DNA from: Clostridia bacterium
Lineage (GTDB): Bacteria > Bacillota > Clostridia > Christensenellales > QALW01
Reading direction: 5' to 3'
Length of the DNA: 64,000 nucleotides
Assembly: GCA_045591115.1 (NCBI GenBank)
Contig: JAZNSH010000034.1
Span: 20,779-84,778, forward strand
Shown: positions 1 to 64,000 of the stretch, in pieces
How the letters are laid out: the number at the start of each line of letters is the position of its first letter
Numbering within the stretch: position 1 is the stretch's first letter
Program-made: the position numbers and the translations under genes
Notes under the pieces: model-generated
Databases searched by the model: none
What the model was told of the DNA's origin: nothing
What the model saw: the letters and a program-made list of their open reading frames with translations, nothing else

Positions 1-213
1 GAATTTTCTGTAATAACTAATGAAGAGAAGGATTGCATTCTTGTAGATAAAAAAGCCATACTTTTATTAGATGATAACAGTGCGATGATTCTTAAAGTCG
101 ACGAAAAGGGTGTTCTTTTTGAAAAGGAAATAAAAGTTGATCGTGCAAACGATCAATATTATAAAGTTCTCAGTGGTCTTGAGGAAGGTGAAAAGGTGGT
201 ATTGCGTAAATGA
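1..213 (+). CDS. Efflux-pump periplasmic adaptor subunit (HlyD/MacA family), C-terminal fragment; the 5' end lies outside the window
   Basis: Frame 1 is open from the window edge to TGA at 211-213 (...DQYYKVLSGLEEGEKVVLRK*). The tail resembles adaptor C-termini. The stop overlaps the ATG of the following permease (ATGA). Confidence 0.55.
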   Translation, partial: EFSVITNEEKDCILVDKKAILLLDDNSAMILKVDEKGVLFEKEIKVDRANDQYYKVLSGLEEGEKVVLRK

Positions 214-3044
214 TAAGACTTGCACTTAAGAAAATGATAAAAAACAAGAGCTTAACTCTTTCACTTTTTGTCGGTATTCTTGTTGCGATAGTAATATCTT
301 GCACAATACCGATTTATTCGCAAGGTATCGCTCACAGAATGCTCGTAACACAGTTTGAAAATTATCAGAACGAGAATGAAATAAGCCCTGCGACTACCAT
401 TATTTCCTGTTCGTTGACCTCATTTGGCCAGTCCGGTGATGGGACAGAAGCAGATAAATTTAATAGCTCTGTCAGCGTGAATAATTATAATTATTTCACA
501 AATTATCTTAATAATCATTTTTATCCAAAACTCAATATGCCTCCGCTTGTAAAAAGCGTTACCTTATCAACAACTGTCTATAAGTCGTGTGATTCAAGGA
601 CGTCTAATACGCCATTAATAACAGATGCCGTTTTTAAGGCTACAGACAGCTATGAAGGAGCTATAGAGATTATAAGCGGAAAAATGCCTGAAAAGCAAGA
701 AGATGATGAAATTATCGAAGTTATGATAAGTAAGGCTACTCAGGCAAAAACAAAGTATGTTGTTGGAACTATTATTAACGTTGGAGAAACAACTAACAAG
801 CTTAAATTTAATGAACTGATTTTTAAGGCTAAAATAGTTGGTGTTTTTGATTACGTTAATAATCCATACAGCACGATTATAGATCAGGATACAGGAATTG
901 AATTCTATCTTGACTATGAAAACTTATATGATGAATTATTGGTTAAAAGAAATCTTATTTCACAGGGGACCTGGTATTATGCAGGTGATTTTACAAAGTT
1001 AGATGCAAACAATTCTGCTGAAATTATAAGTGCCGTTAAGGATCTTGAAAACAGAGCGATAGAATGGGGGATTATAACTGATCCTGATGTTAAAATTCCA
1101 CCATTGGCACAATATGAAGAATATTATAAAAATTTTAGTTCCGTAAATGTTTTACTTGTGCTTTTTTACGCACCCGTATTGATTCTTGTTATTTTTTTCA
1201 TTTTTATGATCTCAAAATTTGTCGTTGAAAATGATAAAAATGAAATTTCAATGCTCAATTCCAGAGGTGCTTCAAGATGGCAAATTCTCTGGCTGTATTT
1301 TTTGCAGGGAGGAACAATTTCGATCGTTTGCATGATCGTTGCACCTTTCCTGGCACTTTTATTGTCAAATTTTTTAGGTGCAACGTCAGGTTTTTTGGAG
1401 TTTGGTCAGCGCGCTCCAATCAAGCTTGATCTAAGTCTTTCAGTTATCTTGTTTGCATTTGTTGCGGCGATTCTTTCTGTTGCTACTATGCTTATTCCGG
1501 TTTATAGAAATGCTAAGATTGAGATTGTTCAGCATAAAAACAGAAAAAGAAATCCTTTGATTGCCAAAATTATTTTGGCTGTAATCTGTGTGTTTGCTTT
1601 TTTACTTACAATATATGCATATTACGTTCTTGTTATTGAAAAAGGCGGGTTATTTACAAAATCAGATAGTGTTCAACCTCTTGCTTATGTATTCATTATA
1701 AGCTTTTTTGCAGCAGTTGCTTTGTTGTTTATACTCATTTATCCGTATATTTTGAATTTTATTATAGAACTTCGTCAGAAAAAATGGAGTGCGGATAAGT
1801 TTTCTGCGTTTTCACGAATCTCAAAGCTTGAGAACAAAGAAAAATTCATAATGGTGTTTTTAATTCTTACCATTGCAATAGGGGTTTTTTCTTCAATTTC
1901 TGCAAGAACTTTAAACACTAATATGGATAAAAATACTGATTATCAGTATCCTTGTGATATAATGGCTGATGTCAGATATCTCGAAACACCAAATCGCAGA
2001 TATCTTTTTGATGATGTTGATGGAATTGAAGCGACAAAAATTACAATAGGTAATTCGCCGATCTTAAATTCAAACAGAAGAAACCTTGAAAGCGATATTG
2101 ACTTGATGGGAATTACTCCTAAAGAATTTTCAAAACTTATCACTTGGGATGATTCGATCTTACCTCAATCAATGGATGAGTATATGAGGCAAATGCAGAA
2201 TGATATTAAATCTTGCATCATATCAAGGAATGTCGCTGAAAAACTTAACGTTAAAAAAGGTGACGTTATAAACGTTTATGTTGATGAAACCTTGAGCCGA
2301 AGAACCGTAATTGATGCAAATATAATTGAAATCGTTGAAGCTTGGCCAACATATTATCCTACTGAAATCAACGAATTTGGTGAAGAGGTTGACAGATACC
2401 TTATAGTTTTGAATAATGATGCTATTGATAAGGTTTCAAAAAATCAAAATTATAAAGTTTGGATGAATACAGATTACAGTGTTGATGAGTTAAAAACACT
2501 CACTATGACTTTGGGAGCCAGAGCCGACAATAATTATGATAGAGTAAGGGTTTACCTGGAAAATATTATTAATGGTAAAGAAGAACAGTATTTAAGTCAA
2601 ATTAACTCTGTCAGACAAGCTACTAATGGGTCACTTACATTAGGTTTTATTTCAGTTATATTTGTTTGCGCAATAGGTCTTGTTGTTTATTGGATCATTT
2701 CATTAAAGAGTAGAATGCTTCAAATTGGAACTATGCGTGCACTGGGTATGTCATTTAAGAATGTGCGCAGTATGGTGATTTTAGAAGAAATTCTTTTGTG
2801 CAGCAGTGCTATAGCTGTAGGTTTGATCGCTGGTGTTGTATCAGGTGTGCTGTTTTCACCCTTATTCCAATCAGCCTTTGGCGAAATGGGACAGATGCCA
2901 CCGTACGTTATATCGATAAATTTCAATGATATCTTTAAATTGATGATTCTAATAACTTTATTAATCTTAATTTCAACAAAAGCAGTTACGTATATGCTTA
3001 AGAGAATTAAGGCAACAACTGCTATTAAACTTGGGGAGGAATAA
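210..3044 (+). CDS. ABC transporter permease, MacB/FtsX type, fused double module
   Basis: 944-aa ORF. It has an N-terminal TM helix and two FtsX-like multi-TM blocks (about aa 310-440 and 808-935). Each block is preceded by a large hydrophilic, presumably extracytoplasmic, region. It sits between an adaptor gene and two ABC ATPase genes. Confidence 0.8.
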   Translation: MIRLALKKMIKNKSLTLSLFVGILVAIVISCTIPIYSQGIAHRMLVTQFENYQNENEISPATTIISCSLTSFGQSGDGTEADKFNSSVSVNNYNYFTNYLNNHFYPKLNMPPLVKSVTLSTTVYKSCDSRTSNTPLITDAVFKATDSYEGAIEIISGKMPEKQEDDEIIEVMISKATQAKTKYVVGTIINVGETTNKLKFNELIFKAKIVGVFDYVNNPYSTIIDQDTGIEFYLDYENLYDELLVKRNLISQGTWYYAGDFTKLDANNSAEIISAVKDLENRAIEWGIITDPDVKIPPLAQYEEYYKNFSSVNVLLVLFYAPVLILVIFFIFMISKFVVENDKNEISMLNSRGASRWQILWLYFLQGGTISIVCMIVAPFLALLLSNFLGATSGFLEFGQRAPIKLDLSLSVILFAFVAAILSVATMLIPVYRNAKIEIVQHKNRKRNPLIAKIILAVICVFAFLLTIYAYYVLVIEKGGLFTKSDSVQPLAYVFIISFFAAVALLFILIYPYILNFIIELRQKKWSADKFSAFSRISKLENKEKFIMVFLILTIAIGVFSSISARTLNTNMDKNTDYQYPCDIMADVRYLETPNRRYLFDDVDGIEATKITIGNSPILNSNRRNLESDIDLMGITPKEFSKLITWDDSILPQSMDEYMRQMQNDIKSCIISRNVAEKLNVKKGDVINVYVDETLSRRTVIDANIIEIVEAWPTYYPTEINEFGEEVDRYLIVLNNDAIDKVSKNQNYKVWMNTDYSVDELKTLTMTLGARADNNYDRVRVYLENIINGKEEQYLSQINSVRQATNGSLTLGFISVIFVCAIGLVVYWIISLKSRMLQIGTMRALGMSFKNVRSMVILEEILLCSSAIAVGLIAGVVSGVLFSPLFQSAFGEMGQMPPYVISINFNDIFKLMILITLLILISTKAVTYMLKRIKATTAIKLGEE

Positions 3045-3045
3045 T

Positions 3046-3738
3046 ATGGCAACAATAATTAAAGCAATAAATATTTGCCGTGATTTTCCCTCAGGAAATT
3101 CTACTGTAAGAGTATTAAAATCAGTAAATGTTGATTTCGAAGAAAAGGCATTAACTGTTTTGAAAGGCAGGTCAGGTAGCGGTAAAACAACGCTTATGAA
3201 TATTCTTGGATTACTTGATAAACCTACCAGCGGACATATTCTTATTAACGGTCACGATATAACTGACATAAGCGATGATGATGCTGATGAGATCAGAAAA
3301 AGATACATATCTTTTGTTTTTCAGTCGGTTGCTTTAATGAGCTCAATGTCAGCATTTGATAACGTTGAATTTATGCTTCGTGTTGCAGGCCTTCCACTTG
3401 ACAAAGATCGAGTGCTTCATTGCCTTGACCTTGTCGGTTTAAAAAATAGAGCATACCATATGCCTTATCAGCTTTCAGGTGGCGAACAACAACGTGTTGC
3501 CATTGCAAGATCAATAGTGCATAAACCGCGGATAATATTTGCTGATGAACCAACAGCTCAACTTGATAGTGAAACATCAAGAATTATTATGGAAATGTTT
3601 CATAAAATTATTAAGGATGAGGGGACGTCAGTCATTATGACGACTCATGATGCCAATATGATGGAGTTAGCTGATAGGGTTTATACTCTTGATGACGGAA
3701 GAATTACCGATATTCAGATAAATATGGAGGAGGTATAA
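3046..3738 (+). CDS. ABC transporter ATP-binding protein (MacB/LolD-like NBD), subunit 1
   Basis: Walker A GRSGSGKTT, signature LSGGEQQR, Walker B IIFADEPT. I prefer the ATG at 3046, preceded by GGGGAGGA, over the TTG at 3031 given in the track. Confidence 0.9.
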   Translation: MATIIKAINICRDFPSGNSTVRVLKSVNVDFEEKALTVLKGRSGSGKTTLMNILGLLDKPTSGHILINGHDITDISDDDADEIRKRYISFVFQSVALMSSMSAFDNVEFMLRVAGLPLDKDRVLHCLDLVGLKNRAYHMPYQLSGGEQQRVAIARSIVHKPRIIFADEPTAQLDSETSRIIMEMFHKIIKDEGTSVIMTTHDANMMELADRVYTLDDGRITDIQINMEEV

Positions 3739-3739
3739 T

Positions 3740-4618
3740 ATGGCTATTGTTTCCTGTGAAAACCTCGTTCGTATTTATAAAACAAATGAAACGGAAGTTC
3801 TTGCACTGCAAGGGCTCGATATTTCTATTGATGAAGGCGAGATCGTTGCTATTATCGGCGCAAGCGGAAGCGGTAAAAGTACATTTTTAAATATTCTTGG
3901 CGGGCTTGATAAACCAAGTGCAGGTAAAATAACTGTTGCTGGAATGGATCTTTCAAAGCTAACAGATAAAGATATGCTTATATACAAACGCAATATTGTT
4001 TCATTTATCTGGCAAAACAGTGCAAGGAATTTACTTCCTTATTTGACTGCTATTGAAAATATCGTTCTTCCTATGGAATTATTAGGAAAAAAGCCTGATT
4101 ACAACAAGGCAAGAAGATTATTAAAGCTTGTTGGAATAGGTGATAAAGCAGATTCTAAGCTATTTACTTTATCCGGCGGTGAGCAACAGAGAGTTGCTAT
4201 TGCGATGGCTATTTCAAATCAACCAAAAATTCTTTTGGCTGACGAGCCAACCGGTGCAGTCGACAGTAAAACCGCCAATATGATTCTTGATCTTTTCAGA
4301 AAGATAAATAAAGAATTAGGTGTAACGGTCATTATAGTTACACATGATATGAAGCTTTCGGCAAAGGTTGACAGAGTAATAAAAATTCGTGATGGCAGAA
4401 CAAGTACTGAGTATATTAAGCTTGATAAAGATACGTCAGATCTTATGTTTGATCACTCAGGAGCTGAAGCAACACATAAGGAATTTGTTGTTGTTGACCG
4501 TGTTGGAAGACTTCAGATTCCTGCTGAAATGCTTGAAAAAGCGCAAATTCAGCCTATGAGCCGTGTGCGTCTTGAATTTGATGAAAATAATCATATTGTT
4601 TTAATTCCGTTTGAATAA
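3740..4618 (+). CDS. ABC transporter ATP-binding protein, subunit 2, with a C-terminal AbrB/SpoVT-like extension
   Basis: Walker A GASGSGKST, signature LSGGEQQR, Walker B ILLADEPT. It carries an extra tail of about 70 aa, ...VVVDRVGRLQIPAEMLEKAQIQPMSRVRLEFDENNHIVLIP. The tail resembles the swapped-hairpin motif of SpoVT in this window (ELGRVVIPKEIRRTLHFREGDPLEIF). Confidence 0.85.
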   Translation: MAIVSCENLVRIYKTNETEVLALQGLDISIDEGEIVAIIGASGSGKSTFLNILGGLDKPSAGKITVAGMDLSKLTDKDMLIYKRNIVSFIWQNSARNLLPYLTAIENIVLPMELLGKKPDYNKARRLLKLVGIGDKADSKLFTLSGGEQQRVAIAMAISNQPKILLADEPTGAVDSKTANMILDLFRKINKELGVTVIIVTHDMKLSAKVDRVIKIRDGRTSTEYIKLDKDTSDLMFDHSGAEATHKEFVVVDRVGRLQIPAEMLEKAQIQPMSRVRLEFDENNHIVLIPFE

Positions 4619-4623
4619 AATAG

Positions 4624-4652
4624 TTGACAAAATTCATTTGAATAATTATAAT
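4624..4652 (+). promoter_or_regulatory. Consensus sigma-A-type promoter: TTGACA, 17-nt spacer, TATAAT
   Basis: TTGACA at 4624-4629, a 17-nt spacer (aaattcatttgaataat), then TATAAT at 4647-4652. An AGGAG Shine-Dalgarno sequence and the ATG at 4680 follow. Confidence 0.65.
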
Positions 4653-4679
4653 TTTAAAAAATCTTTAGGAGAAATTACA

Positions 4680-4778
4680 ATGATTAAGCATATTTACCTT
4701 TTAAATAAAGATATGCAGTCCGTCAATGTTATGCTTTGGCATAACGGCGGGCTTACATTGCTATATCATTGTTCGTAG
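4680..4778 (+). CDS. Small ORF of 32 codons (MIKHIYLLNKDMQSVNVMLWHNGGLTLLYHCS); candidate leader peptide or small protein
   Basis: It is too short for the ORF track. AGGAG lies 8 nt upstream of the ATG and a consensus promoter lies upstream of that. A strong terminator hairpin begins 24 nt after the TAG stop. Confidence 0.4.
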   Translation: MIKHIYLLNKDMQSVNVMLWHNGGLTLLYHCS

Positions 4779-4801
4779 CTATTTCTATGTAGATTTGATA
4801 T

Positions 4802-4841
4802 AAGCAGTGCAGGCTATTATATATGCTTGCACTGCTTTTTT
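4802..4841 (+). terminator. Rho-independent terminator or attenuator hairpin
   Basis: AAGCAGTGCAGGC / GCTTGCACTGCTT forms a 13-bp stem with one G-U pair and a 10-nt loop, followed by TTTTTT. The methyltransferase SD (GGAGG, 4846-4850) starts 5 nt after the T-run. Confidence 0.75.
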
Positions 4842-4855
4842 ATTTGGAGGTTTTT

Positions 4856-5644
4856 ATGAAAGTTAAAGAATATTTATCAGAGTATTATAAGGTCAAGGAT
4901 GAAAATAATCGTTTGGCTTCAAAATGTGGAATGGTTGAGTATATAACAACAATGAAGTATATAGAAAAATATTTGAAATATGGTATGAGCATTCTTGAAA
5001 TTGGCGCAGCAACAGGAAGATACAGTCATACTTTAGCACGAAAAGGCTATAAGGTAGATGCGGTTGAACTTATTGAGAGCAATATTGAAGTTTTCAAGAA
5101 AAACACACTTGAGGGTGAAAATATAACTATTACACAAGGTGATGCGGTTGATTTATCCGCTTTTAAAAGTGATACGTATGATTTAACATTATTGTTAGGA
5201 CCGATGTATCATTTGTTTACCGTGAAAGATAAAATAAAAGCTTTATCGGAGGCAATACGTGTTACGAAAAAAGACGGAATTATATTTGTTGCATATTGTA
5301 TGAGTGATCCTACGATATTGAACTTCGGCTTTAAAAAGGGTGAAATTTTCGATCTGATAAACAAGGGAATGGTTAATATTGAGACATTTGAAACATTATC
5401 TCGTCCGCAAGATATAATTGAACTTTCGAGAAAAGAAGACATTGATAAATTAAGAAATAATTTTAACGTAAAACAATTACACTTTGTTGCGTCAGATGGA
5501 TACGCCAACCATATGAAAGAATTTTTGAATGAAATGGATGATAAAATGTATGATCTTTATATTAAGTATCATCTTGCAACTTGTGAAAGGCAAGATATGG
5601 TTGGCTATTCACATCATACTTTAGATATTTTTAGAAAGGAATAA
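4856..5644 (+). CDS. Class I SAM-dependent methyltransferase
   Basis: SAM-binding motif ILEIGAATGRYS...DAVE and the acidic loop GDAVDL. I prefer the ATG at 4856, after GGAGG. The track start at 4823 would lie inside the terminator hairpin. Confidence 0.8.
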   Translation: MKVKEYLSEYYKVKDENNRLASKCGMVEYITTMKYIEKYLKYGMSILEIGAATGRYSHTLARKGYKVDAVELIESNIEVFKKNTLEGENITITQGDAVDLSAFKSDTYDLTLLLGPMYHLFTVKDKIKALSEAIRVTKKDGIIFVAYCMSDPTILNFGFKKGEIFDLINKGMVNIETFETLSRPQDIIELSRKEDIDKLRNNFNVKQLHFVASDGYANHMKEFLNEMDDKMYDLYIKYHLATCERQDMVGYSHHTLDIFRKE

Positions 5645-5648
5645 AAAA

Positions 5649-6218
5649 ATGATTACACATAAAGGCACTCAAACTATAAAAACGCAAAGACTGATTCTTC
5701 GAAGATTTACTGTTAATGATGCAACTGATATGTTTAACAATTGGGCAAATGATGAAAGAGTTACAAGATTTTTAACTTGGGAGCCTCACGGTAACCTTGA
5801 AAATACCCAAAATCTTTTGAATTTATGGTGTTTCGGATACGATAGTGTTGAAAACTATAATTGGGCAATAACATATAATGAAAAAGTTATTGGTAGTTTG
5901 AGTGTTGTTCGTATGAGCAATAGAGATGAATATGCTGAAATCGGGTATTGTTTGGGTTATGACTTCTGGAATAACGGAATGATGACAGAAGCAGTTAAAG
6001 CAGTTATCACATTCTTATTTAAAGAGGTTGGGTTTAACAAGGTATGTATTTCTCACGCAGTAAAAAATCCGGCATCGGGAATGGTGGCAAAAAAATGTGG
6101 TTTAAAACTTGATGGAGTAAAAAGAGAAGATTTTAAATCAAGAGATGGCGAGTTTTATGATATTGCAATATATAGTATATTAAAAAGTGAATGGGAAAGA
6201 AATAAGCGAGAGTTATAA
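5649..6218 (+). CDS. GNAT family N-acetyltransferase (RimJ/RimL-like)
   Basis: 189 aa. The N-terminus TQRLILRRFTVNDATDMFNNWANDERVTRFL and the later MMTEAVKAVITFLF...GF.KV segment are typical of RimJ/L-type GNATs. Confidence 0.85.
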   Translation: MITHKGTQTIKTQRLILRRFTVNDATDMFNNWANDERVTRFLTWEPHGNLENTQNLLNLWCFGYDSVENYNWAITYNEKVIGSLSVVRMSNRDEYAEIGYCLGYDFWNNGMMTEAVKAVITFLFKEVGFNKVCISHAVKNPASGMVAKKCGLKLDGVKREDFKSRDGEFYDIAIYSILKSEWERNKREL

Positions 6219-6231
6219 AAAACTCTCGCTT
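6204..6231. terminator. Hairpin between convergent genes (probable bidirectional terminator)
   Basis: AAGCGAGAGTT / AACTCTCGCTT forms an 11-bp stem with T-rich flanks on both strands. It lies between the GNAT stop (6218) and the SDR stop (6249). Confidence 0.6.
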
Positions 6232-6248
6232 TATATTTTTATACTAAA

Positions 6249-7094
6249 TTAAACTCCTGAATAAGCAGCAAAGCCACCGTCAACGGGAACTACAACGCCT
6301 GTAACAAAGCCGGAAGCTTCGTCGGAAACAAGCCATAAAAGAGTTCCTGTAAGGTCATCCATTTCGCCAAAGCGATCCATAGGCGTGCCACGAAGAATCT
6401 TTTCGGTTCTTGCGGTAGGTTTGCCGTCTTTAAAGAGAAGGTCTCTGTTTTGGTTTGTAACAAAGAAACCGGGCGCAATAGCATTAACACGGATATTGCA
6501 GGGAGCAAAGTGAACTGCAAGCCACTGTGTAAGGTTTGAAACGGCTGCTTTTGCGGCAGAATATGCAGGGATCTTTGTGAGGGGACGGAAAGCGTTCATT
6601 GATGAAACGTTAAGAATTACACCGCCATTTTTAACCATTTCCTTTGTAAACACCTGAGTTGTAAGCACAGCGGCAACAACGTTAAGGTCAAATACGAATC
6701 TTATTCCGTCAGGATCAAGATCAAAGAAGGTTTTAAGATCTTTGTTATCAAGCATATCAGGTGTCATTGTTTCATTATCCGTTGTGCCACGGGGGTTATT
6801 TCCACCTGCACCGTTAATAAGAATATCACAAGCACCTAATTTTTCAACAACAACTGCGTGTGCTGCTTCAAGGCTTTCTGTTTTTAAACAGTTTGCTTCA
6901 ACTGCAATTGCACAACCGCCGTCTTTGATAATTTCATCTGCAACAGCCTGAGCAGCCGCTGTGTTAATGTCGAGAAGTGCTACTTTAGCACCGCATGCAG
7001 CAAGTGCTTTTGCAAAGCCTGAGCAAAGAACGCCGCCTGCACCTGTAATTACTGCAACTTTATCTTTTAAATCAATTTGAAAAGGTAATTTCAT
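6249..7094 (-). CDS. uxuB: SDR-family oxidoreductase, probable D-mannonate/fructuronate oxidoreductase
   Basis: Glycine-rich motif VAVITGAGGVLCSGFAKALAACGAKVALLD, and S...YSAAK catalytic residues. It is directly abutted to uxuA (0-nt gap). Confidence 0.65.
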   Translation of the reverse strand: MKLPFQIDLKDKVAVITGAGGVLCSGFAKALAACGAKVALLDINTAAAQAVADEIIKDGGCAIAVEANCLKTESLEAAHAVVVEKLGACDILINGAGGNNPRGTTDNETMTPDMLDNKDLKTFFDLDPDGIRFVFDLNVVAAVLTTQVFTKEMVKNGGVILNVSSMNAFRPLTKIPAYSAAKAAVSNLTQWLAVHFAPCNIRVNAIAPGFFVTNQNRDLLFKDGKPTARTEKILRGTPMDRFGEMDDLTGTLLWLVSDEASGFVTGVVVPVDGGFAAYSGV

Positions 7095-8141
7095 TTATTT
7101 ATCTCCTTTCACAATGGCTTCCCAAAGACCATTAAGGTAGGAAGCGCCTAATGCTCTGTCAAATAAGCCGTAACCGGGTCTTCCGTCTTCGCCCCAGATA
7201 TTTCTGCCGTGGTCAGGACGAGTATAACCGTCAAAGCCGTTATCATAAAGAGCTTTCAATATGCCGTACATATCAAGTGATCCACAAGCAGTGGGGTGGG
7301 GGCTTTCATTGAAGCGAGCATCACCTGTAAAACGAATGTTTCTTGCGTGGAGGAAATGAACTCTTCCCATTTTTGCATATTTGGCGGCAAGTTTAACCAT
7401 ATCGTTTTTAGGACTGCAACCAAGTGAACCGGTGCAAAGTGTAATTCCATTATAAACAGAATCTACTGCCTTGAACATTCTGTCGATATTTTCTTCATTT
7501 GAAATGATACGTGGAAGACCAAACATACTCCACGGCGGATCGTCCGGATGAATAGCCATTTTAACGTCACATTCTTCACAAACGGGAATAATTCTTTCAA
7601 GGAAGTAAATAAGGTTTTCGAGGAGCTTTTCTTCGTCAATGTTCTTGTATGCATCAAGAAGTCCCTGGAGCTGCTCTTTAGTGTAGCTTTCATCCCAACC
7701 GGGAAGAGAAAGCTCTCCCTTTGCCGGATCCATTGCATTAACGGTTGCCTGATCATATGCAAGGCAGGTTGAACCATCTTCATTCTTCATTTTAAGATCT
7801 GAACGGAGCCAGTCGAATACGGGCATAAAGTTATAGCAAATAACCTTAACACCTGCTTGTCCCAGGTTACGAATAGTTGTGCAGTAGTTTTCGATAAGCT
7901 TATCACGTGTCGGCGCGCCCATTTTAATATCTTCGTGCACGGGAACACTTTCGATAACTTCCATTTTAAGATTTTTAGCATTAACTTTTTCTTTAAGTGC
8001 CAAAATACGCTCAAGGGGCCAAACTTCACCAACGGGAACGTCATAGATTGCAGTAACAACACCGCTCATCTGGGGAATCTGGCTGATATATTCGAGGGTA
8101 ACGGGATCATTTTCACCGTACCAACGGAAAGTCATATCCAT
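7095..8141 (-). CDS. uxuA: Mannonate dehydratase
   Basis: 348 aa with the N-terminus MDMTFRWYGENDPVTLEYISQIP, typical of UxuA. It sits between uxaC and the SDR gene. Confidence 0.9.
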   Translation of the reverse strand: MDMTFRWYGENDPVTLEYISQIPQMSGVVTAIYDVPVGEVWPLERILALKEKVNAKNLKMEVIESVPVHEDIKMGAPTRDKLIENYCTTIRNLGQAGVKVICYNFMPVFDWLRSDLKMKNEDGSTCLAYDQATVNAMDPAKGELSLPGWDESYTKEQLQGLLDAYKNIDEEKLLENLIYFLERIIPVCEECDVKMAIHPDDPPWSMFGLPRIISNEENIDRMFKAVDSVYNGITLCTGSLGCSPKNDMVKLAAKYAKMGRVHFLHARNIRFTGDARFNESPHPTACGSLDMYGILKALYDNGFDGYTRPDHGRNIWGEDGRPGYGLFDRALGASYLNGLWEAIVKGDK

Positions 8142-8159
8142 ATATATGTATTCTCCTTA

Positions 8160-9542
8160 TTAAAAATTAAAATATTTTTTTGCATTTTCGTATGAAATGC
8201 CCTCAATAAGCTTGCCACAGTCCGGATCAAACTCACCATTTTCAACCCATTCACCAATTTCATTACAGAGGATTCTTCTGAAGAAATCAAAGCGAACGTA
8301 TGAGGTGAAGCTTCTTGAATCCGTAAGCATACCGATAAATCTACCCAAAAGACCTGCATTTGCAAGAGCATGAATCTGTGCTTTGATGCCATCAACATGA
8401 TCATTGAACCACCAAGCTGAGCCAAGCTGCATTTTACCCGGAACTTCACCTGAAAATGCTCCTGTCATTGCGGCAATCATATCGTTAACTGTTGAGTTAA
8501 GGCAATAGAATATAGTTTTGGGTAAGTTGCCTTCTTTATTGATATCATCAAGCATTCTTGCAAAGTGTGCTGCAGAGATAGGATCACCAACAACGTCTAT
8601 TCCGCTATCTGCACCTGTAAGTGAGAAAAGTTTTGAGTTAACGTTTCTTAAAGGAGCCATATGTATCTGCATAACCATATTCTTTTCAGCATATCTTACT
8701 GCGAAGAAACGAGTCATATAATCAGTATATTTATCAAGATCTGCTTGGTCAATCTTTTTGCCTTCAAGTACCGAACAAAATGCTTTCTTAGCATCTTCGT
8801 ATTCGCCTTTTACGGGAGGGATATAACCAAGAGCATGGTCTGCAACAACACATCCTGCTGAAACGAAATATTCAAGACGTTTTTCAAGAACTGTCAGCAA
8901 CGTATCAAAACTATCTATTTCAGTATTTTCTGTTGCACCTAAACGCTTAACGTAATCGAGAATATCATCACGATTAAGGCCGAAGCAAATGATATCAGGG
9001 CGGAAGGTAGGCAATACCTTTGTATCCATATTCTTCATAAGCTTATGATACTTAAGATCATCAGCAGGATCATCAGTGGTACATATTACCTTAACATTGC
9101 AATGTTTAATCAGCTCTTGTGATGAGAATCCGCCTGCTTTGATCTTTGCGTTGGCTTCTTCCCAAATGCCTTCAACGCTTTTTTCGGTTAAAGGCTTGTT
9201 GATACCAAAAAGCTGCTTTAACTCCATATGCGCCCAATAATAAAGCGGGTTATGGGGAGCATATTCAAGGGTTGAGGCAAATTTGATGAATTTATCCTTA
9301 TAATCTGCATTACCCGTTATAAATGTTTCATCAACACCGTTTTGACGCATTGCACGCCACTTATAGTGGTCGCCTGCCAACCATAATTCACCGATATTCT
9401 CAAAAGCTTTATTTTCATAAATTTCCTTTGGATTAAGATGACAGTGGTAGTCGATTATAGGCTGATTTTTAGCATATTTTTCATACAATTCTACTGCTGA
9501 ATTATTGTTAAGCAAAACTGTATCGTCAAAAAATTTTTTCAT
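8160..9542 (-). CDS. uxaC: Glucuronate (uronate) isomerase
   Basis: 460 aa with ...PIIDYHCHLNPKEIYEN... and the ...WWFNDH... motifs of UxaC. Confidence 0.9.
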   Translation of the reverse strand: MKKFFDDTVLLNNNSAVELYEKYAKNQPIIDYHCHLNPKEIYENKAFENIGELWLAGDHYKWRAMRQNGVDETFITGNADYKDKFIKFASTLEYAPHNPLYYWAHMELKQLFGINKPLTEKSVEGIWEEANAKIKAGGFSSQELIKHCNVKVICTTDDPADDLKYHKLMKNMDTKVLPTFRPDIICFGLNRDDILDYVKRLGATENTEIDSFDTLLTVLEKRLEYFVSAGCVVADHALGYIPPVKGEYEDAKKAFCSVLEGKKIDQADLDKYTDYMTRFFAVRYAEKNMVMQIHMAPLRNVNSKLFSLTGADSGIDVVGDPISAAHFARMLDDINKEGNLPKTIFYCLNSTVNDMIAAMTGAFSGEVPGKMQLGSAWWFNDHVDGIKAQIHALANAGLLGRFIGMLTDSRSFTSYVRFDFFRRILCNEIGEWVENGEFDPDCGKLIEGISYENAKKYFNF

Positions 9543-9553
9543 AATAAAATCCT

Positions 9554-10552
9554 TTAAAATATAATTTCGTTTCCTCTTGATTCATACATAGCCAAAAGAA
9601 CTTTAAGTGCTTTTGCTGCTTCCTCAACACCGATAGGCATATCTTCATTATTTTCAAGGCGACGATAGAAGTCGTTGAAAAGCATCATATGTCCAACACC
9701 CCAATAGCCTTTACCATCAGAGCTTGTTGCTGTATCATAAAGCTCTTGCTTCTTACCATCAATAAAAAGATCGTCATCAACAAGCTTTAACGTCATATTT
9801 TCACAAACAACTTCAAGAGAAACAGGTGAATCGGTATAGTGTGCTGTTGTTGCATAAAACATACCTTTTGCACCGTTTTTAAAGGTAATGTATGCACTTG
9901 CGGTATCTTCAACATCTATAATGTTTTTTAAGTGGTAATTTGCAGTCATAGCGGTAAGCTTTTCTGGAGCACCACATAACCATAACATTAAATCCAGCGT
10001 ATGAATTGCTTGATTTATCATTACGCCGCCACCCTCGGTAGCCATAAAGCCTCGCCAATGGCTATCCACATAATAGCTTTCATTTCTTGACCACAAAACG
10101 GATCCGTTTGCAAATTTAACAGTACCTGCTTCGCCTGAAGAAATAAGTTCTTTAGCTTTTTTATTTCTCAAAAGATATCTGTTCTGGAATGAAATGCATA
10201 TTTTTGCATTACTTTCTTTCTCTGCTTTTATAAGCTCTTCAACCTGTGTGAGATTGATACACACAGGTTTTTCGAGCATAACATTAATATTTCTTTTTAA
10301 AGCGGCAATAGCCATTTCACTGTGGAGATAGTGGGGGGTACACACGTGCAGAACGTCCGGCTTAACAGAATCAAGCATTTTAACGTAATCATCAAAAATT
10401 TCCGCATCAGGTGCATAAGTATTTTTTAATTTTTCTGCGCGCTCTTTTAAAATATCGCAAACTGCAACAATTTTTACATTGCTCATTTTTGATAAATAAG
10501 TTGCATGTGTTTGTGCAATTCCACCGCAACCAACTATAGCAGTTCTGAACAC
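9554..10552 (-). CDS. Gfo/Idh/MocA family NAD(P)-dependent oxidoreductase (332 aa)
   Basis: N-terminal Rossmann motif IVGCGGIAQTH, the family EKP motif (MLEKPVC), and a C-terminal alpha/beta domain. Confidence 0.85.
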   Translation of the reverse strand: MFRTAIVGCGGIAQTHATYLSKMSNVKIVAVCDILKERAEKLKNTYAPDAEIFDDYVKMLDSVKPDVLHVCTPHYLHSEMAIAALKRNINVMLEKPVCINLTQVEELIKAEKESNAKICISFQNRYLLRNKKAKELISSGEAGTVKFANGSVLWSRNESYYVDSHWRGFMATEGGGVMINQAIHTLDLMLWLCGAPEKLTAMTANYHLKNIIDVEDTASAYITFKNGAKGMFYATTAHYTDSPVSLEVVCENMTLKLVDDDLFIDGKKQELYDTATSSDGKGYWGVGHMMLFNDFYRRLENNEDMPIGVEEAAKALKVLLAMYESRGNEIIF

Positions 10553-10568
10553 TTTATTTCATCTCCGA

Positions 10569-11765
10569 TTAGTTATTATAGGTATTGGAAAGGTCTGCAG
10601 AGCCTGCTGCCTTAACTTCTTTCTTTACAACGGTTGAATTTTTGATTTTTTCCTGAAGTAGATCATAGAACTTCTTGCCATCAAAAGGAAGATCAATTGT
10701 TTCATTTGTCCAAGTTGAAAGAAGCATAGCGTTTGCAAGAGTAACGCCTTTAATACCGTCAGCAGCAGGAGCATAAAGTTCCTCAATACCGAGAACAGCA
10801 TCTGCAAAGTTGTTAAGAATGCCAACGTGTTGTGTATTTTCGCCTTCGGGTGTAAGTTCGATAACTTCACACTTAGGTGTTCCGAAAGGAGTATCTGCTT
10901 CAACAAGATGTTTGCTGATAGGTGTATCAAGCTTTTTGAAAGTAACTTTTCCGTTATCAAAAATGAGAGTTCCCTTGTCACCGGTAACTTCAAAGCGGTT
11001 AGTTCCGGGAGCATCTGCAGTAGTTGTAATGAACACGCCCGTTGCACCGTTGGGATATTCAAAGTATGCAGTTACGTCATCTTCAACTTCAATGTCATGC
11101 CATTTTCCGAAGTGACAGAATGCACGAACCTTATTGGGCATCATATCAGGAATCCACTGGAAAAGGTCAATGTTATGAGGAGCCTGATTATAAAGAACGC
11201 CGCCACCTTCGCCTGCCCAGGTTGCACGCCATCCGCCGCTGTTATAATAGAATTGATTTCTGTACCAGTTGGTAATGATCCAGTTAAGACGTTTAATTTC
11301 GCCAAGCTCACCGTCAGCAATCATCTTTTTCATAAGCTTAAATGCGGGGTTTGTTCTCTGATTAAACATAATACCAAGTTTTAATTCAGGATGCTTTTTA
11401 GCTTCCTCGAGCATTTCATCAACCTGAAGAGTATAAACACCGGCGGGTTTTTCAACAATAGCGTTCATACCGTTCTTTAAAGCCTTAATAGCATACTCAG
11501 GGTGGAAATAGTGGGGGATAGCAACAATAACAACGTCACAAGTTTTTGCGGCAATGAGTTCATCACCTGAATTATAAAAATTAATTGTGTTTATAGCATA
11601 GGGGTTATCGTTCTTAATAATAACTTTTGCGTTTTCAAGTTTTGCAGGATCAATATCTGCAATAGCTGTAACAATACCATTCTTAATTCTGTTGTTTATT
11701 AAATTTCTTAAGTGGCCTGAACCCATATTGCCAACACCGATAATACCAAATCTTACTTTTTCCAT
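10569..11765 (-). CDS. Gfo/Idh/MocA family NAD(P)-dependent oxidoreductase (398 aa)
   Basis: GIIGVGNMGSGH Rossmann motif, an EKP motif (IVEKPAG) and WRATWAGEGGGVLYNQAPHNIDL. The start overlaps the upstream gene by 13 nt. Confidence 0.85.
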   Translation of the reverse strand: MEKVRFGIIGVGNMGSGHLRNLINNRIKNGIVTAIADIDPAKLENAKVIIKNDNPYAINTINFYNSGDELIAAKTCDVVIVAIPHYFHPEYAIKALKNGMNAIVEKPAGVYTLQVDEMLEEAKKHPELKLGIMFNQRTNPAFKLMKKMIADGELGEIKRLNWIITNWYRNQFYYNSGGWRATWAGEGGGVLYNQAPHNIDLFQWIPDMMPNKVRAFCHFGKWHDIEVEDDVTAYFEYPNGATGVFITTTADAPGTNRFEVTGDKGTLIFDNGKVTFKKLDTPISKHLVEADTPFGTPKCEVIELTPEGENTQHVGILNNFADAVLGIEELYAPAADGIKGVTLANAMLLSTWTNETIDLPFDGKKFYDLLQEKIKNSTVVKKEVKAAGSADLSNTYNN

Positions 11766-12637
11766 ACTTTGTCTTCTCCTTCAACATATCCTAAATTTTT
11801 TAATATATCCTTAAGTGCGTTTACTGCCGCATCAAAAGATTCGTTCTGATTTTCGAAATGGAATTTATGCTTTAATTCTCTTGTATCAAGGTTGGAATAG
11901 CCCATAAAAGCGAAAAGATGAGGCTCTACAGAAACAAATGTTTCATCATCTTTTATTTCTGAGATCTTTGTGAGAACTTCTGAAATTTTACCATCGCCAT
12001 GTCCTGCAGGAACAATAATATGTCCGTCAAGACAAGCATCTTTAATATGAAGATACTCAATATAATTTTTAGTGTTATCAACAGCCCAAGTTATATCTGC
12101 ATCATCCATAATATAGTTTGCCGGGTCAAAAATACCTCTGATTCCTTTAACGCTTTCAAGAATATCCTTAACTTCTTCCGGTAAGCATCCGTAAATTTTT
12201 GCTTCATTTTCGTGGCAAAGAAGTACGCCTTCTTTTTCAGCATACTCAACCATAGCGTTAAGACGTTTCATAACTTCATCTCTGTAGTCTCTGGCTTTTT
12301 CACCTTCGGGAATAAAGAAGCTGAACATACGGATATTCTTTGTTCCAAGAATCTGTGCAGTTTTTACTGCCTTCTTAAAACGCTCAAAATGAGGCTGAAA
12401 ATCATCAACAATATTGTATTTGCCAATAGGGGAGCCGATAGAAGAAACTTTGATATTTGCTTCCTTTAATTGTTTCGCAATCTCTTTGAGCTCCTCTTCA
12501 GAATAATCAATAATACATTTGCCCGCAACGTTTCGAACTTCGATATAACCCATATTATTGCGTTTAAGTGCGGCAATCTGACCCTGAAGGTCACCGGCTG
12601 CTTCGTCGGCAAAGCCTGATATAATGTATTTTGCCAT
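11753..12637 (-). CDS. Sugar phosphate isomerase/epimerase (xylose isomerase-like TIM barrel)
   Basis: About 295 aa with an alternating beta/alpha pattern and conserved HENE / H.KD / EPH metal-ligand-like motifs (LCHENEAKIY, LHIKD, SVEPH). The start at MAKYII (12637) is preferred over the track start at 12649. Confidence 0.8.
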   Translation of the reverse strand: MAKYIISGFADEAAGDLQGQIAALKRNNMGYIEVRNVAGKCIIDYSEEELKEIAKQLKEANIKVSSIGSPIGKYNIVDDFQPHFERFKKAVKTAQILGTKNIRMFSFFIPEGEKARDYRDEVMKRLNAMVEYAEKEGVLLCHENEAKIYGCLPEEVKDILESVKGIRGIFDPANYIMDDADITWAVDNTKNYIEYLHIKDACLDGHIIVPAGHGDGKISEVLTKISEIKDDETFVSVEPHLFAFMGYSNLDTRELKHKFHFENQNESFDAAVNALKDILKNLGYVEGEDKVWKK

Positions 12638-13416
12638 TATTTTACCCATCCTTTCTTTTTAAGACCTTCAATACTTTTTTTCATTTCATTTAAACTATCA
12701 CCTGATTGAGGAGCATTATCCTGCTCAACATATGCAACAAGTGTGTTTGTCTTATTAAGTGCTTCAATTATGTAATCAATAGGTGTATCTCCTGTATACA
12801 AGGGAGTAATTTGATCAACAATTTTTCCATCGACTTCAATTTTCTTTTTAAAGTCTTTAAGATGGACGTATATAAGGCGATCAGCAAATCTTTCAATATC
12901 TTCCTTTATATCACATGAATTTGCAAGGTCTGCCCAGCCTGTATCAAGAATAATTTTCCAATCGGTTTTATTATAAATTTCATCAATAGTACGATTTCCA
13001 ACTTCACCAACAAATTCAAAAGCGTGGTTATGATAACCAAATGTAAGACCTGCCTCGTTTATTTTTTTGATAGCAGGGGACATATCTGCAATCATTTTAT
13101 CAACATCAACAGGGCCCGTTCCATTGGGACGATACTCCCAACCACCACCAATACCAACCATATCTGCACCCATTATTTTATGTTTTTTTATAACTTCGTC
13201 AGTATTGTTAATTATTTCTGAGATAGATGTATGCGTAAGGCCGATATGTAATCCATTTTTGTCAGCCTCTTCGCGTACTACTTCAGCATCGTAAGGAAAA
13301 CCACTTACCTGTACAGAAACGTAACCTTGATTTTTTAACTCTGCAAATGTTGCTTTTATGCTCTCGGCATCACCACAACAATCTCTTACAGAATATAATT
13401 GTGCGCCAATTTTCAT
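12637..13416 (-). CDS. Sugar phosphate isomerase/epimerase (xylose isomerase-like TIM barrel)
   Basis: About 259 aa: MKIGAQLYSVRD..., YHNHAFEF, LDTGW, VHLKD. The ATG at 13416 lies 6 nt after GAGGTG. The GTG start in the track is part of that SD. Confidence 0.8.
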   Translation of the reverse strand: MKIGAQLYSVRDCCGDAESIKATFAELKNQGYVSVQVSGFPYDAEVVREEADKNGLHIGLTHTSISEIINNTDEVIKKHKIMGADMVGIGGGWEYRPNGTGPVDVDKMIADMSPAIKKINEAGLTFGYHNHAFEFVGEVGNRTIDEIYNKTDWKIILDTGWADLANSCDIKEDIERFADRLIYVHLKDFKKKIEVDGKIVDQITPLYTGDTPIDYIIEALNKTNTLVAYVEQDNAPQSGDSLNEMKKSIEGLKKKGWVK

Positions 13417-13551
13417 AATAATCACCTCAAATTTTTTGTTGTAATTTTCTACAAAATGTATTATACTATATTTGATAAAAAAATGACATTGTTAATAATG
13501 CTGTTTTTTTGAAAATTTCTCGAAAAATTTCAATGTTTTAAGGATTTTTTT

Positions 13552-14361
13552 ATGGAAAAAAGTAATCATATTCGTTTTAAAGGCTTTTATTATCATCATA
13601 CTTGTGATGAAAATCCTTCTCCAACAGAGTTTTCACGTCATTGCCACAATATGTATGAAATAATTTACATAAAAAGAGGTAACGGAACGTTTTATGTTGA
13701 GGGTTCAAAATATACAATATATCCGGGATGTTTGCTTGTGTTCAGACCTCGCGAATTTCATTGTGTAAACGTATCTTCAAAAACACCATATGAGAGGTTA
13801 GTCGTTCATTTTGATGAATCAACGGTGTTTGAAAATGCTGCATTGTTGCTTGATATATTTCATAACAGAGAATTGGGTGTTAATAACATTTATCCTGATA
13901 TTAAACAAAATATTTCTCTAACATTTGAACGTATTTCATCTTGTTCGGAGTTGAATGAGCCTGAGCGCTCAATTATGGCAAAGCTGATTTTAAACGAACT
14001 GCTTGTTGTTTTACATAATGAATTTGCAACGAATCCTGAAAACGAAACGGGTGAAAAGTTAATAACGAGGATTGTTAACTATATTAACGAAAACATATCT
14101 ACTCAATTTAGACTTGAAGAACTTGCCGATAAATTTTTTATCAGTAAATATCATTTAGGGCATATGTTCAAAAAGCATACCGGATTACCTGTGATGGAAT
14201 ATATTATTCGCAAACGCGTTGTGATGGCACAACAGCTTATTTCTGAGGGTTGCCAAGCGTCAACAGCTGCTACAATGAGCGGTTTTAATGATTATTCTGC
14301 ATTCTACCGAGCATACACAAAATATATTGGAACAAAGCCCTCAGGTGAACTTGCAAAATAG
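13552..14361 (+). CDS. AraC family transcriptional regulator (cupin sensor domain plus HTH)
   Basis: N-terminal cupin-like region (HCHNMYEIIYIKRGNGTFYVEG) and a C-terminal AraC double HTH (FISKYHLGHMFKKHTG...GFNDYSAFYRAYTKYIG). It is divergent from the seven-gene sugar operon. Confidence 0.85.
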   Translation: MEKSNHIRFKGFYYHHTCDENPSPTEFSRHCHNMYEIIYIKRGNGTFYVEGSKYTIYPGCLLVFRPREFHCVNVSSKTPYERLVVHFDESTVFENAALLLDIFHNRELGVNNIYPDIKQNISLTFERISSCSELNEPERSIMAKLILNELLVVLHNEFATNPENETGEKLITRIVNYINENISTQFRLEELADKFFISKYHLGHMFKKHTGLPVMEYIIRKRVVMAQQLISEGCQASTAATMSGFNDYSAFYRAYTKYIGTKPSGELAK

Positions 14362-14396
14362 AATTTTGTGAACGTTTTGAGAAAAATAAATAAAAA

Positions 14397-14428
14397 AAGC
14401 GCTCTTTTTGTAGTGAGCGCTTATTTTT
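14397..14428 (+). terminator. Rho-independent terminator
   Basis: AAGCGCTC / GAGCGCTT stem with a 10-nt loop, followed by TTATTTTTA. Confidence 0.7.
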
Positions 14429-14487
14429 ATCTTGACACGAAAAAGTTTTTATTATAATATTGTATTTGCTTTATATAATGGAAAGGT

Positions 14488-15594
14488 GTGATCAGCATTT
14501 TATCAAATGATGAATTTTTCTGGTTGTATGTAAATAACAGAGAAAAAATGAATGCTTTGCAGTTTTCCAAGTTATACTTTAAGTATCAGACGAAAGATGC
14601 ACTGATTAACGCATTACTTCGCGGAGAAATTTCTTTTTCACAATTAGGCAAAACTGAAATTTTAAATGATACGTGGAAGACACAATGCTATAAGCTTGTT
14701 GATTATATGGATAAAAGGAATATCCGTGTTATATTTTATTCATCGGATAAATATCCCATACAATTAAGAGATATTGATTCACCTCCACCGATTTTGTATT
14801 ATATTGGAGATTTTTCTCTAACAGAAAATAATTGTGTTGCTATTGTAGGCTCAAGAGTATCTTCGTCCTATGGAAGAAAATGCACTGAAAGCTTTGCAGC
14901 TGAGTTTGCTAAACACGAAATTTGCGTTATATCAGGAATGGCTGAAGGAATTGATTCGTTTGCACAATGGTCTGCACTCAATAATGGCGGAACGACAATT
15001 GCAGTTCTTGCAGGTGGAGTTGATTATATCTATCCTGCATCAAACACATCTCTTTATAATGAAATTTGTGCAAAAGGTCTTGTTGTAAGTGAATTTCCTT
15101 TGAGCGAACAACCTCAGAAAAATAATTTTCCATACAGAAACAGATTGATCATTGGGCTTTCTCAGTGTCTTGTTGTAACCGAAGCAGGTATGCCAAGCGG
15201 AACAATGTCAACGGTTGATTTTGCTCTTGACCAAGGCAAAGAGGTTTTTGCAGTTCCGGGAAGTATTAATTCACCGACAAGTGCAGGAACGAATTATTTG
15301 ATTAAAAACGGTTGCCCTTGCGCCATTGATCCATATGATATAATGTCAATCTTCGGTAAATTCAAGGTTGATAAAAGTGATGGACCTATTCCTGATGACG
15401 ATGATCTTGACGATTTACAGAAAGATATTTTGAAAGTTCTTCATATTGAGGATTTATCCTTTGAGGAAATAGAGGAAGCACTTAATGTAGATACAGATCA
15501 ATTAAATATGGCGCTTACAATGTTAGAAATATGCGGGTATGTTGAACAAGATGCCGGCAGAATATATTCATCAAAAATAAAGGCGGAAATTTAA
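14488..15594 (+). CDS. dprA: DNA-processing protein DprA (Smf)
   Basis: Rossmann-like core VAIVGSRVSSSYGRK...ISGMAEGIDS...VVTEAG..SGT and a C-terminal winged-helix tail. It lies immediately upstream of topA, as in Bacillus. Confidence 0.85.
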   Translation: MISILSNDEFFWLYVNNREKMNALQFSKLYFKYQTKDALINALLRGEISFSQLGKTEILNDTWKTQCYKLVDYMDKRNIRVIFYSSDKYPIQLRDIDSPPPILYYIGDFSLTENNCVAIVGSRVSSSYGRKCTESFAAEFAKHEICVISGMAEGIDSFAQWSALNNGGTTIAVLAGGVDYIYPASNTSLYNEICAKGLVVSEFPLSEQPQKNNFPYRNRLIIGLSQCLVVTEAGMPSGTMSTVDFALDQGKEVFAVPGSINSPTSAGTNYLIKNGCPCAIDPYDIMSIFGKFKVDKSDGPIPDDDDLDDLQKDILKVLHIEDLSFEEIEEALNVDTDQLNMALTMLEICGYVEQDAGRIYSSKIKAEI

Positions 15595-17681
15595 TGGCTA
15601 AATTAATGATCGTGGAATCACCACACAAAGCAAAAACTATCAGTAAATTCTTAGGCAAGGATTATAAAATTTTTGCAAGCGTAGGTCACATTATTGATCT
15701 TCCCAAAAGCAAAATCGGTATTAAAATTGAAGATAATTTTCAGCCTCAGTATACTTTGATCTCATCAAAAAAAGAACTTGCAAATGAGTTGAAGGATGCG
15801 GCATTAAAGGCTGATGAAATATATCTTGCAACTGACCCTGATAGAGAAGGAGAAGCAATTTCGTGGCATCTTGCAAGCTTATTGAAGCTTCCTGAAACTG
15901 CTTGTTGCAGAGTTGTTTTCAATGAAGTTACAAAAAAATGTGTAACCAATGCCCTTGAAAATCCAAGAACAATTGATCTTGATCTTGTAAATGCACAGCA
16001 AGCACGCCGAATATTAGATAGACTTGTAGGTTATCAGATAAGTCCGATTTTATGGCATAAGATAAAGAGCGGTCTTAGTGCTGGACGAGTTCAATCAGCC
16101 GTTACAAAAATGGTTGTTGACAGAGAAAGAGAAATTGAGAGTTTTGTTCCTGAAGAATATTGGGAGCTTGATTCCGTTTTCTCAACAATAAAACCAAAAA
16201 AGAAGTTTAATGCACATTTTTATGGAGATGTAAACGGTAAAATTGATTTAAAAAATGAAACTGAAGTTCAAAACATTATAAATGAACTTGAAAACGCAAA
16301 GTATTTTGTAACTGAGTATAAAGAAGGCGTTAAAAGTCATAATCCACAACCTCCTTTTACTACAAGCGTTCTTCAACAGGATGCTTCAAGAAAGCTCGGT
16401 TTTACCACCAAAAAAACAATGATGCTTGCTCAGCAGCTTTATGAAGGTGTTGAAATTGAAGGTGTCGGCGCAATAGGTCTTGTAACCTATATTCGTACAG
16501 ATTCAGTTCGTATTGCTGATGAAGCCGTTGTTGAAGTTAGAAATTATATTAAGAATAATTTTGATGCTAAATATCTTCCAAACAAACCTAATGTATTCAA
16601 AACAAAGAAAAATATTCAGGATGCTCACGAGGCAATAAGACCCGTCAGCACAGAACTTACACCTGAAAAAGTTAAAAACAGTCTTACAAATGATCAGTAT
16701 AAGTTATATAAGCTTATTTTTGATAGATTTGTATCCTGCCAGATGGCACCTGCAAAGTATTCGACTATTAACGTTATAATCACTGCAAACGATAAGTATG
16801 TATTTAAAGCCAGCTCATCCAAAAAAGTTTTTGATGGCTTTATGGCAGTGTATGTTTCTGATAAAGATGAAGAGGTTAAGGCAACATTGCCTGAATTAAC
16901 GATTGGCGAAGAAGTAATGCATCTTTCCTTTGAAAACGAACAGCATTTTACACAGCCTCCGTTAAGATACAATGAAGCATCTCTTGTTAAAGAAATGGAA
17001 GTTAAGGGAATAGGCAGACCAAGTACCTATGCACAGACTGTTTCAACCATTCTTGACCGTGATTACATTGAGCGAGATAAGAAGACATTAAAGCCCACAA
17101 CTCTTGGAGTGTGTGTAACTGATATGATGGCTGAAAACTTCCCTGATATAGTAGATCTTAAGTTTACCGCATCAATGGAAGAAAAGCTTGATGACATCGA
17201 AAACGGAAATAAAGATTGGATAAAGGTTATATCGGATTTCTATGGACCTTTCAAGAAAACTCTTGATAAGGCAAGCCAAATAGAACGTGTTAAGGTTCCT
17301 GTTGTTGAAACTGAAGAGCTTTGCCCAAACTGTGGCTCAAAGATGGTAATAAGAAGCGGTAAATTCGGCAAATTCCTTGCTTGTCCCAATTACCCGCAAT
17401 GTAAAACAACAAAGCCTTTACCTGCTGATGAGGTAACTGTTCCATGCCCCAAATGCGGAGGAAAGCTTGTTCAGAGAATATCAAAGAAGGGTAAGAAATT
17501 TTTCGGATGCTCAAACTATCCTGAGTGCGATTTTGCATCGACGGGACTTCCTACCGGTGAAACTTGCCCTCAGTGCGGTGGATTTTTGATCAGAGGTTTT
17601 AAAGGAAAAATTCTTTGCAACAATTTTAATTGCAAATATATAAAAACACAGAAAAAAGAACCCGATAAAGAGAGTGAATAA
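15594..17681 (+). CDS. topA: DNA topoisomerase I
   Basis: 695 aa with a TOPRIM N-terminus (LMIVESPHKAKTI), the active-site region YIRTDS, and three C-terminal Cys4 zinc ribbons. Confidence 0.95.
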   Translation: MAKLMIVESPHKAKTISKFLGKDYKIFASVGHIIDLPKSKIGIKIEDNFQPQYTLISSKKELANELKDAALKADEIYLATDPDREGEAISWHLASLLKLPETACCRVVFNEVTKKCVTNALENPRTIDLDLVNAQQARRILDRLVGYQISPILWHKIKSGLSAGRVQSAVTKMVVDREREIESFVPEEYWELDSVFSTIKPKKKFNAHFYGDVNGKIDLKNETEVQNIINELENAKYFVTEYKEGVKSHNPQPPFTTSVLQQDASRKLGFTTKKTMMLAQQLYEGVEIEGVGAIGLVTYIRTDSVRIADEAVVEVRNYIKNNFDAKYLPNKPNVFKTKKNIQDAHEAIRPVSTELTPEKVKNSLTNDQYKLYKLIFDRFVSCQMAPAKYSTINVIITANDKYVFKASSSKKVFDGFMAVYVSDKDEEVKATLPELTIGEEVMHLSFENEQHFTQPPLRYNEASLVKEMEVKGIGRPSTYAQTVSTILDRDYIERDKKTLKPTTLGVCVTDMMAENFPDIVDLKFTASMEEKLDDIENGNKDWIKVISDFYGPFKKTLDKASQIERVKVPVVETEELCPNCGSKMVIRSGKFGKFLACPNYPQCKTTKPLPADEVTVPCPKCGGKLVQRISKKGKKFFGCSNYPECDFASTGLPTGETCPQCGGFLIRGFKGKILCNNFNCKYIKTQKKEPDKESE

Positions 17682-18983
17682 ATGAAAATTAAAGTTATTG
17701 GTGCTGGTCTTGCAGGATGTGAGGCCGCATACCAGCTTTTAAAGCGTGGGGCAGAGGTTGAACTTTACGAGATGCGCCCAAATAAAATGACACCTGCTCA
17801 TCATACTGATGGCTTTGCCGAGCTTGTTTGTTCTAATTCTCTGCGTTCTGACAGACTTGAAAATGCCGCAGGACTTCTTAAGGAGGAGCTGAGGCAGCTT
17901 GATTCCGTTATAATTCGCGCAGCTGATATGTGCAGTGTTCCTGCAGGTGGAGCGCTTGCGGTTGATAGAAATAATTTTTCAAGCAAAATCAGAGAAATTC
18001 TATCAAGCTTTGATAACTTTTCTTTTAAAAATGAGGAAGTTGTTGAAATTCCAACTGATTGTCCCGTAATTATTGCGGCAGGACCTCTTTGCAGTGATGA
18101 TCTTTTAAAAAAAATTCAAAAGCTTATCGGTGAAGATTATTGTCATTTTTTTGATGCGGCAGCACCTATTGTAACAAAAGATTCCATTGATATGAACATT
18201 GCTTTCTGTGCAAGCAGATATGGAAAAGGCGATAGCGATTATATAAATTGTCCGATGACGGAGGATGAGTATAATAGATTTGTTGATGAGCTTGTAAATG
18301 CAGAGGTTGCACCTGTGCACGGCTTTGAAGGGCAGGTTTTTGAAGGCTGTATGCCCGTTGAAGTTATGGCTTCACGAGGAAAAATGACTCTTGCCTTCGG
18401 ACCTTGTAAGCCGGTAGGCATAATTGATCCCAAAACGGGAAAAGAACCCTTTGCCTGTGTTCAGCTTCGCAGAGATGATGCACTTGATACACTATACAAC
18501 ATTGTCGGCTTTCAAACACATCTTAAATTCGGTGAACAAAAGCGTGTTTTTTCAATGATTCCCGGTCTTGAAAATTGTGAAATCGTGAGATATGGTGTGA
18601 TGCACCGTAACACGTTTATTTGTTCGCCTAAAGTACTTGACAAGACTTATGCCTTAAAAAGCAACCCGCAAATTGCCTTTGCAGGTCAGATTACAGGTGT
18701 TGAAGGGTATATTGAATCGGCTGCATCAGGTTTTCTTTCTGCGGTATCTATGTTTGAGCGTTTGAGTGGAAAAGAAATTACTGATTTTACAGATGAGACA
18801 GCCATAGGTGCTCTGGGGTACTACGTTTCAGCGGGCAGTGGCAGAAATTTTCAGCCGATGAATGTAAACTTCGGCATAATTAAGCCGCCGGAAGCAAAGA
18901 TTAAAGGCGGAAAACAAGCGAGATATTTATATATATCAAACCGTGCTCTTGCACGTATAAATGAATTAAAGGAGAAAATTTAA
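17682..18983 (+). CDS. trmFO: Methylenetetrahydrofolate--tRNA-(uracil-5-)-methyltransferase TrmFO (Gid)
   Basis: [18 protein letters not shown]-binding motif, ...[10 protein letters not shown]..., [12 protein letters not shown]. Confidence 0.92.
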
Positions 18984-18984
18984 A

Positions 18985-19518
18985 ATGCAGTTCAGAGGAA
19001 CTACTATTGTTTGTGTCCGTAAAAACGGTAAATGTGCTCTTGCAGGCGATGGCCAAGTCACGATGGGCGAATCTGTTGTAATGAAAGCAACTGCAGTTAA
19101 AGTGCGTAAATTATTTAATGATACTGTTTCTGTAGGGTTTGCAGGGTCTGTTTCAGATGCTTTTACCCTTTGTGATCTTTTTGAAGCAAAGCTTCAGGAA
19201 CATTCGGGAAATTTATATCGTGCAAGCGTTGAGCTTGTAAAAATGTGGCGAAGAGACCGTGCTTTAAGTAAACTTGAAGCAATGCTTATTGCCGCTGACA
19301 AAACTACTACGTTGGTTTTATCAGGCACAGGTGAAATTATCGAGCCTGATGACGGTGTTGTTGCTATCGGCAGTGGCGGAAACTATGCTTTAGCCGCTGC
19401 ACGGGCATTAAGTGAAAATACTGATCTTGAGGCTAAAGATATCGCATATAAGGCCCTTAAAATAGCAGGGGATATATGTGTTTATACCAACGATCATATT
19501 ACTTTATTGGAGGTGTAA
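18985..19518 (+). CDS. hslV: ATP-dependent protease subunit HslV (ClpQ)
   Basis: 177 aa. The N-terminus is [15 protein letters not shown]; the mature N-terminal Thr is in the TT pair. [14 protein letters not shown] is also present. Confidence 0.92.
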
Positions 19519-19520
19519 AA

Positions 19521-20837
19521 ATGCAGTATTCACCAAATGAAGTTGTTGATGAATTATCAAGATTTATTATTGGGCAAAATGAAGCCAAAAGAGCTGTTGC
19601 GGTTGCGTTAAGAAACCGTTATCGCAGAAGCAAGCTTTCCAAGGAACTTCAGGATGAAATTACGCCAAAAAATATTATTATGTCAGGTCCAACGGGTGTT
19701 GGTAAAACTGAAATTGCCCGTAGAATCGCTAAAATAGTCGGTGCGCCATTTGTAAAGGTTGAGGCAACAAAGTTTACTGAGGTTGGTTACGTTGGAAGAG
19801 ATGTTGACTCGATGATTCGCGACCTTGCTGAGGCTTCAATCAGACTTATTAAAGAAGAGAAGACAAATCAGCTTCACGATAAGCTTGAAAATTTAACAAC
19901 TAATAGACTTATAGATATTCTTCTTCCTATGCGAAAGAAAAAAGAGGAAGAGGCTGATGATATTTCTTTGAGGAGAGATGCTATAAAATCCGATCTTGAA
20001 TCAGGGAAAATTGAAGAGCTTACCATTGAGCTTGAGGTTGAAGATAAACCGCAAGGAATGAACGTTGAAATGCCCGGGCAACCTGAAATTGTTATTGGCG
20101 ATATTTTTGGCAATATGATGCCTAAAAAAATGAAAAAGCGTAAAATGCCAATAAAAGAAGCAAGAAAGGTTATTTCTCAGCAAGAACTCAATAAGCTTCT
20201 TGACATGGATGCAGTTACACAAGAGGCGTTAGAAAGAGCAGAGCAAAGCGGAATTATCTTCATTGACGAAATTGATAAGATTGCATCAGGCTCGTCAGCA
20301 GGCAGAGGACCGGATGTTAGCCGTGAAGGTGTTCAGAGAGATATTCTTCCTTTAGTTGAGGGGTGTACCGTTACTACAAAATACGGTCCAATTAAGACCG
20401 ATTATATTCTTTTTATCGCCGCAGGTGCTTTCCACTTATCAAAAATAACAGACCTTATTCCTGAACTGCAGGGCAGATTCCCGTTACACGTTCAGTTAAG
20501 TGCTTTAGGCGAAAGCGAATTAAGAGATATTCTTGTTCGTACCGATAATGCTCTTATTCATCAGTATCAGGCACTTTTAAAGGTTGATAACGTAAACCTT
20601 GTGTTTGCTGATGAGGCAATTGATATGATCGCTCACTATGCTTTTGTCGAAAATGAAGTTAAAGAAAACATCGGTGCTCGTCGTTTAACTGCAGTTATGG
20701 AAAAGCTTCTTGATGAGGTTTCCTTTACAGCGACAGATGAAATTCCTATGCATGATGTTGTTGTTGATAAGGAATATATTGAAAAATATCTTGGTGAAAA
20801 TGCCTCTGATAAGGATTTAAGAAAATATATTATTTAA
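19521..20837 (+). CDS. hslU: ATP-dependent protease ATPase subunit HslU (ClpY)
   Basis: PNEVVDELSRFIIGQNEAKRAVAVALRNRYRR and Walker A GPTGVGKTEIARR. The ATG at 19521 follows GGAGGTG. The track start at 19476 overlaps hslV. Confidence 0.92.
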   Translation: MQYSPNEVVDELSRFIIGQNEAKRAVAVALRNRYRRSKLSKELQDEITPKNIIMSGPTGVGKTEIARRIAKIVGAPFVKVEATKFTEVGYVGRDVDSMIRDLAEASIRLIKEEKTNQLHDKLENLTTNRLIDILLPMRKKKEEEADDISLRRDAIKSDLESGKIEELTIELEVEDKPQGMNVEMPGQPEIVIGDIFGNMMPKKMKKRKMPIKEARKVISQQELNKLLDMDAVTQEALERAEQSGIIFIDEIDKIASGSSAGRGPDVSREGVQRDILPLVEGCTVTTKYGPIKTDYILFIAAGAFHLSKITDLIPELQGRFPLHVQLSALGESELRDILVRTDNALIHQYQALLKVDNVNLVFADEAIDMIAHYAFVENEVKENIGARRLTAVMEKLLDEVSFTATDEIPMHDVVVDKEYIEKYLGENASDKDLRKYII

Positions 20838-20860
20838 GCCGATTTTTTAATCGGCTTTTT
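20836..20860 (+). terminator. Rho-independent terminator
   Basis: AAGCCGATT / AATCGGCTT stem with a 4-nt loop, followed by a T-run. Confidence 0.8.
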
Positions 20861-20917
20861 GTATATAAAAAAATTTTTCGCAAAAAATAATTGCACAAAA
20901 TTTAAGGAGAATTTTAT

Positions 20918-23140
20918 ATGAATGCAATTATTTTAGCAGGTGGAATGGGGCAAAGGCTCAGACCGCTTACAGAAGAATTACCAAAGCCTATGATTCCTAT
21001 ATTAAATAAACCGTTAATGGAATATTCTTTAGAGCTTTTAAAGAAAAACGGAATAACATCAATGGGTGTAACCCTAATGTATTTACCGCAAATGGTTAAA
21101 AACTACTTTGGGGATGGAAGTAAGTTCGGTGTCGATATTTCATATTACGTTGAAGATGAACCCCTAGGCACCGCAGGCTCTGTTAAATTAGCGGAAGAAA
21201 AGCTTGACGATACCTTTGTTGTGATAAGCGGCGATGCGCTTACAAATGTTCAGATAGATAAAATTTTAAAATATCATAAATCAATTGAGGCAGATGTTAC
21301 TATTGTTTTATCAAAACAAAGCCAGCCTCTTGAATACGGTGTTGTTTTAACCGATACTTCGGGGAGAATAACTTCATTTATGGAAAAACCTATGTGGGAA
21401 AGCGTTGTATCTGATACTGTAAATACAGGTATTTACGTTATTGAAAAGAAAATTCTTGAAAAAATTCCTCCCAAAACCGAATTTGATTTCAGCAATGATC
21501 TGTTTCCGTTGCTTTTAAGAGAAAATTACAGATTATTTGGTTATATTACGGAGGATTACTGGTGTGATTTAGGAAATCCGCAAAGCTACAAGAGAGCAAT
21601 AAACGATATTTTGGCAGGAAAAGTATTTGGAAAGAAATATGAAAACGTATTAAATGAAGGCGTTGTAATATCAGAAAATGTTAAACTTAATCCTCCTGTT
21701 TATATAGGAAAAAATGTTGTTATTAACGGAAACTGTACCATCGGACCTAACGTCTGTGTGGGGGACAATTCTATCATTGAAAACAGTAAAATAACTTCGT
21801 CAGTTTTATTGAACGGTGTTTTAATAAATTCATCAAGCTTTAATGATTGTATTATCGGAGAAAATAGCGTAATTGACAAATGCATTTTATCAGGTAATAA
21901 TACTGTTGGCTCAAAAGTAAAAATAAATAAAAATTCTCTTATTAAAAGAGATGTTTCAATAAACAATAATATGGAAATTCCTGAAGATTCCGTAATTGAG
22001 GAAAACGTAATCAATGCATTTATAACAAAAGGGAATTTTTTTTGTGATAATGGCATTTGCGGTTTGTGGAATCACGAAATTTCTTATCAAGATCTTTTGG
22101 GAATTGCCTCAACTTTTTCTTCTGAAAAAATTTTAGTTGCCTCCAATAAAAGTGATTTGGCTATTGCGCTTTCAGAACTTCTTGCTTCATTTTATATCTT
22201 GTGTGGGTCAAGGGTATATTTAAGTGTTGCAAATGAAGCATCCTCCAATTTTTTTGCTTTTGCAAACAATGTTAAAGCTGTTTATATTTATGAAGAAAAT
22301 GAAAAAATCAATATTCGTTTTATAAATGAAAAAGGTCTAAACATTTCACATAAAGACGAAAAAAAGATTGATTTTAACAAAAAAGAGTTTTCATTAAACA
22401 GAGGAAAAATTATTCGTGTAAAATCAATTGATAAAGATTTTGAATTTTATCTTAACTCATCTATTCCATTTTCAAAAGAAAACGTTCAAATAAGTTCTGA
22501 TGAGAAATTCAGGCTTCATAATATTATATGGAGTGATAATAAGGAAAGCTTTCTTTCCGACAAAATCGCAAAAGCATTTATTTCTGCTAAAAACGGCGCA
22601 ATCAGCAACGTTTATAATCAGTCAGGAAGAATATCAACTGCTGACTTTTTACGGCTTAAATGTGATATTATAAGCTATTTGGGAGGCAAAAATGTATTTC
22701 TTCCAGCATATACGCCTGATGAAATAATTGATGAAGCAAAGAAAAATGGGCTGAATATTTTAAAAAAAATGCAGCATATGGGTGACACAATGAATCAAGC
22801 AGAAAGCTTTGTTGATATTGCTGTTTTAATGGAGTATGTTCCATCGTTTTTTGCTCAGGCGCTTGCTTTTTATTTATCTAAAAATGAAATAAAAAATAAT
22901 AACGTTTTGATTGCTCGATATGACTTTAAAACGAGTAATCCCGATACTTGCAATACTATTTTTTTATTTAATAAAAACAGAGGAAAAGATAAGATCTCTG
23001 CAAATTACAGAAACGGACATATAACCGTAGTGCCTCAAAACAACGGTTATTATTTTACGGCTTACGGAAGGTTTGCAAATGAAGAATATGCACCGGATAT
23101 AATTGAAAACTTCGTTTCTGAAAATACTGTTAAAGAGTAA
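20918..23140 (+). CDS. Sugar-1-phosphate nucleotidyltransferase (NTP-transferase plus left-handed beta-helix) fused to a C-terminal domain of about 370 aa lacking recognisable catalytic motifs
   Basis: N-terminus ILAGGMGQRLRPLTEELPKPMIP...EPLGTAGS, followed by hexapeptide-like repeats (aa about 250-350). The C-terminal half has a phosphohexomutase-like layout, but I cannot find a (T/S)ASHN phosphoserine loop. Confidence 0.75.
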   Translation: MNAIILAGGMGQRLRPLTEELPKPMIPILNKPLMEYSLELLKKNGITSMGVTLMYLPQMVKNYFGDGSKFGVDISYYVEDEPLGTAGSVKLAEEKLDDTFVVISGDALTNVQIDKILKYHKSIEADVTIVLSKQSQPLEYGVVLTDTSGRITSFMEKPMWESVVSDTVNTGIYVIEKKILEKIPPKTEFDFSNDLFPLLLRENYRLFGYITEDYWCDLGNPQSYKRAINDILAGKVFGKKYENVLNEGVVISENVKLNPPVYIGKNVVINGNCTIGPNVCVGDNSIIENSKITSSVLLNGVLINSSSFNDCIIGENSVIDKCILSGNNTVGSKVKINKNSLIKRDVSINNNMEIPEDSVIEENVINAFITKGNFFCDNGICGLWNHEISYQDLLGIASTFSSEKILVASNKSDLAIALSELLASFYILCGSRVYLSVANEASSNFFAFANNVKAVYIYEENEKINIRFINEKGLNISHKDEKKIDFNKKEFSLNRGKIIRVKSIDKDFEFYLNSSIPFSKENVQISSDEKFRLHNIIWSDNKESFLSDKIAKAFISAKNGAISNVYNQSGRISTADFLRLKCDIISYLGGKNVFLPAYTPDEIIDEAKKNGLNILKKMQHMGDTMNQAESFVDIAVLMEYVPSFFAQALAFYLSKNEIKNNNVLIARYDFKTSNPDTCNTIFLFNKNRGKDKISANYRNGHITVVPQNNGYYFTAYGRFANEEYAPDIIENFVSENTVKE

Positions 23141-23141
23141 G

Positions 23142-23165
23142 ACCGATGATTTTTCATCGGTTTTA
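23142..23165 (+). terminator. Rho-independent terminator
   Basis: ACCGATGA / TCATCGGT stem with a TTTT loop, followed by TTTTA. Confidence 0.75.
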
Positions 23166-23258
23166 TACATAATAAAACATATTTATTATATTTAATTACT
23201 TGCAATTTTGCATTTATTGTTGTATAATTTTATTAAGTATGTTTATGGAGGTATATTT

Positions 23259-24929
23259 GTGGCAAAAACAAAACATAAACTTAAGATAATACCTCTCGGC
23301 GGTGTTGAAGAAATCGGCAAGAATATGACCGCCATCGAGTATGGTAATGATATAGTTGTTATAGATTGCGGATCAATGTTTCCTAATGAGGATCTTTATG
23401 GAATTGATCTTGTTATTCCTGATACCACTTATCTTGAAAAGAATATTGATAAGCTTAGGGCATTTATTATTACGCACGGACACGAGGATCATATAGGTGC
23501 AATTCCGTATATTTTTCAGCGAATAAACGCACCTATTTATTGTACAAGGCTTACTCAGGCTTTAATTGAAAATAAGCTTAAAGAGTACAATATGCCTCAA
23601 AAAATCAAAATTAACTGTATTAAAGAAAAAGAAGTATTACGCATCGGATGTTTTTCCATTGAGTTTATAAAAACAAATCACTCAATTGCAGGCGCTGTTG
23701 CATTGGCAATAACTACACCTATGGGAACTGTAATACATACCGGTGATTTTAAGGTTGATTATACGCCCGTTGATGGTGACGTTATCGATCTTGCAACCTT
23801 TGCACGTTACGGCGAAGAAGGCGTTCTTCTTTTGATGTCTGACAGTACCAACGCTGAGCGTGAAGGTTTTACGATGAGCGAAAGCAAGGTAGGTGAATGC
23901 TTTGAAAAATATTTTGACGAGGGCAGTGATAAGCGAATAATTATTGCGACCTTTGCAAGTAATATTCATCGCATTCAGCAGATAATTGACTGTGCTGAAA
24001 AATATAACAGAAAAATATGTTTTTTAGGCAGAAGTATGGAAAACGTTTCAAAAATTGCTGCTGATTTGGGAGAGCTTAACGTTAGTCCAAAAACAATAAT
24101 TTCTATTGATAAAGCTGAAAATCTTCCTAAAGAAAAGGTTGTTATCATTACTACCGGTTCTCAAGGAGAGCCTATGAGCGGTCTTGCGAGGTTAGCCAAT
24201 GGTGATCATTCTCGACTTAAGCTTTCAAAAGGTGATATGGTAATTCTTTCTTCCTCAGCAATTCCGGGAAACGAAAAAATGGTTTACAGAGTGATCAATA
24301 ATCTTTATCGTCTTGGCGTTATTGTTATCTATGAAGCACTTGAAACCGTTCACGTTTCAGGCCACGCTTGTAAGGAAGAATTGAAATTGATTCTTTCACT
24401 AACAAAACCAAAGTACTTTATGCCCGTTCACGGCGAGTACAGACATCTTATGCAACATGCGTTACTTGCTGAAAAGATCGGAATATCATCAAATAATATT
24501 TTTATGCCTGAGATGGGACGTGTTCTTGAAATTTCAAAGACTGATGCAAAGCTGAATGAAACAGTTCAAAGCGGCGTTATTATGGTTGATGGTCTTGGCA
24601 TTGGTGATGTTGGTAACGTTGTTTTAAGAGATAGGAAAGTACTTTCACAGGATGGTTTGCTTGTTGTTTGCATTACTCTTTCAAGCAGTGACGGTTCCCT
24701 TTTGACTGAGCCTGATATAATTTCACGCGGTTTTATTTATATGAAGGAAAACGAAGATCTTATTCAAGAATCTAAAGATATCGTTCATAAGCTTATGGAC
24801 GGAATCAGGACTGACAGACTTCGCGATTGGTCTTATATAAAAAATGAAGTAAGGCGCCAATTAAAGGAGTATTTATATTCAAAAACAAAGCGTACTCCTA
24901 TGATTTTGCCGATGATAATTGAAATATGA
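23259..24929 (+). CDS. rnj: Ribonuclease J
   Basis: Metallo-beta-lactamase / beta-CASP protein with the HGHEDHIG motif. The N-terminus KLKIIPLGGVEEIGKNMT is typical of RNase J. The GTG at 23259 follows GGAGG. Confidence 0.9.
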   Translation: MAKTKHKLKIIPLGGVEEIGKNMTAIEYGNDIVVIDCGSMFPNEDLYGIDLVIPDTTYLEKNIDKLRAFIITHGHEDHIGAIPYIFQRINAPIYCTRLTQALIENKLKEYNMPQKIKINCIKEKEVLRIGCFSIEFIKTNHSIAGAVALAITTPMGTVIHTGDFKVDYTPVDGDVIDLATFARYGEEGVLLLMSDSTNAEREGFTMSESKVGECFEKYFDEGSDKRIIIATFASNIHRIQQIIDCAEKYNRKICFLGRSMENVSKIAADLGELNVSPKTIISIDKAENLPKEKVVIITTGSQGEPMSGLARLANGDHSRLKLSKGDMVILSSSAIPGNEKMVYRVINNLYRLGVIVIYEALETVHVSGHACKEELKLILSLTKPKYFMPVHGEYRHLMQHALLAEKIGISSNNIFMPEMGRVLEISKTDAKLNETVQSGVIMVDGLGIGDVGNVVLRDRKVLSQDGLLVVCITLSSSDGSLLTEPDIISRGFIYMKENEDLIQESKDIVHKLMDGIRTDRLRDWSYIKNEVRRQLKEYLYSKTKRTPMILPMIIEI

Positions 24930-26101
24930 AAAAGAAAAAGAAATTTAATATTATTGAATCTTATAAAAAATACAAAAAAAAGCGTGATTCACGCCCGCCT
25001 AACAAGGTGTGGAGAATTTTGCGCCCTATAACTATTTATTTGATAAGCACCGTTCTTGTTGTGACGGTTTTTGCTTATGGAATAAATGCTATTCTTTATA
25101 AGTTTTTCGGTGCGGTGGATAAAAACGATGATTCGCCTGTTTTGTTCACAATAGGTGAGGGTGCATCGTTATCCTCTGTTGCAACAAAGCTTGAGGATGC
25201 GGGACTTATAAATTCGTCCTTTGGTATTAAACTGTTGGCTGATTTCACAAGCGTTTCTTCTAAAATTAAAAATGGGGAATATATCCTTGACAGAACGATG
25301 ACAGTTCAGGAAATTCTTGATATAATTACTCGTTCAACGGCTTCTACCGGCGTAATAAAGGTGACTCTTGTAGAAGGTATGACGGTTAAAGATTTTGCTG
25401 AAATACTTAAAAATGCAGGTGTTATTTCGTCTGATGATTCTTTTTTGAAGGAATGTGAAGAGCCTACTAAATATTCCCAGTATTATTTTGTTTCGCCTGT
25501 TTGTGAAATGGATAACCTGAAATATGGGCTTGAGGGATATTTGTTCCCTGATACATATGAGTTTTTTGTAAATTCTTCAAATGAAGAAGTTATTAAAAAG
25601 CTTTTAAACAGAATGAACACGATTTATACTACTGCGTATACAGAGCGTGCTGATGAGCTCGGCTTAACAATGCACGAGGTAATTACCTTGGCTTCAATAG
25701 TTGAGAAAGAGGGCAGAGGGGAAGATTTTAATAAAATTGCTGCTGTTTTCCATAACCGAATTAAAAAAGGTATGCGCCTTGAATCTGACGTTACAGTTCA
25801 GTATGCTTTGGGAATTAAAAAACTTGTTCTTACAACTGAACAATTAAGGGTTGATTCGCCTTATAATACATATGTTGTTTCCGGCATTCCTGCTGGTCCT
25901 ATCTGTAACCCCAGCCGAGATGCGATTAAGGCAGTTTTGTATCCCAATGAAGAGATTTTAAATGGAAATTATCTTTATTTTACTTTAACTGATCCTTACA
26001 CCGGTGAAGTTAAATATTCAAAAACATATGAGGAACATATTTCAATAAAAAATCAATATAAAGATGCTTGGGAAGCCTATGATAAGGCGCAGGGAAATTG
26101 A
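24926..26101 (+). CDS. mltG: Endolytic murein transglycosylase MltG (YceG-like)
   Basis: N-terminal TM anchor and a YceG domain with [10 protein letters not shown] and ASIVEKE. Confidence 0.85.
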
Positions 26102-26547
26102 TGAAAAAAGTAACTATATATACAGATGGCGCCTGCTCAGGCAACCCCGGCGTTGGCGGTTGGGGGGCAATTCTTTTCTATAATGAGCATAAAAAAGAGA
26201 TAAGCGGATATGCTGAATTGACAACCAATAACAGAATGGAGCTTACTGCCGCCATTAAAGCTCTGGAATTGTTAAAAGAAAAATGCGAAGTTGAGTTGTA
26301 TTCGGATAGTGCATATCTCGTAAATGCTTTTAATGAAAAATGGATATTCGGTTGGAAGAAGAAAAATTGGAAAAAAGGCAATGAAGATATTCCCAATGTA
26401 GATTTGTGGCAGAAATTATTTTCGCTTTTTTATCAACATGAAATTACTTTTATCAAAGTTAAAGGCCATTCGGACAATGAATTTAACAATCGATGCGATA
26501 AACTTGCAACAGGTGCAATTAAAGAATTTATTATGTCAAAACAGTGA
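26098..26547 (+). CDS. rnhA: Ribonuclease HI
   Basis: [20 protein letters not shown]...TNNRMEL...DS.Y...W...VKGHS..E.N..CD.LA pattern. Confidence 0.9.
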
Positions 26548-26566
26548 TTTTACTCACTGTTTTTTC
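26540..26566 (+). terminator. Rho-independent terminator
   Basis: AACAGTGA / TCACTGTT stem followed by TTTTTTC. Confidence 0.75.
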
Positions 26567-26638
26567 TTTTATTTAGTGCAAAAAGTAGCATTTCAGGTAT
26601 GAATTTTAGCGTTTGAGGTTAAAGAATTTGTTGTTATA

Positions 26639-26667
26639 TTGACGTTTTTTGTTTAAAAAAGTATAAT
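26639..26667 (+). promoter_or_regulatory. Candidate promoter: TTGACG, 17-nt spacer, TATAAT
   Basis: TTGACG at 26639-26644, a 17-nt spacer, and TATAAT at 26662-26667, located 41 nt upstream of the spoIIP ATG. Confidence 0.5.
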
Positions 26668-26707
26668 TTTGTTACGATTTTATTACAAAAGGACGTGTTT
26701 TGCCAAA

Positions 26708-27532
26708 ATGAACTCAAAAACAGAAATGAAATTTATTTTGCGAAGAGTTGGATTTGCCGTTATAGCGGTTTTGCTTGTTATTATACTAATGATTATCGTA
26801 TTTTCAAATAAAAAAGATAAAAGTAATAATTCATCTTTTGTTCAGAAAACACCTGAAAACACGGAGAGCATTGGTGTTTTTAATCCAATAACAACACCGA
26901 TACCAACGCAAAAATTAAAACCAGAAAAAAGGTCTATTTTAATTTATCACACACATAATGATGAAGCTTATTATAAGGGATCAAAAAAGTATGTGGAATC
27001 TGATACCGGAAGAAGCTTTGATGAAAACTATAATATTATATCAGTTGGAAATGCTTTAAAAAACAATTTAGAATCAAGAAATTTTAATGTAATTCACGAT
27101 AAAAGCGATAGTGTTTCTGCAGGGTTTTATTCAGCATATGATACAAGTTATCAAAACATAAAAAATTATATAGGCAAAGTTGATATTTTTATTGATTTGC
27201 ACAGAGATGCGTATTACAATACAAAACAAAATTATTTAAAGAAAAATTCAAAGGAATATGCATATATAAGGATGGTTGTTGCAAACGGAACAAATTATGA
27301 TAATAAACCAAACTATACAGAAAATTTAAAATTTGCGGAAGCTTTAGATGAAAGATTAAATAATATTTTACCTGGAATATCAAAAGGAATTTTTATTAAG
27401 GAAGCAAGATTAAATCAACACATATCAAATTTTTGCTTACTGATAGAAATAGGAAATGAAAAAAATGATATAGAACAAGCTAGAAACAGCACTGAAATTA
27501 TTGCACAAGCGTTAAATGATATTTTTTATTGA
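26708..27532 (+). CDS. spoIIP: Stage II sporulation protein P (SpoIIP family amidase/peptidase)
   Basis: N-terminal TM anchor, then ILIYHTHNDEAY and DLHRD motifs. The ATG at 26708 is preferred over the TTG at 26669. Confidence 0.8.
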   Translation: MNSKTEMKFILRRVGFAVIAVLLVIILMIIVFSNKKDKSNNSSFVQKTPENTESIGVFNPITTPIPTQKLKPEKRSILIYHTHNDEAYYKGSKKYVESDTGRSFDENYNIISVGNALKNNLESRNFNVIHDKSDSVSAGFYSAYDTSYQNIKNYIGKVDIFIDLHRDAYYNTKQNYLKKNSKEYAYIRMVVANGTNYDNKPNYTENLKFAEALDERLNNILPGISKGIFIKEARLNQHISNFCLLIEIGNEKNDIEQARNSTEIIAQALNDIFY

Positions 27533-27562
27533 CAAAAAGCTGTTTTGGGTTTAAAATATACT

Positions 27563-27598
27563 CAACACTTCGCAAAACTTGTGTTTTGCGAAGTGTTG
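27563..27598. repeat. Perfect 16-bp inverted repeat with a 4-nt loop (hairpin without a U-tract)
   Basis: CAACACTTCGCAAAAC ttgt GTTTTGCGAAGTGTTG, between the spoIIP stop and the recombinase gene. No T-run follows on the plus strand. Confidence 0.8.
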
Positions 27599-27635
27599 AC
27601 AAAGTGCCCTATATTAAAAAAAGGACGTGTTTTTT

Positions 27636-28667
27636 ATGACAGATTCTTATTATTTAACCAGAACAAAGAAAACAAATGAAAAATTAAATATTGTTTTAAA
27701 TGAATTGCCACCTTTTTGCAAAACATTATTTATCGGTATTCAAAACAATACCGGTCCACTTACAAGGCTAAACTATGCTTATGATCTGCGTTTATTTTTT
27801 TCATTTCTTTCAGGTGAATTAAATAAACAAGTTAAAGATATTTCCTTAGATGATCTAAAAAAAATAAATGTACACGATATTGAAAATTTTATAAATTACA
27901 TTTCACTTTATGAAAATGAAAATAGTAAGCTTATTGAAAATCGTGAAACGGGAAAAGCAAGAAAAATAGCATCCATACGGATGATGTTTAAATATTTTTA
28001 TAAAAGCGGTGATCTTGAATCAAACGTGGCCTCCCTCATCGACCTGCCTAAATTGCACGAGAAGGCAATAATTCGCCTTGATGTTGATGAAATTGTGAAG
28101 CTTTTGGATCAGGTTGAAAATGGTGATGGATTAACTGAAAAACAAAAGCAATTCCACAATTTAACAAAATCTCGTGATTTAGCTATGCTAACTCTTTTTC
28201 TTGGCACGGGAATCCGTGTAAGTGAATGTATTGGTTTAAATTGTGATGATATTGACTATGAAAATTATAGCATTCGAGTAACAAGAAAAGGTGGAAATCA
28301 GGCTGTTCTGTATTTAAGTGAGGAAGTTGTTGAGGCTTTAAATGCATACAATGAAGACCGTTCTGAAATGAAAGGCGCCGACTCACCTGCCTTCTTTTTA
28401 TCACTTCAAGGAACGCGGTTAACAACACGTTCCGTGCAAAACCTCGTAAAAAAATATGCTTCAATTATAACCCCGTTAAAGCATATTACACCACACAAAT
28501 TGCGTTCAACATATGGTACGACCTTATATCAGGAAACCGGAGATATCTATCTTGTTGCCGATGTTTTAGGTCATAAGGACGTTAATACTACTCGAAGACA
28601 CTATGCGGCACAAGCTGAAGAGAACAGACGGCTTGCTGCGCAATCGGTTAAATTAAGGGATAAATAA
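27636..28667 (+). CDS. Tyrosine-type site-specific recombinase (XerC/XerD-like)
   Basis: N-terminal SAM-like core-binding domain. The catalytic residues are spaced as in Xer/integrases (GTGIRVSE ... HKLRST ... LGHKDVNTTRRHY). Confidence 0.8.
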   Translation: MTDSYYLTRTKKTNEKLNIVLNELPPFCKTLFIGIQNNTGPLTRLNYAYDLRLFFSFLSGELNKQVKDISLDDLKKINVHDIENFINYISLYENENSKLIENRETGKARKIASIRMMFKYFYKSGDLESNVASLIDLPKLHEKAIIRLDVDEIVKLLDQVENGDGLTEKQKQFHNLTKSRDLAMLTLFLGTGIRVSECIGLNCDDIDYENYSIRVTRKGGNQAVLYLSEEVVEALNAYNEDRSEMKGADSPAFFLSLQGTRLTTRSVQNLVKKYASIITPLKHITPHKLRSTYGTTLYQETGDIYLVADVLGHKDVNTTRRHYAAQAEENRRLAAQSVKLRDK

Positions 28668-28697
28668 AAGAGGATGTTTTGCATCCTCTTATTTTAT
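28668..28697. terminator. Bidirectional rho-independent terminator
   Basis: AAGAGGATG / CATCCTCTT stem flanked by an A-run and a T-run, between convergent genes. Confidence 0.75.
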
Positions 28698-29236
28698 TCA
28701 GATTGCGAACCTAAAAAATACGCGGCAGTTTCGGCATTTTTATAAGCAATATCGGTTAAGCTTTCATTATTTGATGCAATAATAACAGATCCGAGCACAT
28801 CACCGTTAGACAATATGGGAATAATGCATTGAGATTTATAAGAAACAGAGTCGTAATCAGTTATAGGAATAGGTGCTTCCCTACCGTTTTTATCGGTTTT
28901 AAGGCCTTTTCTGGCGTCAATACGCTTCTGTAGCTCCTTGGATAGTGCTTTGCCTAAAAGCTCTTTTTTACCCTGTCCTGAGGCCGCTACGATGAAATCC
29001 TTATCTGTAATTAACGTAGTGTGTCCTAACGTTTTATAAATTGAATTTGCAAACTCCTTGGCGTGCTCTTCAATATCCCCCATTACAGAATATTTTTTTA
29101 AAATTACTCCCCCATCTTTGTCCGTAAAAATCTCAAGAGGGTCGCCTTCTCTGAAATGTAAAGTTCGCCTAATTTCTTTGGGAATTACTACTCTGCCTAA
29201 CTCATCTATTCTTCTCACAATACCTGTTGCTTTCAT
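28694..29236 (-). CDS. spoVT: Stage V sporulation protein T (AbrB-family regulator with a GAF-like domain)
   Basis: MKATGIVRRIDELGRVVIPKEIRRTLHFREGDPLEIF is the canonical SpoVT/AbrB N-terminus. The protein is 180 aa. Confidence 0.9.
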   Translation of the reverse strand: MKATGIVRRIDELGRVVIPKEIRRTLHFREGDPLEIFTDKDGGVILKKYSVMGDIEEHAKEFANSIYKTLGHTTLITDKDFIVAASGQGKKELLGKALSKELQKRIDARKGLKTDKNGREAPIPITDYDSVSYKSQCIIPILSNGDVLGSVIIASNNESLTDIAYKNAETAAYFLGSQSE

Positions 29237-29302
29237 ATATACATTTCTCCTTAAATTATAAATTGTGTTGTTATTATTTGTATTTTAAGGAGATTTATAC
29301 TG
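29205..29302. repeat. Direct repeat R1a: spoVT 5' codons, SD and promoter region
   Basis: 29205-29281 aligns without gaps to 31268-31344 (offset 2,063 nt) with 9 mismatches. A 43-nt core (29235-29277) is identical. Gapped similarity continues to about 29302. Confidence 0.85.
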
Positions 29303-29430
29303 CCTCGTTGAACGTTATTTCAACATGATAATACATTTGATAAAATTTTATGATATAATTAAGAAAACATTGAACCGAAAAGCTATTGTTGCGACCTTGT
29401 AGGTGAAAGCTTTCAAAAGAGGTACCGAAG

Positions 29431-31110
29431 ATGCAAAGTAAAGACTTAGAAAACTACATAAAATTCCTGTTATCTGCAGCCCTACAAAAATGCGGCAATA
29501 TATATGATGCTGAAGATCTAACACAGGAGACACTTCTAGCTGCACTGTCATACATGGCACGTGGCAAAGATATTCAAGATGTAAAAGCATGGCTTCTCGT
29601 TGTTATGGGGCGAAAATTTAATGACATGCTCCGTAAAAGATATAAGCAACCAATAGTCAGTATTGGAGATGACTTTGATATCGTTGATGAGAACGCAATA
29701 ATCCAATTAAATGATGAAGACGACGAAGCGGAGAACGTTCGTAAAGCAGTTGCATATCTCGCAAAAAACTATCGCGAGGTTATCGTGCGGTACTATATGA
29801 ATGGTCAGAGCGTAAGTCAGATTGCATCAGAATTGGGCATTCCTGAGGGAACTGTAAAAAGCAGATTGCATCTTGGCAGGGATCATGTAAAGAAAGGAAT
29901 CAGCGATATGGAAAAATATTCAAAGCAAAGTTATTCACCTATAACACTTCATGTTTCTTACAGTGGAAATCCCGGATTGAACGGAGAGCCGATCACACTT
30001 ATCAAAAACGATCTTATTGCCCAGAATATCCTGTGGTTGGCTTACTCTAAGCCGGTAACTATTAAGGAGATTGCATTGTCTATCGGTATTCCGGCAGCAT
30101 ATATAGAACCTATTGTTGAAAAGCTGGTAGACGGTGAACTAATGAAAAAGGTTGGGAACAAAGTTTATACAGACTTTATGATTTCAACTTTGGATGATAA
30201 GGAAAAGCATATTCCTGCGCAGAAAAAATGTGTACATGAGAATTTTGAGTTATTCTGGAATGCTATCGAAAAAGCCCTTGTGAAGCTCCGTCAGTGTGAG
30301 TTTTACGAAAGGTGTTCATTTGACGCAAGAAACTCCCTGGAACTGTATGTTGCATTCAACTGTCTGGATTACGGAACATATATGACCTTCTCTGAAATAT
30401 TCAATGCTGAACAGCAATTCAATGAACGTCCTAACGGTGGACGATGGATTGCCTTTGGCCATGTTAATTTCAAGGAGTTTGATTACAAGGATCATATCGA
30501 GTTGTTGGCACATTCTTACTCGGGTGAACGCGTTGTAAGGTTTGATAAATATGCCAATTGCGAGATGCTTGAAATGCACGTGTATGGTGCAGATGGATTC
30601 CCGTGTTACCCATATTATTATTCGGCAGATTATACATTTCTCCCTGAGAACACCTTTGTTGATGCCGAGATTGCAAAGCTGCTCTACATTATGCACACGG
30701 GAATTGATCCTGAAAGTGTAGGTTTTAATCCGGAATATCTCAAAGCCATTCCTTGGCTCACAAAATGTAAGATCTTCCGCGAGGAAGCCGGAAAACCAGT
30801 CATAAACATTCCTATTCTCAATAAGGATGAGGCACAAGTTTTGTGGAACCTTTGTACGGAAGCGAAGTGCGAGATAGTAAATGATCTAAAAGAGCTGCTT
30901 ACCGAGTTTTTCAGAGGAAAGAAGCAAGAAATACCTGCACATCTGGATAGTGTTCCTCTGCAGAAACAATATCTGTATGCAGATAATGCTATGCTTTTTG
31001 CCACAATAAGAGAGGCTATTTCAAAAGGCAAGCTGTATGACGGTAATTATGACGACGATAGCAACGGCGTCAATCAACCTCCTTGCCCTATGGTTTTAAT
31101 TGTTGAATAA
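29431..31110 (+). CDS. ECF-type sigma-70 family factor with a C-terminal extension of about 390 aa
   Basis: Region 2 (DAEDLTQETLLAALSYM...WLLVVMGRKFNDMLRK) and region 4 (YREVIVRYYMNGQSVSQIASELGIPEGTVKSRLHLGR) lie in the first 160 aa or so. A winged-helix-like stretch follows (SKPVTIKEIALSIGIPAAYIEPIVEKLVDGELMKKVG), then a long soluble domain with no evident TM helix. Confidence 0.8.
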   Translation: MQSKDLENYIKFLLSAALQKCGNIYDAEDLTQETLLAALSYMARGKDIQDVKAWLLVVMGRKFNDMLRKRYKQPIVSIGDDFDIVDENAIIQLNDEDDEAENVRKAVAYLAKNYREVIVRYYMNGQSVSQIASELGIPEGTVKSRLHLGRDHVKKGISDMEKYSKQSYSPITLHVSYSGNPGLNGEPITLIKNDLIAQNILWLAYSKPVTIKEIALSIGIPAAYIEPIVEKLVDGELMKKVGNKVYTDFMISTLDDKEKHIPAQKKCVHENFELFWNAIEKALVKLRQCEFYERCSFDARNSLELYVAFNCLDYGTYMTFSEIFNAEQQFNERPNGGRWIAFGHVNFKEFDYKDHIELLAHSYSGERVVRFDKYANCEMLEMHVYGADGFPCYPYYYSADYTFLPENTFVDAEIAKLLYIMHTGIDPESVGFNPEYLKAIPWLTKCKIFREEAGKPVINIPILNKDEAQVLWNLCTEAKCEIVNDLKELLTEFFRGKKQEIPAHLDSVPLQKQYLYADNAMLFATIREAISKGKLYDGNYDDDSNGVNQPPCPMVLIVE

Positions 31111-31123
31111 AAGCGTATACCGC

Positions 31124-31152
31124 AAAAGCGAGGTGAAATACACCTCGCTTTT
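31124..31152. terminator. Bidirectional terminator hairpin (module T1)
   Basis: AAAAGCGAGGTG aaata CACCTCGCTTTT, with an A-run upstream and a T-run downstream. Confidence 0.7.
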
Positions 31153-31200
31153 GCTATGTATAGGTCAAAATATGCTGTTTTTCGTCAAAAATTTTTCTTC

Positions 31201-31299
31201 AAAAATCTCCCGAAAAGCCAGTGTTTATAAGGGTTTGTTGCACTTTTGTGTTATTATAACACGAGCCTCTATTCTGCGAACGATTCCGGTTGCCTTTAT
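31201..31299 (-). pseudogene. Decayed 5' fragment of a spoVT homologue, with the start codon lost and a premature stop
   Basis: The reverse strand reads ATA AAG GCA ACC GGA ATC GTT CGC AGA ATA ..., that is (I)KATGIVRRI followed by EARVIITQKCNKPL*. ATG has become ATA, and six synonymous differences from spoVT fall in the first 10 codons. A residual GAGATTTTT match lies further on. Confidence 0.65.
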
Positions 31300-31365
31300 A
31301 TATACATTTCTCCTTAAATTATAAATTGTGTTGTTATTATCTGTTAAAAGGAGAAAAATATACTG
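31268..31365. repeat. Direct repeat R1b: second copy of the spoVT promoter, SD and 5' end
   Basis: See R1a. The identical 43-nt core is at 31298-31340. Confidence 0.85.
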
Positions 31366-31368
31366 AAT

Positions 31369-32352
31369 TTATGCTTGGGATTGTTTTTTATAATTCAAAA
31401 AATAGCAAATAATATAATTTATCAATCCTGACATAAAAACGATTATTATGTCCATAGGAGCAAGGATAATTCCGGGAATACTTTGAAAAATAAATCCTGC
31501 ACCTAAACTGTATAGATGCCCGTTCAGCAAAAACATTTCCCCTATATACATTAGAAGCGTCATTATAGAAGCAACTATGGATGGAATCCATATTGAAAAA
31601 AGTTTTTGCTTTTCTAAGAGAAAAGATCCGGTAAAGACTCCAACCGTTACACCTAAAAGAACAAAGAATATTGTCATCAATGTGGCCGATAATGCAGATA
31701 CGCTAAGGCTTCCATCTCTCCCAAAAGCCGTAAAGCAAGCGAGTATGCAAAGGCAAAGGAATGTAAAGGAACAAACTGACTGAATAATAAGAGACTTAAG
31801 ACGTTTGTTTTCACCGTTATTTATCATTTGCCCAAAACCATACAAACAGTTCAGGATCGTAATTATTAATACAACGGAAATAATGTAAAAATGCATCTTG
31901 AATGCAGGATTATAGTCGCCCATTAAGATATCAACTGCAGTTTGTGTTTTGTATGTAGTTACAGTTTCTCCCCAACCTTCCGGAGGGATGTAACACATAT
32001 ACATCTGCCAGTCCTCAAGCTTTGTGAATGTTTCGGCCGTTGACACCACAACTTTTTCCTCAAAAAACAATTCTAATCCAAAGAAAATGCTTGTTGAAGA
32101 AATTGCTCCGCCGACAAATGCGAATCGCTTAAATAATTTGATAAACAAAGGCATTAAGAGAACAACGATAATGATAGCAACACTGATTGGTGTGTACGGA
32201 ATAATGTATTTAGGATAATTCTCTTTCATTACACTTCCGTCAACAAACATATCTGTAATAACACGAACTCCCATTGATAACGGATAATACGATGCTATCA
32301 AAACACCGAGACAAGAAAACAAATAAAATCGATTAAACTGTTTATTTTTCAT
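31369..32352 (-). CDS. Polytopic membrane protein of unknown function, third gene of the BlaI/BlaR-like operon
   Basis: The product is about 327 aa with roughly 8 hydrophobic segments. The ATG at 32352 lies 7 nt after AAGGAG and 13 nt after the blaR-like stop. Confidence 0.6.
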   Translation of the reverse strand: MKNKQFNRFYLFSCLGVLIASYYPLSMGVRVITDMFVDGSVMKENYPKYIIPYTPISVAIIIVVLLMPLFIKLFKRFAFVGGAISSTSIFFGLELFFEEKVVVSTAETFTKLEDWQMYMCYIPPEGWGETVTTYKTQTAVDILMGDYNPAFKMHFYIISVVLIITILNCLYGFGQMINNGENKRLKSLIIQSVCSFTFLCLCILACFTAFGRDGSLSVSALSATLMTIFFVLLGVTVGVFTGSFLLEKQKLFSIWIPSIVASIMTLLMYIGEMFLLNGHLYSLGAGFIFQSIPGIILAPMDIIIVFMSGLINYIICYFLNYKKQSQA

Positions 32353-32365
32353 ATTTAATCTCCTT

Positions 32366-33280
32366 TCATCCTGCATTTGTTAATAATGCATAGAAAATCG
32401 TTCCAATCAACACAATAAATACAGTAAGTGAAAACCAAGTCAACTTTTTAAAAGACAATATGTTCTCAATTCGTGTTTGCATTTTTGCGCCGCCAAAAGC
32501 AGATGCATATACCGTTACTTTTTGCTTGCTTTCTAACAATGACGATGCATAATCTTTTGTACGGTTAGATCCAATTTTTATAAGAACACGCTCATCACAA
32601 GAGAGTTCGAGATCCTCGAGAAAACATTTTAAGAATAGCCAGCAAAGAGGATTAAACCAATGTACTGCAACAATTACAAAAGCTATAATTCGCCACAAGT
32701 TATCAAAATTACGGATATGTATTTTTTCGTGCAGTACAATTAATTCAACATCTCTGTCTTTATAAGATGATGGCAGAATAATTTTAGGTTTTATAATACC
32801 GTATACAGCAGGAGATAAAATTTTCTCTGATAGATAAATGTTATTTTTTAGATGGGTTGAATCTTTGATTTCATAAATTGATGTAAAATATGCAACAACC
32901 AATATTAAAAGAATGGCCAATAATACAATAAACCATATAACCGAAGCTACACTAAAAATGTTTTCAAGTAAATCGACTTTATATGTTATCGGGAAGTAAG
33001 TATTTGCTGCCATAATACTATTCGTCATTGAAAAAGCTATATCATCAGTAGGCTGGTATACAATAATAGTTTTTGTAGTAAGTTTTGATAATAATGACAT
33101 CAGTCCATAAGGACTGTTGAGTCCAAAGGGAAATGTCATTCTAAGAAAGGGAATTATCCATAAAAACACGGTTATTCTTCTCGGAATTTTTTTTATAAGT
33201 CTGAAGAGCATGATAATAACGCTGGTTATGGTGGCAATTATGCTCATATTAAATATCCAATAAAACACTTCTTGTAACAT
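32366..33280 (-). CDS. M56-family (BlaR1/MecR1-type) membrane metalloprotease lacking the C-terminal penicillin-binding sensor domain
   Basis: 304 aa, multi-TM, with an HEXXH motif (LHEKIHIRNFD). The protein ends after one more TM helix, with no transpeptidase-like domain. Confidence 0.8.
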   Translation of the reverse strand: MLQEVFYWIFNMSIIATITSVIIMLFRLIKKIPRRITVFLWIIPFLRMTFPFGLNSPYGLMSLLSKLTTKTIIVYQPTDDIAFSMTNSIMAANTYFPITYKVDLLENIFSVASVIWFIVLLAILLILVVAYFTSIYEIKDSTHLKNNIYLSEKILSPAVYGIIKPKIILPSSYKDRDVELIVLHEKIHIRNFDNLWRIIAFVIVAVHWFNPLCWLFLKCFLEDLELSCDERVLIKIGSNRTKDYASSLLESKQKVTVYASAFGGAKMQTRIENILSFKKLTWFSLTVFIVLIGTIFYALLTNAG

Positions 33281-33285
33281 AAGCG

Positions 33286-33642
33286 TTACCTATTATCAAT
33301 GAGCTTGCGCAGTTCATTGATTTCTTCTTCAGATAACGGTTCATCTTCAATCAGTGCTGAAAACAGAGCCTTGCGAGAACCACCGAACACCTTTTTGATA
33401 AGTGAAGCAGCTTCTACCTTTTGCATTTCGTTTTGAGATACAAGCGGAGTGCAAATGAATCCTGGATCTTTACGCTGAATAAATCCTTTTGTTTCAAGCT
33501 TTTTAATTATTGTGTAAGTGGTATTTTTATTCCATCCAATAGTATCTGTGGCAATTAAGCTAATATCCTTGGCGGAAATGGGGCTTTTCTCCCATATAAT
33601 TTCCATCACTTTCGCTTCACTGTCAAAAAGTTTTTCTTTCAT
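33286..33642 (-). CDS. BlaI/MecI/CopY family transcriptional repressor
   Basis: 118 aa. A winged helix (EAKVMEIIWEKSPISAKDI...WNKNTTYTIIKKLETKGFI) is followed by a C-terminal dimerisation helix. Confidence 0.88.
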   Translation of the reverse strand: MKEKLFDSEAKVMEIIWEKSPISAKDISLIATDTIGWNKNTTYTIIKKLETKGFIQRKDPGFICTPLVSQNEMQKVEAASLIKKVFGGSRKALFSALIEDEPLSEEEINELRKLIDNR

Positions 33643-33657
33643 ACTCGATCCTCCTTG

Positions 33658-33703
33658 GACTATTTCTATAGTCTATACTATCATAATAGTCTGAACTTGT
33701 CAA
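33658..33703 (-). promoter_or_regulatory. blaI-operon promoter with two dyad operators
   Basis: On the minus strand: TTGACA (33703-33698), a 17-nt spacer, then TAGTAT. The dyads are ACTATcataATAGT (33677-33690) and GACTATttctATAGTC (33658-33673). They overlap the -10 element and the start region. Confidence 0.55.
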
Positions 33704-33733
33704 GTGGTTAGCTTTTCTTTGTTTTAAAAAATT

Positions 33734-33761
33734 AAGCGAGGTAAAAATCACCTCGCTTTTT
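33734..33761. terminator. Bidirectional terminator hairpin (module T2), terminator of xylA
   Basis: AAGCGAGGT aaaaatc ACCTCGCTT with an A-run upstream and a T-run downstream. It is near-identical to module T1. Confidence 0.7.
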
Positions 33762-33805
33762 CTATATTATGGATAAAAATTTACTTTGTTTAGTAGAATA
33801 TTTTT

Positions 33806-35122
33806 TTATTTGAACAAAATTCCGTTTATAATGCTTTGTAAATATTCTTGTTTACCGCTTGATGGGAGATTTGGTGCGCCCATTTCTTCGGCAATTTTTA
33901 CAAGTTCTGAAAGGCTTACGTTGCCATCAACGATTCTTTTGCCAATACCCTTTTCGAAGCTTGAGTATCTTTCCTTAACAAAGTTGTCAATTCTACCATC
34001 CTTAATAATTTCTGATGCTTTAATAAGACCGAGTGCAAACGTATCCATTCCAAGGATAAATGCATGGAACATATCTTCATATGTATAGCTGGCTCTTCTT
34101 GTTTTTGAATCAAAATTAAATCCGCCCGTAAGACCGCCGGCTTTAAGCACTTCATACATACACATTGTTGCATCATATACATTGGCAGGAAATTCATCGG
34201 TATCCCAGCCGAGCAATAAATCACCTTGGTTAGCATCTATTGAACCTAACATACCGTTCATTGCAGATACTCTGAGCTCGTGCTGGAATGTATGACCTGC
34301 AAGAGTTGCGTGGTTTGCTTCAATGTTAATCTTAAAGTCTTTATCAAGACCATATTGACGCAAAAATCCTATTGCAGTTGCCGCATCAAAATCATATTGA
34401 TGTTTCATAGGCTCCTTGGGCTTGGGTTCAATGTAGAAATCACCTTTAAATCCAATAGAACGACCATATTCAACAGCCATTTTCATAAGTCTTGCAATGT
34501 TTTCTTGTTCGAATTTCATATCTGTATTTAAAAGAGTTTCATATCCTTCTCTTCCGCCCCAAAAAACATAACCTTTTCCATCGAGCTTTACTGTAAGATC
34601 CAACGCTTTTTTCACTTGTGCAGCTGCAAAACAAAAAACGTCAGCTGAGTTTGTTGAGCCTGCACCGTTCATAAAACGAGGATTTGAGAACATATTTGCA
34701 GTACCCCATAAACATTTAATTTCGGTTTCATTCATTTTTTCAAGAATATAATCAGTTATTTCATCTAATCTGCGGTTTGTTTCTTTAATATCGTCTGCTT
34801 CAGGAACAAGATCAACATCGTGAAAGCAAAAATATTCCACACCAAGTTTTTGCATAAATTCAAAGCCGGCATCGACTTTTGCCTTTGCGTGTTCCAATGT
34901 GCCTTTTTCAGCGCCGAATGATTTATCACCGGTATCTCGGCCAAACATATCTGTTCCTGCGGCACAAAGATTGTGCCACCAAGCCATTGCAAATGGTAAA
35001 TGCTCTCGCATTGTTTTTCCCATTATAACACGATCGGCATCATAAAATTTAAAGGAAAATGGATTTGTGCTATCCTTTCCTTCATATTGAATTTTTGGAA
35101 TGTTTTTAAAAATTTCTGTCAT
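33806..35122 (-). CDS. xylA: Xylose isomerase
   Basis: 438 aa: [27 protein letters not shown]..., FCFHD, EPKPKEP, WDTDEFP. Confidence 0.95.
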
Positions 35123-35133
35123 AATCTTTTACC

Positions 35134-36612
35134 TCATTTTATTTTTTTGTATAACTCTTTTACCGCAGAATAAATTTCTTTAAACTTTTTATATCGTTCT
35201 TCATATCTTGCTACAATATCTTTTTGTGGTGAAATAATTTTTTTTATCTCAAAAAGTTTTTTTGCGCACTCATCAATATTTTTTAATTCACCGCTACCGA
35301 CCATAGCAAGTATTGCCGCGCCATATCCCGGTCCTTGTTCTGTTTTGGGAATAGCAATATTCACATTTAAAACATTACATAAAATTGTTTGCCAAAGTTG
35401 TGAGCGTGCGCCACCACCGCAAAGAGTACTGAGGGAAATATTGATGCCTTGTTCTTTTGCAATCTCAACATTATCACGAATAGCAAAAGCGACTCCCTCC
35501 AACACTGCTTGCACCATATCTTTGCGCAAGGTATTCATTCTAAGACCGATAAACATCCCTCGTGCATCGGTATCATTGATTGGACTACGCTCTCCCATTA
35601 GATAAGGCAAAAAATATACGTCGTTGTTACCTAATGATCTTTCTGTTATTTCATTTTGCTCTTCAACGTAATTATCGTTTTTTAAAATTTCTTCACAGAA
35701 CCATTTATTGCAAGATGCTGCTGAAAGTATACACGCCATAAGATGATATTTTCCTGAAGCGTGACAAAAAGAATGTAATGCATTTTGCTTATCAACAGTA
35801 AATTTATCAGACGAAATAAAAACAGTTCCCGATGTGCCTAAAGAGATATTACACTTACCGTTTTTAACTGTTCCGGTGCCAATAGCTGCGGCAGCATTAT
35901 CCCCTGCACCTGCCACTACTTTAACCTTTTCTGATAATCCTAATGCTAAAGAAATTTCAGGAAGAAGTGTTCCTACATTTTCATAGCTTTCAAATAAGGT
36001 AGGCATTTGCTTTTTTGAAAGTGAACAAATTTTTAACATTTCTTCAGACCAACATTTGTTTTTTACATCAAGCAAAAGCATACCTGATGCATCAGAATAA
36101 TCAGTGCAGTGAACACCTGTTAACCTATAATTGATATAGTCCTTCGGAAGCATAACTTTTGAGATTTTTTTGAAATTTTCAGGTTCATTACTTTTAACCC
36201 AAAGAATTTTAGGTGCAGTAAAGCCTGCAAATGCTATATTAGCAGTTAGCTCAGAAAGTTTTTCTTTACCGATAACGCTATTCAAATAGGATGTTTCCTT
36301 ATCAGTTCTTCCATCATTCCAAAGTATAGCGGGACGAATTATGTTATCGTTTTCATCAAGAATAACTAGACCGTGCATTTGTCCGCCTACGCCAATTCCT
36401 GCTATTTCAGAAGAATCAATATCACAAAGAAGATCTTTTGTACCCAAACAAAATGCATTCCACCAATCATCCGGATTTTGCTCACTCCAACCGGGATGAG
36501 GATAAAAAACATCATACTCTTTTGTGACAGTTTTAATAATTTTTCCATCAGTATCAACAAGCAAAAGCTTTAACGCTGATGTTCCCAGATCGGCACCTAT
36601 ATAATATTTCAC
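35134..36612 (-). CDS. xylB: Xylulokinase (FGGY family)
   Basis: 492 aa: YYIGADLGTSALK, GVGGQMHG, the FGGY C-terminal domain GGGARS. GTG start after GGAGGT. Confidence 0.9.
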   Translation of the reverse strand: MKYYIGADLGTSALKLLLVDTDGKIIKTVTKEYDVFYPHPGWSEQNPDDWWNAFCLGTKDLLCDIDSSEIAGIGVGGQMHGLVILDENDNIIRPAILWNDGRTDKETSYLNSVIGKEKLSELTANIAFAGFTAPKILWVKSNEPENFKKISKVMLPKDYINYRLTGVHCTDYSDASGMLLLDVKNKCWSEEMLKICSLSKKQMPTLFESYENVGTLLPEISLALGLSEKVKVVAGAGDNAAAAIGTGTVKNGKCNISLGTSGTVFISSDKFTVDKQNALHSFCHASGKYHLMACILSAASCNKWFCEEILKNDNYVEEQNEITERSLGNNDVYFLPYLMGERSPINDTDARGMFIGLRMNTLRKDMVQAVLEGVAFAIRDNVEIAKEQGINISLSTLCGGGARSQLWQTILCNVLNVNIAIPKTEQGPGYGAAILAMVGSGELKNIDECAKKLFEIKKIISPQKDIVARYEERYKKFKEIYSAVKELYKKIK

Positions 36613-36652
36613 GAGTTACCTCCAATGCTTTTTTTATTAGCATATCGCATAT

Positions 36653-36664
36653 AATTTGACTTTT
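36653..36664 (+). repeat. Direct 12-mer AATTTGACTTTT, copy 1 (contains the -35 element)
   Basis: It is identical to the 12-mer at 36695-36706. TTGACT (36656-36661), a 17-nt spacer and TACAAT (36679-36684) form a candidate promoter for the AraC gene. Confidence 0.6.
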
Positions 36665-36694
36665 CTCGCAAAATAGTATACAATATATAGACGA

Positions 36695-36706
36695 AATTTG
36701 ACTTTT
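36695..36706 (+). repeat. Direct 12-mer AATTTGACTTTT, copy 2
   Basis: An exact copy 42 nt downstream of copy 1, ending 9 nt before the AraC ATG. Confidence 0.6.
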
Positions 36707-36715
36707 GGAGGAAAT

Positions 36716-37486
36716 ATGTTTTATCAATATAACCATTTAGGTTCACCTGATTATTTGAGGATAGAGAAAAATGAAAATTTTTGCTTTCCCCCACACTTGC
36801 ATCAATGCTTTGAAATAATAGTTATTCTTTCTGGTCAAATGAAAATAACTGTTGACGGAAAAACATATATTTTAAATAAAAATGAAGCGCTAATTATTTT
36901 TCCTAATCAAATACACGAGCTTGAATCAACGGAAAGTAAGCATATTTTGTGCATTTTTTCACCAAGAATTGTTCAAGCTTATATTTCTAAACTTTCAGAT
37001 AAAATTCCCAATAATAATAAATTTATTCCTGATGGATATTTAGTGGATGCTCTTGAAAAGCTTAATTCTTCATCTTCTTCAGTTGAAAAAAAAGGCGTAT
37101 TGTATTCGTTATGCGGGCAATTTGATAATCAAACTGAATACATTGAAAAAAAGACGGATAGTGAAAAGCTTTTACACAAAATCTTTTCCTTCGTAGAAGA
37201 TAATTTTAACGGAGATTGCTCGTTAAACAACCTTGCTAAAAAAACCGGCTATGATTATTCATATCTTTCTCGTCATTTTAAAAGTATAGTTGGAATTTCG
37301 TATAATTCTTATGTAACCCACTATCGTCTAAGCTATGCGTGCTATCTTATTGAAAATGCTGAACAGAACATTCTGCAATGTGCATATAACAGTGGTTTTT
37401 CATCACTTAGAAACTTTAATCGTTGTTTTAAAGAATATTTAAAGATTACACCAACACAATATTTTGAAAAAATAAAATCGGAGTGA
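36716..37486 (+). CDS. AraC family transcriptional regulator (cupin plus HTH), divergent from xylBA
   Basis: Cupin-like N-terminus (PPHLHQCFEIIVILSGQMKITVDG) and an AraC HTH C-terminus (GYDYSYLSRHFKSIVG...GFSSLRNFNRCFKEY). The ATG at 36716 follows GGAGG. Confidence 0.85.
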   Translation: MFYQYNHLGSPDYLRIEKNENFCFPPHLHQCFEIIVILSGQMKITVDGKTYILNKNEALIIFPNQIHELESTESKHILCIFSPRIVQAYISKLSDKIPNNNKFIPDGYLVDALEKLNSSSSSVEKKGVLYSLCGQFDNQTEYIEKKTDSEKLLHKIFSFVEDNFNGDCSLNNLAKKTGYDYSYLSRHFKSIVGISYNSYVTHYRLSYACYLIENAEQNILQCAYNSGFSSLRNFNRCFKEYLKITPTQYFEKIKSE

Positions 37487-37502
37487 GTGCACTCCGATTT
37501 TT
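37475..37502. terminator. Bidirectional rho-independent terminator
   Basis: AAATCGGAGTG agtg CACTCCGATTT, between convergent genes. Confidence 0.8.
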
Positions 37503-37506
37503 AAAC

Positions 37507-38172
37507 TTATAATCCCATAACCGAATCGATTGGAAGCGAAACAACAATGCCTTTTGCATCACTTTTAATACCGTATTTTTCGCTTATTGCTGACATAATT
37601 TTTACCTTAACATCTTTTTTTGCAAGAATCAAAATCATTTCACGCTCTTCTTGCACGCTTAAGCCCCAGAAGCCAATAGCCTCTTCATTTTCTATTGCTC
37701 TTGCGTGAATGATCGTTCCGCCACCTGCACCTGCTTCACGGGCACAATTCATAATTTCTGAACTATATCCTCGGTCAACGATTGTTGCAATTAAAGAATA
37801 TTTATTTTCCATTAAATTTTCACTCATTTCTATATTTTCGATGTTTTCGTTGATTTTGTTCATCATATTGAATACTAATTTGCTTGCTCCTGTTAGAGGA
37901 ATGGTAAAAGCTATACCACTATTGACCATTTCAAGGCGAAGCTCATTATGGAGAATTGAAAGCATTTCATTGCCGAAAGCTCGTGGAACGGTGCTTATCA
38001 AAACGCCCTTATCAATACTTCCTAAACCCAAGGTATCCATTATTTCACTGGAGGCCGTACCTTCGGCAGATAATCTGTACTGCAAAGGAAGATTGTTTTT
38101 TAAAAACATTTCTGCAGCGGCATCAACGAGCTTAGGTCTTGCAATAAGCACGATCAGTTGATAATCTGACAT
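37507..38172 (-). CDS. Tandem P-II-like signal-transduction protein (two P-II-like halves fused)
   Basis: 221 aa. Both halves start with a beta-strand motif (YQLIVLIARPKLVD and YSLIATIVDRGYSS). The second half carries AGAGGGTIIHARA, typical of P-II-like proteins encoded beside DUF1538 genes. Confidence 0.6.
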   Translation of the reverse strand: MSDYQLIVLIARPKLVDAAAEMFLKNNLPLQYRLSAEGTASSEIMDTLGLGSIDKGVLISTVPRAFGNEMLSILHNELRLEMVNSGIAFTIPLTGASKLVFNMMNKINENIENIEMSENLMENKYSLIATIVDRGYSSEIMNCAREAGAGGGTIIHARAIENEEAIGFWGLSVQEEREMILILAKKDVKVKIMSAISEKYGIKSDAKGIVVSLPIDSVMGL

Positions 38173-38177
38173 TGTAT

Positions 38178-39722
38178 TTAAACCTCCTCAAAATCAATAA
38201 TTTCATCACAATCGTCAGTAAGTCCTGTATGAACAACTGCAGGCTTAACGATTTTATTACTTTTAATTTTATAAACAATACCCATCGTTTGGATTGCGAT
38301 TAGCGGCGTAAGAGCAACTAATGCAACAACACCAAATGCATTTGACATAATATCTCCGCCCAATGCACTGCAAACACCTATGCTAAGTGGCAAAAGGAAT
38401 GTTGAAGTCATCGGTCCGCTTGCAACTCCACCTGAGTCAAATGCAATACCGACAAATATTTTAGGAACAAAAAATGACATTGCAAGTGCAAGTACGTATC
38501 CTGGAATGATTATCCAATAAATATGAAATCCTATAAGAATCCTCAACATCGCAAGTCCAATACTAACTGCAACACCAATTGACATACTTCTATTCATTGC
38601 TTTAACCGAAATAGCGCCATCGGTAACATTTTCAACCTGATGATTTAAAACCTGAATAGCCGGCTCTGCTTTAACGATAAAGTAACCGATAAGCATACCC
38701 AACGGAATTACGATCCAATTATATGATAAGCTTGCAAGAGAAGTTCCTAACTGAGCACCAACAGGTGCGAAGCCAACATTTACGCCGCAAAGAAAAAGAA
38801 CAAGACCGATAAAAGTGTATACTAAACCAAATGATATCCTTAAAATCTGTCTTTTCTGATATCTGTGAGTAAATACCTGAAACAAAAAGAAAACAATGAG
38901 AATCGGCAATAGCGAAACTGAAACCTCGGCAGCAAATAAAGGTAATTTTGTGCCGAAAACATATACAACATCTCGTGTTGTTATAACTGCTTCAACGTGA
39001 GCTAAGGAATATTCTGCCTCAGTTGGTTTAAAGAAGCAACCGAGAATGAGCACTGCTAAAATAGGTCCGATACTTGATAATGCAACCAAGCCAAAGCTAT
39101 CGCTCGCTGAGTTTTTATCACTTCTTACAGATGCAAGACCAATACCCATTGCCATAATAAACGGAACTGTCATAGGACCTGTGGTAACGCCGCCGGAGTC
39201 AAATGCAACTGCAATAAATTCTTTTGGAACAAAAAATGATAAAATAATTAAAATTAAATAAAAAATGATAAGTAGCTTTGATAGGCTGAAGCTGTATTTA
39301 ATTCTGAGAATTGCAATAGCAAGAAATAATCCTACGCCTATTGCAACAGTTAATATCAACACCAGGTTAGGAATTGTTGGAACCTGCTCCGCCAAAACCT
39401 GAAGATCAGGCTCGGAAATAGTTATAATGACACCCATTATAAAACCAATCAGCAGAACAAGAAGCTCTTTTTTTGTTTTTGAAATTTGCACACCAATGCC
39501 CTCGCCTATCGGTGTCATAGAAAGCTCAGCACCAAGCTGAAAAAAGCCCATACCGAAAATAAGCAAAACGGCACCAACAAAAAACATAACCATTGTGTTA
39601 AGCTCAATTGGCACAAAAAAAACACTAATAAAAAGCATTATGCCTGTTATCGGTAAAACGGCAGATAATGATTCTAAAGTTTTTTCTTTTAACTTAGGAT
39701 TCAAAAGAAACAACCCTTTCAA
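38178..39722 (-). CDS. DUF1538-family integral membrane protein with an internal duplication; putative transporter
   Basis: 514 aa and highly hydrophobic. Each half carries a copy of the motif AFDSGGVTTGPMTVPF / AFDSGGVASGPMTSTF. Probable TTG start 6 nt after the upstream stop. Confidence 0.65.
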   Translation of the reverse strand: MKGLFLLNPKLKEKTLESLSAVLPITGIMLFISVFFVPIELNTMVMFFVGAVLLIFGMGFFQLGAELSMTPIGEGIGVQISKTKKELLVLLIGFIMGVIITISEPDLQVLAEQVPTIPNLVLILTVAIGVGLFLAIAILRIKYSFSLSKLLIIFYLILIILSFFVPKEFIAVAFDSGGVTTGPMTVPFIMAMGIGLASVRSDKNSASDSFGLVALSSIGPILAVLILGCFFKPTEAEYSLAHVEAVITTRDVVYVFGTKLPLFAAEVSVSLLPILIVFFLFQVFTHRYQKRQILRISFGLVYTFIGLVLFLCGVNVGFAPVGAQLGTSLASLSYNWIVIPLGMLIGYFIVKAEPAIQVLNHQVENVTDGAISVKAMNRSMSIGVAVSIGLAMLRILIGFHIYWIIIPGYVLALAMSFFVPKIFVGIAFDSGGVASGPMTSTFLLPLSIGVCSALGGDIMSNAFGVVALVALTPLIAIQTMGIVYKIKSNKIVKPAVVHTGLTDDCDEIIDFEEV

Positions 39723-39728
39723 AAAATA

Positions 39729-40928
39729 TTATAAAAAGTTTGAAGTAATGAAGTAAACTCCGTATATATTTAATGCAACGGAAAGCAGACAAATTTCAGC
39801 ACGAATAACCTCAAATGTTGGGGTGAATTTTTGTGTTGAAAGATACATTGCAAGAAAAGGTATCATATCAATAAAATATCTTGCACCAAATTGCGCTCCG
39901 CCAAGTGTTTTGTGCATACACGTTGCAAGAATAAAAATTATAACTGCAACAAGGAAAAGATAATCTTCTGTTTTTCGTTTTATGATACAGTTTTTAAAAT
40001 TATAATAGAAAAAAACTGCAATTATCGGATTAAATATGTAAAAAATATTTGCTGAAAATTTGTTTACGTTTAAAGAAAATTCCGGAGAATAATTAAAAGG
40101 TAGTTTTATTGATTGAATCAAATTATCCCAAAGATATGACAGACTAAACTGACCATCTTCTGACCTTGTAAATTCAGGCAAATAATTGTGGCCAAACTCA
40201 AATGGATTATCGAATCTGACGTAATTATATATCATCAACAAAAGGGCAACGACAGCAGGTGCAATTATATATGGCCAAAGCTGATAAATTTTTTTATCAG
40301 TGTTATTTTTATAAAGCTTCATCAATAAGAAAGGAATAAAAATAACGGTAAAAGGTCTGCATCCAACTGCCAGAGCCGCTAAGAAAAGAGATAAGCCGTT
40401 AAGCCATTTTTTATTGCTGAAAATGAATAATGCAGCAAGTGAACATAGCATAAATGAAAGGCATTGAGCTTCATGCCATACTCCGCCAAAGGTTGCAATG
40501 GAAAGCAAATTAGTACCTAAAGTCGCTGTCAACGCCATTATCACTGAAGTCAGTAATGAAAATTTTTTATAAAAAAGCAAAGTTATTGCAACGCAGGAAA
40601 CAACGATATAAATAAAAAGCATAAATTGATTGGGTGTTTCCTGACCAAAGAAAATCGTTAAAAAAAACTCAACAACGGAAGGAACAGGAGGAAAGCTAAC
40701 AAAATATTTTCCTTCATAAATTGCAAGCTCAAGATATTCAATTTCTCTGGGATCGTTGTCAAGATAGGTTTTTCCATCCTGCCAGGCAAGAGCCTGCCTT
40801 GTGTAGCTATCGTAGGGATTATGCTCGAAAATTTTTATATCAAACATCAGCACGATAAGTGCAAGTATTGTTATAGAAAGAAGCGCCGCGGTGAAAGCGG
40901 CGTAGAATTTATCCTTGTATTTCGACAT
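39729..40928 (-). CDS. Polytopic membrane protein, possibly a GT-C-type (ArnT/PMT-like) glycosyltransferase
   Basis: 399 aa with about 10 TM segments and an acidic first loop (DNDPREIEYLE). The assignment rests on general architecture only. The start overlaps the galK 3' end by 20 nt. Confidence 0.35.
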   Translation of the reverse strand: MSKYKDKFYAAFTAALLSITILALIVLMFDIKIFEHNPYDSYTRQALAWQDGKTYLDNDPREIEYLELAIYEGKYFVSFPPVPSVVEFFLTIFFGQETPNQFMLFIYIVVSCVAITLLFYKKFSLLTSVIMALTATLGTNLLSIATFGGVWHEAQCLSFMLCSLAALFIFSNKKWLNGLSLFLAALAVGCRPFTVIFIPFLLMKLYKNNTDKKIYQLWPYIIAPAVVALLLMIYNYVRFDNPFEFGHNYLPEFTRSEDGQFSLSYLWDNLIQSIKLPFNYSPEFSLNVNKFSANIFYIFNPIIAVFFYYNFKNCIIKRKTEDYLFLVAVIIFILATCMHKTLGGAQFGARYFIDMIPFLAMYLSTQKFTPTFEVIRAEICLLSVALNIYGVYFITSNFL

Positions 40929-42174
40929 TTGTTGTACCTATAGGTCTTACAGAAAGCTCAACGCAAGCTTTTTCGCCAAATACGTTTTCCATTTTTTCAA
41001 TATATTCTTCTTGAAGCTTCTTAGGAACGAAAGCAAGAATTGTGCCACCGAAGCCACCGCCGTGAACGCGGCAAGCACCTTCGCCTTTAAGAAGTTTTGA
41101 TGAAACTGCAAGAGCAAGTGTCATTGCCTGATTGGTGCTTCCTGTTGCGTGGGTATTTTGTAAAAGCTTCCAGCTTGATTCACCTGAGGCGTTGATTGCA
41201 TCAAAAAACTTCTGAACGTCATTATTTTTTACAGCGTCAACAGCATCAAGAACGCGCTTGTTTTCATCAAAGAAATGAATTGCACGCATAACTGCTCTGT
41301 CACACACGTTCTTTCTTAAATCACTAAGTTTTGAATAAAATTCATTTTCATCAACTTCACGAAGAACGTTTTTACCGAAATATTTTGCAACTGCTTTCAT
41401 TTCCTCGGTAATAGAAGCATATTCCTGTGTAAGATCTGCGTGATCTGCGTGAACGTCAGTTATAATAATTGAGAAACCTTCTTTATCAAAATCAATGTCG
41501 ATTCCTTCGATAACAGGATTTTTTGGATCATTGAAATCAATAAAAACGAGCTTGCCGAGTGCACAAGCAGTTTGGTCCATAAGTCCGCAAGGCTTACCAA
41601 AGTAATTGTTTTCAGCCCATTGACTTGTTTTTGCACCTTCTACAGCATCAAGCTTCCCGTCGTTATAGAGATGGTTGAAAATTGTGTAAATAAGAACCTC
41701 GATTGCAGCTGAAGAAGAAAGACCGCTACCTGCAAAAACATCACTTTGAATATAAGCATCAAAGCCGCCAATATTCATATTAAGATCGTTTTTCATATGA
41801 TAGGCAATACCGCGGATAAGAGCTTGTGTTGTGCTTTTTTCTGATTCAATGTAATTAAGATTTGAAAGATCAACAATATTTTTGGCATCATAACCTTCAG
41901 AAATTATCTGAACAATATTATTATCAGTTTTTCTTGCAGCACAAACTGCATCTAGATTAATACCTGCTGCCATAACACAGCCGTGATTATGGTCAGTATG
42001 ATTTCCTATAATTTCACTACGCCCTGAGGTGGAAAAAAACAAAACTTCTCCCTCGCCGAATAGCTCTTCAAATCTATTTTGAATGTTTTCATAACGATCG
42101 ACCTGATTTTTTGCATCGTCACCGTAAATTCTTTTTAAAATTTGTGTGTTTTTTATATCTTTTATAAATCCCAT
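40909..42174 (-). CDS. galK: Galactokinase
   Basis: GHMP kinase: GRSEIIGNHTDHNHG (galactokinase signature) and GSGLSSSAA. Confidence 0.92.
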   Translation of the reverse strand: MGFIKDIKNTQILKRIYGDDAKNQVDRYENIQNRFEELFGEGEVLFFSTSGRSEIIGNHTDHNHGCVMAAGINLDAVCAARKTDNNIVQIISEGYDAKNIVDLSNLNYIESEKSTTQALIRGIAYHMKNDLNMNIGGFDAYIQSDVFAGSGLSSSAAIEVLIYTIFNHLYNDGKLDAVEGAKTSQWAENNYFGKPCGLMDQTACALGKLVFIDFNDPKNPVIEGIDIDFDKEGFSIIITDVHADHADLTQEYASITEEMKAVAKYFGKNVLREVDENEFYSKLSDLRKNVCDRAVMRAIHFFDENKRVLDAVDAVKNNDVQKFFDAINASGESSWKLLQNTHATGSTNQAMTLALAVSSKLLKGEGACRVHGGGFGGTILAFVPKKLQEEYIEKMENVFGEKACVELSVRPIGTTNVEIQG

Positions 42175-42311
42175 TTTTTATTCCTCACTAAATTTTTTAA
42201 TATTATAGCATTAAATCAGATAAAATACAAATGTTTTTTGAGCTTTAGTTTGACAAAATATAATATTTAATTTATTATAATATATATACGAATTTTCCGG
42301 AGGCAAAAAGT

Positions 42312-43811
42312 ATGCGTGATATTAAAGAACTTATTGAAATCTGTACTCAATTTTCACTAAAGAAGGGCTTATCTTATAAGGCTGATCTTCCCTATGTCAG
42401 AAATAGACTTATGTCGCTTTTCCACGTTGATGCACCATTTGATGGCGAAGTTTCAGTGCCTGACAGTATTATTTCCGTTCTTGAAGAAATGGTTGATTAT
42501 GCTGCTGAAAATAATATGCTTGAAATGAACACTGCGGCATATCGTGCAATGTTTGATACGAAAATCTGCGGTTGTATGCTTATGATGCAATCACAAGTGC
42601 AGGATAATTTTAAATGTCTTTCGAATCAGTCGACAGAAAAAGCTACGGATTGGTTTTATAAGCTTTGTAAGGATGTTAACTATATTCGTACCGCTGATGT
42701 TGCAAAAAACATTCTCTATGATTATGAATCATCATACGGCACGATGGAAATTACAATAAACCTTACAAAACCTGAAAAAGATCCCAAAGAAATCGAAAAG
42801 CAAAAGTCTATGCCTCAGACAAATTATCCTAAGTGTATGCTTTGCCTTGAAAACGTTGGTTATGAAGGCAGATTGGGATATCCTTCTCACGAGACGCTCA
42901 GAACCATTCCAATTACGCTTGATAACGAAGAATGGAATTTTCAGTACAGTCCCTATGTTTATTATGATGAGCACTGTATTGTTTTCTGCTCTGAGCATAC
43001 ACCTATGACAATGAACGAGAAGAAGTTTGTTCGTTTGTTTGATTTTATTAAGCAATTCCCCCACTATTTTATCGGTTCAAACACTCAGCTTCCCGTAGTT
43101 GGCGGATCAATTCTTACCCACGAGCATTTTCAGGGCGGTAGACATATTATGCCTATGGAGAAGGCTGATGATCTTTATACTTTTGATTGCAAAAATTCAA
43201 ATATCAAAGCATCGGTTGTCAACTGGCCTATGACGTGCATCCGCTTATCAAGCGAAGATTATAATGAGCTTATACCTGTTGCAAATCATATTTTAAAAAC
43301 TTGGCAGAATTATTCAGATGAAAGTCTTAATATTTTTGCATTTACTGATGGAAACGAGCATAACACTATTACTCCTATCACAAGAATAAATTCTAAAGGA
43401 CTTTACGAGTGTGATATTGTTTTGAGAAATAATCTTACAACAGATGAACTTCCTTTAGGCGTTTATCATCCTCATCCTGATAAACATAATATCAAGAAAG
43501 AAAATATCGGTCTTATTGAAGTAATGGGATTATTTATCCTTCCCGGCAGATTAAAAAATGAGCTTGATGAAATAGCAAATAAATGGCTTAATAATGAAGA
43601 TATTGACAAAGCAAGCGTTCATTATGATTGGTATAATGGCTTTAGAAACAGCTACTCACCTAAAAACTATGACGATGCAAAAGAATATATTTATAATCTT
43701 GTTGGCGGAGTTTGCGAAAACGTGCTTCGCGATGCAGGTGTATTTAAAGAAGATGAAAAGGGTCGCGACGGACTTAAGCGTTTCTTGAATGCTTGTGGTT
43801 TTGAGGTATAA
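42312..43811 (+). CDS. galT: UDP-glucose--hexose-1-phosphate uridylyltransferase (type 2 GalT)
   Basis: 499 aa, the Firmicute long-form GalT. Motifs: CMLCLENVGYEG, GGSILTHEHFQGG. Confidence 0.92.
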   Translation: MRDIKELIEICTQFSLKKGLSYKADLPYVRNRLMSLFHVDAPFDGEVSVPDSIISVLEEMVDYAAENNMLEMNTAAYRAMFDTKICGCMLMMQSQVQDNFKCLSNQSTEKATDWFYKLCKDVNYIRTADVAKNILYDYESSYGTMEITINLTKPEKDPKEIEKQKSMPQTNYPKCMLCLENVGYEGRLGYPSHETLRTIPITLDNEEWNFQYSPYVYYDEHCIVFCSEHTPMTMNEKKFVRLFDFIKQFPHYFIGSNTQLPVVGGSILTHEHFQGGRHIMPMEKADDLYTFDCKNSNIKASVVNWPMTCIRLSSEDYNELIPVANHILKTWQNYSDESLNIFAFTDGNEHNTITPITRINSKGLYECDIVLRNNLTTDELPLGVYHPHPDKHNIKKENIGLIEVMGLFILPGRLKNELDEIANKWLNNEDIDKASVHYDWYNGFRNSYSPKNYDDAKEYIYNLVGGVCENVLRDAGVFKEDEKGRDGLKRFLNACGFEV

Positions 43812-43812
43812 G

Positions 43813-44460
43813 ATGGATATTTTATTTGTAATAACAAGCTTTATTTGCGCAATTATCGTGCCGATAATTAACTATCAATCACTTGGGTTAAAAGGATTTG
43901 TATTTTCCTTTATTTTGATTGTTTTTGCACTTGTTGTACTTGCTTATGCAATACTTTCTGTATATAAGTTAAAAATATCAAAGATAAGCTATCTTGATTC
44001 TCAAAAAATAGTTTCTTGGGGAAAATATACAGAGCCTGAAAGATCAAAAAAACCATTCATTATCAGCTTAATCATTGGGCTTGCTTTTGGAATTTTAATT
44101 TATTTTAACGGTAGCGGTCTTTTTTCGGCAATACTTCTTTCATTATCCTGTGCTTTCGCTGTTTTAGGATGGTGGCTTATGGGGATAAAGAGATATCAGC
44201 ATAGACTCGGTGAAGTTGGCGTTTTTTTACTTTCTCATATGGGAGTGATTTATAACGGTAAAACTGAGGTCTTTAATGGTTATTCAAAAGGAATTACCGG
44301 TGCTAAAAGAGAAGAAAATCTTTTAGTTCTTACGATTCTTAAGAAAAAAAAGGAAAATGATTTCAGAATTGAAATTCCCGAAGAAAAAATTGAAGAAGTT
44401 GATAATTTTTTGAATGATCTTAAAAAACATTTCAGCGGAGAAAACGATGAGATCCAATAA
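43813..44460 (+). CDS. Four-TM membrane protein with a cytoplasmic C-terminal domain, unknown function
   Basis: The ATG at 43813 lies 6 nt after GAGG and 1 nt after the galT stop. It is paralogous in layout to the next gene (VFLLSHMGVIYNGKTEVFNG versus IIFSRSGIWYCGKVCYFGDNG). Confidence 0.55.
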   Translation: MDILFVITSFICAIIVPIINYQSLGLKGFVFSFILIVFALVVLAYAILSVYKLKISKISYLDSQKIVSWGKYTEPERSKKPFIISLIIGLAFGILIYFNGSGLFSAILLSLSCAFAVLGWWLMGIKRYQHRLGEVGVFLLSHMGVIYNGKTEVFNGYSKGITGAKREENLLVLTILKKKKENDFRIEIPEEKIEEVDNFLNDLKKHFSGENDEIQ

Positions 44461-45235
44461 AAAACAAAAAATGAATACGGCCTATCAGAAACATCTTGAT
44501 TTTATGAAGGCTGCTTCAATAATTTTATTAGCGATACCCATTGCTTCTATTCTTGTTGTATACTACGTTCTTGAAGAGCAGTTTGAAACCAATATGGACG
44601 TTTTATACTATATTTTTGTTGTTGCTCTTTTAGGTTTTATTGCGGGAATTGTATTAGGCGTTGTCGCTTCAATGAAACAAAACGTGGCAGACAGTATCAA
44701 TGAAAATTTATATGCTATCTGGAAGTATAAACCGGAAACAATTTATCGTTTTTACAGAAAAATGTGTAGATATGAAAAGAAAACTTCTTTCTGGAATTTC
44801 TTTTTAGCCGGCGCTTTTGTTCTTATTGTAGGAATAATTATGTTCAACAACGAAGTAGGACATTTTTTAGGAATAGTTTTTATTGTTGGAGCAATTATTT
44901 TAATACTTGCGGGAATAACTCGTCTTCCCTATTGCCAGTATCTCTTACTGAAGTTGCGCACAAAAATTATGGGCGATGCAAAGGAAATTATTTTTTCGCG
45001 AAGCGGAATATGGTATTGTGGGAAGGTTTGCTATTTCGGTGATAACGGTATAACTTACCATAGAGTTGAAAGAAAAGAACTCCACGGACAAGATGCTATA
45101 ATTTTTTATTATACTCACACAAGAGGTTTTCAACAAACCGCAAAAGAGCTTGCTATTCCGGTTTCGCCCAAAATGGCATATGCCGCTGATGATCTTGTTG
45201 CAGAATTTAACAGAAGTGATCTTTTATCAAAATAA
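44447..45235 (+). CDS. Four-TM membrane protein with a cytoplasmic C-terminal domain, unknown function; paralogue of the previous gene
   Basis: The ATG at 44447 lies 6 nt after GGAG and overlaps the upstream gene by 14 nt. Confidence 0.55.
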   Translation: MRSNKKQKMNTAYQKHLDFMKAASIILLAIPIASILVVYYVLEEQFETNMDVLYYIFVVALLGFIAGIVLGVVASMKQNVADSINENLYAIWKYKPETIYRFYRKMCRYEKKTSFWNFFLAGAFVLIVGIIMFNNEVGHFLGIVFIVGAIILILAGITRLPYCQYLLLKLRTKIMGDAKEIIFSRSGIWYCGKVCYFGDNGITYHRVERKELHGQDAIIFYYTHTRGFQQTAKELAIPVSPKMAYAADDLVAEFNRSDLLSK

Positions 45236-45239
45236 ATTT

Positions 45240-45261
45240 GCCGACTTTTGTCGGCTTTTTT
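45240..45261 (+). terminator. Rho-independent terminator
   Basis: GCCGAC tttt GTCGGC followed by TTTTTT. Confidence 0.8.
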
Positions 45262-45359
45262 CAATTAATAATTGAATTTTTTTGATTTTCAACAAATATA
45301 TTATTGAAAAATTTTTTTCTTTGATTTATAATACAGATGCATCAGGAGGTAAATGTGTA

Positions 45360-46514
45360 ATGATCGATATTACCTTTTTAGGCGAAAAAATTCGCAAAAA
45401 CAGAAAAGAATTAGGCATAACTCAAACAGAACTTGCGCAAAAGCTCAATATAAGCTTTCAAGCGGTTTCAAACTGGGAACGTGGCACAGCTCCCCCGGAT
45501 CTTGATAACATTGTGAAGCTTTCCCAATTATTTGGAATAACCATCGATAATTTGCTTAATACTTCATTAAATGAAGAAAATGTTTATTTGGGTATTGATG
45601 GCGGTGCAACGAAAACTGAATTCGTTGTATTCGCTTCATCGGGAAAAATATTCAAGAAATTTAAGCTTGAAGGTTCAAATCCCAATGATATCGGTATTGA
45701 GAAATGTGCAAATGTTTTATCACAAGGTATTGATACCTGCTTAAGTGAGTACCCTTCGTTAAATAAGATATTTGCAGGCTTATCAGGTATCGGCGCAGGA
45801 ACCAATAAGAAAGATCTTACGATGCTTCTTTCATTAAGATATAAGCATTTAAAGATTGAAATGGATACTGATGCCGCAAATGTATTTTCATCATCAGATG
45901 AAGTGTGTTCTTCTGCAATGATCTGCGGTACTGGATCAGTTGTATTTGCAAATGTTAACGGTGCAACCAAAAGACTTGGCGGATGGGGTTATTTCTTTGA
46001 CAATGCAGGAAGTGCCTTTGATATTGGAAAAGATGCGATTTCTGCCTGCCTTTCATACGAAGATGGATTAACGGAATATACTAAAATCTATCCGTTGCTC
46101 TGCAGTGCCCTTGATTCACGTGCTACGAAGGTTTGGGAATCAATAAGTATGGTCTATAAAAAAGGCAAAGCATATGTTGCAAGTATGGCGCCTGTTGTTT
46201 TTAAGGCATATTCATCAGGTGATGCTACTGCAGAAAAAATTATTGATCAGAATATGAATCGCCTTGCATTGCTTATTAATAAAGCGACAGAAATCAGTTC
46301 AAATAATAATATTATTGCTTGCGGAGGATTGTTTGAACACTTTGGCGATATGCTCTTCCCCATTTTAAAAGAAAAATGCAAAAAAGCAAACTTCATCGTT
46401 CCTGATCTTCCACCGATTTACGGTGCTTGTAAGGAATGCTTAAAAAGGTTTGATATTGTATCTTCAAATAATTTTCACGATACTTTTTATAACGAATATG
46501 TCAGAGGTGTATAA
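45360..46514 (+). CDS. XRE-type HTH domain fused to a BadF/BadG/BcrA/BcrD-type sugar kinase (MurNAc/GlcNAc kinase-like)
   Basis: N-terminal HTH (IRKNRKELGITQTELAQKLNISFQAVSNWERG), then the ATPase phosphate-1 motif LGIDGGATKTEFVVF and later GTGS / GGWG motifs. murQ follows 2 nt downstream. Confidence 0.75.
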   Translation: MIDITFLGEKIRKNRKELGITQTELAQKLNISFQAVSNWERGTAPPDLDNIVKLSQLFGITIDNLLNTSLNEENVYLGIDGGATKTEFVVFASSGKIFKKFKLEGSNPNDIGIEKCANVLSQGIDTCLSEYPSLNKIFAGLSGIGAGTNKKDLTMLLSLRYKHLKIEMDTDAANVFSSSDEVCSSAMICGTGSVVFANVNGATKRLGGWGYFFDNAGSAFDIGKDAISACLSYEDGLTEYTKIYPLLCSALDSRATKVWESISMVYKKGKAYVASMAPVVFKAYSSGDATAEKIIDQNMNRLALLINKATEISSNNNIIACGGLFEHFGDMLFPILKEKCKKANFIVPDLPPIYGACKECLKRFDIVSSNNFHDTFYNEYVRGV

Positions 46515-46516
46515 AA

Positions 46517-47314
46517 ATGCTTGATACTGAACGCAGAAATGAAAAAACTAAAAATATTGATAAAATGTCGACCCTTGAAATGGTTGATATCATTTCGGAA
46601 GAAAACTACAACGCTGTAAAGGCTGTTGAGGCTGAGCGCGAGAACATTGCTCTTGCAATTGATGCGATAAGTGAATCCTTAGCCAATGGCGGTAGATTAT
46701 TTTATATTGGAGCAGGAACATCAGGCAGACTTGGTGTTGTAGACGCATCTGAGTGTCCTCCTACATTTGGTGTTGAATACGGACTTGTTACCGGCATTAT
46801 TGCAGGTGGATATGATTGTATGTTCAAGGCTGCTGAAAATGCTGAGGATGTTTACGAAAAAGGTGAAAAAGATATTATTGATTACGGTGCTAAAAAAGGT
46901 GACGTTGTTGTCGGTGTTTCTGCTGCGGGCGGTGCTGCATATGTTGTTGGTGCTCTTGAAAAGGCAAAAGAAATTGGATGTGTTACCGTAGGCTTAACCT
47001 GCAATAAAGACACAAAGGTTCTTAAAGCGTCCGATATTAAGATCTGCACACAAACAGGTCCTGAGGTTATTACCGGTTCTACAAGAATGAAGGCAGGAAC
47101 AGCGCAGAAATTAGTTTTAAATATGCTTTCAACCTGCGCTATGGTTAAAACGGGTAAGGTTTATGAAAACCTTATGATCAATCTTAAGCCTACGAATATT
47201 AAATTGAAGGATCGTATGGTTCGTATAGTTTGTGAAATTAAAGAATGTGATTATAATACTGCCGAAAAGCTTTTAAATGATAATAATTGGGTTATTCGAG
47301 ATGCTGTAAAATAA
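46517..47314 (+). CDS. murQ: N-acetylmuramic acid 6-phosphate etherase
   Basis: SIS domain: GGRLFYIGAGTSGRLGVVDASECPPTFGV and ...GSTRMKAGTAQKLVLNMLST. Confidence 0.9.
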   Translation: MLDTERRNEKTKNIDKMSTLEMVDIISEENYNAVKAVEAERENIALAIDAISESLANGGRLFYIGAGTSGRLGVVDASECPPTFGVEYGLVTGIIAGGYDCMFKAAENAEDVYEKGEKDIIDYGAKKGDVVVGVSAAGGAAYVVGALEKAKEIGCVTVGLTCNKDTKVLKASDIKICTQTGPEVITGSTRMKAGTAQKLVLNMLSTCAMVKTGKVYENLMINLKPTNIKLKDRMVRIVCEIKECDYNTAEKLLNDNNWVIRDAVK

Positions 47315-47320
47315 TTATTT

Positions 47321-47350
47321 GCCGAGGAAAAAACCTCGGCATTATTTTTT
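47321..47350 (+). terminator. Rho-independent terminator
   Basis: GCCGAGG aaaaaa CCTCGGC followed by ATTATTTTTT. Confidence 0.8.
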
Positions 47351-47374
47351 CACAATTTGTTTTATATTTTTGAG

Positions 47375-47403
47375 TTGACTCTATTATGAAATAAATATAT
47401 AAT
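47375..47403 (+). promoter_or_regulatory. Candidate sigma-A promoter: TTGACT, 17-nt spacer, TATAAT
   Basis: TTGACT at 47375-47380, a 17-nt spacer, and TATAAT at 47398-47403, upstream of the ABC exporter operon. Confidence 0.6.
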
Positions 47404-47437
47404 TAAATAGTTAATTATTATTCAAGGAGTTATATTT

Positions 47438-49177
47438 ATGATCAGACGGCTATTAAAATGCGTAAGAGAATTTAAACTGCCTACTATACTGACTTTTATC
47501 TTTATAATTTTAGAAGTTTTTATAGAAGTTTTTATTCCTTTCATAACAGTGGAGATAATAAATCAGATTTCTAATAAGGATCCACTTTCAGATGTTGTTA
47601 AGACTTGCGTTTTTCTTGCAATAATGGCGTGCATTTCGCTTTGCTGCGGTGGTATTGCAGGATTTACAAGTGCAAAGGCTTCAGCAGGGTTTGCAAGAAA
47701 CTTGCGACTTGATGTTTTTAAGAAAATTCAAACTTTTTCCTTCGAAAATATCGATAAATTTTCATCAACATCACTCGTAACGCGTTTAACAACCGATATC
47801 GGTAACATTCAGATGTCATATATGACATTAATAAGAATTGCTGTAAGAGCACCTTTAATGCTCATCTGTGCTATCGTTATGGCTTTTATTATGGGCGGTT
47901 TCCTTGCGGCAACATTTGTTATTGTAGTACCTTTTCTTGCCTTTGGTCTATTTATTATTGGCAAAAAAGCTATGCCTGCATTTCGCCGAGTTTTCAAAAA
48001 ATACGATAAATTAAATGAATCTATTGAAGAAAACGTTCGTGCAATGCGCGTTGTTAAAGGATTTTCGCGCGAAAACTTTGAAAAAGAAAAATTTAATAGA
48101 GCATCTGACGATATATGTGCTGATTTCACAAAAGCAGAGCGCATTGTTGCAATGAACACGCCTTTGATGCAGATTTGTCTCTATTTTAATATGATTTTCG
48201 TTCTCGTTATAGGTTCAAAGCTTATAATTGAGAGCGGTGGCACGTTGATCCAGGTCGGCCACATTTCTGCAATGCTTACTTACGGTATGCAGATTTTAAT
48301 GCAGCTTATGATGCTTTCGATGATTTATGTCATCTTAACTATGTCAAGTGAATCACTAAAGAGAATCGGTGAAGTATTAAATGAGGAAACTGCACTTAAA
48401 GAGCCTGAAAATCCTATATATGAAATAAAAGACGGTTCAGTTAAGTTCGAAAATGTCAACTTTAAATATTCAAAAAATGCAAAAAAGAACTCGTTAAACA
48501 ATGTTAATATTGATATAAAATCCGGTATGACTGTAGGTATCATTGGTGGAACAGGCTCAAGTAAATCAACTCTTGTACAGCTAATTTCAAGGCTATATGA
48601 TGTAACTGACGGTGTCGTTTATGTTGGCGGTGTTGACGTTAAGGACTATGATATCAAATCATTGCGTGATTCAGTTGCCGTTGTTCTTCAGAAAAATCTT
48701 CTTTTCTCAGGTACTATAAAAGAAAATCTTCTTTGGGGCAATGAAAATGCCACCGATGAAGAAATTATTGAAGCTTGTAAGATGGCTCAGGCTCACGAAT
48801 TTGTTGAAAGTTTTCCCGAAAAATATGATACTTTTATCGAACAAGGCGGAACAAACGTTTCAGGTGGACAGAAACAAAGGCTTTGCATTGCAAGAGCTAT
48901 GCTTAAAAAGCCCAAAATACTTATTTTAGACGATTCAACAAGCGCAGTTGATACAAAGACCGATGCACATATAAGAAACGGCTTTAAGACCTTTATTCCC
49001 GAAACAACTAAAATAATAATAGCTCAGAGAATTTCGTCTGTTCATGATGCTGATATGATTATTGTTATGGATAACGGAAATGTTTCAGCTATAGGAACAC
49101 ATGATGAACTCTTAAAAACATCAGATATTTATAGCGATGTTTATGCTCAACAGACGGGAGGTGCTGAACTTGAATAA
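47438..49177 (+). CDS. ABC exporter, fused TMD-NBD half transporter, subunit A (degenerate catalytic site)
   Basis: Six-TM type I exporter domain, Walker A GGTGSSKST, signature VSGGQKQR. Walker B is ILILDD followed by S, so the canonical catalytic Glu is replaced. This is as expected for the degenerate half of a heterodimeric exporter. Confidence 0.9.
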   Translation: MIRRLLKCVREFKLPTILTFIFIILEVFIEVFIPFITVEIINQISNKDPLSDVVKTCVFLAIMACISLCCGGIAGFTSAKASAGFARNLRLDVFKKIQTFSFENIDKFSSTSLVTRLTTDIGNIQMSYMTLIRIAVRAPLMLICAIVMAFIMGGFLAATFVIVVPFLAFGLFIIGKKAMPAFRRVFKKYDKLNESIEENVRAMRVVKGFSRENFEKEKFNRASDDICADFTKAERIVAMNTPLMQICLYFNMIFVLVIGSKLIIESGGTLIQVGHISAMLTYGMQILMQLMMLSMIYVILTMSSESLKRIGEVLNEETALKEPENPIYEIKDGSVKFENVNFKYSKNAKKNSLNNVNIDIKSGMTVGIIGGTGSSKSTLVQLISRLYDVTDGVVYVGGVDVKDYDIKSLRDSVAVVLQKNLLFSGTIKENLLWGNENATDEEIIEACKMAQAHEFVESFPEKYDTFIEQGGTNVSGGQKQRLCIARAMLKKPKILILDDSTSAVDTKTDAHIRNGFKTFIPETTKIIIAQRISSVHDADMIIVMDNGNVSAIGTHDELLKTSDIYSDVYAQQTGGAELE

Positions 49178-51065
49178 AAAGGGTGGAAATATAAAAAATA
49201 TTCCTCGCGTAATTAAAATGCTTTTCAGCTATTACCCGGTATTACTCCCTATTACAATACTTTGTATCATTTTTTCTGCAATTGTTTCATCAATTCCTGC
49301 ATTATTTATTCAAAATATTATTGCGGAAATTGAGTTTTCACTGGAAAACTCCGTTGCTTGGTCAGAAGCAAGTGCACGAATATTTCCGATGATCGGAATT
49401 CTCATTGTTTTATATGTGCTTTCTTTTGCATCGATTCTTGTTCACACTCAGCTGATGGCATATATGACTCAGGGATTTTTATCAAAAATGCGAAAAGCAA
49501 TGTTCAGTGGGATGCAGAACTTGCCGATAAAATACTTTGACACAAACAAGCACGGCGATATAATGAGTCATTATACTAACGATATTGACACCTTAAGACA
49601 GCTTGTTTCGCAAACATTGCCTGCATTGATCCAATCTATCGTTATTGTAATTACAGTTTTCTCGATTATGTTATACTTTAGCATTTGGATGACGATGGTT
49701 GTTTTTGTTGGTGTATTCTTTATGCTTTTCATTTCCAAGAAAATCGGTGGCGGATCAGCGAAGTTTTTCATAAAACAGCAAAAAGCAATGGGAAAAACTG
49801 AGGGATTTATTCAGGAAATGATGAATGGACAGAAGGTAATTAAAGTTTTCTGCCACGAAAAAGAATGTGAAAATGATTTTGAGAAAATAAATAACGAGCT
49901 TTATGAGGATAGCTACCGTGCTCACGCATATGCAAATATGCTTGGTCCCATAATTATGAATGTCGGAAATATTCTTTACGTCATTATGGCTCTGGTCGGC
50001 GGCATTTTAATGCTTTCAGATATACAGAATTTCAGTATTTCCGGAATGGCTTTCAGCATAAGTATTGTTGTACCATTCCTTAATATGACAAAACAATTTA
50101 CAGGCAACATCAATAACGTTTCTCAACAGATAAATTCCATAGTAATGGCAATGGCAGGTGCTGGACGAATCTTTAAATTGATGGATCAGGAGCCTGAGGT
50201 TGATGATGGTTATGTTACTCTTGTTAATGCGAATGTTCTTGATGACGGCACTATCGAAGAATCAACTGTTCATACCGGTACGTGGGCGTGGAAGCATCCA
50301 CACCACGATGGCACACTCACCTATACGCTTTTAAAGGGTGACGTTCGTCTTACCAACGTTGATTTTGGTTATACTGATGATAAGCAGGTTTTATATGATG
50401 TCAGTGTTTATGCTGAACCCGGTCAAAAGATTGCTTTTGTTGGTGCCACCGGTGCAGGAAAAACAACAATCACAAACTTAATCAATCGTTTCTATGATAT
50501 TGCTGACGGCAAGGTCAGATATGACGGAATCAATATAAACAAAATTAAAAAATCTGATTTGCGTCGTTCTTTGGGCATTGTTCTTCAGGATACAAATCTT
50601 TTTACCGGCACAGTTATGGATAATATCCGTTACGGTAACCTTCAGGCAACAGACGAGGAATGTATAAATGCTGCAAAGCTTGCAGGTGCGGATGATTTTA
50701 TCTCAAGATTACCTGATGGATATAATACTATGCTATCAAATAACGGATCAAATCTTTCTCAAGGTCAAAGGCAGTTGATTGCTATTGCCCGTGCTGCAGT
50801 TGCAGATCCTCCCGTTATGATACTTGATGAAGCAACCTCGTCGATAGATACGAGAACAGAGGCTATTGTCCAAAGAGGTATGGATAAGCTAATGGAAGGC
50901 AGAACGGTTTTTGTTATTGCCCATCGACTTTCAACCGTTATGAATTCTGATGTTATTATGGTTCTTGATCACGGAAGAATAATTGAGCGCGGTAATCACG
51001 AAGAGCTTATTGCGCAAAAAGGAACATATTATCAGCTTTACACCGGCGCATTTGAACTTGAATAA
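49170..51065 (+). CDS. ABC exporter, fused TMD-NBD half transporter, subunit B (consensus site)
   Basis: Walker A GATGAGKTT, signature LSQGQRQL, Walker B MILDEATS. The probable TTG start at 49170 lies 8 nt after GGGAGG. The track start at 49137 and the ATG at 49143 are alternatives. Confidence 0.88.
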   Translation: MNKKGGNIKNIPRVIKMLFSYYPVLLPITILCIIFSAIVSSIPALFIQNIIAEIEFSLENSVAWSEASARIFPMIGILIVLYVLSFASILVHTQLMAYMTQGFLSKMRKAMFSGMQNLPIKYFDTNKHGDIMSHYTNDIDTLRQLVSQTLPALIQSIVIVITVFSIMLYFSIWMTMVVFVGVFFMLFISKKIGGGSAKFFIKQQKAMGKTEGFIQEMMNGQKVIKVFCHEKECENDFEKINNELYEDSYRAHAYANMLGPIIMNVGNILYVIMALVGGILMLSDIQNFSISGMAFSISIVVPFLNMTKQFTGNINNVSQQINSIVMAMAGAGRIFKLMDQEPEVDDGYVTLVNANVLDDGTIEESTVHTGTWAWKHPHHDGTLTYTLLKGDVRLTNVDFGYTDDKQVLYDVSVYAEPGQKIAFVGATGAGKTTITNLINRFYDIADGKVRYDGININKIKKSDLRRSLGIVLQDTNLFTGTVMDNIRYGNLQATDEECINAAKLAGADDFISRLPDGYNTMLSNNGSNLSQGQRQLIAIARAAVADPPVMILDEATSSIDTRTEAIVQRGMDKLMEGRTVFVIAHRLSTVMNSDVIMVLDHGRIIERGNHEELIAQKGTYYQLYTGAFELE

Positions 51066-51069
51066 TAAA

Positions 51070-51108
51070 AATAACACCTTACAATTGCAAGGTGTTATTT
51101 GCTTTTTT
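51070..51108. terminator. Bidirectional rho-independent terminator
   Basis: AATAACACCTT acaattgc AAGGTGTTATT followed by TGCTTTTTT, between convergent genes. Confidence 0.8.
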
Positions 51109-51574
51109 ATTCTGTTTCTTTATTTTGTTTTAAAAGAATACTGAGCTCTTTCATAAATGAATCAATATCTTTAAATTCGCGGTAAACGGAGGCAAATCTT
51201 ACGTACGCAACCTGATCAAGCTGAACAAGCTTATCCATAATAATTTCGCCGATTTCAATGGAGCTTATCTCGTGATCCAATGAATTATGAACCTGACGGT
51301 CAATTTCATTAACAACGTGTTCGATCTGTTCTACGGAAACCTTGCATTTTTCGCAAGCTTTAACGATGCCTCTGCGAACCTTATCAATTTCGAACAGCTG
51401 ACGGCTACCATCCTTTTTAACAACCATAACCGGTGCTGATTCAATTTTTTCATATGTAGTAAAACGCTTACCGCATTCGGGACATTCTCTGCGCCTGCGA
51501 ATAACGCTACCTTCTTCGGTGGGCCTTGAATCAAGAACTCTGCTATCAAGACATCCGCAAAACATACATCTCAT
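51107..51574 (-). CDS. nrdR: Transcriptional repressor NrdR
   Basis: MRCMFCGCLDSRVLDSRP...RRRRECPECGKRFTTYE forms a zinc ribbon, followed by an ATP-cone. Confidence 0.93.
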   Translation of the reverse strand: MRCMFCGCLDSRVLDSRPTEEGSVIRRRRECPECGKRFTTYEKIESAPVMVVKKDGSRQLFEIDKVRRGIVKACEKCKVSVEQIEHVVNEIDRQVHNSLDHEISSIEIGEIIMDKLVQLDQVAYVRFASVYREFKDIDSFMKELSILLKQNKETE

Positions 51575-52344
51575 AATATTCCTCCGTAAAGTAATTTGTT
51601 ATATAGTTCAAGGGTTTTTTCGCCTTTGAGCGAACTTTGAATAATTAAAGAACCTTTTTTGTTTGATAAATTTTTTGAATTGTTTTTTATTAGAATCTCT
51701 TTCAAGTGAGATATTGTGCCATCAATTCCGTCAAATATCTTAATATTATCCTTGCAAAGAGCATTTAAAATCTTGTCTTTTACAAACGGATAATGAGTGC
51801 ATCCAAGCACAATGGCCGTTATATTAATGTTGCTATAGGGGTGCAATAATTCAGAAAGATATGCGTCAATATCAGACTCTGAAAATACTGCTTCTTCAAT
51901 TTTTTGAGCAAGTTGTTGGCAAGCTACCTTAATTACACGATTATCAACATCATATCTCTTTATTAAAGCATTAACACGCTCTGAACAAACAGTAACCTGT
52001 GTTGCAAGCAACAGAACATTTCCTTTTGTTTGCTCTAAAGCAGGCTTTATGGCAGGCTCCATACTTATTATTGGAATATTTACTTTTTTTCTTAATTCAT
52101 CAACTGCGATGCTTGTTGCGGTGTTGCAAGCAATTACTATAGCTTTTACACCTTGCTTAATCAGGCTGTTTATGGCGTTTTCGGTCAACAAAAATACGTC
52201 TTTCCTGCTTTTGGTGCCGTAGGGAGCATTTAATGAATCTCCAAAATAAATATAATTTTCTTCAGGCATTACTGTTAAAGCGTACTTTAAAACCGAAAGA
52301 CCGCCAACACCCGAATCAAAAAAACCAATAGGTTTATTTTGCAT
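51571..52344 (-). CDS. murI: Glutamate racemase
   Basis: IGFFDSGVGGLSV, IACNTAT, LGCTHYP. The ATG at 52344 follows GGAG. The stop overlaps the nrdR start. Confidence 0.92.
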   Translation of the reverse strand: MQNKPIGFFDSGVGGLSVLKYALTVMPEENYIYFGDSLNAPYGTKSRKDVFLLTENAINSLIKQGVKAIVIACNTATSIAVDELRKKVNIPIISMEPAIKPALEQTKGNVLLLATQVTVCSERVNALIKRYDVDNRVIKVACQQLAQKIEEAVFSESDIDAYLSELLHPYSNINITAIVLGCTHYPFVKDKILNALCKDNIKIFDGIDGTISHLKEILIKNNSKNLSNKKGSLIIQSSLKGEKTLELYNKLLYGGIL

Positions 52345-52355
52345 TTTTTCTCCAA

Positions 52356-54137
52356 TCAATATAAATCAAACGAAAAAATATGAACTTTATCTGTTTCACC
52401 CCATAAAGTTTTAGGAATTAGTGAAATGCTTTTTACAAGAGAATCTATGATAACTTCATTCATTCGTTTAATATTATTGTTAACTTCAATATTTTTTACT
52501 GTGCCATCAAAAGCAATATATTCTATAGTATAATCTTTAACAAGTGTTTTTGGCAAGTGCATTTTTGGAGAATCTTTAAAAATATTGCAACGCATACTGT
52601 GATAGCGCTCGCAGTCATCTCCGGGAAGAGTTATTCTGTCAAGGTCACTGTCAAATACAATATGTGCTTTTTCGACATATTGAGGCTCACTGAATGAATA
52701 AGTTATTTTATCATTTAGCTGACAAAATGCACCTTGTTCTTCTTCACCGTAAATTTTATTATTTCTGTCAATGCCGTTTCTTAAGTTTTCTTTATTTTCA
52801 CAGCCTGAAAGTTCACCTATCTTTGAAGGTTTACCGATTTGGCGTGTAAGATACGGAATAAAACAGTCAGCGCGTAAAAGATTTTGCTGCAATTCTTCAA
52901 TATAAAAATCATAAACTCCCTGAGGTGTTGTGTTGTATTCAACTGAAAGTGATGCGGCTTCACCAATGGCTTGACCTAAAACGGCACAAGTCATCATAAC
53001 TCTTGTGGAGCTCATCGCAGCGTGGGTTGCACTTATATTTCTTCCTGCAAAAAACAAATTTTCGATATTAGCTGAAAATAAGCTTCTATATGGAATACCG
53101 TAAATCCCCTTAACCTGGCTTTCGCCCATATTGGTTCCTCTTCCTTTAAAATAGAAACCACGAGGATCGTGATCGTCAAGAGGCCAACCGCCATAAGCAA
53201 CAACGTCATCAAAATGACCACCCTCAATAACTTCCTTTTGCTTTAAAATATGAGGACCGATCATTCTTCTTGATTCTCGTTTGCCCGGTAAAAAGCCAAT
53301 AAACTCTAACTGCCATTTTTTTGCTTCAAATTCTTCGTCAAATTTGCCACTATTCTTAAAATAGTCCCAATATCCGTAAGCAAGAGCAACCAATTCATCA
53401 CGAAGTATTTCTGTATCACCGATAGAATCTCTGTCACCGCCAAGCTCAAGATACCAGAAATTTTCCCAGTTACTATTGAGGTTGGGTGTACGACGTTTTA
53501 TATCTTCATCAGTAAGTTTTTTTGCCCAATCTGGAGCGATAAAACTGATTTCTTCGTCTGTTTTTCTTGCCTGAATAAGACAACTTAAGCCCATTGTCTT
53601 TTTGTCAGCTTCAGTAACAGAAATTATTTCATCAAATTCTTCTGCGGCTTCTCTTCCCAAACGGAATTCTGCGTGTGTTAAGGGCGCAAGAATACTGTCA
53701 CCTGAACAATCGGCATAGAATTTTGCCTGAACATAATGCCAAGATTGTGTGGTCATCTGCCAGGCAACAACTGTTTTAATTTTTCCGCCTTCCATATCTA
53801 CATCACAAACGGAAGTATTGAGTAATAATGTTATGTTAGGCTCTGAAATAACAGTTCCATATAATACGCTATCCCAAATCGAATAATTTTTATATGGATT
53901 TCTATATAAATTTTCAAGATTTATTTCTTCCATAATACCGGTTTCACGGTTGTTCTCGCCCTGTGCACCGCAAACCCACATACGTATTTCACTGGACGCA
54001 TTTCCTCCAAGAACGGGGCGTTCTTGAACTAAAACGACACTTTTTCCGCTTCTTGCAGCCTGAACAGCGGCACAGATACCTGCTAATCCACCGCCAACTA
54101 CACAAAAATCAACGTTATATTCATGTCTTTTTATCAT
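52356..54137 (-). CDS. FAD-dependent oxidoreductase (large FAD_oxidored-type protein often found near glycoside hydrolases)
   Basis: N-terminal dinucleotide fold DFCVVGGGLAGICAAVQAARSGKSVVLVQERPVLGGNASSE. About 590 aa. The ATG at 54137 lies 8 nt after GGAGG. Confidence 0.75.
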   Translation of the reverse strand: MIKRHEYNVDFCVVGGGLAGICAAVQAARSGKSVVLVQERPVLGGNASSEIRMWVCGAQGENNRETGIMEEINLENLYRNPYKNYSIWDSVLYGTVISEPNITLLLNTSVCDVDMEGGKIKTVVAWQMTTQSWHYVQAKFYADCSGDSILAPLTHAEFRLGREAAEEFDEIISVTEADKKTMGLSCLIQARKTDEEISFIAPDWAKKLTDEDIKRRTPNLNSNWENFWYLELGGDRDSIGDTEILRDELVALAYGYWDYFKNSGKFDEEFEAKKWQLEFIGFLPGKRESRRMIGPHILKQKEVIEGGHFDDVVAYGGWPLDDHDPRGFYFKGRGTNMGESQVKGIYGIPYRSLFSANIENLFFAGRNISATHAAMSSTRVMMTCAVLGQAIGEAASLSVEYNTTPQGVYDFYIEELQQNLLRADCFIPYLTRQIGKPSKIGELSGCENKENLRNGIDRNNKIYGEEEQGAFCQLNDKITYSFSEPQYVEKAHIVFDSDLDRITLPGDDCERYHSMRCNIFKDSPKMHLPKTLVKDYTIEYIAFDGTVKNIEVNNNIKRMNEVIIDSLVKSISLIPKTLWGETDKVHIFSFDLY

Positions 54138-54176
54138 CAAATTTTCCTCCAAACATAAAACCTTATCTTTTTTGCT

Positions 54177-54205
54177 ATTATATCATTAGTAATAAAAAAT
54201 TGCAA
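54177..54205 (-). promoter_or_regulatory. Candidate sigma-A promoter: TTGCAA, 17-nt spacer, TATAAT (minus strand)
   Basis: On the minus strand, TTGCAA (54205-54200), a 17-nt spacer, and TATAAT (54182-54177), about 40 nt upstream of the FAD-oxidoreductase ATG. Confidence 0.55.
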
Positions 54206-54488
54206 TATAAATCTTGAGAAATTTTATGTTGTTATTGCTTAATTTTTAAGCAATATTTCTATTTTTCAAAAAATATGTTTTACATAAAATTAAAGTCATA
54301 GAATTAGTATTACAATAAACTAATTTTACCGTCGCGTTCAACAGAATCAATCCATATCATAAGAACTGTTATGGGATGATTGTATGCATTATCGTTTTTG
54401 TGTATATACTCTGCAATTATAATCCAAGAGTTTGCATCATATGTATTTGCATTAACAAAAAATAAAGTTTGGCAAGTATAAAAACATC

Positions 54489-54517
54489 TTGCAATTACAT
54501 AACATATTTGGTATAAT
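54489..54517 (+). promoter_or_regulatory. Candidate promoter: TTGCAA, 17-nt spacer, extended -10 TGgTATAAT
   Basis: TTGCAA at 54489-54494 and TATAAT at 54512-54517, preceded by TG. An AAGGAGA SD precedes the ATG at 54548. Confidence 0.6.
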
Positions 54518-54547
54518 ATACTAAATATTTCATAAGGAGAAAAACAA

Positions 54548-57019
54548 ATGAATTTAACTGAGTTCAGTAAAAACATTCTTTGTCCTCAAAGCAAAATATG
54601 TTATGCCGAAAGTGTAAAGCATATTTGGGGAACTGTAGATGATGTTGAAAACATTCTTGGCGCTGAAGGAACAACTGTATTGAAATATGACGGTGACGTT
54701 GCACCTAAGCTTCTTCTTCATTTAGGAAGAGCATCAAATGGAGGATATCCCGTTTTTAAAGTTAAATCATTCAGCGGAGATAAACCGGTAATCCGTCTTG
54801 CTTATTCTGACTGGTATGACTATATTATGGAAGAAAAACACGGTGAAAACGGTGATTTTGCCCGTGGTTGCTGTAAATATTTAGGTGTTGAGCTTCCTGT
54901 TCTTCCCGGAGATCCCAACCGCTTTAATCTTTTTACAATTACACATAGCGGTGAATATATCTCCCCTCTTGTTCAGGGACAGCAAAACTGGCTTATGATC
55001 AAGCTTGAAACTCCCGGAACTTCCGTAGAAATTGAATATGCATATATTTATTATACGTCTGATGATTCTAAGTACGATGGCGCTTTTGATTGCTCGGACG
55101 AGAATCTTACAAAGTTATGGTATGCATCCTGTTGGACCTGCCAGATTGCAACAATCACAAATTCTCATTCTTGGGACAATCTTAACAACACGTTGCTTCT
55201 TCGTGCATTAGCAAAAGGTGTTGATGCAGGTTTCTATAAGGATGGCATAAATTTGCAAAACTACACAGTTGAATTTGATGGAGCTATTGCTAACAACCCA
55301 CAGATGTGCTCAGGTATCGGTGTTTTGTTGCGCGCTACAGACATTGAAAGCGGTTATGCAATTTTCCTTAATCTTGACGGTTCTATTGAAGCTTATTCAA
55401 GAAAAAACAGTGCTTATACGTTCATTGCAGGTACAAAAACTGATTTTGAAGTTATTGATAATAAGTTCTATCACATTACCGCTTCTGCAAACGGAAATGA
55501 AATTTCATTTGCTATTGATGGAAAAACATATCTTGCATTTAACGATGACACCTATCCCGTAGGTTCTTTTGGTTTCTGCCAGACAACTGAAAAATGGGCT
55601 CTTGCAAGAGATCTTAAAGTTATCTGTAACGGTGACGTAATTTGGACTGATGATTTTTCTGGAAATCTCGATTCTTATGATTTTACCCGTTCTGCCCCAT
55701 TTGTTTCCGATGGTGCAAAGCGTGATAGACTTCCCTGGATCGGTGATCTTGATTGGGCAGGCAGGAATATTTATTATGCTTTTAAGAACTTTAAAGCTAT
55801 GCCTGAATCATTAAGAATGTTTGCATTCCATCAAACGCCTGAAGGTTACGTTTGGGGTACTTGCTATCCTGAAAACACAAGGAAGCCTGAAATTGGAAAT
55901 TACGGCTATTATGAATCAGACATTTTCTCTGCCTGGATAGTTCCCACCCTTGCTGACTACCTTCTCTATACTGATGATAAAGCTTTCTGTGAAGAAATTT
56001 ATCAAAACATTAAGGATGATGTGAACTATCTTTGGAGATTTGTTGAAGCTGATGGTTTATTTAACCAGCGCTATGCAACAAGTAAAGGATTATGGGATCA
56101 TACTCTTAATGATATGGGTAAGTTCACCTATAATAACCTTATTGTTTCGGAAGCATTTGGCGAAGCCGCATATATTGCAGGTGTTTTAGGTAAAACTGAG
56201 GACGAAAAGGATTTCTCACGTCGTAAAAAAGTCGTTAGAGATGCCATTAAGAAAAACTTCACCAGTCCCGAAGGCTGGCTTACAAAAGGTCTTGATGATC
56301 GCGATATGTGTGAAATGTCTAACCCGTTAGCTTTATCAATTCATTATTTTGAAGATAAAGCTCAGGCAAAAGCTGCTATTGATGCTCTTATCGACAGAAC
56401 ACCTGGACATGCAAAGATCACTGCTCTTATGATTCGCGGCGCATATATGTATGATTATGATGAAGAAGCCTTTGAAACAATGTATAAGCCCGGTTATACT
56501 TATGTTAAAGACAGCGAAGATTTCATTGTATATGATGCACTTGAGGATCCTCATTTTGACTTTAGATCTCATAATATGCATCCTGCAAACTGGATCAAGG
56601 CACTTAATGATTGGCGTGGACCTATGACAACTTGGGAATGTATGACATATCCTCCTCTTAAAGAAAGCAACGGTGGCGCTTGGGGTGACCGTTCACATCC
56701 TGATACTGCAATAGCGCATATTCTTTCAGGCTATATTCTCGGCGTAAAGCCTGAAAAACCCGGATTTAAAACATTCACTGTTGAGCCTCATACCTATGGT
56801 CTCAAAAATGCGAAGGGTATTATTCCTTCAGTTTATGGTGATATATTTGCATCTTGGTCAATCGAAAACAATGTTATGACTTTATCTATCGATTTTAACG
56901 GTGAAAATGAGCTTTCATCTATTCGCATTAAAAAGTCTGATGCTGATAAGTTTAACGTTATTGTTAACGGCAAGAGCTTTGATGCAAAATATGAAGAAAA
57001 TGGATTTATTTATTTTTAA
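54548..57019 (+). CDS. GH78-like six-hairpin glycoside hydrolase (alpha-L-rhamnosidase family) with a concanavalin-like domain
   Basis: 823 aa. A ConA/LamG-like segment (aa about 240-370) is followed by DGAKRDRLPWIGDLDWAG. That resembles the D.P.R.ER..W.GD motif opening the (alpha/alpha)6 domain of GH78 enzymes. Confidence 0.65.
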   Translation: MNLTEFSKNILCPQSKICYAESVKHIWGTVDDVENILGAEGTTVLKYDGDVAPKLLLHLGRASNGGYPVFKVKSFSGDKPVIRLAYSDWYDYIMEEKHGENGDFARGCCKYLGVELPVLPGDPNRFNLFTITHSGEYISPLVQGQQNWLMIKLETPGTSVEIEYAYIYYTSDDSKYDGAFDCSDENLTKLWYASCWTCQIATITNSHSWDNLNNTLLLRALAKGVDAGFYKDGINLQNYTVEFDGAIANNPQMCSGIGVLLRATDIESGYAIFLNLDGSIEAYSRKNSAYTFIAGTKTDFEVIDNKFYHITASANGNEISFAIDGKTYLAFNDDTYPVGSFGFCQTTEKWALARDLKVICNGDVIWTDDFSGNLDSYDFTRSAPFVSDGAKRDRLPWIGDLDWAGRNIYYAFKNFKAMPESLRMFAFHQTPEGYVWGTCYPENTRKPEIGNYGYYESDIFSAWIVPTLADYLLYTDDKAFCEEIYQNIKDDVNYLWRFVEADGLFNQRYATSKGLWDHTLNDMGKFTYNNLIVSEAFGEAAYIAGVLGKTEDEKDFSRRKKVVRDAIKKNFTSPEGWLTKGLDDRDMCEMSNPLALSIHYFEDKAQAKAAIDALIDRTPGHAKITALMIRGAYMYDYDEEAFETMYKPGYTYVKDSEDFIVYDALEDPHFDFRSHNMHPANWIKALNDWRGPMTTWECMTYPPLKESNGGAWGDRSHPDTAIAHILSGYILGVKPEKPGFKTFTVEPHTYGLKNAKGIIPSVYGDIFASWSIENNVMTLSIDFNGENELSSIRIKKSDADKFNVIVNGKSFDAKYEENGFIYF

Positions 57020-57036
57020 TTTAAAGGAGAATTATT

Positions 57037-57273
57037 ATGAAAAAAGTTTCAGTTAAACTCAACGATTCAACACTTATAAAAGCATTTGTTAATATCATTA
57101 ACAAATATTCTTTTGAAATGGACCTTAAATCAGGCAGATATGTTGTTGATGCTAAAAGTATTTTAGGAATTTTTAGTCTTGATCTTTCAAATAACATTGA
57201 TCTTGAAATTCATTCAGATAATGAAGATGAAGTTGCTAAGCTTCTTGAAGATATAAAAGACTTTATTGCCTAA
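57037..57273 (+). CDS. HPr-like protein lacking the His15 phosphorylation site
   Basis: 78 aa. The VVDAKSILGIFSL segment aligns with the HPr Ser46 region (NLKSIMGVMSL). The position equivalent to His15 reads DSTLIKAF, compared with DSGIHARP. Confidence 0.6.
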   Translation: MKKVSVKLNDSTLIKAFVNIINKYSFEMDLKSGRYVVDAKSILGIFSLDLSNNIDLEIHSDNEDEVAKLLEDIKDFIA

Positions 57274-57279
57274 AAAATT

Positions 57280-57303
57280 AAGCCTGCTTATGCAGGCTTT
57301 TTA
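57280..57303 (+). terminator. Rho-independent terminator
   Basis: AAGCCTGC ttat GCAGGCTT followed by TTTTA. Confidence 0.8.
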
Positions 57304-57319
57304 TCAAAGAGGAGTTTTT

Positions 57320-57835
57320 ATGAATTTTACCGAGTCATCGCTGACAATTCTTTATTTATTACAAGAATCGAAGGTTCCGTTAAATATGGAACAGATTTGT
57401 GCTGCTTTGGCTGCATCGAGTGAATTTACTTACATTGATGCATCAATTTCTATTACAAATTTACTTGAAAAAAACTATATTTTAAAAGAAAACTCGCCTA
57501 TCGGTGATACTTATACGATTACTGTTGACGGAAGAATTGCTTTAGCTCATTTAAAAACTGATATTCGAGGCTCTATCAGAAAAAAATTATCCGAGTATAT
57601 TAACGATAATCTTTCAAAGTTAAGCCTTAAATCCAATTTATCATCGAGAATTTCTCTTCTTGATAACGGAAAATATCAGATCCATCTTCGTGTTTTCGAT
57701 AAGGATATGTCAATGAATGATATTATATTAACCGCACACAATGAAGATGAGGCAAAAATCATCGTAAAGAATTGGGAAATGCATGCGGATGATGCTATCG
57801 CTGCATTATACAGCGTTCTTATGAAGGATATATAA
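57320..57835 (+). CDS. DUF4364-like small winged-helix protein
   Basis: The ATG at 57320 follows AGAGGAG and lies after the terminator. The track start at 57266 spans that terminator. The N-terminal pattern LTILYLLQESKVPLNMEQI...Y.IT..G matches my recollection of DUF4364. Confidence 0.5.
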   Translation: MNFTESSLTILYLLQESKVPLNMEQICAALAASSEFTYIDASISITNLLEKNYILKENSPIGDTYTITVDGRIALAHLKTDIRGSIRKKLSEYINDNLSKLSLKSNLSSRISLLDNGKYQIHLRVFDKDMSMNDIILTAHNEDEAKIIVKNWEMHADDAIAALYSVLMKDI

Positions 57836-58553
57836 TATTATTTATTAAATCAAATCTTTTATTTGTTTTTTCAAAAATTGGAATATCACTGAATTTGCAC
57901 AGGAATTCTCCTGTGCTTCTTTTTTGCGACAAAATATTTAAGTTTTCGGATAAAATATAATTAAAATCAAGGCCATTAAATATAATTCGATTATCAAATA
58001 AGAATATGTCCCCTATTTGTCTTTGAAAACTTATTGTTTTAAGTTCATCAAGATTAAAATTATACATTTTTATGTAACTATAATTTTCGTCGTTTAATAA
58101 TATGTACACATAATTTTTAATAATAATTTTTTGCGGAATGTTTTGTAAAATTATCCTTTGGGAGTAATCATAAAAATTTGTTTTAATTAAAAAATTGTCA
58201 TTATACGTTATTGCAAATATAAAATTATTAAATATGTCAAAATCAGCAAGATGCTCACCCATTTTAACTGTTTTAATAATATTTCCTTTTAAATCATAAG
58301 CTGAAATACATCCTGTATCTTCACCTGACACATAAATATTATCTTTTACAATAAGCTTATTTGAAAAAGAATCAATAACAGAAAATGAATATAATTCTTT
58401 ATTATTTGAATAAACAAAAATTTTACCTTCACATAAAAAATAAATTAAAGTATTCTTTATTGTGACAAAACAACAATTCAAAATATTATATTCACATTTT
58501 TCTTTATTAATGGTCAAAATGATTTTATCTTCGAATAAATCTGCAAACCACAC
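57819..58553 (-). CDS. Hypothetical protein (244 aa, very AT-rich, beta-rich repeat-like sequence)
   Basis: A long ORF in extremely AT-rich DNA is unlikely to stay open by chance. It has a GTG start and no recognisable motif. Its 3' end overlaps the convergent DUF4364-like gene by 17 nt. Confidence 0.5.
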   Translation of the reverse strand: MWFADLFEDKIILTINKEKCEYNILNCCFVTIKNTLIYFLCEGKIFVYSNNKELYSFSVIDSFSNKLIVKDNIYVSGEDTGCISAYDLKGNIIKTVKMGEHLADFDIFNNFIFAITYNDNFLIKTNFYDYSQRIILQNIPQKIIIKNYVYILLNDENYSYIKMYNFNLDELKTISFQRQIGDIFLFDNRIIFNGLDFNYILSENLNILSQKRSTGEFLCKFSDIPIFEKTNKRFDLINNIIYPS

Positions 58554-58580
58554 ATAATCACCCGATAAATTATATGTGAA

Positions 58581-58616
58581 AAAATTAAAAAGCGTGCATC
58601 AAAGGATGCACGCTTT
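58581..58616 (-). terminator. Rho-independent terminator of rpmF
   Basis: On the minus strand: AAAGCGTGCATC cttt GATGCACGCTTT followed by TTAATTTTTT. Confidence 0.8.
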
Positions 58617-58632
58617 ACTCGCTAAAAAAGAA

Positions 58633-58821
58633 TTATTCTTCTTCCTTTGTAACGATCTGCTTGCCATTGTAGTAACCGCAAGCCTTGCACATTCTGTGTG
58701 CAAGCATCTTTGCATGACACTGAGGACACTCAACGATGCCGGGAAGAGAAAGCTTCCAGTTTGCACGTCTTGAGTCACGTCTTGCTCTTGAAATTTTACG
58801 CTTAGGTGCAATTGCGCCCAT
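58633..58821 (-). CDS. rpmF: 50S ribosomal protein L32
   Basis: MGAIAPKRKISRARRDSRRANWKL...CPQCHAKMLAHRMCKACGYY. Confidence 0.95.
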   Translation of the reverse strand: MGAIAPKRKISRARRDSRRANWKLSLPGIVECPQCHAKMLAHRMCKACGYYNGKQIVTKEEE

Positions 58822-58833
58822 GTGAACACCTCC

Positions 58834-59322
58834 TTAGTCCACAAGTCCACGCAGGATAGCGAAAGGATTATCTTCATCAATATCACTGCATGTACAAGAT
58901 GAAAAATTTTTATCAATACCGCAGTGAGGACACAGACCTTTACAATCTTCTTTACATAAACGTTCAATTGGTAAAGAAGAAATTACCGTATCATTCACAA
59001 GCGGTTGAAGATCAACAACTGAGTTTTTGCCAATGAGCAATGTTTCATCCTCTGCGACAGAAGAAAAAATTTCACTAAAGTTAAAACTAAAGCTTTTGTC
59101 AAATTCCTTAAGGCAACGATCACATTCAAAAATGCACTTAACGTTAACCATGCCATAAAAACGAACGTTATTTCCGTCTGCAAAATAGAAACCTGATACA
59201 TTAACATCCTCGAATCTAACATTACCCATATAGTTAATAGGTTCGATTTCAGCATTTATATCAAATTCATATCTATCCCCTTCATTATAGAGGGAATCTT
59301 TAACCGAAACATTTATACTCAT
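58834..59322 (-). CDS. YceD/DUF177 family protein (YlbN-like)
   Basis: 162 aa with a C-terminal CKEDCKGLCPHCGIDKN motif. It lies immediately upstream of rpmF, as in many bacteria. Confidence 0.85.
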   Translation of the reverse strand: MSINVSVKDSLYNEGDRYEFDINAEIEPINYMGNVRFEDVNVSGFYFADGNNVRFYGMVNVKCIFECDRCLKEFDKSFSFNFSEIFSSVAEDETLLIGKNSVVDLQPLVNDTVISSLPIERLCKEDCKGLCPHCGIDKNFSSCTCSDIDEDNPFAILRGLVD

Positions 59323-59368
59323 AACAATACCTGACTATTATATCTATATTTAAAACATTTGTCAATCA

Positions 59369-60568
59369 TTATTTTGAAAGTTCTTTTGTATCCCTTGCAA
59401 TAACGAGTTCTTCGTTTGTGGGGATTACAACGATCTTAACTGAAGAATCTTCAGTGGAAACAATAGCTTCCTTGCCGTGAATAGTCTTGTTTAAATCATA
59501 ATTCATTTTAGCACCAAGGAACTCAAGGCCTTCTACTGAACCTGCGCGAACTGCATCGTCATTTTCACCAACGCCTGCGGTAAATACGATCGCATCAACG
59601 CCACCCATTGCAGCAGCATAAGCACCGATAAATTTCTTAACGTTATAACAGAAAATATCAACAGCAAGCTTTGCGCGCATATTACCTTCCTTAGCTGCAG
59701 CAGCAAGATCTCTAAAGTCACTGCTTACACCTGAAATACCAAGCATACCGCTCTTTTTATTGAGATATGAATCCATTTCATCAATAGTCATATTATATTT
59801 GTTCATAAGGAAACGAATAATTGCAGGGTCAATATTACCGCAACGTGTACCCATAGGAAGACCCTCAATAGGTGTAAGACCCATTGTAGTGTCAAGACAT
59901 TTGCCACCCTTTACTGCCGCAATACTTGAACCGTTACCTAAATGGCAGGAAACAATGTTGAGCTCTTCGGGATTTTTGCCTAAAATTTCAGCACAACGCT
60001 GTGAAACAAATTTATGGCTTGAACCGTGGAACCCGTATCTTCTAACCTTATGCTCTTCATATGCTTCGTAAGGAAGACCGTAAATAAAGCTTGTTGCAGG
60101 CATTGTCTGATGGAATGCAGTATCAAATACGCCTACCATAGGAGTATTGGGCATAACAGCCTTACAAGCAGCAATACCCTGAAGGTTTGCAGGGTTGTGT
60201 AAGGGAGCAAGATCAATTAAGCTTTCCATCATATCAACAACTTCATCAGTAATCTTAACTGAGCAAGCAAACTTATCACCGCCGTGAACAACACGGTGGC
60301 CAACTGCATCAATTTCATCCATTGTTTTGATTACGCCAACCTTTTCATCGGTAAGCTTGTTAAGTACACGCTGAATTGCATCTTCGTGGTTTGGGATATT
60401 AAGATCCTCATCCTTAAAAGTTTCACCCTTAGCAACATATTTATGCTCAGAGCCTCCACCAAGACCGATACGGTCCATTGCACCTTTTGCGATAACCTGT
60501 TCATTATCCATATCAAAAAGCTGATATTTCATTGAACTTGAACCTGCATTAATAACTAAAACTTTCAT
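59369..60568 (-). CDS. ackA: Acetate kinase
   Basis: MKVLVINAGSSSMKYQLF..., HRVVHGG, GFHGSSH, and a GVGEN-type C-terminal motif. Confidence 0.95.
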   Translation of the reverse strand: MKVLVINAGSSSMKYQLFDMDNEQVIAKGAMDRIGLGGGSEHKYVAKGETFKDEDLNIPNHEDAIQRVLNKLTDEKVGVIKTMDEIDAVGHRVVHGGDKFACSVKITDEVVDMMESLIDLAPLHNPANLQGIAACKAVMPNTPMVGVFDTAFHQTMPATSFIYGLPYEAYEEHKVRRYGFHGSSHKFVSQRCAEILGKNPEELNIVSCHLGNGSSIAAVKGGKCLDTTMGLTPIEGLPMGTRCGNIDPAIIRFLMNKYNMTIDEMDSYLNKKSGMLGISGVSSDFRDLAAAAKEGNMRAKLAVDIFCYNVKKFIGAYAAAMGGVDAIVFTAGVGENDDAVRAGSVEGLEFLGAKMNYDLNKTIHGKEAIVSTEDSSVKIVVIPTNEELVIARDTKELSK

Positions 60569-60681
60569 AAAAAACCTCCATGAAAAAAATATTGATTTTT
60601 AATTTTTGTGTGTTATAATAAACATACATCGTTATTATAGCACAGTTTCTTTATTTAGTACAGAATTTTTAAGAAAAAAAG

Positions 60682-61746
60682 GTGATTAAAATTAAAATTT
60701 GTGGCATAATTTGCGAATATAACCCTTTGCATAAGGGACATATATATCAAATTGAAGAGGCGAGAAGTTTAACCGAGGCTGATTACATAGTTTGTATTAT
60801 GAGCGGAAACTTTGTTCAGCGAGGCGAAAATGCAATTTTTGATAAGTTCAAGCGTTGCGAGGCTGTTCTGAAATCCGGTGCTGATGCAGTTGTTGAGTTG
60901 CCGACAATTTATTCGCTTCAATCTGCAGAATATTTTGCATACGGCGGAGTTCAGATCGCTGATTCTGTTGGTTGCACTCATCTGTGCTTTGGCTCAGAAG
61001 CCGGTGATTTAAACGTTTTATTTGACTCAAAGGATTCAGAAAATTTCAAAGAACTTTTAAAAAGCGGAGTTTCTTACGGAAAATCACTTTCTCAGTTTGA
61101 TGGTGAGCCCAATAATCTTTTGGGAAAAGAATATCTTAAATCGATCACCTCATTAAATAGTGACATTATTCCAATAACGGTTAAAAGATTGGCAGAATAT
61201 GCCTCAGCAAGCCAAATAAGGGCCGATTTAATGAACGGAACAATAAATACTGAGATGTACCCTTTCGATAACTCTCCCCTCTATTTTGATCGTTTTTTTG
61301 ATCTGATAAAGTATAAGTTATTTGCAATGTCTTTAGATCAGATTTCAAGTATCTGCGGTGTTAGTGAAGGACTTGAGCATAAGATAAAAAAAGAGCTTGA
61401 TAATTCAAACTCAATGGATGAATTGATACTTAATATTAAGAGCAAACGTTACACATTTTCCCGAATAAGCAGAATTTTGTGTTGTGCACTTCTTGATATT
61501 ACTAAAGAAAAGCTTAATATGCTTATAAATGACACACCAAAGGTTAAACTCTTGGGCATAAAAAAAGAAAGCATAAAACTGCTATCATTTTTAAATAATT
61601 ATTATATTTCTCCGCTTGATGCTTATAAATACAACAAAAGCACAGAAATCTCTTCTGAAACAAACGTTTTATCAACTCAAGTATATTCTGTATTATCAGA
61701 TATTAAAGGTAATGAAGACTATACCAAAGGACTTTTAAAAATTTGA
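60682..61746 (+). CDS. tmcAL: tRNA(Met) cytidine acetate ligase (YlbM/TmcAL family nucleotidyltransferase)
   Basis: GIICEYNPLHKGHIYQIEEAR (HIGH-like motif) and IMSGNFVQRGE. GTG start. Confidence 0.85.
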   Translation: MIKIKICGIICEYNPLHKGHIYQIEEARSLTEADYIVCIMSGNFVQRGENAIFDKFKRCEAVLKSGADAVVELPTIYSLQSAEYFAYGGVQIADSVGCTHLCFGSEAGDLNVLFDSKDSENFKELLKSGVSYGKSLSQFDGEPNNLLGKEYLKSITSLNSDIIPITVKRLAEYASASQIRADLMNGTINTEMYPFDNSPLYFDRFFDLIKYKLFAMSLDQISSICGVSEGLEHKIKKELDNSNSMDELILNIKSKRYTFSRISRILCCALLDITKEKLNMLINDTPKVKLLGIKKESIKLLSFLNNYYISPLDAYKYNKSTEISSETNVLSTQVYSVLSDIKGNEDYTKGLLKI

Positions 61747-61759
61747 TTTGTTATTAAAG

Positions 61760-61781
61760 CCGCACTTTGGTGCGGTTTTTT
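61760..61781 (+). terminator. Rho-independent terminator
   Basis: CCGCAC tttg GTGCGG followed by TTTTTT. Confidence 0.7.
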
Positions 61782-61813
61782 CATATTTCAGAGCGACTAA
61801 GACATACATTATT

Positions 61814-62737
61814 ATGGTGATTATTTTGCTGTATATTGTATTACTATTCTTCTGTATAATATTTCCTGAAATAACTATAAGCACAACGAAGGAAACGGTT
61901 TATTTATGGGCAACAAGTGTTCTGCCATCATTACTTCCGTTTTTTATAATAAGCAAAATGATTTTATATAATGGTGGTATTTCTTATTTCTCAAAAATTC
62001 TAAAGCCTGTTACAAAATTTTTGGGTCTTCCCGAAGCAATCGCCTTTCCACTTTCGATGAGTCTTTTATGCGGATATCAGACCGGAAGCAAAACAGTTGC
62101 AGGTATGGGGATAAAAAATGCAAATTTATTTGGAAATATCTGCTTTTCGGCAAGTCCTATCTTCGTTATCGGAACAGTTGGAACTGTGTTTTTAAATAAT
62201 CAAAAGGACGGATACATTTTATATGTGATTCACCTATGTACCTTGATAATTTTTTCAACATTTTATACATCGAAAACAGAAAAAAATATAAATGATTTTA
62301 AGTGTGAAAACGGAACAATGTTAGATGCAATAGCAAGTAGTATAAACTCAATTCTTAGCGTATGCGGATTTATGGTAGCATTTAATTTATGCACACAAAT
62401 ACCTGCATCAGTATTGCCTGAAAAAATTAACGTGTATATTTCAGGCATAATAGAATTTACGTGCGGAATTAAAAATTCAACCGTTTTATTATCAGATCCT
62501 ATGCCCCTTATAAGCTTCTTTTTATCTTTCGGTGGCTTGTGTGTAATTTCGCAATGCTTGTACAATTTAAAAAATATTGATAAGATAAAATTTGTTCTTA
62601 ATAGGGTTATTTGCGGATTGATTTCTTTTATTTTGTGTATTATATATAAAAAAACCGCCTTATATATGCCAATATTGATTACTTTTATAATAGTAATATC
62701 GGCACATATCCTCAGGCGGAAAAATATTATTGATTAA
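61814..62737 (+). CDS. ylbJ: Sporulation integral membrane protein YlbJ-like (nucleoside-recognition/Gate-domain membrane protein)
   Basis: VYLWATSVLPSLLPFFIISKMIL...GYQTGSK pattern, multi-TM. The ATG at 61814 is chosen because the track start at 61748 would span the tmcAL terminator. Confidence 0.65.
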   Translation: MVIILLYIVLLFFCIIFPEITISTTKETVYLWATSVLPSLLPFFIISKMILYNGGISYFSKILKPVTKFLGLPEAIAFPLSMSLLCGYQTGSKTVAGMGIKNANLFGNICFSASPIFVIGTVGTVFLNNQKDGYILYVIHLCTLIIFSTFYTSKTEKNINDFKCENGTMLDAIASSINSILSVCGFMVAFNLCTQIPASVLPEKINVYISGIIEFTCGIKNSTVLLSDPMPLISFFLSFGGLCVISQCLYNLKNIDKIKFVLNRVICGLISFILCIIYKKTALYMPILITFIIVISAHILRRKNIID

Positions 62738-63173
62738 AATCAGCAAGATCTTGAGAAATCTGATCATCAATATCGTGAACACGAGCCTTAAGCTCTTCAA
62801 ATACACTTAATGCATAATTCTTTGCAGAAATTTTAACTTCTTTAGCATTAGCGCGTGCATTATCAATGATCTTTTTCGCTTCTATCTCAGCGTTACGGGT
62901 TATTTCGTGCTCCATAACCATTTCTTCAGCGGTCTTTTGAGCAGCAGCAATGCACTGTTTTGCTTCTTCTTCCGCATCAATAAGAATCTGACGGCGCTCC
63001 TTCATAATATTGCAAGCTCTTTCAATTTCTGTAGGAAGGCTTTCACGAAGTTCATCAAGAATGTCCAGACAAGTATCTGCATCAACTAATGATTTATCAG
63101 AAAACAAGCCTTTCTTGGTTTGACTCAACTCTTTTTCAAGTTCGTCAAGTAAATTAGAAATAACGCTATCCAT
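62727..63173 (-). CDS. Coiled-coil protein of unknown function
   Basis: 148 aa, strongly charged with heptad-like sequence (EEEAKQCIAAAQKTAEEMVMEHEITRNAEIEAKKIIDNARANAKE). Its 3' end overlaps the convergent ylbJ by 11 nt. Confidence 0.5.
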   Translation of the reverse strand: MDSVISNLLDELEKELSQTKKGLFSDKSLVDADTCLDILDELRESLPTEIERACNIMKERRQILIDAEEEAKQCIAAAQKTAEEMVMEHEITRNAEIEAKKIIDNARANAKEVKISAKNYALSVFEELKARVHDIDDQISQDLADFNQ

Positions 63174-63186
63174 CTTAAATACTCCT

Positions 63187-63672
63187 TTAAACTTTATTAG
63201 ATAATTTGTTTTTTACATATTCATATATTTCAGGGGCAACCATTTTTTTTATATCGCCACCTAATAAACCAATTTCTTTAACAATGCTTGAAGATAAAAA
63301 GCTGTGTTCGGGGCTTGCCATCAAAAAGACTGACTCAAAATTCTCATCAAGCATCTGGTTGAAAGTTGTCCATTGAAGCTCGTACTCAAAATCAGTAACC
63401 GCACGTAAGCCTCTGACCGCAACCGTAGCACCGATTTTTTTCATATAATCAACCATTAGACTTGTTGAATGATCAACTTCAACATTTTCGATGCCTACAA
63501 TTGATTTTTTTATCATTTCAATTCTTTCTTCAACTGAAAATAAGCATTTTTTCTTGGGATTGTCCATAACGGCAACAACAATTTTATCAGCCATTTTTGA
63601 TGCTCTTTTTATTATATCAAGATGACCAAGAGTAATTGGATCAAAGCTACCCGGATAAACCATTATTTTCAT
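63187..63672 (-). CDS. coaD: Phosphopantetheine adenylyltransferase
   Basis: MVYPGSFDPITLGHLDIIKRA (the T/HxGH motif) and ISSSIVKEI. Confidence 0.93.
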   Translation of the reverse strand: MKIMVYPGSFDPITLGHLDIIKRASKMADKIVVAVMDNPKKKCLFSVEERIEMIKKSIVGIENVEVDHSTSLMVDYMKKIGATVAVRGLRAVTDFEYELQWTTFNQMLDENFESVFLMASPEHSFLSSSIVKEIGLLGGDIKKMVAPEIYEYVKNKLSNKV

Positions 63673-64000
63673 TTGTTGCCTCCTAAAAAGCTAAGGGACC
63701 TGCTACCATACACGCGTTTGTCAAAAACCTTATCATTTTCAATAGAAATATCAGATGAATGCTCTAAAATAAGAATACCGCCATCTTTTAGAATGGGAAG
63801 AGCATATTCTATAATTTCATCATATAAACCATCATTGTACGGTGGATCAGCAAAAATAAAATCAAATTTTTTATTTGCATTTTTTAAGTTTGCGAAAATA
63901 TTTTTAAAGTTACCACATAATACTTCTACATTATCATTTTGCAAAATTGCTGAAATGTTTTCTTTTAGAAGTTTTACGTCCATATCAACAAAGGTTACGT
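63669..64000 (-). CDS. rsmD: 16S rRNA (guanine966-N2)-methyltransferase RsmD; the 5' end lies outside the window
   Basis: FDFIFADPPY motif. The reading frame stays open upstream of the track ATG to the window edge (...VTFVDMDVKLL), so the gene is truncated by the window. Its stop overlaps the coaD start. Confidence 0.85.
   Translation of the reverse strand, partial: VTFVDMDVKLLKENISAILQNDNVEVLCGNFKNIFANLKNANKKFDFIFADPPYNDGLYDEIIEYALPILKDGGILILEHSSDISIENDKVFDKRVYGSRSLSFLGGNK

Follow-up and report, generated by a model that had tools for sequence, protein, structure and literature searches.

A tightly packed operon of seven genes, which runs on the minus strand from position 13416 to 6249 of the window (the whole 64-kb stretch of DNA analysed here, from a gut-type Clostridia bacterium), is probably an AraC-controlled catabolic operon whose products cleave glucuronides in the cytoplasm by a stepwise 3-keto (non-Koshland) route, with subsequent catabolism of the glucuronate. 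The evidence from this analysis consists of homology, conserved catalytic residues, the structure of the operon (Table 1), and recurrent linkage to glucuronate genes, and the chemistry of the cassette is predicted by analogy with homologues in the P2B11 cluster described below.

Table 1. Features of the operon and its upstream region
Feature	Position	Strand	Open reading frame	Remarks
Intrinsic terminator	6204-6231	-		11-bp stem, 5 G-C pairs, T-rich tail on both strands
SDR-type UxuB, D-mannonate oxidoreductase (fructuronate to mannonate)	6249-7094	-	6249-7094	NF006132, 414 bits vs cut-off 281
UxuA, mannonate dehydratase (mannonate to 2-keto-3-deoxygluconate)	7095-8141	-	7095-8141	PF03786, E=7.5e-154; NF003027, 499 bits vs cut-off 191
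UxaC, glucuronate isomerase (glucuronate to fructuronate)	8160-9542	-	8160-9542	PF02614, E=1.8e-179; NF002794 equivalog, 524 bits vs cut-off 387
Oxido2-like Gfo/Idh/MocA enzyme, 332 aa	9554-10552	-	9554-10552	Predicted auxiliary 3-dehydrogenase / 3-keto-uronate reductase
Oxido1-like Gfo/Idh/MocA enzyme, 398 aa	10569-11765	-	10569-11765	Predicted glucuronide 3-dehydrogenase, tightly bound NAD
Iso1-like TIM-barrel protein, 294 aa (298 aa from 12649)	11753-12637	-	11753-12649	AP_endonuc_2; predicted second lyase and/or 2-hydroxy-3-keto-glycal hydratase
Iso2-like TIM-barrel protein, 259 aa	12637-13416	-	12637-13425	Pfam AP_endonuc_2; predicted Mn2+/Co2+-dependent 3-keto-glucuronide 1,2-lyase (beta-eliminase)
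Best promoter-like site upstream of operon	13460-13489	-		ATGTCA-18-TATAAT; 10/12 consensus matches, consensus match only
Operator-like conserved block, candidate AraC-regulator site	13472-13504	-		Adjoins and overlaps the -35 element
AraC-family regulator, divergent	13552-14361	+		Pfam: cupin ligand-binding domain and HTH_18

Domain assignment with Pfam and NCBIfam models with curated cut-offs confirmed the composition given in the initial annotation, namely a pair of TIM-barrel proteins resembling xylose isomerase, a pair of Gfo/Idh/MocA oxidoreductases, and UxaC, UxuA, and UxuB. The UxuB is of the SDR type, and UxaC, UxuA, and UxuB all score above their NCBIfam cut-offs. The gene order, 5' to 3', is Iso2-Iso1-Oxido1-Oxido2-like, then UxaC-UxuA-UxuB. 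Translation of the first gene most likely begins, as first proposed, with the ATG at 13416, seven bases downstream of a GAGGTG ribosome-binding site. For the second gene the most likely start is the ATG at 12637, judging from 294-aa homologues that cover 99% of the query; this start creates a 1-nucleotide overlap with the first gene, as opposed to 13 nucleotides for a start at 12649. The other junctions, by ORF coordinates, are in order a 13-nucleotide overlap and gaps of 16, 11, 18, and 0 nucleotides, an exact match to the junctions first proposed.

The operon is closed by a strong bidirectional terminator, common to a convergent GNAT gene, and the only other minus-strand terminator-like site within the operon is a single 5-bp stem, with the total count at chance level. 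Both this terminator and the divergent AraC-family gene were rightly recognized in the initial annotation. An alignment of the AraC/operon intergenic region of the window with those of loci L001, L003, L162, L163, L007, and L008 contains a conserved block of the type GCA..TTTGCAAT..TTTxGCAA, which may represent the binding site of the AraC-family regulator. As had also been claimed, domain search found no glycoside hydrolase or transporter in the operon; none lies beside it either, the flanking genes being of a housekeeping nature (GNAT, methyltransferase, dprA, topA, trmFO, hslVU), and there is neither a GUS nor a glucuronide transporter gene within the 64-kb window. No transporter or glycosidase is linked to the cassette. 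The four cassette enzymes are probably cytoplasmic, their N-termini, judged by eye, looking unlike signal peptides.

The four protein families of the cassette correspond one-to-one to those of P2B11, a beta-thioglucuronidase cluster on a metagenomic fosmid, which comes from a Collinsella-like gut bacterium and has the gene order Iso1-Oxido1-Oxido2-Iso2 (Nasseri et al. 2024, bioRxiv 10.1101/2024.03.25.586180; PDB 8TDI). This cluster, discovered using a synthetic thioglucuronide, cuts both alpha- and beta-(thio)glucuronides via a 3-keto intermediate, whereas glucosides are not hydrolysed. The minimum set is Oxido1 together with one or more Iso proteins, Iso1 and Iso2 each supporting aglycone release in combination with Oxido1, and the activity is stimulated by Mn2+/Co2+ with no need for added NAD(P)(H); Oxido2 increases the rate, and slowly substitutes for Oxido1 (Nasseri et al. 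2024). The proposal that glucuronides are deglycosylated oxidatively and feed UxaC is thus supported, by analogy with one-to-one homologues whose action on alpha- and beta-glucuronides has been shown biochemically.

The 398-aa protein matches the solved structure of Oxido1 (8TDI, 'P2B11 Glucuronide-3-dehydrogenase') over residues 1-375 with 46% identity (E=1.3e-89), the runner-up solved structure being at E=6e-26. All six of the named active-site residues of P2B11-Oxido1 (N147, W179, R181, Y185, N205, and H209) are kept, as N135, W167, R169, Y173, N193, and H197, and are invariant across the 13 sequences of the alignment. In the case of the 332-aa protein, the best match among the four P2B11 proteins is Oxido2, to which it is 34% identical across 326 residues (E=6e-56), and motifs resembling the Oxido1 active site (N124, W154, R156, Y160, N180, and H184) can be picked out by eye.

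By NCBIfam name, both oxidoreductases match IolG best and one of the TIM-barrel proteins matches IolE best, and the structural neighbours found for the Iso1-like model include IolI and an IolE-like protein, as would suit an inositol-to-hexuronate route like that of Thermotoga maritima IolG/IolM/IolN/IolO. The Thermotoga pathway reportedly proceeds to 5-keto-L-gluconate and tagaturonate, and then through UxuB/UxuA, and the linkage of UxuA/UxuB, commoner than that of UxaC, would also be in keeping with it. Such a route is nevertheless very unlikely here, as the scores lie far under the family cut-offs for IolG (TIGR04380, 107 and 86 bits vs 355) and IolE (TIGR04379, 44 bits vs 290, over only 89 residues), and the P2B11 enzymes are much better matches. 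Moreover, an inositol transporter, IolC, IolD, and a UxaE-type gene are absent from the operon and do not recur in related ones, and the UxaC within the operon fits a glucuronate product. With NCBIfam scores below cut-offs, the clustering with IolG/IolE that the initial annotation had set beforehand as its refuting outcome was not seen.

Among the P2B11 proteins, Iso2 is the best match of the 259-aa protein, but the direct match is weak (24.5% identity, E=1e-9, residues 3-190), and Paludicola TIM252 acts as a bridge, with 36% identity to the 259-aa protein and 30% to P2B11 Iso2. In the PDB its sequence matches 8TCS/8TCD, which are lyases of the AL1/BT1 type (E~1e-7), and 8BVK, the O-glycoside beta-eliminase (OGE) of Agrobacterium tumefaciens (E=5.5e-7). 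The motifs YHNH (128-131), LDTGW (157-161; LDTxW), VHLKD (184-188), and VEQD (230-233) are kept in both clades of the family alignment, and the protein retains the positions used in AL1/BT1 to bind metal and 3-keto sugar (H-x-H, D-x-x-W, and H), in addition to the conserved VEQD glutamate. The Iso1-like protein matches P2B11 Iso1 over its full length (33% identity, E=7e-40); HENE, FDPAN, HIKD, and VEPH are invariant among 30 homologues, and HENE, DPAN, HIKD, and EPH are common to P2B11 Iso1.

The AF2 model of the Iso1-like protein (pLDDT 92) has a TIM-barrel fold, for which Foldseek returns generic xylose-isomerase-like matches only (TM about 0.7, 12-19% identity) that fail to separate lyase, hydratase, epimerase, and isomerase functions. 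Since the nearest folds include the 3-keto-D-glucoside 4-epimerase YcjR (6WN6) and ketose 3-epimerases, an epimerisation or isomerisation module that acts via 3-keto intermediates without cleaving a glycosidic bond, like E. coli YcjQ/YcjR/YcjS, has to be weighed; it would convert some other free or glycosidic uronic acid (e.g. a C4 or C2 epimer) to glucuronate or fructuronate. Two dehydrogenases would suit such an oxidise-epimerise-reduce scheme, and related operons often do not include UxaC. This alternative is improbable, given that P2B11 Iso1 and Iso2 each give aglycone release with Oxido1, that the Iso2-like protein is akin in sequence to proven beta-eliminases, and that the fold matches in question are generic.

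For glucuronide cleavage, the predicted chemistry is that of P2B11: oxidation, elimination, hydration, and reduction. The Oxido1-like enzyme, with tightly bound NAD+, would oxidise C3 of an alpha- or beta-D-glucuronide, whereupon the metal-dependent TIM-barrel pair would take H2 and expel the aglycone, giving a 2-hydroxy-3-keto-glycal uronate, and would hydrate this intermediate to 3-keto-D-glucuronate. C3 would then be re-reduced by the reduced Oxido1-like enzyme, aided by the Oxido2-like enzyme, to yield D-glucuronate, the net result being a redox-neutral hydrolysis. UxaC, UxuB, and UxuA would act next, in that order, and KdgK and KdgA, encoded elsewhere in the genome, would complete the pathway. 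The division of labour suggested here, both between the two TIM-barrel proteins and between the two oxidoreductases, is putative, and the natural substrates of the operon and its AraC effector are likewise matters of inference.

The survey of other genomes proposed in the initial annotation revealed that the linkage recurs. The seven-gene order and the AraC gene are identical in L001, L003, and L162, and L002 keeps the order with duplicated genes and no AraC gene detected; because of this recurrence, the arrangement is not due to chance. UxuB (23), UxuA (16), or UxaC (7) lies in the same-strand run in 26 of the 80 Bacillota loci, where, beyond these, only a PfkB kinase (5) and a KDPG aldolase (2) recur, and UxaC immediately follows Iso2 in 10 of the 80 P2B11-like loci. 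The cultured isolate Paludicola sp. MB14-C6 also shows the linkage, with the arrangement AraC< UxaC-UxuA-UxuB-aldolase-kinase-Iso2-Iso1-Oxido1, and five loci encode Iso1-Oxido1 fusion proteins. Most related operons with UxuA/UxuB are without UxaC, possibly because a UxaC that also serves the galacturonate branch lies elsewhere in those genomes. In 30 of 80 genome loci an AraC-family gene lies close to the Oxido1-like gene, and 20 of 80 P2B11-like metagenomic clusters also have one nearby; it is mostly divergent and upstream, with same-strand downstream placement in loci of the Paenibacillus/Cohnella type and in a few metagenome loci.

The same linkage bears on whether the main substrates could be other 6-anionic glycosides (6-phospho-, 6-sulfo-, or sulfoquinovosyl), with the uxa/uxu genes a separately acting module that merely shares the promoter. 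The P2B11 enzymes do cleave 6-phosphate, 6-sulfate, and sulfoquinovoside substrates, but slowly relative to glucuronides (Nasseri et al. 2024). Furthermore, two divergent clades that differ in gene order both show recurrent linkage to glucuronate-specific genes, and sulfoglycolysis or sugar-phosphate genes are not recurrent in related operons, leaving this reading with little likelihood.

The levoglucosan pathway consists of a dehydrogenase (LgdA), a TIM-barrel eliminase (LgdB1), a TIM-barrel hydratase (LgdB2), and a reductase (LgdC). The cassette shares this enzyme logic, which is also that of A. tumefaciens OGE and of the 2-hydroxy-3-keto-glucal hydratase AtHYD (8RO4), a fold-search match of the Iso1-like model, although the substrates differ and those pathways are not known to be linked to uronate catabolism. 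The original 'Lgd/Dgp-type' label holds as a mechanistic analogy, but not as family membership, the oxidoreductases scoring 69 and 64 bits against the LgdA model (NF052479, cut-off 650), and an 'anhydro-uronate' substrate, offered as an alternative, found no support. The C-glycoside enzyme DgpA (7XR9, 9M3D) matches the 332-aa protein at ~1e-28, less well than 8TDI does, while its match to the 398-aa protein reaches only 5e-9, and no PDB entry named Dgp or Car is among the sequence matches of either TIM-barrel protein. The 3-keto-glucoside pathway of Alistipes AL1-AL4 and Bacteroides thetaiotaomicron BT2156-BT2159 (8TCD/8TCS and related entries; Nasseri et al. 2024) shares the stepwise mechanism, but acts on glucosides, whereas the closest homologues of the window's proteins act on glucuronides, and employs a DUF1080 lyase/hydratase where the window has a second TIM-barrel protein. 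No DUF1080 protein is encoded in the operon, and scores for the BT2158/BT2159 glycoside 3-dehydrogenase family (NF058561/NF058563) are 21-46 bits vs cut-offs of 650-750.

The window operon is a further example of the system described in 2024, and not a new kind; the idea of oxidative glucuronide cleavage put forward in the initial annotation had already been published (Nasseri et al. 2024). Oxido1 active-site residues and TIM-barrel metal/catalytic motifs are kept, but P2B11 belongs to the Actinomycetota and the window to the Bacillota, and identity is only 25-46%, so that substrate specificity could differ. The Iso2-like protein is also without two insertions. In P2B11 the isomerases flank the oxidoreductases, an order kept in complete loci among L081-L160; since order varies among Bacillota loci, it is treated here as a clade trait rather than a functional criterion. 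According to the preprint, P2B11 is without an apparent transporter or regulator nearby, and a search of its supplement for the terms uxaC, mannonate, and glucuronate isomerase gave none (Nasseri et al. 2024). Relative to the preprint's main text and supplement as searched, what is new is the differing gene order and the fusion to glucuronate catabolism genes. The second half of the operon encodes the canonical hexuronate (Ashwell) pathway, UxaC-UxuB-UxuA, which is usually preceded by a beta-glucuronidase (GUS/UidA); here, an oxidative four-enzyme cassette is predicted to take the place of the GH2 glucuronidase.

The initial annotation described a seven-gene minus-strand operon whose first two junctions overlap by 1 and 13 nt and whose other four leave gaps of 16, 11, 18 and 0 nt; these values match the ORF coordinates when the second gene starts at position 12637. 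This is probably the authentic start because homologues measure 294 aa; calling the ORF mechanically from 12649 prepends MGKI, four residues that are missing in these homologues. Initiation at 12637 also creates an ATG-overlapping-stop junction, an arrangement typical of translational coupling, and the first gene starts at an ATG codon preceded by a GAGGTG ribosome-binding site. Terminator-like sites within the operon were not above chance, in keeping with the annotated lack of an internal hairpin, and both the single downstream terminator and the divergent AraC-family regulator were recovered. The operon is flanked by housekeeping genes, with ABC/FtsX, methyltransferase and GNAT genes on one side, and dprA, topA, trmFO, hslV and hslU on the other. 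The operon was said to lack glycoside hydrolase and transporter genes, and this extends to its surroundings, as no glycoside hydrolase or sugar transporter was found beside it, and a search of the rest of the 64-kb window returned no glucuronide-related genes.

Features of the operon and of the remainder of the window, with P2B11 counterparts (BLASTP) of the cassette proteins
Feature	Position	Strand	Basis or remark	P2B11 counterpart
Terminator	6204-6231		11-bp stem	
Operon, seven ORFs	6249-13425	minus	ORF list	
Gene 1 (transcription order), 259-aa xylose-isomerase-like TIM barrel	start 13416	minus	Pfam AP_endonuc_2	Iso2, 24.5%, residues 3-190, E=1e-9; weak link
Gene 2, 294/298 aa, same superfamily	ORF 11753-12649	minus	Pfam/NCBIfam	Iso1 (298 aa), 33%, full length, E=7e-40
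Gene 3, 398-aa Gfo/Idh/MocA oxidoreductase		minus	Pfam/NCBIfam	Oxido1, 46% (exact PDB sequence), E=2e-93
Gene 4, 332-aa Gfo/Idh/MocA oxidoreductase		minus	Pfam/NCBIfam	Oxido2, 34% over 326 residues, E=6e-56
Gene 5, UxaC		minus	NF002794, 524 bits vs cut-off 387	
Gene 6, UxuA		minus	NF003027, 499 bits vs cut-off 191	
Gene 7, UxuB, SDR-type D-mannonate oxidoreductase		minus	NF006132, 414 bits vs cut-off 281	
Best promoter-like site, ATGTCA-18-TATAAT	13489-13460	minus	consensus match	
Conserved intergenic block	~13472-13504		intergenic alignment	
AraC-family gene	13552-14361	divergent		
spoIIP to spoVT	26669-29236			
Phage-integrase-family gene	27627-28667		between spoIIP and spoVT	
Second sugar locus	33806-43811			
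438-aa protein	within 33806-43811		no Pfam match	
FGGY kinase	35134-36612			
AraC regulator of second sugar locus	36698-37486	divergent		
DUF1538 membrane protein	38178-39722	minus		
Two further genes of second sugar locus		minus	no Pfam match	
Galactokinase-like GHMP kinase	40909-42174			
GalT-like uridylyltransferase	42312-43811			
823-aa protein	54548-57019		weak alpha-L-rhamnosidase (GH78-type) domains	

When the AraC/operon intergenic region of the window was aligned with those of six related loci, some with AraC proteins just 33-37% identical, one block with the pattern GCA..TTTGCAAT..TTTxGCAA was conserved beside and overlapping the -35 element, and this block is a candidate binding site for the AraC regulator.

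Elsewhere in the window, a second sugar locus includes two kinase genes and its own AraC regulator. Across the window, the sole glycosidase-like gene detected is that of the 823-aa protein, ~41 kb from the operon. The integrase-family gene probably encodes a XerC/D-like recombinase rather than marking the end of a prophage, and the sporulation genes indicate that the organism is a spore-forming member of the Bacillota.

A screen of a human gut metagenomic library for glycosidases outside the usual Koshland mechanisms yielded the fosmid P2B11, of Collinsella-like Gram-positive source, with the gene order Iso1-Oxido1-Oxido2-Iso2 and, according to its authors, 'no apparent nearby transporter/regulator' (Nasseri et al. 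2024, bioRxiv 10.1101/2024.03.25.586180). As a set, its four products hydrolyse glucuronides of both alpha and beta configuration, as well as a thioglucuronide, and not glucosides, in a reaction that requires Oxido1 with either or both 'isomerases', is stimulated by Mn2+ or Co2+, and needs no addition of NAD(P)(H); Oxido2 increases the rate and can slowly substitute for Oxido1, and the mechanism was established in the same paper for related Alistipes and Bacteroides enzymes (bioRxiv 10.1101/2024.03.25.586180). The 3-keto glucuronide route is so far documented for one metagenomic fosmid, assayed with synthetic substrates (bioRxiv 10.1101/2024.03.25.586180), and a literature search on 3-keto glucuronide oxidation with MocA-type enzymes found the Nasseri preprint alone.

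The cassette formed by the first four genes of the operon corresponds to this system. In a sequence search of the PDB, residues 1-375 of the 398-aa protein matched 8TDI, 'P2B11 Glucuronide-3-dehydrogenase', at E=1.3e-89, the second-best match being at E=6e-26. BLASTP of the four window proteins against the four P2B11 proteins, with sequences taken from the preprint supplement that carry some machine-reading errors and the exact Oxido1 sequence from the PDB, gave a clean one-to-one pattern. The named Oxido1 pocket residues N147, W179, R181, Y185, N205 and H209 (bioRxiv 10.1101/2024.03.25.586180) have as window counterparts N135, W167, R169, Y173, N193 and H197, a correspondence set by the ten additional N-terminal residues of native P2B11 Oxido1 in the supplement, and all six are invariant across a 13-sequence alignment that contains both the window protein and P2B11 Oxido1. 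Similar-looking pocket motifs were seen by eye in the 332-aa protein.

The weak Iso2 link is reinforced by three observations. The motifs YHNH, LDTxW, HLKD and VEQD are kept in both clades of the family alignment, with two insertions as the main difference of the P2B11-type proteins; a homologue from Paludicola connects the 259-aa protein (36% identity) with P2B11 Iso2 (30%, along almost the whole length); and the 259-aa protein also matches, at ~1e-7, the AL1/BT1-type lyases 8TCS/8TCD and the Agrobacterium O-glycoside beta-eliminase 8BVK (PMC10628242). In these alignments the AL1/BT1 metal histidine, substrate histidine, aspartate and tryptophan, and second metal histidine are all kept. For the Iso1-like protein, the AlphaFold model is confident (pLDDT 92), and its PDB neighbours in Foldseek are generic xylose-isomerase-like barrels (TM ~0.7, 12-19% identity), so that a role as one-anomer lyase, hydratase or both is not assignable from the fold.

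Inositol, levoglucosan, BT2158 and Dgp families were considered for the cassette proteins, and each was rejected on score. The two oxidoreductases scored 107 and 86 bits against the IolG cut-off of 355, and one TIM-barrel protein gave a partial IolE match of 44 bits against 290; the profile comparison with inositol-catabolic enzymes proposed at the outset thus revealed no clustering with them. Scores were 69 and 64 bits for LgdA (cut-off 650) and 21-46 bits for BT_2158 and BT_2159 (cut-offs 650-750), and DgpA structures match more weakly than 8TDI. The label 'Lgd/Dgp-type' therefore survives as a mechanistic analogy but not as a family assignment.

The proposed linkage to uxaC, uxuA and uxuB was surveyed in two sets of loci. 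Species-representative genomes scanned with an alignment of Oxido1-like proteins gave 80 loci, whose sources include Paenibacillus, Cohnella and Clostridia MAGs of gut and rumen origin; 79 are titled Bacillota or bear the names of orders or families that we take to belong to it, and one is a MAG titled Candidatus Latescibacterota. In same-strand operon maps, crude six-frame calls (antisense artefacts, cluster 5) having been discarded, an Iso-like gene adjoins the Oxido1-like gene in 50 of the 80 loci, both Iso types are present in 25, and a second Gfo/Idh/MocA gene in 39. At least one hexuronate gene lies in the same run in 26/80 (UxuB in 23, UxuA in 16, UxaC in 7). The only other recurrent partners among 116 further operon members in a Pfam census were a PfkB kinase (5) and a KDPG aldolase (2), which carry out the two steps that follow in the pathway, with no recurrent transporter or glycosidase. 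The seven-gene order of the window with its AraC gene is also found in L001 and L003; L002 (1030-6100) keeps the order with tandem duplicates of the Iso2-like and Oxido1-like genes within the operon and no AraC gene detected. A further locus, L162, whose Iso1-like protein has entries in 87 blocks of the assembly collection, repeats the window's operon together with its flanking genes, while L163 reads AraC< Iso2-Iso1-Oxido1-Oxido2-UxuA-UxuB, without UxaC.

The second set comprised 80 metagenome loci retrieved with the true P2B11 Oxido1 sequence (62-85% identity). Here the order Iso1-Oxido1-Oxido2-Iso2 is kept in sufficiently complete loci, UxaC lies directly 3' of Iso2 in 10 of the 80 (with UxuA too in one of them), and an AraC gene is nearby in 20. 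The complete genome of Paludicola sp. MB14-C6 has the arrangement AraC< UxaC-UxuA-UxuB-aldolase-kinase-Iso2-Iso1-Oxido1. Recurrence of the linkage in two divergent clades with differing gene orders makes a case for D-glucuronate as the physiological product.

The linked gene varies by clade, UxuB and UxuA far outnumbering UxaC in the Bacillota loci, and UxaC standing nearly alone in the P2B11-like clade. The commoner linkage of UxuA and UxuB would suit a cassette that gives fructuronate directly and bypasses UxaC; however, UxaC is the linked gene of the P2B11-like clade, and it lies within the operon in both the window and Paludicola. In the Ashwell pathway, UxuA and UxuB serve the glucuronate branch alone, whereas UxaC also acts in the galacturonate branch, and this offers the simplest explanation for UxaC being the gene that Bacillota operons lack most often. 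A bypass, though conceivable, was set aside as unnecessary.

Variant cassettes were also observed. An Iso1-like TIM barrel and an Oxido1-like protein are fused in single ~673-aa ORFs in L013, L020, L029 (9143-11164, both domains confirmed by Pfam), L036 and L071; such a natural lyase-dehydrogenase fusion supports a close functional link between the two activities, with possible channelling of the 3-keto intermediate. In Paludicola (L161, CP133133.1), the glucuronate genes and cassette are directly followed, at 12033-16914, by genes for a NagA-like amidohydrolase, a NagB-like glucosamine-6-phosphate isomerase, a third TIM barrel and two more Gfo/Idh/MocA proteins, which are only distantly related to the cassette and hint that an amino sugar is handled by a second 3-keto module and that substrates combine GlcA with GlcNAc. 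Oxido1-like genes (48-53% identical) lie beside a different ~360-aa Gfo/Idh/MocA gene in L010, L011, L014, L021, L033, L044, L047, L055, L057, L061, L078, L080 and L038, most with a different ~288-aa TIM-barrel protein and several with an AraC gene downstream; in L045 the ~288-aa-type barrel occurs without the ~360-aa protein. These loci are mainly from Paenibacillus (L055 is from Cohnella, L045 from Aquibacillus, and L057 from a Bacillota MAG). No uxu gene was found in their operons, those of L038 and L045 included, L033 having uxaC ~8 kb off, and the group is possibly a sister system for another substrate.

The chemistry of the cassette is predicted from homologues at 25-46% identity. Imported alpha- or beta-glucuronides would be cut in the cytoplasm in a redox-neutral, metal-dependent reaction via 3-keto intermediates, and the glucuronate would be converted by UxaC, UxuB and UxuA to 2-keto-3-deoxygluconate, with kinase and aldolase steps supplied by genes elsewhere. 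The observation and reasoning of the initial annotation were real and sound, the system itself having been described in 2024. The window differs from P2B11 in phylum, in gene order and in the fusion of the cassette to glucuronate catabolism genes, and this operon fusion is its informative addition. The uxa/uxu linkage is not covered in the main text of the preprint, the version used for comparison in place of the final journal version, and the terms mannonate, glucuronate isomerase and uxaC are absent from the searchable text of its supplement.

The operon structure ties the cassette to the enzymes of D-glucuronate catabolism under its own AraC regulator, without a conventional glucuronidase nearby, and this wiring provides genomic evidence for released glucuronate being the intended product. 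The 3-keto glucuronide pathway probably serves as a genuine catabolic route in many Bacillota, including the cultured Paludicola sp. MB14-C6, an isolate that represents a potential host for genetics. Glucuronide deconjugation in the gut is currently ascribed to GUS enzymes and targeted with GUS inhibitors. A tentative and rather doubtful extension is that operons of this type form a dedicated beta-glucuronidase-free pathway for either anomer, widespread in gut and rumen Clostridia as their main means of harvesting glucuronic acid from the glucuronides of plants, the host, drugs, hormones and bile pigments. If true, GH2 glucuronidase inhibitors would not block the route, because its chemistry turns on C3 and not on the anomeric centre, and it would contribute, so far uncounted, both to enterohepatic recycling and to reactivating glucuronidated drugs.

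Follow-up and report, generated by a model that had tools for sequence, protein, structure and literature searches.

Cassettes that were probably inserted site-specifically after codon 10 of the sporulation gene spoVT in Clostridia

In the window, as the whole 64,000-nt stretch of DNA analysed here is called, a sigma-factor gene lies between two copies of the spoVT promoter and first codons, which raises the question of how it came to be there. A repeat search of the window aligned 29205-29281 with 31268-31344 without gaps over 77 nt (68/77 identical, 88%) at a spacing of 2,063, and a core of 43 nt, ATATATACATTTCTCCTTAAATTATAAATTGTGTTGTTATTAT, was seen by eye to be identical in the two copies (29237-29279 and 31300-31342). 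All nine mismatches fall outside the core: eight lie within the 32 nt that represent spoVT codons 1-10 on the minus strand, and the remaining one, beyond the core, is TTATTTGT versus TTATCTGT. The distal copy reads ATA AAG GCA ACC GGA ATC GTT CGC AGA ATA (I-KATGIVRRI), with ATA as its start codon, and continues with EARVIITQKCNKPL to a stop; six of the nine shared codons differ synonymously. Two spurious plus-strand ORFs (29058-29261 and 31100-31324) end in the same peptide, TIPVAFIYTFLLKL. A preliminary description of this DNA had reported the alignment, the core, the placing of the mismatches, the decayed distal frame and the shared peptide, and all were reproduced. When gaps were allowed, the similarity extended to about 29307 and 31371 and included a GTATA -35-like box.

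The 43-mer, searched with up to three mismatches, is present in exactly two copies in the 2.69-Mb assembly (reversed control, 0) and is thus neither a generic repeat, a reading that the preliminary description had left to a whole-genome search, nor a product of chance. A second repeat pair, made up of a hairpin terminator and its flank (31126-31170 and 33734-33778; 78% identity, spacing 2,608), indicates that the region consists of two units in tandem. The order of the array is T2-trio-P2, then tail-T1-sigma-P1-spoVT, with a blaI-blaR1-membrane trio from 31268 to about 33791 and the sigma gene in 29205-31267 (Table 1).

Table 1. Features of the spoVT region, in coordinates of the window
Feature	Position	Strand	Basis
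Xer-like tyrosine recombinase gene; flank, outside the array	27627..28667	+	Pfam Phage_integrase
Intact spoVT, 180 aa	28694..29236	-	Pfam SpoVT_C and MazE/AbrB N-domain
Proximal repeat: working spoVT promoter (GTATA box), 5' UTR, SD, codons 1-10	29205..29307	-	
43-nt core, proximal copy, with private variant AATTTATAATTT	29237..29279	-	
Cassette 1 cargo: ECF-type sigma factor gene and 74 nt upstream	29357..31111	+	
Tail module A, left end of cassette 1: GAGGCTCGTGTTATAATAACAC..., A/T palindrome, then T1	31123..31267	-	
Hairpin terminator T1, bidirectional	31126..31150	.	Sequence, repeat search, folding
Distal repeat: orphaned promoter, SD, codons 1-10, start mutated to ATA	31268..31371	-	
Cassette 2 cargo: 335-aa membrane protein, BlaR1-like M56 peptidase, BlaI-like repressor	31369..33642	-	Pfam
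Truncated tail module and hairpin T2, distal array end	33734..33791	-	78% to T1 and flank

The spoVT gene is uninterrupted and has its own promoter and start codon. It matched the NCBIfam model spore_V_T with an E-value of 1e-66 and 224 bits, slightly under the 235.9-bit cut-off, and shares 84% identity with its counterpart in G011, the closest species, whose promoter is homologous up to 29303 to the proximal repeat, the right end of cassette 1. The sigma gene (29431-31110; Pfam Sigma70_r2/r4) is the sole gene in 29205-31267, and the cassette carries no recombinase; the gene encodes a C-terminal extension of ~400 aa, and PDB matches of the protein are confined to residues 5-160. T1 is predicted to stop transcription arriving from either side, that of the sigma gene and that started at the orphan promoter, and its hairpin and flank are conserved in units of other genomes. 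Tail module A is 85% identical over 240 nt to L083 8598-8837 and 83% identical to two copies in L075, and its 31123-31206 stretch is also found in G011. The distal repeat appears to be both the right end of cassette 2 and a scar of the attL type; in that cassette the membrane-protein gene occupies 31369-32376. At the distal end of the array, T2 (terminator scan) ends 15 nt from the xylA stop codon, and homology to L075 reaches 33791. The cassettes are not set apart by GC content (0.34-0.41, against 0.34-0.39 in the flanks).

Each cargo was sought in other genomes. The sigma gene is 91-97% identical at the nucleotide level to genes in four other contexts, none of them adjoining spoVT, and the homology ends sharply at 29357/29364 and at 31111; these limits support the view that the gene is foreign, acquired cargo, in keeping with the capture proposed earlier. 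A metagenome contig of 2,042 nt (L301; sample ERZ28653805) corresponds to 29238-31275 of the window at 96.2% and holds the sigma cassette with identical ends, an arrangement compatible with either a circle or a repeat-bounded contig. In G011, a gene for a 155-aa membrane protein takes the place of the sigma gene in this slot, with the terminator flank on one side and the promoter on the other as in the window. The three-gene blaI-blaR1-membrane module was found at 80-84% nucleotide identity in nine contigs with differing surroundings, accompanied in all nine by at least the -35 end of the promoter and in five of them (L078-L082) by codons 1-10 as well; in L075-L082 the distal repeat lies within the same BLAST match as the trio. 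An exact-sequence look-up of the SpoVT and sigma proteins did not find a sister strain. The alternative cargo in relatives bears out the suggestion that the 5' junction of spoVT is a hotspot for cassette capture. That junction had been placed upstream of the gene, whereas the insertion point is really inside it, after codon 10. Recombination between the repeats could plausibly delete the sigma gene.

The tandem orientation of the direct repeats and the identity of their core would fit a tandem duplication of the spoVT 5' region in situ, with the sigma gene inserted between the copies afterwards and the distal copy decaying. Such a history is very improbable, given the synonymous differences in six of nine shared codons, the joining of the distal copy to a foreign tail that is conserved in at least 119 genomes, its membership of the trio module in other genomes, and the occurrence elsewhere of the whole sigma cassette with both ends (L301). 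In other genomes the two copies belong to different cassettes, and the doubt previously cast on a fresh duplication was well placed. Two further origins had been offered. The first, that the sigma cassette arrived with a foreign spoVT fragment, stands insofar as the cassette travels with its own promoter and first ten codons (L301, 96%), and falls insofar as the distal copy does not stem from the sigma event alone but would be the right end of the older trio cassette. The second was an old duplication with later gene conversion, and of this the conversion of the core was observed. A private A in AATTTATAATTT occurs in two of 33 cores, both of them in this window, while L301 has the common G; the G-to-A change makes TATAAT in both window cores. 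Since the private variant is common to both window copies and absent from L301, gene conversion has acted, and the core has undergone concerted evolution. In G011 the same pattern links the spoVT promoter with a unit that lies on a different contig. Gene conversion between the two promoter copies is likely to have followed insertion.

The arrangement in the window recurs in other Clostridia. A unit consists of the spoVT promoter, SD, codons 1-10, the joint AGAATAGA/GG (the slash marking the junction), a tail beginning GAGGCTnGTGTTATAATA, a module of ~130 nt and a hairpin terminator. In the window the junction motif AGAATAGA/KG comes directly after codon 10, as it does in at least 119 stretches of genome, counted as exact junctions in species-representative genomes of Oscillospirales-type Clostridia, and it is base-exact in all of these copies; within spoVT, the insertion point is ...AGA ATA GA/..., at codons 10/11. 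Many of the junction matches lie 200-300 nt from contig ends, as is typical of multicopy repeats. A full spoVT gene is co-oriented with the unit and downstream of it, at 0.9-6.5 kb, in 21 of the 21 loci that have one. The cargo that lies between is highly diverse: 306 cargo ORFs fall into 210 clusters, and cargo orientation is mixed (58 minus versus 41 plus). Multiple units are present per locus in L075, L083, L085, L087 and L144.

Nearly every combination of the seven promoter types with the three tail types was seen, and in 29 of 39 pairs from the same locus the orphan promoter is not related to the working one upstream of the SD. On these sequences, the codon-10 junction would be a reused breakpoint. 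Units are also found away from spoVT in this genome, on C1 and C78, and a strict one-site model leaves these unexplained. Nothing on spoVT as an integration site or as a target of intervening elements was found in the literature searched, and as far as that search shows the shared docking point has not previously been described.

These observations are best accounted for, with a probability of roughly 0.6, if the 2,063 bp from 29205 to 31267 are a single cassette that was inserted site-specifically into spoVT by a recombinase acting in trans, with homologous recombination as the rival. The left end of the cassette is the tail, the ~130-nt module and the hairpin terminator, after which any cargo may follow, and the right end is a copy of the spoVT promoter, 5' UTR, SD and codons 1-10. 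Insertion would leave the resident promoter and ten codons stranded upstream as the distal repeat, with the tail terminator ending the transcript of the stranded promoter, and the incoming promoter copy (the proximal repeat) would then drive intact spoVT. As the cassette would bring its own promoter and first codons, spoVT would remain whole. The two stacked cassettes would differ in age, the trio being the older and the sigma cassette, adjacent to spoVT, the newer. The enzyme would probably be a large serine recombinase encoded by a related mobile element, the type confirmed for a second spoVT site.

The spoVT promoter and UTR are nearly invariant across genera and would make a good landing pad for stacking driven by homology, in which the promoter, UTR and first codons, together with the terminator module, serve as portable homology arms and no dedicated recombinase is needed. 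The routes by which cassettes are gained, exchanged and lost could be RecA-dependent exchange or homology-facilitated illegitimate recombination with the DNA of relatives, or Campbell-type integration of circles arising from recombination between units, with the junction inherited from one ancient fusion. The window copies share ~100 nt of promoter similarity, including the identical core, and have undergone gene conversion, which makes a part for homologous recombination conceivable at this locus. Between the window and G011, the differences are confined to the stretch from the terminator flank to the promoter, as they would be after a double crossover, and a recombinase for the codon-10 site was not found. 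However, promoter and tail types assort freely across a junction that has only ~30 conserved nt on its left, and in most loci the promoters are unrelated upstream of the SD, so that homology is insufficient for easy RecA exchange. The base-exact junction in at least 119 copies and the demonstrable use of a neighbouring spoVT site by serine recombinases also make this alternative rather unlikely.

The neighbouring site is at codon ~31, where SpoVT forms in-frame fusions, at ...G/DPLEIF, with ORFs of Ccr-like serine recombinases. Of 301 genomes in the order, 4 have the fusion, and among the best 80 of 353 loci all 80 do; SpoVT-fused recombinases of this kind are present in at least 80 species and score best against CcrB/CcrC models. 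This genome has scars of the second site at C1:23035-23268. For the codon-10 site, no recombinase was found in the cassette or in the 119 unit loci. A tblastn search with the eight serine recombinases of the genome against loci L053-L208 found none near units, and none of the eight genes has a matching C-terminal tail. No spoVT starting at codon 11 behind a recombinase was found among the 301 genomes of the order, and no ORF of more than 133 aa passes through the codon-10 junction as happens at the second site.

Several other candidates were discarded. The Xer-like gene that flanks the array is syntenic with spoVT in the same genus only (six genomes) and absent from all 119 unit loci; nor is it an IntI, being XerS/XerC-like below cut-offs and scoring 64 bits against TIGR02249, which has a 265-bit cut-off. 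The triple-recombinase prophage of G029 lies 4-8 kb upstream of spoVT without being inserted in the gene, and the 57 kb upstream contain no spoVT fragment. The recombinase of G007, 22 kb upstream of spoVT, bears no relation to any unit. Left arms at the junction that appeared not to be spoVT proved to be units with GC-rich MITE-like insertions. The tail sequence had no match in plasmid and phage records, and the seven matches of a tail 20-mer in IMG/VR, with no homology past the 20-mer, were attributed to chance.

The tail module is conserved at 83-85%, equal to neighbouring coding genes, as might be expected if units were kept for a function of their own. Each would then be a small gene timed to sporulation, in which a sigma-G-type promoter is followed by a short ORF or a structured RNA and then by a terminator; it might serve as a regulatory RNA or as a decoy titrating SpoVT or sigma-G, and its part as a cassette border would come second. 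A TGnTATAAT box is present at the junction, the window unit folds with z = -3.6, RNAalifold gives a long hairpin, and B-type tails may form a hairpin of ~90 nt from the junction; GTTRRRY/RYYYAAC boxes were not seen in the tails by eye. In 30 copies, however, unpaired as well as compensated combinations occur in the stem (CT...TT beside CT...AG and AA...TT), and because compensation is inconsistent no structured RNA is claimed. Rfam 15 gave no relevant match to the unit at E-values up to 5 in the window and up to 1 in five unit-bearing loci, and most of the folding energy resides in the terminator. The stops of the short ORF vary, and the frame is often broken by a MITE or has lost its start, as in the window. 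A function of this kind is improbable, and it would not explain the position of units upstream of spoVT with foreign cargo between. A tRNA-like sequence, GGTTCGATTCC, upstream of the G011 terminator belongs neither to the tRNAs nor to an Rfam family.

Site-specific insertion by a recombinase in trans would give the spoVT cassettes several known counterparts. In staphylococci, SCC and pseudo-SCC islands are moved by the large serine recombinases CcrAB/CcrC and dock at the exact end of rlmH (orfX), a conserved housekeeping gene that stays functional. Short direct repeats of the gene end bracket these elements, which form tandem stacks and of which many lack a recombinase and therefore move in trans. 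The spoVT cassettes are alike in their use of one fixed nucleotide in a conserved gene, their direct-repeat brackets, tandem stacking and recombinase-less members, and CcrB/CcrC models give the highest scores for the recombinases found at the second spoVT site. Unlike SCC, they dock at the 5' end of the gene, so that each cassette must bring a promoter, SD and ten codons; they are also only 2-3 kb long, with one to three genes, and their host gene is a forespore sporulation regulator. Islands with dusA-specific integrases integrate at the 5' end of their target gene and restore it; they are tens of kb long and encode their own tyrosine integrase beside the att site. The spoVT cassettes share with them the 5' insertion in a conserved gene, the supply of a replacement 5' end by the element and the retention of expression, but have no integrase, are stacked and use an unrelated target gene. 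The dusA island family has been named (PMC8409611).

Gene-intervening elements of Firmicutes sporulation genes (skin/sigK, SPbeta/spsM, gin/gerE and yin/yabG; PMC5025042, PMC5499854, PMC5595907, PMC10747680) are likewise mobile DNA placed by site-specific, mostly large serine, recombinases, and the codon-31 spoVT elements look like this kind, although spoVT is not described among their targets in the literature searched. These elements interrupt mother-cell genes, and their excision takes place in that cell, which is terminally differentiated, whereas spoVT is a forespore (germ-line) gene, which in the window is intact, would have been restored by the cassette and adjoins an element without a recombinase of its own. 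Integron arrays are also similar, in that a repeated unit resembling a recombination site stands between cassettes that are small, lack a recombinase and mostly hold a single gene, and on the proposed model of insertion the newest cassette would adjoin the fixed site; the spoVT arrays differ from them in the lack of IntI, in showing no attC consensus by eye and in their mixed cargo orientation.

Tentatively, codons 1-10 of spoVT may be the landing pad of an undescribed, integron-like system of gut Clostridia that is mobilised in trans and whose small cassettes accept any cargo, each bringing a forespore promoter and first codons that would keep this master forespore regulator from being lost. 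As tentative are the further parts of that proposal, in which the tail terminator would silence the stranded promoter and the arrays would grow gene-proximally and be reshuffled by the recombinases of spoVT-splitting conjugative elements. Stranded promoters could make sporulation-timed short RNAs, and cargo could come under forespore control.

If site-specific insertion is true, spoVT would be a major unreported hotspot at which sporulating gut Clostridia acquire genes; exact junctions were found in at least 119 genomes at species level, and arrays in several genera. It would depart from the classic cases in two ways: the target would be the 5' end of a germ-line (forespore) regulator, and the gene would be made good by the promoter and first codons that every cassette carries. 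It would explain the 'orphan promoter' and 'truncated abrB/spoVT' fragments in MAG annotations, make AGAATAGAGGCTnGTGTTATAATA a simple marker for accessory cargo (regulators, restriction-modification genes and resistance-sensor modules), and offer a natural, gene-sparing integration site for the engineering of anaerobes that are hard to manipulate. In this genome, the extended ECF-type sigma factor and the BlaI/BlaR1 module would be accessory and recently mobile, and the promoter that drives spoVT today would have arrived with the sigma cassette.

A repeat search of the window bore out the preliminary description: 29205-29281 aligns with 31268-31344 over 77 nt without gaps (88% identity, spacing 2,063 nt), the 43-nt core is identical in both copies, and eight of the nine mismatches lie in spoVT codons. 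The 2.69-Mb assembly has exactly two occurrences of the core, and the repeat is therefore specific. The proximal copy (P1) is, on the minus strand, the spoVT promoter-proximal region, SD, ATG and first ten codons; the distal copy (P2) does start with ATA and reads ATA-KATGIVRRI, then EARVIITQKCNKPL-stop. In a gapped alignment the similarity extends to about 29307 and 31371, including a GTATA box. A second repeat pair, absent from the preliminary description, comprises a hairpin terminator and its flank (T1, 31126-31170; T2, 33734-33778; 78% identity). From the two repeat pairs and the gene positions, the order along the spoVT strand is xylA, T2, blaI-blaR1-membrane protein (the trio), P2 with ten codons, tail, T1, the sigma gene (inverted), P1 and spoVT. 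The Xer-like gene is syntenic with spoVT in six same-genus genomes.

Genes at the spoVT locus of the window
Feature	Position	Strand	Remarks
Xer-like tyrosine recombinase gene	27627-28667	convergent with spoVT	under the NCBIfam cut-offs for XerC, XerD and XerS
spoVT	28694-29236	minus	SpoVT_C and AbrB/MazE N-domain; NCBIfam spore_V_T 224 bits, below the cut-off of 235.9 bits
blaI-blaR1-335-aa membrane protein (trio)	31369-33642		closely conserved set of three genes, scattered widely

The distal copy is part of the trio cassette and also one member of a large family of repeats. As a module, the trio is conserved at 80-84% nucleotide identity on nine contigs whose surroundings are unrelated, and a spoVT promoter copy (at least its -35 end) follows it on all nine. 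The match continues through the whole promoter copy into codons 1-10 on five of these (L078-L082); on L075-L077 the promoter copy is broken by MITE-like insertions, and on L083 only the -35 end is present. The stretch 31124-31363 (promoter, ten codons, tail and terminator) has 83-85% copies on L083 (once) and L075 (twice); other genomes of the family have forms that are less similar or shorter, and one contig often carries several. The trio membrane protein matched no Pfam or NCBIfam model; its relatives at 75-86% identity make up over 100 clusters, some of them from MAGs labelled Tyzzerella and Bacteroidales.

The sigma gene itself is cargo. At the DNA level (29357-31111) it shares 91-97% identity with sigma genes that metagenome contigs (L065-L074, L300) carry in four different neighbourhoods: an arginine operon, an AraC/GNAT/HTH cluster, an exonuclease/methyltransferase cluster and a contig resembling the AraC/GNAT/HTH one. 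The homology begins 74 nt upstream of the ATG and ends with the stop codon. On those contigs the relative is always the second of two tandem genes for extended sigma factors of ~555 aa, and none lies beside spoVT. Several of the pairs are preceded by an HTH_3 protein; the window holds only the second gene of such a pair. No match above 41% identity to the sigma protein was found among same-genus species representatives. The protein is of ECF type, with regions 2 and 4 at residues 5-160 and then a ~400-aa extension for which family-model and PDB searches gave no family match and no solved relative. The preliminary description had proposed looking for other cargo in relatives, and the closest species (G011) supplied it: between a conserved spoVT promoter and a conserved terminator flank, its slot holds a 155-aa membrane protein rather than the sigma gene. 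SpoVT of G011 is 84% identical and rnj-mltG-rnhA-spoIIP-xer-spoVT is syntenic with the window genome; upstream of the slot lie a GH30 gene and xylA, without the BlaI trio.

A 2,042-nt contig from another sample (L301) matches 29238-31275 end to end at 96.2%, spanning the promoter core, sigma gene, T1, tail, junction and codons 10-8; the sigma cassette is therefore a discrete heritable or mobile block. At 25 nt less than one repeat period, L301 could equally be a circle or a repeat-bounded contig. Duplication of the spoVT 5' region in situ is contradicted by this contig, by the distal copy travelling with the trio elsewhere and by the recurrence of its foreign tail (at least 119 stretches), and the earlier argument against a fresh duplication thus holds.

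Gene conversion had also been offered for the identical core, and it accounts for part of the identity. L301 carries the common core, AATTTGTAATTT, whereas both window copies carry AATTTATAATTT, seen in these two of the 33 cores examined and in no others; in G011, likewise, the spoVT promoter and a unit located on a different contig share a private variant. The spoVT UTR is nearly invariant across genera, so the perfect 43-mer reflects partly strong constraint and partly within-genome conversion. The private G-to-A change turns TGTAAT into a perfect TATAAT at 29262-29267 and 31325-31330 (minus strand). The distal copy has TTAACA 18 nt upstream of TATAAT, 11 of 12 positions as in a predicted sigma-70-type promoter.

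Units of this kind mark cassette borders at spoVT. The exact junction pattern, AGAATAGAKGMNNGTGTTATAATA, was found in at least 119 stretches of a one-genome-per-species collection; carriers among the matches listed include MAGs labelled Acutalibacteraceae, Oscillospiraceae, Ruminococcaceae, Faecalimonas and Faecousia. For many of the matches listed the distance to a contig end is 200-300 nt, which fits a multicopy sequence. All units examined share SD, ATG, ten codons, junction and GAGGCTnGTGTTATAATA, beyond which lies a ~130-nt module of three kinds (A, B and C), most ending in the same hairpin terminator. Among the 54 units whose locus extends more than 3 kb downstream, 20 have a full spoVT C-domain within 0.9-6.5 kb, and every one of the 21 unit-spoVT pairs has the gene downstream on the same strand. 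ORFs downstream of units number 306 and form 210 clusters, SpoVT being the largest; the others include membrane proteins, HTH regulators, hydrolases, the BlaI trio and the G011 155-aa ORF, and none is a recombinase. The first downstream gene lies on either strand (58 versus 41). That the units have a function of their own, perhaps as a decoy or as a short RNA timed to sporulation, is an unlikely reading: many copies have a broken short ORF, the stem is not consistently compensated and the units have no Rfam match.

Several further features of units were observed. B-type units (e.g. L085 3436-3682) could form a ~90-nt imperfect hairpin from 2-3 nt past the junction, CTTGTGTT...GGGCAAAC...GTTTGCCC...AACACAAG, and the A-type module of the window resembles this sequence minus its inner 70 nt (GTGTTATAATAACAC). 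Small MITE-like insertions riddle units (L075 5180-5640 and 7985-8500; L098, L105, L193, L201), one of ~72 nt (TACACGC...GGTTCT) in the UTR and another, GC-rich and ~110 nt, inside codons 4-7; in L075, ATGAAAGCAACTGG is duplicated around a further insert. Elsewhere in the window's own genome, C78:39468-39551 (L303) holds a unit fragment whose ten codons are split by a ~25-nt hairpin insert, GGCACCCGAAGGAAGTGCCCTTGGGGTAC, found at the same position in units of G011 (L086) and L119/L142. Outside the window, C1:19793-23268 (L302 1794-5269) is a second scar-bracketed cassette, away from any spoVT, composed in order of a codon-10 unit (MKATGIVRRIEE-stop), a Phd/YefM-like antitoxin, an 857-aa protein of N6_Mtase/Eco57I/HSDR_N restriction-modification type and a codon-31 scar (MKATGIVRRIDDLGRVVIPKEIRRTMRIHEG/NPSKILTLSDIY).

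Two tests on these sequences favour a junction that is probably a reused breakpoint over one inherited fusion. Seven promoter/UTR types to its left and three tail types to its right occur in almost every combination. Upstream of the SD, the orphan and working spoVT promoters of a locus are of unrelated types in 29 of 39 pairs, so that each cassette usually brings a foreign promoter; only ten pairs, the window's included, are at least 81% identical. Homology between the two copies in a locus is often only ~35-45 nt, a poor substrate for RecA. Homologous exchange alone, by way of the conserved promoter and terminator, is a less likely explanation, though a possible one, especially for the window, where ~100 nt are common to the copies and conversion is evident.

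A site-specific mechanism at codon 10 is the more probable reading, suggested by the exact junction, the free assortment across it, the unrelated promoters and a precedent 60 nt away. At codon ~31 of spoVT (...REG/DPLEIF), ORFs of 720-840 aa begin with a serine-recombinase N-terminus and continue without a break as SpoVT residues ~29-180. Such fusions (L218 1628-3799; L220-L299) are present in at least 80 species. They occur in four of 301 genomes of the order, and the best 80 of 353 relatives found with one of them are all fused at the same residue; carriers include Oscillospiraceae, Christensenellales-type MAGs, Flavonifractor, Dysosmobacter and Pseudoflavonifractor. Against NCBIfam the N-part is best matched by CcrB/CcrC/XisF and the C-part is spore_V_T, and the enzyme class for this site is clearly large serine recombinase. 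The in-frame fusion at ...G/DPLEIF implies that integration exchanges the C-terminal tails of recombinase and SpoVT. Codon-31 scars (promoter, ~31 codons and a conserved tail, ...TLTLSDIY...) are present in the window's own genome (C1:23035-23268) and in G015. For the codon-10 site, no recombinase was found in the cassette, the unit loci listed or the spoVT starts among the 301 genomes. Rfam Gut-1 RNA has matches beside spoVT in a genus-g5 genome (L085 10-191, where the 63.8 bits exceed the gathering score) and within the G015 scar array (L087 10747-10818), G015 being a genome without intact spoVT.

A literature search turned up no description of spoVT as an attachment site. Certain genomic islands insert into the 5' end of dusA and restore the gene, and the spoVT cassettes resemble them in this respect. 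The cassettes differ from sporulation gene-intervening elements in leaving spoVT whole and in sitting at a forespore gene. The array is not an integron; its layout works as do the SCC and pseudo-SCC composite islands at rlmH, and the window shows one clear instance with well-defined bounds.

Follow-up and report, generated by a model that had tools for sequence, protein, structure and literature searches.

Organization of the galK locus

In a 64,000-nt stretch of a Clostridia bacterium genome (contig JAZNSH010000034.1; hereafter the window), a galactokinase gene is followed by genes for a polytopic membrane protein, a DUF1538 membrane protein and a P-II-like protein. This raises the question of whether the last two form a galactose importer under P-II-like control, as an earlier note on this DNA had proposed, or a transport system with a function of its own. 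ORFs for four co-oriented, tightly packed minus-strand genes were present as that note had described: galK (40909..42174; 421 aa, the first gene of the upstream module), a polytopic membrane protein of 399 aa remotely like GT-C glycosyltransferases (39729..40928), a fused double DUF1538 protein of 508 aa (38178..39704) and a single-chain tandem P-II-like protein of 221 aa (37507..38172). The sequence also bore out the 20-nt overlap, at the galK stop, between galK and the membrane-protein gene, the 5-nt gap between the DUF1538 and P-II-like genes, and the Shine–Dalgarno sequence of the P-II-like gene (GAGGAGG; 38183..38189, minus strand) within the DUF1538 3′ end. A 6-nt gap given between the membrane-protein and DUF1538 genes did not stand: it applies to the most upstream TTG, where the longest ORF begins (39722), and we placed the DUF1538 start at TTG 39704, behind GAAAGGG and 24 nt from the membrane-protein gene, because a 100 % identical database protein is 508 aa long. 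A single bidirectional intrinsic terminator (37474..37501; 12-bp stem, A-run before and T-run after) closes the row and likewise ends a gene for an AraC-family regulator (36698..37486, plus strand) that converges on the P-II-like gene. The divergent galT, encoding a type 2 UDP-glucose–hexose-1-phosphate uridylyltransferase, was found on the plus strand (42312..43811). In these respects the earlier description was accurate.

No terminator was found in the window sequence between galK with its neighbouring membrane-protein gene and the DUF1538/P-II pair, and the pair may therefore be co-expressed with galK and have some local functional link to it; in the clade of the window, transcription from the galK promoter may run on into it. 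A promoter-like site (TTTACT, 18 nt, TATAAT; 10 of 12 matches) is present just 5′ of DUF1538, where the membrane-protein gene ends (39728..39757, minus strand). Such sites number 38 in the AT-rich region versus 29 expected, and we treat this one as a possible promoter of the pair's own, a lead only.

A galactose module probably independent of the pair

The galK product matched Pfam GalKase_gal_bdg (58 bits) and GHMP_kinases_N, as expected for a GHMP kinase of the galactokinase family. Its matches to NCBIfam galactokinase models reached E=6e-56 whilst remaining under every equivalog cutoff, and its nearest solved structures were all galactokinases. galT scored 656 bits against NF003629 (cutoff 628). 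The label 'GT-C-like' previously given to the 399-aa protein held in that this is a membrane protein, with approximately nine transmembrane (TM) segments, whilst the GT-C assignment amounts to weak matches. The window protein had no match in a Pfam search and matched the NCBIfam LA_3751/LA_3752 putative glycosyltransferase model at E=8.8e-11 (41 bits, cutoff 200), and members of its family matched only Pfams of the GT-C clan, weakly (PMT_2, DUF2079, GT87, PIG-U and TMEM260-like). Among the 36 family members, three matched PMT_2 (best 6e-4) and one DUF2079 (1.3e-5); a PDB profile search found nothing. Four residues stand out after the first TM segment: S41, W49 and E67, all invariant, and D40, kept in at least 90 % of the family. 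In GT-C enzymes an acidic catalytic residue is expected soon after TM1, in the first extracytoplasmic loop; the topology of the 399-aa protein is a prediction.

The divergent galT arrangement was conserved at six other loci (L002, L006, L007, L086, L088 and L091). At L086, L088 and L091 the block of galT, divergent galK and the membrane-protein gene occurred without the DUF1538/P-II pair, at 53–63 % identity, and gal genes were absent around membrane-protein homologues of lower identity (39–44 %). The full four-gene order was kept at 66–85 % identity in the window, L002, L006 and L007, with an AraC orthologue (76 % identity) in the same position in L006. In L088 a SpoVT gene stands right after the membrane-protein gene, and in L007 the pair is located between the membrane-protein gene and the orthologous SpoVT (72 % identity). 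The divergent galT and galK, together with the GT-C-like membrane-protein gene, are probably a module independent of the DUF1538/P-II pair. A partial census of the rest of the window recognized neither galE nor a galactose importer, in agreement with the earlier note.

A fused transporter of the UmpAB family

HMM searches confirmed the DUF1538 assignment, with a match to PF07556 at E=6.6e-142 (470 bits, cutoff 22.6). The match fell in two stretches, consistent with the internal repeat previously noted. The N-terminal repeat is UmpB-like (NCBIfam UmpB, 2.7e-41, residues 17–225) and the C-terminal repeat UmpA-like (NCBIfam UmpA, 8.2e-53, residues 270–483), such that both homologous DUF1538 units are present, as a fusion. 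Each repeat contains an (S/A)EP motif and an FDSGGVxxGPMT helix break with an invariant Asp, and the signatures at these predicted breaks are FDSGGVTTGPMT in repeat 1 (39168..39203, minus strand) and FDSGGVASGPMT in repeat 2 (38406..38441, minus strand). The signature Asp and Gly were invariant in fused and split DUF1538 forms from two phyla, and acidic residues in both repeats were also invariant across phyla. The AF2 model (pLDDT 78.7) displayed two helical repeats; no solved structural relative of it was found, and it resembles no solved sugar transporter.

The view that DUF1538 is uncharacterized has been superseded. Its member UmpAB, from Halomonas zhaodongensis, forms a heterodimer in the membrane and acts as a Na+(Li+,K+)/H+ antiporter, as known from one heterologous complementation study in E. 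coli, where it worked without a P-II partner (PMC5484666). This cation/proton antiporter is the only characterized DUF1538 member, and DUF1538 has also been listed among cation/proton-transport features predictive of growth pH (PMC13255231). UmpAB and the window protein share the family PF07556, two homologous halves that are needed together, and acidic and Gly/Pro motifs conserved family-wide. They differ in that the halves encoded by two genes in UmpAB form one 508-aa chain in the window protein, and in that the window DUF1538 has a P-II partner whereas the published UmpAB work mentions none (PMC5484666). Scores against the UmpA and UmpB models (NF041627/NF041628) were 179 and 142 bits, far under the equivalog cutoffs of 490 and 500, and the UmpAB substrate may therefore not transfer to the window protein, which by its sequence is a member of the UmpAB family only and no UmpA or UmpB equivalog.

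A tandem P-II-like protein

The 221-aa protein comprises an N-terminal domain (residues ~1–100), a disordered linker (~95–121) and a C-terminal domain (~122–221). The P-II assignment was confirmed by HMM for orthologous DUF1538 partners in other genomes, which scored 32–66 bits against Pfam P-II (PF00543), over threshold, but not for the window protein, which matched in its C half only at 17 bits, under the cutoff of 25. That the protein consists of two fused P-II-like halves was upheld by profile comparison: N-half and C-half profiles built from 136 diverse relatives aligned end to end (HHalign 98.3 %, E=1.1e-14, 96 columns), although the same test failed with a shallow alignment. The AF2 model, moderate in quality (pLDDT 64, pTM 0.48) and unreliable as to domain arrangement, contains two beta-alpha-beta-loop-beta-alpha-beta halves, whose best single-domain Foldseek matches were GlnK, SbtB and PotN, with GlnB matched as well (TM 0.55–0.71).

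The N-domain T-loop-equivalent, AEGTASSEIMDTLGLGSIDK (38008..38067, minus strand), is a low-pLDDT loop and the most conserved stretch of the protein, with G38, T39, A40, S41, I44, D46, L48, G49, G51, D54 and K55 invariant and its GTA, GL and K kept in at least 80 % of representatives of at most 50 % mutual identity. Its C-domain counterpart, RAIENEEAIGFWGLSVQE (37648..37701, minus strand), was assigned by alignment and model. By comparison with a GlnB reference sequence, the canonical P-II B-loop TGxxGDGKIF was not kept: at this position the C half has SDAKGIVVSLP and the N half VNSGIAFTIPL. With GDGK lost, nucleotide sensing by the P-II-like protein cannot be assumed. The tandem family comprised 1,758 clusters at E<=1e-10. 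A chain with two P-II domains is incompatible with a simple three-domain trimer.

A conserved pair in heterogeneous neighbourhoods

All 80 genome loci found via the P-II-like protein carried a fused DUF1538 gene directly upstream on the same strand, and all 87 loci found via DUF1538 carried a P-II-like gene downstream. The distance from the DUF1538 stop to the P-II ATG had a median of 0 nt, with overlaps at 38 of 78 loci and values of −14 to +30 nt at 69 of 78. In RefSeq, 'DUF1538' followed by 'P-II family nitrogen regulator' was seen in two phyla, as fused DUF1538 with a P-II of 222–224 aa in Vescimonas, Peptoclostridium and Paraclostridium, and as split DUF1538 with a single P-II of 112–122 aa in Methylocystis and Chelativorans. 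The pairing extends to Alphaproteobacteria, in which split DUF1538 genes adjoin a single P-II, and the single-domain partners of split DUF1538 were matched by Pfam P-II as well as by the tandem-family HMM at 1e-27. The label 'transposase' on some members is an error. DUF1538 itself returned at least 8,000 close matches, and the pair was present in common gut Clostridia (Vescimonas, Subdoligranulum, Acetatifactor and Lachnospiraceae). Identity was 60–85 % for the P-II versus 75–88 % for the transporter, making the P-II the faster-evolving partner. These observations strongly support DUF1538 and the tandem P-II as a dedicated, translationally coupled pair, as would be expected of a P-II-controlled transporter, and the tie between a P-II-type gene and an adjacent membrane transporter gene suggested by the earlier note was found at every locus examined and in two phyla.

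The proposed tie to galactose fared differently. Neighbourhood statistics revealed no general association with gal genes, an outcome that the earlier note had itself named as contrary to its importer: galK, galT or the membrane-protein gene occurred at 3 of the 124 DUF1538/P-II loci with at least 2.7 kb of upstream sequence, all three being closer relatives of the window. Flanking genes were heterogeneous, with 121 and 138 Pfam families among 141 upstream and 137 downstream neighbours, respectively. AraC-type genes were the only recurrent ones (16 of 141 upstream, 6 of 137 downstream), and neither a conserved third partner gene nor a nitrogen-metabolism context was found among these neighbours. 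Adjacency of the two modules is limited to a small clade of uncultured Clostridia from the ruminant gut, in which the pair probably came to follow galK and the membrane-protein gene recently.

Comparison with known P-II–transporter systems

The pair resembles GlnK–AmtB in that a transporter gene has a dedicated P-II-type gene co-transcribed with it, the T-loop-equivalent being the likely contact. It differs in that the AmtB fold is unrelated to the predicted DUF1538 fold; in that the window P-II is tandem, with T-loops approximately six residues shorter and without a GDGK B-loop; and in that the transporter gene precedes the P-II gene, outside any nitrogen-metabolism context. SbtB, the P-II-like controller of the cyanobacterial Na+/bicarbonate transporter SbtA, provides a parallel in its transporter-then-P-II-like gene order and cation-coupled secondary transporter (PMC8352866, PMC9974498), and SbtB structures were among the best fold matches of the window P-II-like protein. 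However, the DUF1538 model does not resemble SbtA in structure, the window protein is tandem and without an R-loop whereas SbtB has a single domain, and the DUF1538/P-II hosts are heterotrophic gut anaerobes rather than cyanobacteria. PotN and PstA/DarA likewise represent divergent Firmicute P-II folds linked to transport or second-messenger sensing, PotN being a fold match, but they are single-domain trimers with other partners (an ABC polyamine transporter and c-di-AMP), and no sequence-level relationship of the window protein to them was detected.

Interpretation of the locus

We consider it probable, with reservations, that the locus consists of two independent modules, a P-II-regulated ion or small-solute transporter pair having landed beside a gal locus. 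Under this reading the DUF1538 transporter and the P-II-like protein are made together in fixed proportion, the one step that the present analysis shows; we infer the three that follow. By analogy with GlnK–AmtB and SbtB–SbtA, the T-loop-equivalents would dock on the cytoplasmic face of the transporter and open or plug it. Docking would depend on a small-molecule effector. The cargo would most likely be a monovalent cation moved against protons, the exchange that UmpAB performs, or some other ion or solute of small size, and galactose is probably not among the candidates.

A more far-reaching reading, which we advance tentatively, is that DUF1538 and its cognate P-II represent a class of P-II-controlled transporter that is widespread, so far undescribed and built differently from GlnK–AmtB or SbtB–SbtA. 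There would be one P-II domain per DUF1538 repeat, the fusion of the transporter halves would be matched by fusion of the P-II, and a single-chain pseudo-dimeric P-II would plug a pseudo-symmetric transporter that has no solved fold relative. If true, this would break the rule that a P-II trimer acts on a trimeric target.

The signal might run in reverse, with DUF1538 serving chiefly as a sensor or anchor in the membrane and sequestering the tandem P-II, whose real targets would be cytoplasmic enzymes or regulators. Several targets are typical of P-II proteins: sequestration of GlnK by AmtB controls DraG, and SbtB has targets besides SbtA. The recurrence of AraC-type regulators as neighbours and the faster evolution of the P-II are in keeping with such an arrangement, but the strict 1 : 1 gene coupling and matched fusion state fit a stoichiometric complex better and a conserved third partner gene was not found among the neighbours, and we regard it as unlikely.

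Somewhat less likely again is recruitment of the pair, within the clade of the window, to the upstream module, for ion/pH homeostasis or precursor movement during galactose-dependent envelope glycosylation by the GT-C-like protein, using UDP-galactose derived from galK and galT. A precedent for envelope glycosylation of this kind exists in GT-C enzymes, among them Listeria GtlB and Bacillus YfhO, that use polyprenyl-phosphate sugars to glycosylate teichoic acids; moreover, the four-gene order is kept over 66–85 % identity with no terminator between the modules, and the translational coupling of galK to the GT-C-like gene holds over the wider range of L086, L088 and L091. Against recruitment stand the weak GT-C membership of the 399-aa protein, the lack of a recognized polyprenyl-phosphate glycosyltransferase next to its gene, the distant homologues without gal genes and the promoter-like site that precedes DUF1538.

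The importer of the earlier note, in which the P-II-like protein would gate DUF1538 as the missing galactose transporter of a Leloir operon, appears very improbable. Co-orientation of four genes with minimal spacing and one terminator, retention of their order at three other loci and the partial census of the window all speak for it. However, gal linkage is confined to 3 of 124 loci and the gal module occurs without the pair; the pair is 75–88 % conserved amid very different neighbours, which argues for one context-independent function; the characterized DUF1538 member moves cations (PMC5484666); and the modelled fold is unlike any solved sugar porter. Finally, it is hardly credible that the 221-aa protein, rather than being a P-II-type signal protein, is another kind of tandem ligand-binding module with a ferredoxin-like fold (ACT-like or BMC-like) that serves another role. 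Foldseek matches with similar E-values did include BMC-T proteins and tandem ACT regulatory subunits, and the window protein is under the Pfam P-II threshold, but those tandem matches had rmsd values of 9–13 Å and TM of 0.26–0.40 versus 0.55–0.71 for single P-II domains, orthologues reach 66 bits on Pfam P-II, and the single-domain partners of split DUF1538 match both P-II models.

Implications

For annotation, tight spacing to galK does not make DUF1538 a galactose transporter, and 'P-II family nitrogen regulator' misleads as a name for its partner. The literature searched describes antiporter activity of one split DUF1538 pair and leaves a P-II partner unmentioned. Few signal transducers are as widespread as P-II proteins, of whose partnerships with transporters only a few are understood (AmtB, SbtA and possibly PotABCD). 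Knowledge of the effector and cargo of the DUF1538/P-II pair would add a new P-II–transporter paradigm, and a function for a family whose fold has no solved relative.

Gene order and start sites

The window had a GC content of ~35 %, its nearest relatives were metagenome-assembled Clostridia (Oscillospiraceae, Acutalibacteraceae and 'Eubacteriales') from the guts of ruminants and other animals, and DNA sequencing runs confirmed a gut-metagenome origin. Four minus-strand ORFs were recovered at the positions reported in the earlier note, namely galK (40909–42174), the gene for a 399-aa membrane protein (39729–40928), the DUF1538 gene (38178–39722 as the longest ORF) and the gene for a 221-aa tandem P-II-like protein (37507–38172), with galT oriented divergently, as also noted. 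The claimed 20 nt overlap of galK with the 399-aa protein gene was confirmed, as were the 5 nt gap between the DUF1538 gene and the 221-aa protein gene, the location of the SD of the latter (GAGGAGG) within the 3′ end of DUF1538, and a single bidirectional terminator. This terminator, a 12-bp hairpin with an A-run and a T-run either side (37474–37501), closes both the minus-strand row and a convergent AraC gene. The 6 nt gap placed upstream of DUF1538 required revision: because a database protein with 100 % identity to the window DUF1538 protein is 508 aa long, the start was corrected to TTG at 39704, which is preceded by GAAAGGG, leaving a gap of 24 nt. A promoter-like site was found upstream of DUF1538 at 39728–39757, in a sequence where such sites occur near chance frequency (38 found vs 29 expected). 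RNA data comprised one metatranscriptome, with short, low-depth fragments from relatives only.

The fused DUF1538 protein

HMM searching substantiated the DUF1538 assignment (PF07556, E=6.6e-142, two stretches), and the reported repeat motif was present in each half of the protein, as FDSGGVTTGPMT in one and FDSGGVASGPMT in the other. The family comprised >8,000 candidates, all at E<=0.001, with the best 120 at 75–88 % identity. It had been described to us as uncharacterised, yet the UmpAB antiporter of Halomonas zhaodongensis, a membrane heterodimer, has already been reported to give E. coli KNabc Na+(Li+,K+)/H+ antiport activity (PMC5484666). In NCBIfam alignments UmpB matched the N half of the window protein and UmpA its C half, both far under the equivalog cutoffs. 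DUF1538 has also been listed among cation/proton-transport features predicting growth pH (PMC13255231).

A PDB sequence search with the DUF1538 protein returned no match. Its AlphaFold2 (AF2) model was usable (pLDDT 78.7, pTM 0.77) and predicted two all-helical repeats at approximately residues 1–225 and 243–491, with the GPM of both signature motifs coinciding exactly with helix breaks. An (S/A)EP motif was conserved in each repeat, and E98, P99, D169 and R134 were invariant in the two repeats and in both phyla. Foldseek retrieved no related solved structure (best E=0.0096, TM 0.17, rmsd 19.6 Å). Matches to CLC and MATE proteins were noise (TM <=0.2, rmsd >19 Å), and claims of an SbtA-, AmtB-, NhaA-, MFS- or sugar-porter-like fold were rejected for want of support. 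The membrane-embedded acidic helix-break residues, the activity of UmpAB and the growth-pH listing are compatible with an ion-coupled transporter for small cations or solutes; as to its cargo, these three lines fall short of proof.

Co-carriage of DUF1538 and P-II genes across genomes

The proposed pairing of DUF1538 with P-II was borne out by scans from both sides. Screening a single genome for each species with the tandem P-II alignment confirmed 109 loci, and in all 80 that were kept a fused DUF1538 gene was present directly upstream on the same strand (E-values 1e-129 to 1e-275, weaker only at genes cut by contig ends). The median distance from DUF1538 stop to P-II ATG was 0 nt, with overlap in 38/78 loci and values of −14 to +30 nt in 69/78. 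Scanning metagenome contigs from the DUF1538 side confirmed 586 loci, of which 80 at 55–76 % identity were kept, and a P-II gene was present in every locus with downstream room (80 metagenome and 7 plasmid or secondary-replicon loci). The two genes are strictly co-encoded and translationally coupled. RefSeq records of Vescimonas fastidiosa, Peptoclostridium acidaminophilum and Paraclostridium bifermentans list a 'DUF1538 domain-containing protein' (~500 aa) followed by a 222–224 aa 'P-II family nitrogen regulator', so that side-by-side annotation of these genes was already known. Records of Methylocystis rosea and Chelativorans instead carry two DUF1538 genes (~230 and 242 aa) with one single-domain P-II (112–122 aa) encoded downstream, and these single P-IIs matched the tandem-family HMM at 1e-27 to 1e-28. 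The scans from both sides, together with annotated records in two phyla, therefore indicate that the pairing is old and crosses phyla. The fusion states of the two partners appear to co-vary; because a second plasmid search for further split-form loci gave the same 9 records only, this covariation is based on two alphaproteobacterial genera, in one of which, Chelativorans, the first DUF1538 gene is truncated. The pairing was not described in the literature searched on DUF1538, PF07556, UmpAB and P-II neighbourhoods, most subscription journals lying outside that search, and such silence is not proof of novelty.

On the mobilizable Methylocystis rosea plasmid pGW6_2 (locus L083, 4273–6064), the split DUF1538–DUF1538–P-II cassette lies alone between IS66 and IS4 elements and has the look of an autonomous unit of three genes that can move horizontally.

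By analogy with GlnK–AmtB and SbtB–SbtA, the tandem P-II would dock on the DUF1538 protein from the cytoplasmic side via one or more conserved loops, and would gate transport in response to an effector. Signalling could also run in reverse, the transporter serving as sensor or anchor, which we consider unlikely beside gating of the transporter by the P-II protein.

Relationship of the pair to galactose genes

The galK product is a galactokinase-family GHMP kinase that carries the Pfam galactose-binding signature (58 bits); its nearest solved structures are galactokinases without exception, and it scores under all NCBIfam equivalog cutoffs. By sequence the 399-aa protein bears no more than a remote resemblance to GT-C enzymes, scoring 41 bits against the NCBIfam LA_3751/2 'putative glycosyltransferase' (cutoff 200). 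A few of its relatives weakly matched GT-C clan families (PMT_2, DUF2079, GT87, PIG-U and TMEM260-like), and a PDB search with its family profile gave no match. Translational coupling of galK to a GT-C-like membrane gene of 395–411 aa, with overlaps of 4–20 nt, was observed in the window (39729–42174) and in the comparison loci L086, L088, L089 and L091, and was kept across 53–77 % identity with galT divergent. The combination of galK with a putative glycosyltransferase hints that galactose may enter an envelope glycoconjugate rather than catabolism alone.

The window order, with galT divergent from galK–membrane–DUF1538–P-II, recurred only in loci L002, L006 and L007 (P-II 66–80 % identical), whilst the closest relative, L001 (85 %), is too short to show upstream genes. 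Amongst loci with at least 2.7 kb upstream, gal genes accompanied the pair in 3 of 63 genome loci from the P-II side and 0 of 61 metagenome and plasmid loci from the DUF1538 side. In a Pfam census covering the two closest ORFs on either flank of the pair, the 141 upstream neighbours represented 121 families and the 137 downstream neighbours 138, galactokinase appearing 3 times. Divergent galT and overlapping galK without the pair were found beside homologues of the 399-aa protein in L086 (63 %), L091 (54 %) and L088/L089 (53 %); at 39–44 % identity the gal genes were absent too. The convergent AraC gene of L091 was rejected as a mark of an ancestral insertion site, being only 23 % identical to the window AraC. 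Better evidence for an insertion/deletion polymorphism comes from L088, where SpoVT immediately follows the membrane gene, and L007, where the pair sits between the membrane gene and a SpoVT orthologous to that of L088 (72 % identity). The rarity of gal linkage, the gal module without the pair and the SpoVT comparison therefore show that the window row consists of two modules brought side by side in a single small clade, and the pair is independent of gal genes.

Local recruitment of the pair to galactose-dependent envelope glycosylation would draw on the putative glycosyltransferase beside galK, and is improbable. Less credible still is a DUF1538 galactose importer, as proposed in the earlier note: the neighbourhood association, chosen beforehand as able to refute the galactose tie, came out against it (gal genes at 3 of 124 loci combined). 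Of that reading, the P-II/transporter pairing stands, but without the tie to galactose.

The tandem P-II protein

The description of the 221-aa protein as a double P-II was upheld in its tandem architecture by four lines of evidence, although the window protein itself failed the Pfam P-II threshold (17 bits, cutoff 25, C half only). PDB searches with its sequence and family profile found no relative. We assign it as a tandem P-II because DUF1538 partners in other genomes exceed that cutoff (32–66 bits double-length, 33–38 bits single-domain); N-half and C-half profiles built on 136 diverse representatives align over their full length (HHalign 98.3 %, E=1e-14), a shallow 38-sequence alignment having given no signal; its AF2 model (pLDDT 64) contains two beta-alpha-beta-loop-beta-alpha-beta units with a disordered linker between them; and the best single-domain Foldseek matches are GlnK, GlnB, SbtB and PotN (TM 0.55–0.71). 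With both the P-II fold and the internal duplication evident, it is highly improbable that the protein is not a P-II at all.

Relative to canonical P-II, using a GlnB reference sequence, the window family has a T-loop equivalent shortened by ~6 residues and no GDGK B-loop. The best-conserved stretch is the N-domain loop GTASSEI(M/L)DxLGxGxxDK. Clustering at 50 % identity gave 3,191, 1,758 and 482 tandem P-II clusters at E<=1e-3, 1e-10 and 1e-30, respectively. The Peptoclostridium protein (L082, 6475–7143) keeps a G-x-GGT...RG motif in both halves and matches Pfam P-II in two stretches, whereas the N half in the window's family (37507–38172) has diverged to LQYRLSAEGTASSE; judged from these sequences, the two domains evolve asymmetrically. 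Several tandem P-II members (database proteins P0040, P0041 and P0105) are called 'transposase' by NCBI/nr, an evident annotation error that probably spread between MAG records.

Other neighbouring genes

AraC-type regulators were the sole recurrent neighbours of the pair in the Pfam census (16 upstream, 6 downstream). In ~12 species (L009, L012, L023, L030, L033, L043, L048, L049, L052 and L078) a co-oriented AraC gene immediately precedes the pair, and in the window and L006 one is found downstream in convergent orientation; these regulators may control the pair. Just beyond the window AraC gene are xylA (438 aa) and xylB (FGGY kinase; 33806–36612, minus), and this regulator gene may form part of the xylose gene group instead of belonging with the pair. 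XylA had no Pfam match at E<=0.01, though its sequence is typical of xylose isomerase.

Directly after galT are two overlapping plus-strand genes for ~4-TM proteins of 223 and 273 aa (43789–44460 and 44414–45235), neither with a Pfam match. Membrane genes of ~217 and 265 aa occupy the same position in distant relatives (L086 2692–4111, L088 2647–4084, L091 1549–2989), and the two genes make up a conserved segment of the galT operon that lacks annotation. They are followed by a fusion of HTH_3 with a BadF/BadG-type (N-acetylglucosamine-kinase-like) ATPase and by a SIS/GKRP-type (MurQ-like) protein (45360–47314, plus; L088 521–2496), and then by two ABC exporter genes (47438–51065), which suggests that the locus handles amino-sugar or cell-wall sugars besides galactose. 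Elsewhere (31369–33642, minus), a 118-aa BlaI-like-sized gene has as neighbours the genes of a 304-aa membrane protein from the BlaR1/M56 peptidase family and of a further 6-TM protein (335 aa) without Pfam match.

A probable dedicated transporter module

On balance, the DUF1538/P-II pair is probably a dedicated P-II-regulated transporter module whose origin is unconnected with galactose, and within such a module the activity could, more tentatively, be monovalent cation/proton antiport.
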